The translations under genes and the position numbers were made by a program. Below are positions 1 through 32,000 of a stretch of 32,000 bases of DNA, piece after piece; position 1 is the first letter of the stretch; every line of letters starts with the position of its first letter. The notes beneath the pieces are model-generated. The model ran no database searches and had not been told where the DNA came from. It saw only the letters and a list, made by a program, of their open reading frames with translations. Source of the stretch: Trichodesmium erythraeum IMS101 (GTDB lineage: Bacteria; Cyanobacteriota; Cyanobacteriia; Cyanobacteriales; Microcoleaceae). The stretch is from contig NC_008312.1 of NCBI RefSeq assembly GCF_000014265.1, positions 6,360,001 to 6,392,000 on the forward strand, read 5' to 3'.

Positions 1-704
1 CTTAAAAACGTAGCAGCTTGACTGTAACTTGTGATCATCGTTTCATCAAACTCTAGAGATAGAAAATTACATACCCTCTTGATCATAGCAGAAGTATTTG
101 TAACAAGCTCGTCATAACTCAGCAAAATATGATTAGATTTCTGAGAATACTTCATACTAATTTCTATTGACTCCTTCCATCTTTCTAGGCAGCGGTTTAT
201 GTCCCATGCCCCATACCATTCTTGAGGATATTTATGAGTCACTTCATACAAAGAAGCTACCACATCAGAACCATTTCTTAAAAGATGGATCATTCTAGCT
301 TCAGGTAACATCTTTTCTATGTAGTCTAAATAAAGCAAATGGTCCGGTGTTTTTTCTAGCCACAGACTCTTACCTTCTTCTACAGTTAAAATATTTAAGA
401 CCTTAATAAAACTACGAGTATATAAATCTATAAAATCTAGAATGGGAATTTTAGGAAAATATTTTAACATTTCTGGGCGATTAATTTGATTTTTAAAGTA
501 TTGATTTAAATGTGGTTTTAAACGCCGGGAAATTAATCCAAATTTTTTTCGCTTAGGCTCATACTTAGCTACTCCATAGAGAAAAAACTTAGTTTCAGGA
601 AAAGAAGCTATTTCAGGATGAGTTGCCAATATACTTTGTAATAATGTTGTCCCAGAACGAGGACATCCAAAAATAAAAATAGGTGCTTGAAGTTTTGGTT
701 TCAT
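1..704 (-). CDS. sulfotransferase family protein (partial; 3' end runs off the left window edge)
   Basis: Absent from the ORF track because it is open at the window edge. My translation from the ATG at 702-704 downward reads MKPKLQAPIFIFGCPRSGTTLLQSILATHPE...WLEKTPDHLLYLDYIEKMLPEARMIHLLRNGSDVVASLYEV...LSLEFDETMITSYSQAATFL with no stop down to position 3. PRSGTT matches the PAPS 5'-phosphosulfate-binding loop. RNGSDVVAS resembles the 3'-phosphate-binding motif of sulfotransferases. Confidence 0.75.
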   Translation of the reverse strand, partial: MKPKLQAPIFIFGCPRSGTTLLQSILATHPEIASFPETKFFLYGVAKYEPKRKKFGLISRRLKPHLNQYFKNQINRPEMLKYFPKIPILDFIDLYTRSFIKVLNILTVEEGKSLWLEKTPDHLLYLDYIEKMLPEARMIHLLRNGSDVVASLYEVTHKYPQEWYGAWDINRCLERWKESIEISMKYSQKSNHILLSYDELVTNTSAMIKRVCNFLSLEFDETMITSYSQAATFL

Positions 705-765
705 AATCACCTTTTAATTAATGAAAAATTATAAACGCAAAAATCAAAATATTCTCCATTTTTTC

Positions 766-1701
766 TTATTTATTAAACCAGACCTGTACAAAATAACCCC
801 AACTACGCCAAATACGACACCTAGTTGTTAATCGTACTCTACTTTGTGGCCAAAATTGTGCAATAACTCTTTTTAAATTAAGTAAATTCCACAAACTTTC
901 TAGATATTCACGAGTTATGGACTTACCTATTATCTGATCAGCGATCGCATCAGACCGGCCTTGCCAATAACTGCGACTCAACAACCATTTAGCATTAATT
1001 CTTTCCTTCGGTACCCAATGCTGCACAGACGCTTTAGGGTTGTAATAAAACTTCCCACCAAATTGTTCTAAAGTTAAATTTAGTAATAACTCTTCTTGGG
1101 ATAATAGTTTTTTTCCTTGACGGCCTAACTTTTCATTAAAACCCCCCACATTTTTGAGAGACTCCTTGGTATATGCCATATTTGCCCCATAGGGAAATTT
1201 ATTTGTTTTAAACCACTTAGGTTGTGAGCCATAGTCAAGTACAGTAAAAAAATCCTCCATAGTTTTATCTATCCAGTCTGGTTTAGGAATTTCCCATAAC
1301 CCATAAATAGGTCCACCAACACATACTGGAGATGGTTTAACCGTTGTAAAACTATCTAATATCGACTCTAACCATTCCTCACAAGGAATAGCATCATCAT
1401 CTAAATATGCAACATATTTACCTTTGGCCAGACTTAAACCTAAATTACGAGCCCTTGACAGTCCCAGTACTGGTTCATATATATAACGAAAATTAGAATA
1501 GTTTTCTTGATAGCGATCGCCTATTTCTTTAGTATTATCCTCAGAAACATTATCTATAATTAAAACTTCAAAATTTTGATTAGGAAAAGACTGTTTTACC
1601 AGTCCTTCTAAAGCTAAAATCAACCTATCAGCTCTATTATGAGTGCATATAACCACAGAAACTATTGGTTGAATATTTTTTTGAATTTCAATTGAAGACA
1701 T
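766..1701 (-). CDS. family-2 (GT-A fold) glycosyltransferase
   Basis: 311-aa ORF with VSVVICTHNRADRL near the N-terminus, IIDNVSEDNT, and an acidic YLDDDA motif, all typical of GT2 enzymes. It lies 61 bp upstream of the sulfotransferase on the same strand. Confidence 0.8.
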   Translation of the reverse strand: MSSIEIQKNIQPIVSVVICTHNRADRLILALEGLVKQSFPNQNFEVLIIDNVSEDNTKEIGDRYQENYSNFRYIYEPVLGLSRARNLGLSLAKGKYVAYLDDDAIPCEEWLESILDSFTTVKPSPVCVGGPIYGLWEIPKPDWIDKTMEDFFTVLDYGSQPKWFKTNKFPYGANMAYTKESLKNVGGFNEKLGRQGKKLLSQEELLLNLTLEQFGGKFYYNPKASVQHWVPKERINAKWLLSRSYWQGRSDAIADQIIGKSITREYLESLWNLLNLKRVIAQFWPQSRVRLTTRCRIWRSWGYFVQVWFNK

Positions 1702-1840
1702 AAATAGTCTAATAAAACTTTTTTCTAGCAGTTTATAAATTGATCAAGCATGAAGCCATAGAGCAGTAGAGAAAACATCAAAATAAATAGATATTAATAG
1801 TTAAAACTTATTATTTACCAATCAAATTAAGCCAAACTAG

Positions 1841-2623
1841 CTAGTAGCTATTTAAGCTATTATCCTTAATAAAATGTGCGTACTTACTTTTTTTAATTGC
1901 TTGAATTAACTCCTCATAATTTTCTACCATTTTTGAAAGATCTAATGGCATTAACTTGACCAGATTAGTTTTCACAGGATTTGAGGGTAAATTAAATAAT
2001 TCTAGAACTTTATCTACAGTTTTTTGATGACATTCCCTGTCAAGCAGATTCTCCTCATATGTAATACTAATGTGGGGTATTTTCTTCAGTAATTTCTTTT
2101 CATACTCTCCCAGTTCTTCGCTATATTGAATCCTTTGAAATACTTCTTCAATTTCTACCAATATCGGTTTGTACTCCAGTTCACCTTCACAAGAACGGTG
2201 GTGAAATTTTTGTTTCAGGCTAGCATTAATATTAGATAGGGCATGAGCCACTAAATTACTACGAGTTAAATAAATAAACTTATAACCATTTTCATATAGA
2301 CTAAATAAAAACTTCTCTGGATCGGAAATAGGTTGCACATCTCTAACTTGATAACTCAAAAGTTTAAAACCATAAACTCTAGATTTACAACGCAAAGCAC
2401 ATAAGTCTATATAACTACGAGGAAATAAAAGACGATCGTGTAATATTTCATAATCACAATGAACTTTATCTTGACTATTTAAGAGGTTTACTAACAGCGT
2501 ACTACCAGAACGCCCCCTGCCAAAAATTACAAATTTATTTGATGGTCAAAGTGGTTTTTGCCATAGATATAATCCATAATTACCTATTTCTTTTACGTAA
2601 CGTTTAAATGCAGATAAACTCAT
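1841..2623 (-). pseudogene. Stf0-like sulfotransferase interrupted by an in-frame TGA (codon 26, 2546-2548)
   Basis: Reading from the ATG at 2621-2623 gives MSLSAFKRYVKEIGNYGLYLWQKPL-TGA-PSNKFVIFGRGRSGSTLLVNLLNSQDKVHCDYEILHDRLLFPRSYIDLCALRCKSRVYGFKLL..., which runs in frame into the 184-aa track ORF (1841-2395, TTG start). The PAPS-binding loop GRGRSGST lies between the TGA and that TTG. The track ORF alone would therefore lack the cofactor loop. Confidence 0.6.
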
Positions 2624-2651
2624 GTATCTTCCCTAACTGTACAAGAATTAT

Positions 2652-3701
2652 TTAAGAATAGAAGTTGACAATATTTTCATAAGTTTCTATAGTCTGCTGA
2701 CCTAATATCGACCATTCTAACTGTTCTAAATTAGCCTGTGGCGATCGCCCCTGCTCCAAAGCCCACTCCAAACCTAACTTTAAAACCTCTGTTGTTAACT
2801 CCCCTTGATATAATTTTAACCAATTTTGTCCTACCTGTTCCTGTAATTCTGCCATCCCTCCCTCCTCAGGTACCAACACAGGACAATTAAAAGAAAGAGC
2901 CAATAATGTGCTACCTGAATTTAAAATCTCTTGAAACGGTAAAACAACTAAACTTGCAGCCTTAAAATATGTTTGTAACTGTTCATCGGGTATATACCCA
3001 AACTTTAACCTCACAGCAAAATCATTTCCTGCTGCCTCAGATATCTGAGCACCAAGCTCTGGAACTTCTAGCTTACCTGCCACTAACAACATCCAATTTG
3101 TGGGCGCCAACTCTCGAAAAATTCTGACCAAATGAGGCACATTTTTGTAGCAGTCAATGTAACCCAGAAACAAAAGTAAATGGTACTCAGAAGGAATATC
3201 TAAATTAGCTCTAGCTGTCTCACAACTTATACTATTAGGGTAAAACTCTCGATAATGGCCATGAGGAATAATTGTATGGGGGCGATCGCTCAAATATGTC
3301 CATGTCGACATAGCCCACTCTTTGCTTGCTTGACAATGACTGATACAACCGTCTACCCGCTTAACGAACTCTGACTGAAACCATGCGGCTAATTGAGGAT
3401 GTAGTAAACTGTGAGGCCGTCGGTCGTGAATTGTCCAAATAATCTTTGTTCCTCTAGCCCTAACCCAGTCTATTGCCAAGAGCATAGCTATAGCCCGCAA
3501 AGCTGCTACAGCTCGGTTTGGGTGACGCACAATAGTTTCCATTGCCCAATGAAGATGAAAAATATGGTATTCTTGGCGCAAAAGCTTGCTGAGAGAAAAC
3601 TCTGTCACCGTAACCCCTTGTTTAACTATTTGAGAATATAACAGCCAGTTATAGGGATTTTTATGCTTCGTTTTAAATGCTGGCCAAGCAATAACTTTCA
3701 T
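2652..3701 (-). CDS. glycosyltransferase, probably GT-B fold (GT4-like)
   Basis: 349-aa ORF. The C-terminal half (LLLFLGYIDCYKNVPHLV...LVVLPFQEILNSGSTLLALSFNCPVLVPEEGGMAEL) resembles the nucleotide-sugar-binding domain of group-1 glycosyltransferases. Operon context with other GTs supports this. Confidence 0.6.
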   Translation of the reverse strand: MKVIAWPAFKTKHKNPYNWLLYSQIVKQGVTVTEFSLSKLLRQEYHIFHLHWAMETIVRHPNRAVAALRAIAMLLAIDWVRARGTKIIWTIHDRRPHSLLHPQLAAWFQSEFVKRVDGCISHCQASKEWAMSTWTYLSDRPHTIIPHGHYREFYPNSISCETARANLDIPSEYHLLLFLGYIDCYKNVPHLVRIFRELAPTNWMLLVAGKLEVPELGAQISEAAGNDFAVRLKFGYIPDEQLQTYFKAASLVVLPFQEILNSGSTLLALSFNCPVLVPEEGGMAELQEQVGQNWLKLYQGELTTEVLKLGLEWALEQGRSPQANLEQLEWSILGQQTIETYENIVNFYS

Positions 3702-3767
3702 CTAAATTTAAATTAACTAATATTTGTATTTGAGTAATTTCATTCAAACTACCCTAGATGCTATGGC

Positions 3768-4736
3768 TTAATATTGATTTTTTTCTAAATCTGCGAAATA
3801 ACCATTTTTCCACAGATAAAAAGGACTAATTAAACTATTAATATATAACTCTAATTCACAAGCTGCTACTAGATCTGTTCCTAACTTTAAATTATATTTA
3901 AGTAAATGACAGATAATTTTCCGAGTATCATTAGCCATATAAGCCAATAAAACTAATTGTTTTAACCAAGACTTAACCCCTAACATTCGAGTTACATAAC
4001 GACTCAAACCAATACCACAGAAAAAACTAATTAAATAATCTTTTTCCAATCTATTTTTAGGAATTTTGTGAGTTACCTCCATGCTCGGATTATACCAAAT
4101 TTCCCAACCTGCTTGTTGAATATAACCAATAGTTTCTGTATCCTCACCTGTTAACATTGAACCTGGTTTTCTACCACTCAAAATACAGTGCTTTGGAACA
4201 CTTTCTAACCAAGCTTTCTTCCGAATTACTAATCCTGCGGACGGAGGTATTACTTTTGATTTAGGTTTATATAGTAATGGTTTACCCCCCCTTTCAGTAA
4301 TAGCAAAAAATGGTTGAATTCGATTAAAATTAGGAGGTAATTTTCCCTCAAAATCTCCATGTATTTGACTAGCATAAGCACCTGCTTTGGGATATTTTTG
4401 AGCAAACTCATAAGCTGCTGCAACCCAATTTTCTGCAGGAATATTATCATCATCTAGAAAACCAATTAAAGGAGAAATTGCTACTTGAACAGCCTTTTTT
4501 CTAGCAAAACCTGCTCCTTGTTTCTCCTCAAAAAAATATTTTAATCTATTTTCTTGATGCCAGTTTTTTTGATATTCTCTAATGACTTGTTCTGTATTAT
4601 CTTGGCTGTTATTGTCTACAACAATTACTTCCCACGATAATTTCTCTGTATTGATTTGAGAATTTAGTTTTTCTAGAACTAATGGTAATTTTTCTGCGCC
4701 ATTGTAAGTAGGAATTGCAATAGTAAAATCAATCAT
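3768..4736 (-). CDS. family-2 glycosyltransferase (resembles cyanobacterial HpsE-type polysaccharide GTs)
   Basis: 322-aa ORF with FTIAIPTYNGAEKLPLVLEKL, VIVVDNNSQDNT and GFLDDDNIP motifs (GT-A/GT2). It is the first gene of the minus-strand operon. Confidence 0.8.
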   Translation of the reverse strand: MIDFTIAIPTYNGAEKLPLVLEKLNSQINTEKLSWEVIVVDNNSQDNTEQVIREYQKNWHQENRLKYFFEEKQGAGFARKKAVQVAISPLIGFLDDDNIPAENWVAAAYEFAQKYPKAGAYASQIHGDFEGKLPPNFNRIQPFFAITERGGKPLLYKPKSKVIPPSAGLVIRKKAWLESVPKHCILSGRKPGSMLTGEDTETIGYIQQAGWEIWYNPSMEVTHKIPKNRLEKDYLISFFCGIGLSRYVTRMLGVKSWLKQLVLLAYMANDTRKIICHLLKYNLKLGTDLVAACELELYINSLISPFYLWKNGYFADLEKNQY

Positions 4737-5658
4737 AATTGTCTATTTTCAATATTTAAGTAATTGTATCATTGAAAACCTATTAAACTAATACAATAAT
4801 AGTATATTTTCGTAAACTACTAATTCAATATAGAGCTTTTTAGGAAAAACCAAAGCTTGATAATTTTTGATTAAGCAAACTTGATATCTTCCCCACCCCA
4901 AGACAATAGCTATGGCAACAGTATTCTAGTTAAATTGAAATTGTATAGTTAAAATCCCTAAAAACAAAATTTTCTTTTCCAGAACTTAATTTTTAGAAGT
5001 CTTCAATAATACTCATTCTCAAAACTTTTGAACTTAGCACTTTGAATAGAGGTAAGGACTTTATATCTAACAGATTTAGGTCTTTAAAAGCAGGGGAAAA
5101 ATAAACCTCAATAAAATTAATATTCTCCCAGCTCACAATTATCAAAAAAGTTATTCGGTCTAGTGTATTAATTACTTAATCATTGAAGTTTTACCTAAGC
5201 ATAAAATTAATACATAGGAATTAATATCATACCAAAGATAAAAAAAATAATCTTATAATAATCAGGATAAACTAAGAAAATATAATCAGATTTTCCTTTC
5301 ATTAAAAAAGGAACATTCAAGGGAACATAATAATGTTTAAACTATTTATTTTGACCCCTAAGTACTTTTTCCTAACTTAACAGTAGCAGCCATTCATCAA
5401 AGAGTCAAATCCTGATATTTCTGGCATAAAATATATACAATTGACTTATATAAAGCTCCCTTTAGATCAATTGCCGATGAGATAAAAAATTAAAATCCCT
5501 AGCAGTTATCTCCAGCAATAACCTAATATTTAAAGACAAGTTAAAATAGACATTGATCCCCTGTTTTAACAACTTTTAGAATCTATGGGACTTTAGTCCG
5601 TGAAGAGTCAAAGTTGATAATAACAGGGCTAAATTAGACCGTTACAGGAACAGAAACA

Positions 5659-5895
5659 TTAAAACTTATTCAAGTCAATACCAGCTTGTTTGGCCATAGC
5701 TTGTATGCCTTTGCTTTGTAAAGTTTTGATAGCTTTGGTAGATAATTTTAGCTTCACCCACTTCTTACCTTGTGGCCACCACACTTTTTTCCACTGGAGA
5801 TTTGCGTGTTGTAATTTGTGGGTACGAATATGGGAGTGAGAAACTGAATAGCCATTATTAGCTTTTTTTCCAGTTAATTGACACTTACGACTCAT
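5659..5895 (-). CDS. rpmB: 50S ribosomal protein L28
   Basis: 78-aa [43 protein letters not shown]... is the canonical L28 sequence pattern. Confidence 0.95.
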
Positions 5896-6444
5896 GGTGT
5901 GATCCTAATAATTTAATGACAATATTTCTATTGTATAGGGCTTTAACTATTACTGATTTGGTAACATTTAGTGATGTAAATTGATATATACCGATATGGC
6001 ATACTAATCAAGCTTAACTGATTGTAGTATAATTAGATAATAAAAGTAGTTTGTAGTGTGAAGCTAGCCCACTAAGTAATTTAATTCCTGATAGCTTCTC
6101 TAAACGCCTGGCCATATAATTCAACTTCTGTGAGCGCCGCTCCACCAAGGCGATGTAAGTACTTAAAAGCATCTACAAATTTTTACAGTAGGCATTGGGA
6201 GATACCGCCTCAGTAAATTAATTTCACTATGTATCGTTAATAATTATTAGTACTCAAAGTATGGGGAAATAAGATATCAAAAATATTATCGAAAATGTCA
6301 TCGAAAAATTTAGCTTAAAGCCAAGAGCTTCATAGATAAATATATTAGTCATTAGTCCTGGGTGCGGAGTCCAAGACAAAAAATTAATGTACAAGGTTAA
6401 AGTAAACTATCCCTATCGTCCTGGTGGAAGGGAAGCAAGAGGAG

Positions 6445-6635
6445 AAGGTAAAGCAGTCTGAGAGAGCGCGGAGCTTTGGGATAGGAAAACATTAACCTGT
6501 AAAGGGGCTTTGGCTCCCAAGAAATTCTCCCATGGCTAATAGCTGGGGAGGACATTAATGTAATGTAGAGCTTCTCCCGAAAGTACCTCAAGGTAAACTG
6601 CTTGTCCCCGCCCTATGCTTAGACTGCTAGATAGA
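6445..6635. ncRNA. candidate structured RNA or RNA-structure element (class and strand unknown)
   Basis: A locally GC-rich island sits in AT-rich spacer between the htpG stop (6665) and rpmB. AGCAGTCT (6452-6459) pairs with AGACTGCT (6621-6628), enclosing about 160 nt. Inside is a perfect hairpin ACATTA-ATG-TAATGT (6552-6566). GGGAG (6546-6550) can pair with either CTCCC at 6527-6531 or CTCCC at 6574-6578, giving alternative helices. The overlapping 64-aa track ORF looks non-coding. Confidence 0.3.
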
Positions 6636-6664
6636 ATTTTCAGCCCCAAAAGACTTAGTAAAAT

Positions 6665-8674
6665 CTAGACTGCATGTTCTGTTAATTTAGTCAATACTTT
6701 ATTAGACCGTTCGATAAATTCTTTCATCCCCTCAGCACCAAAACCTTTCTGTGCTATTAGGGCTAAATCATAAACATGATAACAAATTTCTTTTGCTAAT
6801 TCTGCTGATGGAGATTCTCCACTGCCTTGAATAATACTACCCTGATTAATATTAGCAAGATTCTGAATTAGCGGGTGGGCTGTATTAACTAACAAAACGT
6901 GGTCTTCGGGAAATTCTGTTTTTTCCTGTTGGAATAAAGCTGTCATGTCCCGTAGCCTTCGCATTGCTTCTGGTAATAATACTATTGCTGGAGGAGTAGT
7001 TTTGGCATCTTCTGATTTTAATGCCTGAGCTTTAACATTTACTTTTGGTTTATTGAGGGCTTTTTCAAATAACTCTTTAATTTGTTCGCTGCGAGTTTTA
7101 TTAGTAGTTGGGTCAACTATTTCGGATTGATTTTCTTTATCAATTAAAGTATCATCTAAATCTGAATCAACCCTAGAAAATTTAACATCTTGATATTCTC
7201 TTTCTAGGAAGCTAATAAAGTGAGTATCTATGAAAGAGTCAAGGAATAAAACTTCTAACCCTTGGTTTTTATGTAGCTCTACATAAGTTGCTTGAGATGC
7301 TGGTTCAGTACAATAATAAACCCGGTTTTCATGACGTTCTTTATTACGTTCTAAATATTCTTTGAGAGTTGTGTAATAAAAACCTTGTTGGTCAGTATTT
7401 TTAACTTCAGAAGTTTCTGGAGCTACTTCTTGCCAAACATCTTCTCCTTCTGCTTGTACTTCTACTGCTGGTTTAGCTTCAGTTTCAGTTGTTTCCTCTT
7501 TATTTAATTGGGCTGTAGTGCGGAAAATTACAATATCTTCTACTTGCTTTTTAAACTTATCATCATTGAGGGCACCAAACTTAACAAATGTACCAACATC
7601 TTGCCAACCACTAATATATTTATCCCGCTCATCACGATAAAGTTCTTTGAGGCGATCGCCTACTTTTTTAGCTATATAATCTGCAATTCTCCTAACAGTT
7701 CTATTGCTTAATAAAGAACTCCGAGAAACATTTAAAGGAATATCTGTACTATCAATTACTCCTCGTAATGGCATTAAAAATTTAGGAATAATTTCCTCAC
7801 AATGGTCAGTAACAAATACTTGATTACAGAACAATTTAATATTGCCTTGAGTAACATCTACATCTGGCTTTAATTTAGGAAAATAAAGAATGCCATTAAC
7901 AATAAAAGGGTAATCAGTATTAAGATGAACCCATAAAAGAGGATCTTCTTGAAAAGGATAAAGATGACGATATAATTCTAAATAATCATCTTTAGTCACA
8001 TTCTGAGTAGACTCTCGCCATATTGCTTTATGTTTATTAACTTCTTCACCCTCAAATTTGATGGGCACTGGCATAAAATCACAGTAAGTCTTAATTAACT
8101 GATTTATGCGAGTAGATTCAATATATTCTTTTTCTTCATCTTGGAGGGTTAAGGTAATAGTTGTACCTCGTTCTGTACGAGTTGAATTTGATATTTCAAA
8201 TTCAGGAGAACCGTCACAACTCCAATGAACAGCTTGGGCTCCTTCTTGATAGGAAAGGGTGTCAATTTCTACCTTTTTGGCTACCATAAAAGAGGAGTAA
8301 AAACCCAAACCAAAATGACCGATAATGGCGTCATTCTCACTACCTTTATATTTTTCTATAAATTCTTCGGCACTAGAAAAAGCAACTTGATTAATGTATT
8401 TTTTAATCTCATCGGTAGTCATACCAATACCATTATCGGTAATGGAAATACTTTGATTATCTTTATCTATTTTGATTTCTATTTCTGGGTTAGTAACATC
8501 ACCACTATACTCTCCAGTTCTAGCCACCATTTTTAGTTTGGCAATAGCATCTACACCATTAGATACTAATTCTCTTAAGAAAATTTCATGGTCGGTATAA
8601 AGAGATTTTTTGATAATTGGGAAGATATTTTCAGTATGAATACTGATTTGACCTTTTTCTAGTGTTGTAGCCAT
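6665..8674 (-). CDS. htpG: molecular chaperone HtpG (Hsp90 family)
   Basis: 669-aa ORF with N-terminal ...HTENIFPIIKKSLYTDHEIFLRELVSNGVDAIAKL and GHFGLGFYSSFMVA, which are HATPase/Hsp90 signatures. Confidence 0.95.
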   Translation of the reverse strand: MATTLEKGQISIHTENIFPIIKKSLYTDHEIFLRELVSNGVDAIAKLKMVARTGEYSGDVTNPEIEIKIDKDNQSISITDNGIGMTTDEIKKYINQVAFSSAEEFIEKYKGSENDAIIGHFGLGFYSSFMVAKKVEIDTLSYQEGAQAVHWSCDGSPEFEISNSTRTERGTTITLTLQDEEKEYIESTRINQLIKTYCDFMPVPIKFEGEEVNKHKAIWRESTQNVTKDDYLELYRHLYPFQEDPLLWVHLNTDYPFIVNGILYFPKLKPDVDVTQGNIKLFCNQVFVTDHCEEIIPKFLMPLRGVIDSTDIPLNVSRSSLLSNRTVRRIADYIAKKVGDRLKELYRDERDKYISGWQDVGTFVKFGALNDDKFKKQVEDIVIFRTTAQLNKEETTETEAKPAVEVQAEGEDVWQEVAPETSEVKNTDQQGFYYTTLKEYLERNKERHENRVYYCTEPASQATYVELHKNQGLEVLFLDSFIDTHFISFLEREYQDVKFSRVDSDLDDTLIDKENQSEIVDPTTNKTRSEQIKELFEKALNKPKVNVKAQALKSEDAKTTPPAIVLLPEAMRRLRDMTALFQQEKTEFPEDHVLLVNTAHPLIQNLANINQGSIIQGSGESPSAELAKEICYHVYDLALIAQKGFGAEGMKEFIERSNKVLTKLTEHAV

Positions 8675-8712
8675 AGTTTATCTATTTTATCTAGTTGAAC
8701 ATTGTAAGTCTT

Positions 8713-8733
8713 CAGCTATTAGCTATTAGTTAT
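8713..8733. repeat. heptamer tandem repeat CAGCTAT-TAGCTAT-TAGTTAT (CAGYTAT family)
   Basis: Three consecutive 7-mers read directly from the sequence, about 40 bp upstream of the htpG start codon. Confidence 0.85.
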
Positions 8734-9161
8734 TAATTTTTCATCATACCAAAAGGGAATTATCCTTCAAGGAGTGGAGTATAATGAAATTGGACATTTG
8801 ATTACCTTAGTAAGTTATTACATTCGATTATTTGGTGGCTATTTCCAGGTAATTCCATAAGGGAAATGCTAATAGCTAAAAGCTTACCTCAATACTATTT
8901 TATGATTGTGATTTATGGAGTGTTTTTTTTAAACAGGGATTGTACCAAATATCTGATTCGGATTTCACTACCTAGGAAACTATACTATAATAGGTAGTGG
9001 TTTGAAATAACTAAATATTTTTATAAGTATTTAAATTAATTAATTTCATATCTACAGGACCTAAACAAAGACACTAAATATATTTACGGCAAATAGAGCA
9101 ATACCTAGCTATTTTTTTTGTGCGATCGCGCTCTATTGAGCAAAAACTTTTCCTAAGCATT

Positions 9162-9175
9162 TAGCTATCAGCTAT
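9162..9175. repeat. heptamer repeat TAGCTAT-CAGCTAT (CAGYTAT family)
   Basis: Two 7-mers read directly, adjacent to a HIP1 site (9122-9129) inside an 8-bp inverted repeat AATAGAGC/GCTCTATT. Confidence 0.7.
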
Positions 9176-10380
9176 CATACCCAGAGTTATTTTATTCTAA
9201 TTTATGACTCGTTGTGCATTAACAAAAATATGTTTTTTATAAATAAAATAGATGAATCAATTTATCAAAGATAGTAAAACCTTAATTTGATTATAGAATG
9301 AAACTTGAGAATAATACTGTACTTTTATAGTAATCTTTAATTGGGTATGATTAAGTAATAAAACTTTGCTCTCAAATCAAGTCTAAAACTACAAAAATAT
9401 ATGTGTTAATCACAACCATAAGTAACTAGTTTTTTGAGAAATTTAATAGGTAATTTTTATTAAATTCTTGTTATTTTAAAAAAAGTAATTTATCTTTAAT
9501 ATTTAGTTCTAAAAATAAAATTATCACGGAATCAAATGAGGTCGAATTAAATGATAACTTAATTAGATTTTATATCTTTTTACTAATAGTGTGATTACGA
9601 TTTATGATGGGCTAGGACGGGATTTACTGGGGAAAGCTAAATTTATTTTAGAATCTATTGAAGTAATTGATAGCAGTCGAAGCAAAGATTATGATTTAAT
9701 GATTTAAAAACCATTTAGGAAAGATTATATCTTATCCTTATAGCATAGCTATGACTGAAGACAAAAATTTATTAGTGCTATTGATGGTGGAATGAGTATT
9801 ATCAAGTAAGTTTTATATTTAAGGTTAGTAGTAATATTATTAATATTTAGTTATATAGAAGAAAAGAAACTGGGGATATAAAAGTAAAAATAGGTGCTCA
9901 AAAGGAGATAATCCCAAAATACTAGATTTAGAACAATTTCTTTGAATTTGTCCACATTTTAGGGACGCATTTATAGAATGTTTCTCAAAAAGAAACAGCA
10001 CCCTTTCATTTTCTCCTGAATTAAATAAAGCTGCCACATAGAAAATTAATGGGATTATTAATTATTATAGTTTTCCGAGTAAGAATGAAACATTTTTGTA
10101 GCCAAAAATATTTTACAGCAACAAAACCTCGTCTCAATTTAAACCAGAAAGACTATATTTTTAGTTCCTTAGATGAGATTGTTTAATGATACTTAATCAT
10201 CAATTATCAATATTCTGCACTGAATTCAAAACTATACTTACTATTAAAAGGGCTTATACTCTATTAGTATTTGAAAGTGCTGCTATTAGAAAAAAACTAT
10301 TATAAACACTTATTATTAGAAGTTAGTTATAATAAATTGAAAAAGGTTGTTAGGTGGTAACCTTAATGAAGTTAGTTTAA

Positions 10381-10394
10381 CTGATAGCTGATAA
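10381..10394. repeat. heptamer repeat CTGATAG-CTGATAA (reverse orientation of the CAGYTAT family)
   Basis: Read directly. The reverse complement is a cyclic permutation of CAGCTAT. Confidence 0.7.
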
Positions 10395-10582
10395 ACAAAG
10401 ACAAAATAAGACTTCAATTTATAACATAAAAATTAGTAAAAATTTGTAGCTTGGTTAAATATTTATACTAAACGAATTCTCTTTAATTTATCTTGATGAG
10501 GAGTCGAATTATCAGAGAAATATTAAGTATAAATACTGACTGAATTGTTAACCCCTATTGACCACTATAATTTTATTTTAAG

Positions 10583-10645
10583 TTTTGATTTTTGAGTTTT
10601 GATTTTTGAGTTTTGATTTTTGAGTTTTGACTTTTAAATTTTGAC
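10583..10645. repeat. tandem array of nine TTTTGAN heptamers (three perfect 14-mers TTTTGATTTTTGAG, then degenerate units)
   Basis: Units start at 10583, 10590, 10597, 10604, 10611, 10618, 10625, 10632 and 10639: ttttgat ttttgag ttttgat ttttgag ttttgat ttttgag ttttgac ttttaaa ttttgac. Confidence 0.9.
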
Positions 10646-10745
10646 TTGTATTTTAATACTATATTTTGTCGTGCTTAATTGAGGTGATATGGAGATTTGG
10701 TATAATACAAAACCGACAACAATGGTTATGAGTAAGTCCTGTAAC

Positions 10746-10786
10746 AAAAAAAACCACCAAAACAAGATATAAATCTCATCTGGTGG
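10746..10786 (-). terminator. Rho-independent terminator of nifZ-nifT
   Basis: On the minus strand, about 40 nt after the nifT stop, CCACCA (revcomp of 10781-10786) pairs with TGGTGG (revcomp of 10754-10759) across a 21-nt loop that can pair further (AGAT/ATCT). A run of 8 T follows (A-run 10746-10753 on the plus strand). Confidence 0.65.
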
Positions 10787-10824
10787 TCAAAAAATAAGGA
10801 GTAACCATGGAAAAAAAGAAAATT

Positions 10825-11025
10825 TTAGTCTAATCTCTTAGCTTCTATTGTTGTGGGTAATTTTTCTGGTTGGTCTTTAGGGATAGATAATTCCCAACCA
10901 TTTCCTAAAGTTAAAATTTTATTGTCTCCCTCAATTTTTTGTGAGACAACTTCTTCTTCCAAGTCTTTCTTAGCAACATAAACTTCTAATTTTCCTGCTT
11001 CATTATTGCGTAACATTACTTTCAT
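10825..11025 (-). CDS. nifT: nitrogen fixation protein NifT/FixU
   Basis: 66-aa ORF MKVMLRNNEAGKLEVYVAKKDLEEEVV...GNGWELSIP...KLPTTIEAKRL matches the NifT family pattern. The start overlaps the nifZ stop by 4 nt (ATGA at 11022-11025). Confidence 0.85.
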   Translation of the reverse strand: MKVMLRNNEAGKLEVYVAKKDLEEEVVSQKIEGDNKILTLGNGWELSIPKDQPEKLPTTIEAKRLD

Positions 11026-11294
11026 GAGTAGTTTTCCTCCACAAGTTCAATTTCATTTTGACGACAACCGATAACCATTCCTTTTTTGATGAAATGCACT
11101 GAATAAATATAAAATTTTTGTAAGAAGGTACCGATACCACAAATATAACCGACCTCTCCTCCTTCCAAAAGAATGTCACCTCGGTTTTTTCCGGGGAAAG
11201 TACCATCATTACGAACTAGTTTAGAAACCCTGACTTTTTGTTCGAGCTCAAATGCAGGGGGTCCATCTAATTCTATAAATTCATCTGCTTTCAT
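11022..11294 (-). CDS. nifZ: nitrogen fixation protein NifZ
   Basis: 90-aa ORF with FELEQKVRVSKLVRNDGTFPGKNRGDILLEGGEVGYICGIGTFLQKFYIYSVHF, the conserved NifZ core (RNDGT.PG...G.VG....IG.FLQ..YIY.V.F). Confidence 0.85.
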   Translation of the reverse strand: MKADEFIELDGPPAFELEQKVRVSKLVRNDGTFPGKNRGDILLEGGEVGYICGIGTFLQKFYIYSVHFIKKGMVIGCRQNEIELVEENYS

Positions 11295-11365
11295 TTAGTT
11301 ACCTCGCTGATACTGATAAATTTACTATTTTTTCTACAATTTTTAATTGACACTAGATTAAGCTA

Positions 11366-11400
11366 AAGTCAGAAGGTGCGAAGTCAGAAGGCGCGAAGTT
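11366..11400. repeat. 15-bp tandem direct repeat AAGTCAGAAGG(T/C)GCG, two copies plus a partial third
   Basis: 11366-11380 and 11381-11395 differ at one base, and AAGTT at 11396-11400 starts a third unit. This is the GC-richest patch of the spacer, 72-106 bp upstream of the nifZ start. Confidence 0.85.
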
Positions 11401-11581
11401 AAATTCCCAACTACGTTCCTTCCTTAAGAGGCACGAGAATGTTTTAACTGCCCTAGCTACTGCTATATTATCTGCATCATCTGCAGCCGTTATCATAATT
11501 TTTTTTACATAAAAAAGTAACATCTCATTCTGAATTATTACATATTCATGTTTGGAAAAAAAGTAGCGATCGCTGCTATTT

Positions 11582-11602
11582 TAGTTATCAGTTATCAGTT
11601 AA
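11582..11602. repeat. heptamer repeat TAGTTAT-CAGTTAT-CAGTTAA (CAGYTAT family)
   Basis: Read directly. It sits immediately 3' of a HIP1 site (11566-11573). Confidence 0.85.
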
Positions 11603-12686
11603 TACTGTCTGCTGCTTTATCAAATTAGTACAAAACGTCACCTTTGCTCACTGAATGTTTAATTTTTGCTTCTTTTGAGGCCAATAGGCCTGATCATCCA
11701 TAGGCATTGACGGTCTAGCCGAGAGTACCTTTTACTTTAATACTTGCCTTTAAATCTCAAGATATTAATAAGGGACACCTTCGACAATTATAAATTCTCA
11801 GATTTTATAGCAAATATTAAGGGTGAGCGCAGCTATAGCAAGTATTGGAAAATGGGAAAAACCATTCAGCCAAGAGAGTTTTTTGCCTTTGGTTAATTTT
11901 AAAAATGATCAGCTTAGTTGAAATCATTTCAAAATTGTTTTAATAGTACAGTAAAAACATTGTTGTAATGGTATTGCAAAAACTTACCATAACCATTCTC
12001 TATGTTCAGTCTTTTTAGCTTGAGTAATAAACTGTTTTTGTAGCGAGGGAGTTAACAGACTTCTTCTCTACTAACTTGTGTTTCTGACAGAACGCTAGAG
12101 TCTCATTCCAGACAATACGAACCAAACCATGAGCGGGCTTTGTATTCTCAGTATTTTTACTCTATTGTTGCATAGATATAATGCTTAAATATAGGGACTA
12201 ATAATGTGAGTTTTTAACTCAAATTTAGGGTAACTTATTGTATTCAAATAAAATCAACTAAAAAGTAGCCTGATACGCAGACGAAACAATAGAGAGCTAA
12301 TTTTTTTTGTAAAAATTCCTCTAAGTTTACGGTCATGCCGAACTGCAGCATTCGATAAACTTAACCCCCAGTGATCAAAATATCTGTTATTCTCTGCGTG
12401 TTAAGCCATCAGAGTTTTTTTGCTTATGGTATTGTAGTTAGAGTTTTGTTAGGCATAGATTTCATGTATATGTGAAGGCAAGTTGCTTGGTGGAGTCTCC
12501 TTTTTCAGCTATAGTAGTTGCTAAGGTGCTTAGGATATTCTCGTCACTGCTCTAATTTAATCTGTAACTGCCAAAAGATTTTGATGATTTACAAGATGGG
12601 ATAAAATTTTTCTGGCATCAAGGGTTATAAGAGTAATAATAGTTACTATATTATATAGTATAGTGTATAATTATTTTTTGATTAAT

Positions 12687-12887
12687 TCAATACCCTAACC
12701 AATCAAAAATTTGCTGGAGTTGATGAAGAGAAATCATACCCAACTTCCAGAGAACCATTGGTAGAGGACCGCAAGAAGTTTCACTATGTTTCCGTGCTAC
12801 AGAAATTGCTGCTGGGGAAAGAGCTAGTTCTTCCTGCAAAAAATTAATTAATAGATTAGTTGTGCTATCGCCTTCCATAGTTACCAT
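12687..12887 (-). CDS. small conserved cyanobacterial protein, DUF2949-like
   Basis: 66-aa ORF ...LINFLQEELALSPAAISVARKHSETSCGPLPMVLWKLGMISLHQLQQIFDWLGY. The pattern L..FLQEEL....A...A.......GPLPM.LW..G...L.QL..IFDWL matches my recollection of the DUF2949 family. No search was possible. Confidence 0.6.
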   Translation of the reverse strand: MVTMEGDSTTNLLINFLQEELALSPAAISVARKHSETSCGPLPMVLWKLGMISLHQLQQIFDWLGY

Positions 12888-13631
12888 CCTTAAGTTTTAA
12901 ATTAAAGGTAATAGAGCAAGAAAATAAATCTGTATCTATTACCAGTAGGTATTTTTTATTGATATACTCCCGAGGTTACGCTGACGCGACTACCCGGGTT
13001 CATTCATCCAAGGAAACCCTGAGAACTTTTTTAACTAATTCTGATTCTGATAATGCTTCTCCTTGAATTGAGGTATAATAATTGTCTTACTATTTTGATC
13101 GGGCTTATTGAAGTTATCCATAGTAGTTTGTAGTCTTTGGATAACATTTGATTAAACCTTAGAGTCTACTGACTTATGCTCACAAAATTACTTTTTAGTC
13201 TGTGTTAGGTTTGCTAGTTGAAAAGTATCTCACACAATATAACCATTGATTATGTTTGGATGCTGATCCTTTTGTATGATTATTGGTTGATCATTGTTAT
13301 CTTTTTTTCTAGCATCCTGTATTTGTATTCAAAATTCAGGGATATTCTGATAAATTGAATCTACTGGCACTATTGAAATATGAAAAGGAGAAGTGTTTAC
13401 TGGTTTTAGCCTTCTTTCAAACTAGTATAATGTTTTTGCTAAAAGGTAATTGTATTAATTAATAGCAAATTATAACTTTTGACTTTTTTTTGTTTGAGCT
13501 CGTCCTATATTTCAGTAGCATTTTAGAATAGACTATGATGTCAAGATTGGTATTCTATACTTGACATCAATTTTCATTTTGATGCAGAATTACAAATTAC
13601 AGTACAGAATTTCCGGTCGCAGGCGTAAAAA

Positions 13632-13910
13632 TTAATAGTTGTATTTAGGAAAAACTTCAGTGTTCCAACATCTTTCTAACCAGTCTACTAATTCTGCCTG
13701 AGGAGCAAGAAATTGCTTAATAGTGCTTTGGAGCAGAATAGCATCGGTGCAGTTGTTGACTTCTACTAATAAATCACCATTGTGAGTACACCAACTATTA
13801 ATCCTTAGCTCTTGTAAGCGATGGTGAATAAACCAGCGGTCTATTTGAGAAAGATTCACGATTTTAGTCAGATATTTGGCATGAGGGTTAAAATTATGAC
13901 TATTAAACAT
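13632..13910 (-). CDS. small hypothetical protein translationally coupled to nifP
   Basis: 92-aa ORF whose ATG (13908-13910) overlaps the nifP stop (13903-13905) in the sequence ATGTTTAA. The composition is non-repetitive (W/H/C-containing). No recognisable domain by eye. Confidence 0.55.
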
Positions 13911-14769
13911 TATTATTTTTCCTTGTCTCGCCTATAAGAGTTTGTAATTTTTCTTCAAGTTGCTGAATTTTCTCAACTAAAGCACGAGTTGCGGTAGCTT
14001 CAGTATCTGGGAATTTTCCATGATCGAGAACTTCAGTCCGTTCGCTAGATTTTGATACGACTCTACCAGGTATACCAACAACGGTGCAGTCAGAAGGAAC
14101 ATGACGCAATACAATGGAACCAGCACCGATACGAACGTTATTACCAATATTGATATTTCCTAATACTTTGGCACCAGCACCAACTACAACATTTGTACCA
14201 ATAGTAGGATGGCGTTTACCAATTTCTTTTCCTGTACCACCAAGAGTGACACCCTGATAAATTAATGAGTAATCTCCAACAATTGCTGTTTCACCAATAA
14301 CCACTCCCATACCATGATCTATAAATACTCCCTGTCCAATTTGTGCTCCTGGGTGAATTTCTATTCCTGTGAAGAATCGTCCGAAATGAGAAATCAATCT
14401 TGGAATTAAAGGTATTTTGTGATAGTGCAATTTATGAGCAAGACGGTACAATAATAAAGCGTGCAAACCTGGATAGCAACATAAGACTTCTATCCAGTTC
14501 CGTGCTGCTGGGTCTCGCTCGAAAATTATCTGAAAATCTGTTAAAATTGTCTCTATTTCAGGAAATATAAAATATTTGTACCAAAATCTATGAAAACAAG
14601 AAGAGGAAGAAAGCTCTCTATTAGATTCTGATATTAGATTTTCTTGAGAAACTTCAGTCTCTACCGTTGGTTTGTTTTGAGACCTCAAGTTACCTTGGTA
14701 TTTTTGCAAGGTAGAATTGTGAGTTGTATTAGGTAAGGTGCGGATATTGTCAGTCAGTAAGGTGGTCAT
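13903..14769 (-). CDS. nifP: serine O-acetyltransferase (nif-associated CysE, NifP-type)
   Basis: 288-aa ORF with [56 protein letters not shown] and hexapeptide repeats ([44 protein letters not shown]). It diverges from nifB, as nifP does in other cyanobacterial nif clusters. About 85 aa of low-complexity N-terminal extension precede the CysE core. Confidence 0.85.
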
Positions 14770-14771
14770 TT

Positions 14772-14806
14772 CATTTATCAGTTATCAGTGGTCAGTTATC
14801 GGTATC
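14772..14806. repeat. heptamer array CATTTAT-CAGTTAT-CAGTGGT-CAGTTAT-CGGTATC (CAGYTAT family)
   Basis: Five phased 7-mers begin 3 nt upstream of the nifP start codon (14769), so they lie inside the nifP 5' leader. Confidence 0.85.
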
Positions 14807-14896
14807 TGCAATAATAGGGAGGTTTGAGATGTTATTTCTTGCTCATGAATCAAATAAAGGATTTCGTATTTAACAAGAATATTTGCTTTTTAATGT

Positions 14897-15173
14897 TTAT
14901 ATCAAGTCCATGGAAAACTACTGAGAAATATTTATTGCTCAGTGTTTATTAGATTTATTAGGTTTGTACTCAAAGCTTTTAAATCTTGATGGGAAAGGTA
15001 TTACAGATATGTTTTAAATATATTTTGGGGTATATGTGCTAGTATTTTTTGTGGTATGTACAAGTATTTATTAAACGATGTACTAGCATTTTTGTACTCA
15101 AGCTTAATACTTCTATTTCAGGAGGTTGCGAGGATTTAAGTAGAGTTTTCTCCTAAACTTAAACTTGTACTCA
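14897..15173 (-). promoter_or_regulatory. nifP upstream regulatory module, mirror copy of the nifB module
   Basis: Read on the minus strand it contains, in order, TGAGTACA (15166-15173), TGAGTACA (15093-15100), TATACCCCAAAA (15023-15034), TGAGTACA (14965-14972), TAATAAACAC (14942-14951) and an extended -10-like TGATATAA (14897-14904). These have the same order and spacing as upstream of nifB. Confidence 0.6.
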
Positions 15174-15547
15174 ACTTTAGTTTAACTCATAACTCTAGTA
15201 AAAATATGGAAAAAAATCTTAAAATTATCTGCTTAATTCTGAAAAAACTGCTAAGTTAATTACAGAAAGTAAAAACTTGTAGTTGAGGTTTTATAAGGAT
15301 AAAATAAGTAAGAGTTGGGCAATAGCTTAAAAATTATATGGTTTGGCGATATGAGACAGGACAGAAAAAGGAGAGCTTGGCCTCAGCTATGAGCTAAATA
15401 TGCAGGAGCTATATATATTGTTATTGGGTAAGTCCCGGGGTTTAGTTGTTAATTTAGAATATTTTGAGATATTGTTTGTTCTCAACAGTAGCCAAAAAAA
15501 GATATATCGTATACAGTAATAAAAGATTGAGTAAAATAAGTAGTGTA

Positions 15548-15825
15548 TGAGTACAGAAGTGTAGAGAAAGAAAGGGTAGTAAAAAGAGAGCAAAATAACT
15601 AATATATATGACTTATAGCATGAGTACATACACTACTGTACCATTACCCCATAAATACATATACCCCACTTAAAAAATACAAGTACCTATACCCCAAAAA
15701 AAAAATTTAGATACCTTGAGATAATTGGAATCACTGAATTAGAAGCATCTGAGTACAAAATTAATTATCATAATAAACACTAACCACGATTTTTCAAAAG
15801 GTAAGGCTCAAACCCGGTGATATAA
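15548..15825 (+). promoter_or_regulatory. nifB upstream regulatory module (repeated TGAGTACA boxes plus an extended -10-like TGATATAA)
   Basis: TGAGTACA at 15548-15555, 15621-15628 and 15750-15757. TATACCCCAAAA at 15688-15699, TAATAAACAC at 15771-15780, TGATATAA at 15818-15825 (138 nt before the nifB ATG). Each anchor mirrors its nifP-side partner about coordinate 15361 to within 1 bp. Confidence 0.6.
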
Positions 15826-15962
15826 GAAGTATAACACTATAACGCCGGACACCTAATTCACTGATAGAACACTGCCAATGTTCAAGTCAATAGAAAAAGT
15901 GTATCGACGCGAGTAATCCGTCACCCACGGCGATAGCTAGTATAATAAGAGTGGAAACCTAG

Positions 15963-17432
15963 ATGTTACAGCCAACAGAAGTATCTTCCCAACCAACAGT
16001 AAACAGCTTCGCAAACATGATAGCAACTCCAGAAAAACAACCTGGTGATTGCGCGTCAAAGGGTTGCGGAAGCAACGAACAAGAAGTTGCCTCCAGTATT
16101 CAAGAGCGCATTGCTAATCATCCTTGTTATAGTCAAGAAGCGCATCACCACTATGCAAGGATGCACGCTCCAGTTGCACCAGCTTGCAACATTCAATGTA
16201 ATTTCTGTAACCGGAAATACGACTGTGCCAATGAAAGTCGTCCCGGTGTAGTCAGTGAACTGCTAACTCCTGAAGAAGCAGCTCACAAAGCTCTAGTAAT
16301 TGCTGGAAAAATTCCGCAAATGACAGTGATGGGTATTGCTGGCCCTGGCGACCCATTAGCGAACCCAGAAAAAACATTTCGTACTTTTGAGCTTGTAGCT
16401 GAGAAAGCTCCAGATATCAAGCTTTGCTTGTCAACCAATGGTCTAGCTTTACCTGATCATATAGATCGGATTAAAGCATTAAATATTGACCACGTTACTA
16501 TAACAATTAATATGGTTGACCCTGAAATCGGGGTAAAGATTTATCCTTGGGTTCACTACAAACGGAAGCGCTATAGAGGAATTGAGGGAGTCAAAATTCT
16601 GCATCAAAAGCAAATGGAAGCTTTAGACTTGCTCAGAGAAGCTGATGTTCTCTGCAAAGTTAACTCAGTGATGATTCCTGGTATTAATGACAAACACCTA
16701 GAAGAAGTTAATAGGGTTGTTCGCTCGAAGGGTGCATTCATTCATAACATTATGCCTCTAATTTCTTCACCAGAACATGGTACTTACTTCGGTTTAAATG
16801 GTCAACGTGGCCCAACTACTGAAGAACTAAAAGAATTACAAGACAAATGTGATGTTGGTGGTATGAACATGATGCGTCACTGTCGTCAATGTCGTGCAGA
16901 TGCAGTTGGTCTTTTAGGTGAAGACCGTAGTAAGGAATTCACAAAAGAAGCGATCATGGAAATGACTCCAGAGTATGATCTACAAAAGCGCAAAGAATTT
17001 CATGCTGGCATTGAAGGTTTCCGCAGTAAACTAGTAAAGGCTAAGGCTTCAGGTCAAACTACTGAAAAAGTTGCCGAAGCTGGTCCGCCCATACTACTGG
17101 CAGTAGCAAGTAAGGGTAACGGATTAGTTAATCAGCACTTTGGTCATGCTAAAGAGTTTATGATCTATGAAGTAGATGGTGTGAAAGCTAGATTTATTGC
17201 TCACCGGAAAGTTGACCACTATTGTCTAGGTGGTTATGGTGAAGAAGGAAGTCTGGAGAATATCATCAAGGCAATTTCTGATTGTAAAGCTGTTTTTGTT
17301 TCTAAAATTGGTGAGAGTCCAAAGGAAAAGGTACGCAATGCAGGACTAAAGGTGGTTGAAACTTACGATGTAATTGAAACAGTTGCTTTAGATTTCTATA
17401 AGCAATTCATCGGACAACTACAAGTAGCATAG
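15963..17432 (+). CDS. nifB: FeMo-cofactor biosynthesis radical-SAM protein NifB (with C-terminal NifX-like domain)
   Basis: 489-aa ORF with [44 protein letters not shown] (CxxxCxxC radical-SAM motif in the NifB context) and a C-terminal [27 protein letters not shown] NifX/NafY-like domain. The start is uncertain: ATG 15963 or the in-frame ATG at 16017. Confidence 0.93.
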
Positions 17433-17497
17433 GTAATGAGTTAAACTATTACTAGCTAATGTATTTTCTGCAATTCTTGCGTTTCCCAATGCTTTTA

Positions 17498-17614
17498 ATA
17501 TCAAGTCCGGTAATGTTGTTAGTGTATAAAATCAGGTGGTAACAATAGGAATTATGCATAAGTGCCTTTTGCATTTGTGCCACCAAAGTCTAATTATTTC
17601 ACCGGACATGATAT
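17498..17614. repeat. about 117-nt imperfect long hairpin / palindromic element in the nifB-nifS spacer
   Basis: ATATCAAGTCCGGT (17498-17511) pairs with ACCGGACATGATAT (17601-17614) at 13 of 14 positions. Inner complementary blocks are GGTGG (17535-17539) with CCACC (17580-17584), and ATGCA (17554-17558) with TGCAT (17570-17574). Confidence 0.6.
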
Positions 17615-17942
17615 AACAAGTTGATTTCTTGAATAGATATATTCAAAAATAGTCAAAGAATAAGACTAAGCTGGGAAATTATTGGCTTTAGTGGTTTAAA
17701 CCCTACTTGTAAAGATTGCTGTAGCAATTTTTAGCTTCAATCTCCAAATTTATAAAAGCTAGTAGAGTTAGTCAGAAAGCGATAATATCAGAAGTTACGC
17801 ACCTCAAGAAGAAACCAAGTTTATTGCCTTGATAGAAATTTCATCAATAAAATAGGTTTTTGCGTAGTTTATAAATATTTGACTACTGTTTTATCTTTAC
17901 TAGTTCTTACTTACAACCATCACCTCAAATTTTTAGTCAGCT

Positions 17943-19145
17943 ATGCAACAAACTATTTATCTAGACAACAACGCTACCACTAAAGTTGATGAGGCAGTGT
18001 TAGAGGAAATGCTGCCTTACCTGAGTCAGTTTTATGGTAATCCCTCTAGTATGCACACTTTTGGCGGAAAAGTTGGTAAGGCTACGAGAAAAGCGCGATC
18101 GCAAGTAGCAGCTTTACTCAACGCCGAAGATACAGAAATTATTTTTACCAGTTGTGGTACTGAGGGTGATAATGCTGCTATTCGAGCTGCTCTTACTGCT
18201 CAACCTAATAAACGGCATATTATTACTACTCAAGTAGAACACCCAGCAGTTTTGAGTCTCTGTAAGTATTTGGAGAAGCAGGGGTATACAGTTACTTATC
18301 TATCAGTAGATAGCCAGGGAATGATAGATTTAACTGAACTGGAAGCTGCTATTACAGGTAATACTGCTCTAGTTTCAGTTATGTATGCCAATAATGAAAC
18401 AGGGGTAGTTTTCCCCATAGAGAAAATTGGGCAGATAGCTAAAGAATATGGTGCGCTGTTCCATGTTGATGGGGTACAAGCAGTAGGAAAAGTGCCTTTA
18501 GATATGAAAAATAGCACTATAGATATGTTAGCTTTGTCTGGTCATAAGTTGCATGCACCTAAGGGTATTGCTGCTTTGTATGTGCGCCGCGGTACTCGCT
18601 TCCGTCCGTTATTAATTGGGGGACATCAGGAACGAGGTCGCCGTGCGGGGACTGAAAATGTACCTGGTATTATTGCTCTGGGTAAAGCCTGTGAGTTGGC
18701 AAAGGAGCATTTGGCACATATTGACAAGGAACGGGAACTGCGCGATTTGTTAGAAAATGGTATTTTGAATACTATTCCTGATTGTGCTGTTAATGGTCAT
18801 CTTATTCAAAGGTTGCCTAATACTACTAATATTGGTTTCAAGTATATTGAGGGAGAAGCAATATTGCTGCATTTGAGCCATTATGGTATCTGTGCTTCTT
18901 CAGGTTCGGCTTGCACTTCTGGATCTCTTGAGCCTTCACACGTTTTGCGGGCAATGGGTCTGCCGTATACAGTTTTACATGGTTCAATTCGTTTTTCTCT
19001 ATCACGTTATACAACTCGCCAAGAAGTTGAGGAAGTACTGGCGGTGATGCCGAGCATAGCAGAACGTTTGCGTGCTTTATCTCCCTTTAAGAACGATCAA
19101 GCTGATTGGTTGCAAGAGCGACAACAAGCAACTGTATCCTCCTAA
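17943..19145 (+). CDS. nifS: cysteine desulfurase NifS
   Basis: 400-aa ORF MQQTIYLDNNATTKVD..., SGHKLHAPKG (PLP lysine), and the active-site loop SSGSACTSGSLEPSHVL. Positioned between nifB and nifU. Confidence 0.93.
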   Translation: MQQTIYLDNNATTKVDEAVLEEMLPYLSQFYGNPSSMHTFGGKVGKATRKARSQVAALLNAEDTEIIFTSCGTEGDNAAIRAALTAQPNKRHIITTQVEHPAVLSLCKYLEKQGYTVTYLSVDSQGMIDLTELEAAITGNTALVSVMYANNETGVVFPIEKIGQIAKEYGALFHVDGVQAVGKVPLDMKNSTIDMLALSGHKLHAPKGIAALYVRRGTRFRPLLIGGHQERGRRAGTENVPGIIALGKACELAKEHLAHIDKERELRDLLENGILNTIPDCAVNGHLIQRLPNTTNIGFKYIEGEAILLHLSHYGICASSGSACTSGSLEPSHVLRAMGLPYTVLHGSIRFSLSRYTTRQEVEEVLAVMPSIAERLRALSPFKNDQADWLQERQQATVSS

Positions 19146-19320
19146 GATTTATCCTTTTTTAAGGATTGCTACACTTGATGTTGACACTACACTTTGTAGT
19201 AAAAGTAACAGAAAAGCTTGGTTGATTAAGTAACAATAATTGTAGAGGTAAAAAAGGGGTGTAAATCACGCTATAAACTCACAAAATTGTATTAAATTCA
19301 ACAAAAAAAATATTTCCTAG

Positions 19321-19356
19321 CCTAGAATATAAGAATATAAGAATATAATTTCTAGG
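19321..19356. repeat. three tandem octamers GAATATAA clamped by the inverted ends CCTAGAA / TTCTAGG
   Basis: cctaGAATATAAGAATATAAGAATATAAtttctagg read directly. Octamers are at 19325, 19333 and 19341, with terminal 7-bp inverted repeats at 19321-19327 and 19350-19356. Confidence 0.85.
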
Positions 19357-19582
19357 AGTAGTAAGTAATTTTGATGCCAATCATTTAAAAGTTATAAAAT
19401 TTTAGGAAAAAATAAGGTAAAAAGGGGTTGCTTGATTCTAAAAAATGTGTAATACTAATAATATCAAGTTTAACCCACTTCTTAAAATTAATAAGTTACT
19501 ACTCTACTAACTGGGTATTAAACTTCAAGAAAAAGCAGAATTTTTCATCAGTAAAATTAGGGTGTTCTAAACAATAAAAGCT

Positions 19583-20458
19583 ATGTGGGAATATACTGAA
19601 AAGGTAATGGATTTGTTCTATAACCCCCAAAACCAAGGAACTATTACAGACAAAAAAGAGGGGGAAAAGATAGTTAGTGGTGAAGTAGGAAGTATAGCCT
19701 GTGGAGATGCTTTAAGTCTACACCTCAAAGTAAATGAAGCCTCCGGTGAAATATTAGATGCCAAATTTCAAACCTTTGGCTGTGCAAGTGCGATAGCTTC
19801 ATCTTCTGCCCTAACAGCAATGCTCAAAGGCAAAACCATAGACGAAGCCATGAATATTAAAAACCAGGATATTGCCGGATACCTGGGAGGGCTGCCAGAA
19901 GAAAAAATGCACTGTTCAGTCATGGGAGAGGAAGCATTAGAAGCGGCAATATTTAAGTACAAAGGTATTGAAGTAGAAGTTCACGAAGAAGACGACGAAG
20001 GATCATTAGTTTGTAGTTGTTTTGCGATAACAGAAAACAAGATTAAGCGAGTTATTTTGGAAAACAATCTCAAAACAGCGGAAGAAGTAACAAACTATGT
20101 CAAAGCTGGTGGTGGTTGTGGTTCTTGTCTGGCAGATATTGATGATCTCGTCGCATCGGTTTATGAAGCGCCAGACACTACAACGCAACAAATTCCTACA
20201 ACTACTAAACCAGCAACCAACCTGACAAACTTGCAAAAAATTACATTAATTCAGCAAGTATTACAACAAGAGGTGAGGCCAGTTCTCGCCGAAGATGGAG
20301 GAGATGTTGAGTTATTCGATGTAGATGGCGATCGCGTGCTAGTCAAACTCAAAGGAGCTTGTGGTTCTTGCAGTAATGTGCTAGTAACGCTAAAAGGAGC
20401 GATCGAAGCTACATTAAAAGAACGAGTTAGTGAAAGTCTTGTAGTAGAAGCGGTATAA
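19583..20458 (+). CDS. nifU: Fe-S cluster scaffold NifU (three-domain)
   Basis: 291-aa ORF MWEYTEKVMDLFYNPQNQG.... It has an IscU-like N-domain (GSIACGDA, FQTFGCASAIASSS, HCSVMG), a central CSCF...GGGCGSC [2Fe-2S] domain and a C-terminal NifU domain (GACGSC). Confidence 0.93.
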   Translation: MWEYTEKVMDLFYNPQNQGTITDKKEGEKIVSGEVGSIACGDALSLHLKVNEASGEILDAKFQTFGCASAIASSSALTAMLKGKTIDEAMNIKNQDIAGYLGGLPEEKMHCSVMGEEALEAAIFKYKGIEVEVHEEDDEGSLVCSCFAITENKIKRVILENNLKTAEEVTNYVKAGGGCGSCLADIDDLVASVYEAPDTTTQQIPTTTKPATNLTNLQKITLIQQVLQQEVRPVLAEDGGDVELFDVDGDRVLVKLKGACGSCSNVLVTLKGAIEATLKERVSESLVVEAV

Positions 20459-20726
20459 AATAGTTACAAATATCAGTTATCAAGGTGTCTTCAATCAAAT
20501 TTAAAAAATTAACTGTTGAGTGAAAGCCACAAAAAACCAATAAAGCTAATACATTAATCACAATTTTATATATGCAGGTAATACCTGATCAAGCTTTAGG
20601 GCGAGCGCCTCCGGGCACTCTAATGTTGCTGCTAGATACACGCTGTTCTTAAGTGAACAAAATTACGAATGTTGTGCTGTAAAGTCAAAAGCCCTAGAAA
20701 CAGCAGCCACCAAACATAAAATCTAA

Positions 20727-21698
<972 letters not shown>

Positions 21699-21723
21699 GC
21701 TTAAAATCTTTGAGCACAAAAGT

Positions 21724-21745
21724 GGGGATGTACAAAATACACCCC
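21724..21745 (+). promoter_or_regulatory. stem-loop in the nifH-nifD spacer (possible mRNA processing or stability element)
   Basis: GGGG(A)TGTA (21724-21732) pairs with TACACCCC (21738-21745), giving 8 bp with one bulged A and a CAAAA loop. It starts 26 nt after the nifH stop and is followed by an A-run, not a T-run, so it is not a canonical terminator. Confidence 0.45.
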
Positions 21746-21886
21746 ATCTAAAAAAAACAATTAGTGATGAGTTTTTCTTAATTAATTTGTAGGGGTAGAT
21801 TTTGTATATACTCAAAAGGTAACTGCCCCTATTAATACAAAACTCAAATACCAAAATATTCAAATATCCGAAAGGAGATATGTAAC

Positions 21887-23344
21887 ATGGCATCTGAAAA
21901 GATTGAACAGAATAAACAGTTAATTCAAGAAGTCTTAGACGCTTATCCCGCGAAAGCTGCTAAGAGACGGAAAAAGCACCTTAACGTAATCGAAGAAAAA
22001 GGAGCTGACTGTGGCGTTAAGTCTAACGTAAAATCAGTTCCTGGTGTAATGACAACTCGTGGTTGTGCATTTGCTGGAGCGAAAGGTGTGGTTTGGGGTC
22101 CTGTTAAGGACATGGTTCACATTAGTCACGGTCCTGTTGGTTGCGGTTACTACTCTTGGGCAGGTCGTCGTAACTACTATAACGGTGTAACTGGTGTTGA
22201 TACTTTCGGTACAATGCAATTCACCTCAGATTTCCAAGAGAGAGATATTGTTTTTGGTGGAGACAAAAAGCTCGCCAAAATTATGAACGAAATTGAAGAG
22301 TTATTCCCTCTGAATGCTGGTATCACAATTGAATCTGAATGTCCAGTAGGTCTAATTGGTGATGACATTGAAGCGGTAGCGAAAAAAGCTAGCAAAGAAC
22401 TCAATAAGCCAGTTGTACCAGTACGTTGCGAAGGTTTCCGTGGTGTTTCTCAGTCATTAGGTCACCACATTGCTAACGACACAGTGCGTGACTGGGTATA
22501 CGAACCTTCTGCTAAAGTTACTAACGAAGAAATTGGTTTTGAGAAGACTCCTTATGACGTATCCTTAATTGCTGATTACAACATCGGTGGTGACGGTTGG
22601 AGTTCTCGTTTGTTATTAGATGAAATTGGCTTAAGAGTTGTTAGCCAAGCAACAGGTGACGGTACTTATAACGAAGTATTCATGGCTCCTAGGGTGAACT
22701 TAAACCTCATCCACTGCTATCGTTCTATGAACTATATCTGCCGTTACATGGAAGAAGAGTATGGTATACCTTGGGTTGAGTTCAACTTCTTCGGTCCTAG
22801 TCAAATTGCTAAGTCTCTCCGGAAGATTGCTTCTTTCTTTGATGACAAAATCAAGGAAAACACAGAAAAAGTAATTGCTAGATATCAAGAACAAGCTGAT
22901 GCAGTAATTGCTAAGTATCGTCCTCGTTTAGAAGGCAAGAAAGTAATGATGATGGTTGGTGGTCTCCGTCCACGTCACATTATTCCTGCTTTTGACGATT
23001 TAGGAATGGAAGTTATTGGTACTGGTTATGAATTTGGTCACGGTGACGACTACAAGCGTACTGCTGACTATGCTCAAGAAGGTACTCTAATCTATGATGA
23101 CGTTAGTGGCTACGAATTTGAAGAATTTGCTAAGAAATTAAAGCCAGATTTAATTGCTTCTGGTATTAAAGAGAAGTATGTTTTCCAGAAGATGGGTATG
23201 CCATTCCGTCAAATGCACTCTTGGGATTATTCTGGTCCTTATCACGGTTATGACGGATTCGCTATCTTCGCTCGTGACATGGATCTAGCTCTCAATAGCC
23301 CAACTTGGAACTTAATCAAAGCTCCTTGGAAGCAAGCTAAGTAG
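21887..23344 (+). CDS. nifD: nitrogenase MoFe protein alpha chain NifD
   Basis: 485-aa ORF with [58 protein letters not shown] and [16 protein letters not shown] (FeMo-co His ligand region). AAGGAGA RBS upstream. Confidence 0.98.
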
Positions 23345-23374
23345 AACCAGCCGCTACGCGGAAGTTATAGATTT

Positions 23375-23395
23375 AAAAGTTAAAAGTTAAAAGTA
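23375..23395. repeat. heptamer repeat AAAAGTT-AAAAGTT-AAAAGTA in the nifD-nifK spacer
   Basis: Read directly, 31 nt after the nifD stop. Confidence 0.8.
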
Positions 23396-23568
23396 TTAAT
23401 TTAACCTTTTGGCTTTGAAGATCAATTTAGGAATGGAAATGGGGTAATGCTATTATTGCTACGGCAACCCCAATACACAAACAAAAGATTTGACTGGGAA
23501 TTGGGAGTTAGAAGTTGTATTTCTTTCTTCCCCCTTCCTTCTGAAGAATACTATAGAGGATAAACACC

Positions 23569-25107
23569 ATGAGTCAGAATGTAGACAAAATTAAAGATCA
23601 CTTTCAACTTTTCCAAGAGCCAGAATACCAAGAAATGTTCGCTCGGAAAAGAGAATTTGAAGGCGGTGCTTCCAAAGAAGAAATAGAAAGAGTTCGTGAG
23701 TGGACAAAAAGTTGGGAATATCGTGAGAAGAACTTTGCTCGTGAGGCTCTAACTATCAACCCTGCTAAAGCTTGTCAGCCTTTAGGTGCAATATTTGCAG
23801 CTGCAGGTTTTGAAGGAACTCTTCCTTTTGTACATGGTTCTCAAGGATGTGTTGCTTACTTCCGTTCTCACTTAACTCGTAACTACAAAGAACCATTCCA
23901 AGCGGTTTCCTCTTCTATGACTGAAGATGCTGCTGTATTTGGTGGTCTGAAAAATATGATTGATGGTTTGGCAAACTCTTATGCTTTGTACAAGCCTAAA
24001 ATGATTGCTCTTTGCACCACTTGTATGGCAGAGGTAATTGGAGATGACTTGGGTTCATTCATTACCAACTCCAAAAATGAAGGTGCAGTACCTCAAGATT
24101 TCCCAGTTCCTTTTGCTCACACTCCTAGCTTTGTTGGTTCTCATATCACAGGCTATGACAATATGCTCAAGGGTATCCTAATAGCTCTTACTGACGGTAA
24201 GAAGACAGAAACTGATAATGGAAAAATCAACTTTATCCCTGGTTTCGACCCTTACATTGGCAACATCCGGGATTTAAAGAATATTCTGTCTTTAATGGAT
24301 GTTCCTAGCACTGTTTTAGCTGACAACGCTGAGAGTTTTGATTCTCCTAACTTGGGTGAATTCAAGATGTACAATGGTGGTACAACTCTAGAAGAAGCGG
24401 GTGATTCCATCAATGCTAAAGCTACTATTTCCTTCCAAAAATACAGCACTCCTAAGACTCTAGAGTACCTGAAACAAGAAGGTGGTCAAAAAACAGCTAC
24501 ATACCGCCCTATTGGTGTTCGTGGTACAGATGAGTTCTTAATGGCTTTGTCTGAATTGACTGGTAAGGCTATTCCTGAAGAGTTAGAAATTGAGCGTGGT
24601 CGTGTAGTTGATGCTATCACTGACTCTCAAGCTTGGTTGCACGGTAAGCGTATTGCTATCTACGGTGATCCTGACCATGTATTGGGCTTGTTGAATTTCA
24701 CTCTAGAATTAGGTATGCAACCAGTTCACGTTGTTGTAAATAACGGTAACGTTGCTGGTTTTGAAGAAGAAGCTAAGGAATTGTTAGCTAATGATCCTAA
24801 TGGCAAAGAAGCTACAGTTTGGATCGGTAAGGACTTATGGCACTTACGTTCATTGTTGGATACTGAGCCAGTTGATTTGTTAATTGGTAACTCATACGGT
24901 AAGTTCCTACAACGTGACACTGGTACTCCATTAGTACGTATTGGCTATCCTATTTTCGACCGCCATCACCAACACCGTTATTCTATCTTAGGATATAAGG
25001 GAGCATTCAACCTCATCAACTGGATCGTTAATACTATCCTTGATGAATTAGACCGTGGTAGCATGGATCTAGGTGTTAACGATACATCTTTTGACTTGGT
25101 TCGTTAA
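23569..25107 (+). CDS. nifK: nitrogenase MoFe protein beta chain NifK
   Basis: 512-aa ORF with [51 protein letters not shown] and [15 protein letters not shown], the NifK P-cluster ligand context. Confidence 0.98.
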
Positions 25108-25164
25108 GCGATCGCCACAAAAAAAGTCAGTGTTAGTTATATTAGTGGCACTGGCTATTTCAAT

Positions 25165-25200
25165 AAAGGAGGTAAAGTTACAAGTTTCCCTCCTTTTTTT
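25165..25200 (+). terminator. Rho-independent terminator after nifK
   Basis: AAAGGAGG (25165-25172) pairs with CCTCCTTT (25189-25196) across a 16-nt loop, running into TTTTTTT (25194-25200). It begins 58 nt after the nifK stop. Confidence 0.65.
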
Positions 25201-25520
25201 ATATCCTTCTACTTTATTTGCAGATTTGTCTGTTTTGGATATATTCTCGTTTCATTGAGCAGCAGACGCACTATTTTAGCAACAGTCCAGTCGGCTACTT
25301 GATACGGCATAAATTCAAACTATATAATGGATTTAGTAGTCTGTCGTCCGCACTCTTTTAGATGTGTCAATTCATTACTAAAATCTATTTGTTAGGTTTC
25401 GTTACTTAACCCAACCGACAAAATGCTAACCTTTATACAAAAATCATAATAAAAATTTGTCATTCTAAGATTAAATACTCCATCCCCGCCCCATAGTAGT
25501 TAATAAAGAGACTTAATAAC

Positions 25521-28331
25521 ATGGCTATGATAACCCCAGGCAAAGTTGCCGAACTTTTAAATGAGCCAGGTTGCGAACACAACCATCAAAAAAATAACGG
25601 AGATAAAAAACAGAAAGGCTGCCAGCAACAAGCAGCACCCGGAGCTGCTCAAGGGGGTTGTGCCTTTGATGGTGCTAGTATTGCTCTAGTTCCAATTACA
25701 GATGCAGCTCACCTGGTTCACGGTCCTTTAGGTTGTTCTGGTAACTCCTGGGGAGCTCGTGGAAGTCTTTCCTCCAGTTCCCATCTATACAAAATGGGTT
25801 TCACCACTGATATGGGTGAAAATGACATTATTATGGGCGGAGAGAAAAAATTATTGAGGGCGATCGCTGAATTAAAAAAACGTTATCAACCTCCTGCTAT
25901 ATTTGTCTATGCCACCTGTGTTACTGCTTTAATTGGAGATGACCTAGAAACAGTTTGTAAAGTCGCTACTAAAAAATTAGAAATTCCGGTCATTCCCGTT
26001 AACTCTCCTGGTTTCATCGGTAGCAAAAATCTGGGTAACCGGGTTGGCGCAGAAGCATTATTAGACCATGTAGTAGGTACGGCAGAACCTGAATTTACTA
26101 CACCTTATGACATAAACCTAATTGGGGAATATAATATTGCTGGGGAAATGTGGGCAATGTTACCCCTGTTTGAAAAAGTTGGCATTCGGGTATTGTCAAA
26201 AATCACGGGAGATGCTACTTACAAAGAAGTTTGTTATGCCCACCGTGCCAAACTCAACGTTATGATCTGCTCTAAAGCTATGATCAATATGGCACGAAAA
26301 ATGGAGGAAGAATATGGCATTCCTTACATTGAAGAATCATTTTATGGTGTTGCTGATATTAATAACTGCCTCCGGAATATTGCTGCCAAAATTGGGGATG
26401 CTGGCCTGCAAGAACGGACAGAAAAACTGATCGCTGAAGAAACAACTATTCTTGAAGAAATATTAGAACCCTATCGCCAACGTCTAAAAGGTAAAAAAGT
26501 TGTACTCTACACAGGTGGGGTGAAAAGTTGGTCTATTATTTCGGCAGCTAAAGATTTAGAGATGGATGTGGTTGCTACTAGCACCAAGAAAAGTACAGAA
26601 GAGGATAAGGCTAAAATCAAAAAGTTGCTCGGTAAAGATGGTATTTTGCTAGAAAAAGGTAATGCCGAAATACTCTTAAAAGTAATTGCCGAGACTAAAG
26701 CTGATATGCTTATAGCAGGTGGTCGTAACCAGTATACTGCTCTCAAAGCCCGAATTCCCTTTTTACACATTAACCAAGAACGTCATCATCCCTACGCCGG
26801 ATATCATGGGATGATAGAAATGGCTAAAGAATTAGATGAAGCTCTCTATAGTCCGGTTTGGGAACAGGTGAGACAACCGGCACCTTGGTTAGAGGCATGT
26901 CAGTTAGATGATGTTTTGGCTGTTGAAACTTTACCAAGTTTAACTAATATTCCACCAACAACAGTCAATTTTCATAAACAATCATTATCCACAAATCCTC
27001 TGAAACTCAGTCAACCTTTGGGTGCGGCTTTAGCATACTTAGGAATTAATGGGATGATGCCAATGTTCCACGGTACTCAAGGTTGTACTGCTTTTGCTAA
27101 GGTATTATTGGTGAATCACTTCCAGGAAGCTATTCCCTTGTCTACTACTGCTATGAGTGAAGTGACAACTATTTTGGGAGGGGAGGATAACATTGATAAA
27201 GCGCTGCTGACTCAGCTTGAGAAGTCAAAACCAAAGGTAATTGGTTTGTTGACTACTGGTTTAACTGAAACCAGAGGGGATGACATGGAGCGTATTCTTA
27301 AGAAATTTAGGGAAGAGCATCCAGAATTAGATGGGTTCCCCATATTAAATGTTTCTAGTCCAGATTATAAGGGTTCTGCTCAGGACGGTTTTGCTACTAC
27401 AGTAGAATGTATAGTAGGTTATGATTATGGGGAGCCTATTCCCAAAGAAATTAAAAAACCTTTGATTACAATTTTAGCTGGTTCTTGTCTTGCTCCTGGA
27501 GATGTCCAGGAAATCAAGGATATTGTAGAAGATTTTGGGTTCATTCCAATAGTTGTACCGGACTTATCTCAGTCTTTGGACGGGCATTTAATTGATGATA
27601 TTTATAGTGCTACAAGCTCAGGTGGTACCACAATAGAGGATTTGCGTAATTTACGTCACTCATCTTTCACCTTTGCTATTGGGGAAAGTATGCGAAATGC
27701 AGCTATAATTTTGCAAGAAAAATTTGGTACTCAATATCAAGTGTTCTCTCGGTTGACTGGTTTGGGTGCTGTAGATAGTTTCATGTTAAAATTGTCTCAG
27801 CTAATTGTATCTCGAATTGATCCTCATCTTGACAAAGGCTGTGAAGTTCCTGAGAAATACCTACGCCAACGCCGTCAGTTACAGGATGCGATGTTGGATA
27901 CTCACTTCTATTTTGGGCATAAGCAAGTATCTATTGCCCTGGAACCAGATTTACTTTGGGCAACAAGTTGGTTTGTGCGAGAAATGGGGGGAGATATTCA
28001 TTCTGCTGTCACAACTACGCGATCGCCGTTACTTGAAAAATTACCTACGGAAAATGTGATAGTTGGGGACTTGGGAGATTTAGAAGAAGTGGCAGCAGGT
28101 TCGGATTTACTAATTACCAATTCTCGTGGTAAGATAATATCTGAGAAGTTAAATATTGATCTCTATCGGATGGGAATGCCAATTTACGATCGCCTTGGTA
28201 ATGGTCAACGTTGTTCTGTTGGTTACCGTGGTACAATGAATTTATTATTTGATATTGGTAATATTTTCCTAGAGCAAGAGGAATCAAAAATTCACACCAA
28301 TGATTATTCATTATTAAGTACTCAGGCATAA
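25521..28331 (+). CDS. nifEN: fused NifE-NifN FeMo-cofactor scaffold (single 936-aa polypeptide)
   Basis: The N-terminal ~456 aa are NifE-like (GGCAFDGASIALVPITDAAHLVHGPLGCSGNSW, ATCVTALIGDD, ...YSPVWEQVRQPAPW). From about aa 490 the sequence is NifN-like (NPLKLSQPLGAALAYLGINGMMPMFHGTQGCTAF, TTGLTETRGDD). The ~34-aa linker (nt 26889-26990) has no stop codon in frame. Confidence 0.9.
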   Translation: MAMITPGKVAELLNEPGCEHNHQKNNGDKKQKGCQQQAAPGAAQGGCAFDGASIALVPITDAAHLVHGPLGCSGNSWGARGSLSSSSHLYKMGFTTDMGENDIIMGGEKKLLRAIAELKKRYQPPAIFVYATCVTALIGDDLETVCKVATKKLEIPVIPVNSPGFIGSKNLGNRVGAEALLDHVVGTAEPEFTTPYDINLIGEYNIAGEMWAMLPLFEKVGIRVLSKITGDATYKEVCYAHRAKLNVMICSKAMINMARKMEEEYGIPYIEESFYGVADINNCLRNIAAKIGDAGLQERTEKLIAEETTILEEILEPYRQRLKGKKVVLYTGGVKSWSIISAAKDLEMDVVATSTKKSTEEDKAKIKKLLGKDGILLEKGNAEILLKVIAETKADMLIAGGRNQYTALKARIPFLHINQERHHPYAGYHGMIEMAKELDEALYSPVWEQVRQPAPWLEACQLDDVLAVETLPSLTNIPPTTVNFHKQSLSTNPLKLSQPLGAALAYLGINGMMPMFHGTQGCTAFAKVLLVNHFQEAIPLSTTAMSEVTTILGGEDNIDKALLTQLEKSKPKVIGLLTTGLTETRGDDMERILKKFREEHPELDGFPILNVSSPDYKGSAQDGFATTVECIVGYDYGEPIPKEIKKPLITILAGSCLAPGDVQEIKDIVEDFGFIPIVVPDLSQSLDGHLIDDIYSATSSGGTTIEDLRNLRHSSFTFAIGESMRNAAIILQEKFGTQYQVFSRLTGLGAVDSFMLKLSQLIVSRIDPHLDKGCEVPEKYLRQRRQLQDAMLDTHFYFGHKQVSIALEPDLLWATSWFVREMGGDIHSAVTTTRSPLLEKLPTENVIVGDLGDLEEVAAGSDLLITNSRGKIISEKLNIDLYRMGMPIYDRLGNGQRCSVGYRGTMNLLFDIGNIFLEQEESKIHTNDYSLLSTQA

Positions 28332-28519
28332 ATAAATGAATCTTTGGCATTCAGGCTGAGTTAAACTAATAGTTTGACAAGATAAAAAATTGGAACAAAT
28401 TTTAACAATTGCCTGATTTTGCCGTTTATTTTAGTCTGTGAACCCACAAGCTTGTTATCAAGGGCTAATAGTTTTTTTCTATTAGTTTTTGGTACATACA
28501 ATAAGGAGAAAAAGTAACA

Positions 28520-28939
28520 ATGAAAGTTGCATTTGCCACAACTGATTTTATTCATATAGATGGTCACTTTGGTTCTGCCAAACAAATGGCATTGTATGAA
28601 ATAAATGACACAGGATATCAAGCTCTAGAACCCATGACTTTTGGTGGTAATTTAGAGCAAGATGCTTCCAAGCAAGATAAACTAGAAAAACTTCATGCCA
28701 AGGTTGAAGCTTTGCTCGACTGCACGATCGTTTATGTGCTAGAAATTGGTGGACCGGCAGCAGGTCGTTTAATTAATAAAAAAGTTACTCCAATGAAGTC
28801 AACTTCAGAAGAACAAACAATTGCTGAAGTCCTTGATAAATTGGTACAAACATTAAAAGGCAATCCCCCCCCTTGGTTAAGGAAAGCTTTACAAAAATCT
28901 TCTGAATCTGACTTAGAAGCTGCACTTGAAGAGGTATAA
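28520..28939 (+). CDS. nifX: FeMo-cofactor carrier protein NifX
   Basis: 139-aa ORF MKVAFATTDFIHIDGHFGSAKQMALYEI..., a NifX/NifB-C-terminal family pattern. AAGGAGA RBS upstream. Position after nifEN. Confidence 0.9.
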   Translation: MKVAFATTDFIHIDGHFGSAKQMALYEINDTGYQALEPMTFGGNLEQDASKQDKLEKLHAKVEALLDCTIVYVLEIGGPAAGRLINKKVTPMKSTSEEQTIAEVLDKLVQTLKGNPPPWLRKALQKSSESDLEAALEEV

Positions 28940-28943
28940 AACT

Positions 28944-29414
28944 ATGACAGTTCAAACAGAAACAACAACAACAACTGACATTTATTCTGCACCTTTTATT
29001 AAGGAATTAATTAGATCAATTCAAGCTCAGGACTCCTATGGAGTATATAAATCTTGGTCTCCCGAATTAATTCTTAAGCCTTACATTGTTAGCAAGCAAG
29101 AAAAGCGCCAGATTTCTACTGATGAAGAAGTCAACCCCATGACTTTGGCTCGAATTAAGTTATTCTACAATGCAATAGCTACTAGCATTGAATTAGAAAC
29201 TAATGAAATTATGCAAGTAGTTGTTAATATCAACCATGAAGGATTTGGTTGGGCTTTGGTATTTTGCGGTCGTCTTTTGGTGGTTGCTAGAACTTTACGA
29301 GATGCTCAACGTTTTGGGTTTACTTCTCTAGAAAAAATGGAAGATGAAGGAGAAAAAATGGCTAAAGCTGGCATTGAGTTGGCGAAAAAATATAAAGAAG
29401 TTTGTAAACTATAA
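28944..29414 (+). CDS. NifX-associated nitrogen fixation protein (DUF269 family)
   Basis: The track ORF begins at TTG 28926, inside nifX. I prefer the in-frame ATG at 28944, 4 nt after the nifX stop and preceded by GAAGAGG. The sequence ...FIKELIRSIQAQDSYG...HEGFGWALVFCGRLLVVARTLRDAQRFGFTSLEKM matches the conserved DUF269 core found after nifX. Confidence 0.85.
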   Translation: MTVQTETTTTTDIYSAPFIKELIRSIQAQDSYGVYKSWSPELILKPYIVSKQEKRQISTDEEVNPMTLARIKLFYNAIATSIELETNEIMQVVVNINHEGFGWALVFCGRLLVVARTLRDAQRFGFTSLEKMEDEGEKMAKAGIELAKKYKEVCKL

Positions 29415-29565
29415 AAAATTAAGCTTTTCCTGAGTTTGAGAGGTAAATTATATAAATATTCTGTGAATATTTAACAGCCTCTATATAGGAAAATATGACA
29501 ATTTTTGTTGTTCTCAAAAATCTCCAACTCAATTAAAGTTGGCAACATTTATTGTTATTTTTATC

Positions 29566-29582
29566 TCTCATTATTAATGAGA
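29566..29582. promoter_or_regulatory. perfect 17-bp palindrome TCTCATTA-T-TAATGAGA upstream of nifW
   Basis: 8+1+8 perfect dyad read directly, ending 36 nt before the nifW ATG. The size and symmetry suit a dimeric DNA-binding protein site. It would also form a loop-constrained hairpin in RNA. Confidence 0.4.
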
Positions 29583-29618
29583 AATATCCACTATTAAATA
29601 ACACTGAGGTTCATCATC

Positions 29619-29930
29619 ATGAAAACATTAAAAAATTTCAACGAACTAGTAGATGCAGAAGACTTTCTCAATTTTTTTGAAATTCCTTTTGACCAAACAA
29701 CTGTAAATGTAAATCGCCTCCATATATTAAAAGTTTTCTCTTCAGCAATTGCAGAAGTTGACGAAAACACTAAACTGACTGAAACAGAAAAAATAACTGC
29801 ATATAAAGCAGGATTAGAATCAGCTTATAAAACTTTTTTGACATCTAATGCTCAAGAACAAAAAGTATTTCCAGTCTTTCAAAAAGAACACAAAGATGTG
29901 GTTAAATTAACAGAAATTAGTGCTGAGTAA
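29619..29930 (+). CDS. nifW: nitrogenase-stabilizing/protective protein NifW
   Basis: 103-aa ORF ...LVDAEDFLNFFEIPFDQTTVNVNRLHILKVF..., the NifW signature (AEDF..FF...D...V.V.RLHILK.F). Confidence 0.9.
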   Translation: MKTLKNFNELVDAEDFLNFFEIPFDQTTVNVNRLHILKVFSSAIAEVDENTKLTETEKITAYKAGLESAYKTFLTSNAQEQKVFPVFQKEHKDVVKLTEISAE

Positions 29931-29994
29931 GGAGAAAACTTTCACGAATAGATAAAGTTAATTGCCTCCAGCCCTTTTAAGGGGATCAAAAAAT

Positions 29995-30105
29995 AAATTT
30001 TGGGTTCAAGTCTCCCTATTGCTGGAGGTACTATTAATTAATAACTGAAATGATACTCCCAGGCTTTGGAGAGGAACCACAGCAGTGACTCAAGTCAACA
30101 ACAGC
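29995..30105 (+). repeat. decayed upstream copy of the hesA leader plus hesA 5' coding end (tandem duplication), containing a 12-codon uORF (30050-30088)
   Basis: 29995-30054 aligns with 30118-30186 (AAATTTTGG.., ..TATTGCT.GG.GTACT.., ATAACTGAAATGAT). 30055-30105 aligns with hesA codons 18-34 (30235-30285), with 5 substitutions in the 53 nt compared from the preceding AT. The 48 nt between two AAATGAT repeats of hesA are missing from the upstream copy. The uORF reads ATG ATA CTC CCA GGC TTT GGA GAG GAA CCA CAG CAG TGA = MILPGFGEEPQQ*. Confidence 0.8.
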
Positions 30106-30153
30106 TCTGGTCAAAGGAAATTTTGGATTTTAAGTTTCCTTATTGCTAGGGGT

Positions 30154-30181
30154 ACTGAATAACTGATAAGTAATAACTGAA
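30154..30181. repeat. degenerate heptamers ACTGAAT-AACTGAT-AAGTAAT-AACTGAA (reverse orientation of the CAGTTAT family), abutting the hesA start
   Basis: Read directly. The array ends at the base before the hesA ATG (30182). Confidence 0.65.
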
Positions 30182-31003
30182 ATGATCTCCAACCTTACAC
30201 CAAAAGAATTAGAACGTTATAGTCGTCAAATGATGCTCCCGGGCTTTGGAGAGGAAGCACAGCAACGACTCAAGTCAACAACAGCAGTAGTAACTGGAGT
30301 TGGTGGCTTAGGTGGCACGGTAGCATTGTATTTAGCAGTAGCAGGTATCGGGAAATTAATTTTAGTCCGAGGTGGAGAACTACGGCTTGATGACATGAAC
30401 CGTCAAATCTTGATGACAGACGACTGGGTGGGTAAAGTCCGAGTAGACAAAGCAAAGGAAACTCTATCTGCCATTAACCCAGATATTGAAATTGAAGCAG
30501 TTCCCGAATATGTTACGGCTGAAAATGTCGACCCATTGGTACAGTCTGCTGATATTGCTATAGACTGTGCCCACAACTTTGACGAACGGAATTTACTGAA
30601 TGCTGCCTGTGTACGTTGGCGCAAACCAATGGTGGAAGCTGCCATGAATAGTATGGAAGCTTATTTAACCACCATAGATCCTGGTAAAACTCCTTGTTTG
30701 TCTTGTCTGTTCCCAGAAAAACCACAGTGGGACAGACGTGGGTTCGGAGTATTGGGGATAGTTTCTGGAACTTTAGCTTGTCTAGCAGCTTCAGAAGCTA
30801 TCAAACAGATTACAGGATTTAGTAAACCCTTGTGGTCACAACTGCTAACAATGAATTTGGATAGCATGGAATTTGCTAAACTTCGCCCCTACCATGACCC
30901 CAACTGTCAGGTTTGCGGTTCTCTCAGTAGAGAATTAGTAGCTGACTCTATAGCTATTAAGAATAATTTTACGACAGAAATGATCACAACAAACAGTTTA
31001 TAG
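30182..31003 (+). CDS. hesA: HesA (MoeB/ThiF-family adenylyltransferase)
   Basis: 273-aa ORF with LERYSRQMMLPGFGEEAQQRLKSTTAVVTGVGGLGGTVALYLAVAGIGKLILV (ThiF/MoeB Rossmann GxGxxG) and CxxC pairs (PCLSCLF, CQVCG). nif-cluster position before hesB. Confidence 0.9.
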   Translation: MISNLTPKELERYSRQMMLPGFGEEAQQRLKSTTAVVTGVGGLGGTVALYLAVAGIGKLILVRGGELRLDDMNRQILMTDDWVGKVRVDKAKETLSAINPDIEIEAVPEYVTAENVDPLVQSADIAIDCAHNFDERNLLNAACVRWRKPMVEAAMNSMEAYLTTIDPGKTPCLSCLFPEKPQWDRRGFGVLGIVSGTLACLAASEAIKQITGFSKPLWSQLLTMNLDSMEFAKLRPYHDPNCQVCGSLSRELVADSIAIKNNFTTEMITTNSL

Positions 31004-31099
31004 TTAGACCTTTGGTTTAAGTTATAAATAAGGAATTAATATATACGGCAAGTTTAAAATATTTTAGGGTGTACGTTCGCGACAGCGATGTGCAGTAAG

Positions 31100-31183
31100 A
31101 TCAGACTGACACTGAGGCGATAACTTTCAAAATTCAGGGTGCACTTGTATGAGCAATACAATCAGTTTAAGTGTTAGTCTGAT
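31100..31183 (+). promoter_or_regulatory. long-stem hairpin in the hesA-hesB spacer
   Basis: ATCAGACTGACACT (31100-31113) pairs with AGTGTTAGTCTGAT (31170-31183): 14 pairs, one of them G.U in a plus-strand RNA. A nested hairpin TTGTAT-GAGCA-ATACAA lies at 31145-31161. Confidence 0.5.
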
Positions 31184-31311
31184 TTACCTATAGCCTCTTA
31201 AAGTAACATTTTTCCTGACAATACTAAATTCACTAAGCCAGACAAGAGACGGGTGTCGCCTATCTGGATAATTATTTTATCGGTAAGTATAAATTACTTT
31301 TCCTAAAGATT

Positions 31312-31662
31312 ATGACTCTGAGTTTAACAGAAAAAGCTGCTTCTCAACTGACAAAGTTCCTGCAAGACTCAAATCAAGGCATCCGCATCTCTGTTGTGGA
31401 TGGAGGTTGCAGTGGCTATCAATATTCCTTGAATATTGCTAATGCTCCTAAGACAGATGACTTGCTCCTTGAAAAAGATCAGTTACGAATATTTATAGAT
31501 CCTAAAAGCGCGCCTTTATTAGAAGGAGTTGTAGTTGACTACATAGAAAGTCTCACAGAAGGCGGTTTAAAGTTTATTAACCCCAACGCCACAGAAACTT
31601 GTAGTTGCGGAAAATCTTTCCAGGCAGGTAGCTGCACCCCCACAGCAGTACCTTGCAGTTAA
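31312..31662 (+). CDS. hesB: HesB/IscA-type iron-sulfur cluster assembly protein
   Basis: 116-aa ORF with IRISVVDGGCSGYQYSL and C-terminal NPNATETCSCGKSF, the HesB/IscA three-cysteine signature. Confidence 0.92.
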   Translation: MTLSLTEKAASQLTKFLQDSNQGIRISVVDGGCSGYQYSLNIANAPKTDDLLLEKDQLRIFIDPKSAPLLEGVVVDYIESLTEGGLKFINPNATETCSCGKSFQAGSCTPTAVPCS

Positions 31663-31713
31663 TATAGTTTTTAGCACTTAGTAATCACATTTAGCAAGTA
31701 AATCTTGTTAAAG

Positions 31714-31736
31714 TTGATAGCTGATAGCTGATAGCT
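31714..31736. repeat. heptamer repeat TTGATAG-CTGATAG-CTGATAG-CT (reverse orientation of the CAGCTAT family)
   Basis: Read directly, in the hesB-fdxH spacer, 44 nt before the fdxH ATG. Confidence 0.85.
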
Positions 31737-31779
31737 CATTCACACAATTTTTCATTAAACAAAAAGGAGAATAAAACCA

Positions 31780-32000
31780 ATGACTACTTATAAAGTAAGA
31801 TTAATCAAAGGCAAGAAAAACAAACCCCCAGAAATGGATGTCACCATCGATGTTGATGAGGATACCTATATACTAGATGCTGCCGACGAAGCAGGCATAG
31901 ATTTACCTGTTTCTTGCCGTGCTGGAGCTTGCTCTAGCTGCACTGGTAGATTAGTTGAAGGTGAAATAGATCAAGAAGACCAAAACTTCTTAGATGACGA
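31780..32000 (+). CDS. fdxH: plant-type [2Fe-2S] ferredoxin, nif-associated (FdxH-like); partial, runs off the right edge
   Basis: Absent from the ORF track (open at the edge). ATG at 31780 is preceded by AAGGAGA (31764-31770). The translation is [73 protein letters not shown], with the CRAGACSSC ferredoxin motif. Confidence 0.88.

Follow-up and report, generated by a model that had tools for sequence, protein, structure and literature searches.

In Trichodesmium erythraeum IMS101, the spacer that separates the divergently transcribed genes nifP and nifB most probably (at a probability of about 0.85) carries two independent, complete cyanobacterial nif promoter modules placed back to back. 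Each module is about 290 bp long and points at its own gene, and both arms are the conserved promoter module of cyanobacterial nifB and nifP, a type of element already described in other cyanobacteria. Read toward the gene, the module runs from box 1A over 73 bp to box 1B, through motifs 2A and 2B in tandem to box 1C, and on to a TAAT/AATAAA box and an extended -10 element. The boxes 1A, 1B and 1C are each TGAGTACA, and 2A and 2B are tandem A/C-rich repeats of the form AAATAC..GTACC. [quoted passage not shown] The suggestion of the initial annotation that the boxes are plausible CnfR-type sites is thereby borne out.

Architecture of the nifP/nifB spacer

In the window, the whole 32-kb stretch of DNA analysed, the spacer occupies 14770-15962, a length of 1193 bp, with position 15366 midway between the two start codons. 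Its parts and the flanking genes are as follows.

13903-14769, minus strand: nifP, serine O-acetyltransferase, 288-aa reading with a Hexapep domain; exact match to ABG53140.1 (T. erythraeum IMS101)
14896-14904, minus strand: extended -10 of nifP (TGATATAAA); predicted start near 14889, leader of about 120 nt to the ATG at 14769
14940-14960, minus strand: TAAT/AATAAA box (TAATAAATCTAATAAACACTG); 32-arm alignment and position
14965-14972, minus strand: box 1C, 128 bp past 1B; exact match and 32-arm alignment
15023-15049, minus strand: motif 2B (AAAAATACTAGCACATATACCCCAAAA); 32-arm alignment, position and enrichment
15055-15071, minus strand: motif 2A (ATAAATACTTGTACATA); 32-arm alignment, position and enrichment
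15093-15100, minus strand: box 1B, 73 bp past 1A; exact match and 32-arm alignment
15166-15173, minus strand: box 1A; exact match and 32-arm alignment
15174-15547, no strand: variable centre of 374 bp, not mirrored
15548-15555, plus strand: box 1A (TGAGTACA), -285 to -278 from the predicted start; exact match and conserved block in the 32-arm alignment
15621-15628, plus strand: box 1B (TGAGTACA), 73 bp past 1A; exact match and conserved block in the 32-arm alignment
15651-15667, plus strand: motif 2A (ATAAATACATATACCCC), consensus atAAATACt.gtACCc; conserved block in the 32-arm alignment
15673-15699, plus strand: motif 2B (AAAAATACAAGTACCTATACCCCAAAA), which includes the TATACCCCAAAA anchor; tandem direct repeat of 2A (repeat family D3)
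15750-15757, plus strand: box 1C (TGAGTACA), 129 bp past 1B; exact match and 32-arm alignment
15762-15782, plus strand: TAAT/AATAAA box (TAATTATCATAATAAACACTA), -71 to -51, consensus TAAT.A...t.tAATAAat.cta; conserved in 32 of 32 aligned arms and including the TAATAAACAC anchor
15818-15826, plus strand: extended -10 of nifB (TGATATAAG); predicted start near 15833, leader of about 130 nt, no -35-like hexamer
15963-17432, plus strand: nifB, with Radical_SAM and Nitro_FeMo-Co domains; exact match to ABG53141.1 (T. erythraeum IMS101)

The two arms mirror each other closely. Six anchor pairs had been described as symmetric to within 1 bp, and all six hold without a mismatch in position and strand, with coordinate sums of 30722 in four pairs and 30721 in two. 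TGAGTACA occurs at 7 sites in the window against 1.12 +/- 1.02 expected from dinucleotide-preserving shuffles (0 of 100 reach 7), and the spacer holds six of them, three on each strand; TAATAAACAC is found within the window at its two anchor sites only, and AAATACNNGNACC is enriched (7 sites against 2.1 expected, four of them inside the two arms). Comparison of the spacer with its own reverse complement, proposed with the initial annotation as a check, confirms collinear arms: global alignment of the nifB arm (15540-15962) with the reverse complement of the nifP arm (14770-15181) gives a score of 15 and 57% identity with every anchor in register, against -55 +/- 8.4 for shuffles (maximum -23; z about 8). 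A repeat search recovers 49-nt and 37-nt inverted pairs with 78% complementarity independently of the anchors. Measured from the predicted starts, the positions agree between the arms to 1 bp or less, with 1A at -285/-284, 1B at -212/-211, 2A at -182, 2B at -160, 1C at -83, the TAAT box at -71 and the extended -10 at -15. Beyond the 1A boxes the symmetry is lost: the 374-bp centre has dissimilar halves (local score 11 against 10.4 +/- 1.5 for shuffles).

Both arms lie upstream of nifB or nifP, are oriented toward it, and contain the full set of parts. The three TGAGTACA boxes share one orientation in each arm and are spaced 73/129 bp on the nifB side and 73/128 bp on the nifP side, within the expected spacing of about 70-74 bp followed by about 115-129 bp. 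Between 1B and 1C, both arms carry 2A and 2B as ATAAATAC..TACCCC and AAAAATAC..GTACC..TACCCCAAAA, and these motifs align with conserved blocks of the 32 arms. The TATACCCCAAAA anchor of the initial annotation is redefined here as part of motif 2B.

The promoter elements proper are equally regular. TGATATAA lies 68 bp past 1C in both arms and has the form of an extended -10 (TGnTAnAA) without a -35. Of the 122 arms in which a box triplet could be scored, 121 have the same motif past 1C, at a mean distance of 67.7 +/- 1.4 bp (65-70 bp in 120 arms and 55 bp in one; it is absent from one), in agreement with its original reading as an extended -10. In the 32-arm alignment, the -45 to -25 region is neither TTGACA-like nor conserved. 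A sigma-70 consensus scan, which is blind to -35-less promoters, returned 7 sites against 6.0 expected and no -35/-10 pair that uses the -10 of either module.

Transcription is predicted to begin about 7 nt past the extended -10, and starts predicted in this way match those mapped in two other cyanobacteria. Counted from the predicted start, the first ATG in frame with nifP lies at +28 to +36 in most genomes, and 5'RACE in A. variabilis located the nifP start at -33/-34, that is, 33-34 nt ahead of the ATG (bioRxiv 10.1101/2025.04.01.646610). Likewise, the predicted nifB leaders measure about 295-303 nt in most Nostoc genomes, and dRNA-seq in Nodularia located the nifB start 296 nt upstream of the gene (PMC3610870). 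The nifB leader is also about 300 nt in A. variabilis, compared with the roughly 130 nt predicted in Trichodesmium.

Other promoter types and leader elements were searched for in the same region. As had been noted from the sequence, no GTA-N8-TAC (NtcA) box occurs anywhere in the spacer, and thus none centred near -41.5, as at NtcA-activated promoters. Proteobacterial NifA/sigma-54 promoters are similar in function only, in that a nif-specific activator works from sites 100-300 bp upstream of the start; they differ in that the Trichodesmium spacer has neither GG-N10-GC (-24/-12) nor TGT-N10-ACA on either strand of 14770-15962, and its promoters are of the extended -10 type. NifA upstream activator sites are often under face-of-helix constraints. 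A search of 13500-21000 against Rfam with E up to 1 gave a chance match inside nifP and nothing in the spacer. The nifB leader of the window is no more stable as RNA than its shuffles (z -1.49), and no covariation is seen within the close clade. RNAalifold on nifB leaders from Nostocales and others returned one long-range stem with only 3 compensated pairs.

Conservation and spacing across cyanobacteria

A profile HMM was built from 32 arms, the window's own two and 30 arms from 15 other genomes, across which the conserved blocks are defined; the alignment with other cyanobacterial spacers that had been proposed shows the boxes to be conserved. In the 32-kb window, nhmmer with this profile finds exactly two copies, each near full profile length (E 9e-53 on the minus strand and 1e-49 on the plus strand, for arms that are themselves among the 32 profile sequences). 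Of 80 cyanobacterial genomes, 79 have a module directed at nifB, and all 23 genomes with nifP within 5 kb upstream have an inverted one directed at nifP, consistent with the earlier view of a single regulatory design used twice, each copy facing its own gene. Of the 79 genomes with a nifB module, 56 show no inverted partner within up to 5 kb upstream of it. The compared loci leave out L. boryana.

Metagenomic sequences show the same association. Only 17 of 120 stretches with the bare three-box pattern have the full module, and 16 of these adjoin nifB or nifP, the 17th being a 1.4-kb contig too short to tell. The other 103 stretches resemble tandem repeats in unrelated DNA, and the bare three-box pattern was rejected as a specific marker. 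Across the sequences compared, the short contig aside, the module is associated exclusively with nifB and nifP.

Identity is 68-93% for orthologous arms but 57-61% for the arms within one genome, which makes the duplication old, and the claim of conserved boxes as opposed to a recent duplicate stands. In distant clades, nifB-nifB, nifP-nifP and nifB-nifP arm identities are nearly equal, and the sequence between the boxes is saturated (nifB-nifB 49-54%, nifB-nifP 47-52%), so that deep comparisons give no date for the duplication. Gene conversion or concerted evolution was considered and rejected: on a common alignment, same-genome arm identity is 45-58%, not above the identity between nifB and nifP arms of different genomes.

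Among the 122 arms, the spacings fall into discrete classes, 69-74 or 80-84 bp for 1A-1B (about 72 or about 83 bp) and 114-119 or 124-133 bp for 1B-1C (means 116 and 127.5 bp, with none at 120-123 bp). Within single genomes, the two arms pair these classes in all four possible ways. Since genomes elsewhere combine classes separated by roughly one helical turn, the 1-bp precision of the mirror in Trichodesmium is a feature of its lineage and no conserved requirement. The one-turn classes, together with the fixed distance from 1C to the -10, suggest that the boxes lie on one face of the DNA and may form a single wrapped or looped complex, an argument that draws on related sequences and hence on few independent events; two arms with an 80-bp 1A-1B spacing do not fit the helical phase.

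The centre between the modules is variable. In the six genomes closest to this one, the two 1A boxes are separated by about 253 to 863 bp, and the modules lie about 3 kb apart in some Nostocales. In the Trichodesmium/Dapis lineage, a block of 36 nt (15232-15267) just past the nifP module is fully invariant. One possible role for this 36-mer is that of a lineage-specific control site not described before, acting perhaps on nif expression by day or in diazocytes. A 17-codon ORF overlapping the block (ATG at 15206) lacks conservation in relatives and was rejected.

The further proposal that the module of about 290 bp works as one phased nucleoprotein complex, with the 36-nt block at 15232-15267 as a lineage-specific control site, is put forward tentatively and is unlikely on present weight. 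If the complex is indeed phased, DNA at this -35-less promoter would be wrapped or looped around an oligomer of the activator, an arrangement for which no earlier statement with regard to CnfR promoters was found in the literature.

Related nif promoters and alternative explanations

The closest counterpart is the nifB/nifP region of L. boryana, where, according to a 2016 study as cited in later papers (bioRxiv 10.1101/2025.04.01.646610, PMC5943405, bioRxiv 10.64898/2026.01.15.699626), divergent operons also start from one spacer with cis elements upstream of both, the motif set is the same (I-II correspond to 1B, IV-V to 2A and VI-VII to 2B), and both promoters are activated by CnfR. The two organisms differ in that L. 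boryana fixes only micro-oxically, whereas the marine Trichodesmium fixes aerobically by day. The nifB1, nifB2 and nifP promoters of A. variabilis ATCC 29413 (PMC4284476, PMC8510180, bioRxiv 10.1101/2025.04.01.646610) likewise have three TGAGTACA motifs (1A, 1B and 1C, also named CS1-3), 2A/2B between 1B and 1C, and an extended -10 without a -35, and they are activated by CnfR1 or CnfR2. In A. variabilis, nifP lies away from nifB, so that the modules are not back to back as they are in Trichodesmium, and Nostocales loci have unequal arm spacings (nifB 71/126 against nifP 74/117 or 84/119), unlike those found here. The A. variabilis nifB2/nifZ2T2 spacer also places divergent nif operons under CnfR control (PMC8510180), with one apparent CnfR binding region for both directions where the Trichodesmium spacer has two full modules.

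On this background, CnfR would bind the 2A/2B core of each Trichodesmium module, the TGAGTACA boxes would bind further CnfR or a partner protein, and the complex would bring RNA polymerase to the -35-less extended -10 promoter. In this reading the nifB module drives nifB-nifS-nifU-nifHDK-nifEN and the genes downstream, and the nifP module drives nifP and the genes behind it. With such recruitment at both modules, nifB and nifP should be switched on together. CnfR binding or activation of the element is known for L. boryana, A. variabilis and Nostoc 7120 only (bioRxiv 10.1101/2025.04.01.646610). No cnfR/patB gene lies in the 32-kb window; a patB ortholog is reported for T. erythraeum IMS101 in a review (PMC3655545).

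A possible, though less probable, variant keeps the modules as real nif promoters but has the TGAGTACA boxes read by another protein, a second regulator or an architectural factor, with CnfR contacting 2A/2B only. Boxes 1 and 2 are indeed different sequences with the GTAC core alone in common in the 32-arm alignment, and according to a later summary of L. boryana reporter assays, changes in 2A or 2B, and not in the TGAGTACA boxes, abolish CnfR activation, altering 1B having little effect (bioRxiv 10.1101/2025.04.01.646610). At A. variabilis nifP, expression falls when the stretch ahead of 1B that contains box 1A is included (same source). At nifB1 of that organism, 1A and 1B each give about half of the activity. 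Single motifs are reported in the literature to act differently, and at times oppositely, at nifB and nifP. Against a second reader, purified Nostoc CnfR binds DNA fragments with the conserved regions (bioRxiv 10.1101/2025.04.01.646610), and in Synechocystis 6803, which is no diazotroph, CnfR alone suffices to activate the nifB promoter of L. boryana, as reported in two sources (bioRxiv 10.1101/2025.04.01.646610, PMC5943405), so that basal activation needs no nif-specific second factor.

Two further explanations concern the mirror geometry. That the arms act as one unit, as a cruciform or stem from a long inverted repeat or as a shared bidirectional enhancer needing both halves, is very improbable: as single-stranded DNA, 14890-15832 does form a fold in which the conserved boxes of the two arms pair, with greater stability than its shuffles (-88.8 against -73.5 +/- 4.8 kcal/mol, z -3.15), but the arms are only 57-61% alike and 374 bp apart, the lone nifB modules, the variable centre and the distant modules of some Nostocales described above all count against a single unit, and one genome's arms combine the spacing classes in all four ways. 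Both arms also lie upstream of their own predicted starts, so no transcript should carry both. Least credible of all, with next to no probability, is an origin of the arms as terminal inverted repeats of a foldback or MITE-type mobile element, or as a recent inverted duplication. Its inverted-repeat geometry is outweighed by the presence of the same arms at the orthologous position and orientation across cyanobacterial orders (79 genomes), by same-genome arms far less alike than orthologous ones, and by the confinement of full metagenomic modules to the neighbourhood of nifB or nifP, save the one short contig. The two nif-facing copies that the profile gives in the window are not the many dispersed near-identical copies of such an element, no transposase gene was seen, and an informal look revealed no target-site duplication.

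Two independent promoter modules remain the preferred reading of the spacer. Little of this is new: for other cyanobacteria, the motif set, its connection with CnfR and its placement at nifB and nifP have already been published. The interest of the locus lies in the organism. Trichodesmium supplies a large share of the open ocean's new nitrogen and fixes in the light while producing oxygen, and to our knowledge the switching-on of its nif genes is poorly known. The locus supplies exact sites for footprinting, reporter and mutation work. Because both complete CnfR-type modules are kept box for box, nif transcription in Trichodesmium is very probably controlled by the oxygen-sensing activator that also acts in heterocystous cyanobacteria and in micro-oxic ones.

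Two inverted modules in the nifP–nifB spacer

The spacer between nifP and nifB (14770-15962) holds two inverted promoter modules, the nifB arm (+) and the nifP arm (-), each with three TGAGTACA boxes (1A, 1B and 1C) and A/C-rich repeats (2A and 2B) between 1B and 1C. The genes identified by protein identity are:

15963-17432, + strand, nifB, protein identical to ABG53141.1 of T. erythraeum IMS101
13903-14769, - strand, nifP, protein identical to ABG53140.1 of T. erythraeum IMS101
25521-28331, + strand, fused nifEN, protein identical to ABG53147.1 of T. erythraeum IMS101

The order 3′ of nifB is nifS, nifU, three ORFs taken as nifH, nifD and nifK by position alone, nifEN, nifX, DUF269, nifW, hesA and hesB, while nifP, an Asr1405-like gene, DUF2949 and nifZ lead away from nifB on the opposite strand. 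The nifEN gene is a single ORF of 936 aa that carries two nitrogenase component 1 domains, and a nifE-nifN fusion is also annotated in Trichodesmium, Dapis and Okeania. The nifB-nifS gap (17433-17942), the position of fdxN in many cyanobacteria, has no ORF of at least 60 aa, and two stretches near nifZ are nearly ORF-free, with one 65-aa ORF in 8675-10824 and none in 11295-12686, all in line with the published 40% non-coding share of the T. erythraeum genome (PMC4143802). Published work places nifB of T. erythraeum IMS101 directly beside the cysE/nifVZT region (PMC3655545); the ORF listing of the window has no nifV-sized ORF beside nifZ.

All six symmetric motif pairs of the initial annotation, here called anchors, are exact as listed, and their mirror symmetry holds, with left start plus right end equal to 30722 in four pairs and 30721 in two. 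The window contains seven copies of TGAGTACA (1.12 ± 1.02 in shuffles), six of them inside the 1193-bp spacer, three per strand. The nifB arm and the reverse-complemented nifP arm align collinearly at 57% identity with a global score of 15 (shuffles, -55 ± 8.4), and element positions counted from the TGATATAA-predicted starts differ by no more than 1 bp between the arms. Beyond the outermost TGAGTACA boxes there is no symmetry, and the halves of the 374-bp centre (15174-15547) are unrelated. The seventh TGAGTACA (13783-13790, +) lies inside the Asr1405-like ORF, where the module profile has no match; one stray copy is the number chance predicts (1.1 expected). Degenerate extra boxes occur at 15528-15535 (+, TGAGTAAA), 20 bp beyond the nifB-side 1A, and at 15182-15189 (-, TGAGTTAA), 16 bp beyond the nifP-side 1A and kept in the clade, and the Dapis loci L006 and L007 have an additional exact TGAGTACA ~250 bp upstream of nifB 1A in a duplicated segment.

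Conservation and box spacing across cyanobacteria

In nifB loci from 80 cyanobacterial species, taken with 5 kb of flank, a TGAGTACA triplet of the same spacing is found upstream of nifB in almost all, and its inverted counterpart upstream of nifP wherever nifP is near nifB. Alignment of both arms from 16 genomes gave the consensus below and a profile HMM.

Consensus elements of the module (arm alignment, 16 genomes)
1A: tTGAGTACA
1B: TGAGTACA.AaA
2A: atAAATACt.gtACCc
2B: AaAAATACtaG.ACC..TAcCCcAA
1C and A/T box: tTGAGTACAa...TAAT.A...t.tAATAAat.cta
Extended -10: cTGaTATAA

Given this shared architecture, the six anchors therefore correspond to 1A, 1B, 1C, the 3′ portion of 2B, a segment of the A/T box and the extended -10. 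The profile matches the window exactly twice (E = 9e-53 and 1e-49), and it finds a nifB-facing module in 79/80 genomes and a nifP-facing module in 23/23 genomes with nifP inside the 5-kb flank. Nostoc carneum, Tolypothrix tenuis and Calothrix anomala (L018, L051 and L063) have a nifB leader unlike the common type and a weak partial inverted module (E about 1e-5) at about 3450-3800 (-), 700-900 bp upstream of nifB, resembling the nifB2-nifZ2 arrangement of A. variabilis (PMC8510180).

In the 122 arms whose box triplet could be scored, the 1B-1C spacing is either 114-119 (mean 116.2, n=35) or 124-133 (mean 127.5, n=87), with no arm at 120-123, and the 1A-1B spacing is either 69-74 (n=116) or 80-84 (n=6). 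These classes lie about one helical turn apart, which fits boxes that need one face of the helix; the arms are, however, related by descent, and two arms with an 80-bp 1A-1B spacing misfit the one-face requirement. The 1B-1C classes pair per genome (nifB/nifP) as short/short in 8, long/short in 7, long/long in 6 and short/long in 2. As all four combinations occur, the 1-bp mirror precision therefore reflects the membership of both T. erythraeum arms in the long class and, judged by these spacings, belongs to the T. erythraeum lineage and is no general rule.

Predicted starts and leaders

The extended -10 proposed in the initial annotation recurs as TGnTAnAA 67.7 ± 1.4 bp (mode 68) past 1C in 121/122 arms. 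No -35-like hexamer is conserved among the aligned arms, and a sigma-70 scan paired no -35 with the module -10 elements. The predicted starts, about 15833 (+) and about 14889 (-), give leaders of about 130 nt for nifB and about 120 nt for nifP, the same as first estimated. Starts mapped in other species offer a check on the prediction: most Nostoc genomes have a predicted nifB leader of about 295-303 nt, and dRNA-seq placed the Nodularia spumigena nifB start 296 nt upstream (PMC3610870). Module architecture, conservation and start prediction are demonstrated in this analysis. An 8-nt duplication common to T. erythraeum and Trichodesmium MAG_R02 falls directly on the predicted nifB start (15829-15844, +; TATAACAC-TATAACGC compared with CTATAACGC in Dapis) and could move the start by 8 nt.

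The nifB leader (15836-15958, +) is strongly conserved, with a G+C above that of the spacer and invariant runs in the six-genome clade such as 15836-15853 and the 26-nt 15898-15923. Its first transcribed bases, TA(T/A)(A/C)CGCC, are common across cyanobacteria, and about 60-80 nt downstream GTGAGTGGAGGGATG is present in most Nostocales and degenerate in several others; RNAalifold pairs the two regions with just three compensated pairs, and on its own the window leader shows no unusual stability (z -1.49).

NifP is 288 aa in GenBank and 217 aa in RefSeq. The 288-aa reading is probably right, because the 71-codon extension (14557-14769, -) is open in six related genomes, its MTTLLT start is common to four of six relatives and metagenome contig L184, and most genomes have their first in-frame ATG 28-36 nt past the predicted start, although the substitutions within the extension are not biased toward third codon positions. 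In A. variabilis, 5′RACE placed the nifP start at -33/-34, which matches the predicted start, and nifP regulation requires sequence within the coding region (bioRxiv 10.1101/2025.04.01.646610). The nifP leader (14770-14848, -) carries a lineage-specific insertion in T. erythraeum, with the MTTLLT start codon at +119 compared with 41-42 nt past the predicted start in L008, L009 and L184. The extra ~77 nt includes short repeats of the GATAACTGA type; it also keeps, where the ancestral start lay, a vestigial ATG that soon runs into a stop codon. The nifP leaders of L005, L006 and L007 are longer as well (+113 to +143).

A 36-nt block, CTTAATTCTGAAAAAACTGCTAAGTTAATTACAGAA (15232-15267, +), 59 nt beyond the nifP-module 1A, is identical in T. 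erythraeum, Trichodesmium MAG_R02, three Dapis species and one metagenome contig, although the arms around it share no more than 75-93% identity. It has five mismatches in a Microcoleaceae MAG, is missing from the other 74 genomes, and has no nifB-side mirror copy, second window copy, Rfam hit or conserved ORF.

Origin of the arms and proposed CnfR activation

Orthologous arms share 68-93% identity within the Trichodesmium/Dapis/Microcoleaceae group, compared with 57-61% for the two arms of one genome, which excludes a recent inverted duplicate and upholds the earlier view that specific boxes are conserved. Between distant clades, same-type and cross-type identities converge at about 47-54%, and within-genome identity is not raised. 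Gene conversion has left no sign, and the duplication is too old to date. Nor are the arms a mobile foldback element, whose defining features were sought in the window and in metagenomes and not found. Searching metagenomes for the three boxes alone yielded 120 stretches, 17 with the whole module; 16 of these adjoin nifB or nifP, and the other lies on a contig of 1.4 kb, too short for its neighbours to be judged. The bare TGAGTACA triplet with module-like spacing occurs in more than 100 unrelated metagenome stretches (among L085-L204), none with the nif module and several with multiple tandem matches that suggest repeat arrays; this count is far above a rough, uncomputed chance estimate of a few matches.

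The nifB module lacks an inverted partner in the flank in 56/79 genomes, and the two 1A boxes stand about 253 to 863 bp apart in the six closest genomes and as much as ~3 kb apart in some Nostocales; the arms thus appear not to need each other. As single-stranded DNA they pair with modest excess stability (z -3.15), and a structural role for this pairing is unlikely given their 57-61% similarity, the 374-bp gap and the position of both arms upstream of the starts. The element is neither a NifA/sigma-54 nor an NtcA promoter: the defining features of both were sought in the spacer and not found, and there is no GTA-N8-TAC box, as previously noted.

The anchors match published motifs of CnfR-activated nifB and nifP promoters, as the suggestion of CnfR-type sites had anticipated. 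A. variabilis nifB1, nifB2 and nifP have three TGAGTACA boxes (1A/1B/1C or CS1-3), 2A/2B and an extended -10 without -35, and the same sources describe this motif set in the L. boryana nifB-nifP spacer (bioRxiv 10.1101/2025.04.01.646610, PMC8510180, PMC4284476). Both L. boryana promoters are CnfR-activated, also in Synechocystis 6803 (PMC5943405, bioRxiv 10.64898/2026.01.15.699626). Changes in 2A or 2B abolish activation in L. boryana and a change in 1B has little effect; loss of 1A, likewise of 1B, halves A. variabilis nifB1 expression, and Nostoc 7120 fragments carrying module regions bind purified CnfR (bioRxiv 10.1101/2025.04.01.646610). A patB (cnfR) ortholog is reported in T. erythraeum IMS101 (PMC3655545); cnfR is absent from the 32-kb window.

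In the scheme we propose as most likely, two separate CnfR-responsive promoters fire outward from the spacer. CnfR would bind mainly at the 2A/2B repeats (-182 to -134), and the TGAGTACA boxes near -285, -212 and -83 would be auxiliary sites. The A/T box occupies -71 to -51, and the extended -10 would serve RNA polymerase. We infer the protein steps from other species. The spacer modules are the Trichodesmium ortholog of the published regulatory element; the initial observation is sound and its interpretation right, and a specialist would not be surprised. Because no explicit description of the Trichodesmium instance was found in the literature searched, its coordinates may serve experiments.
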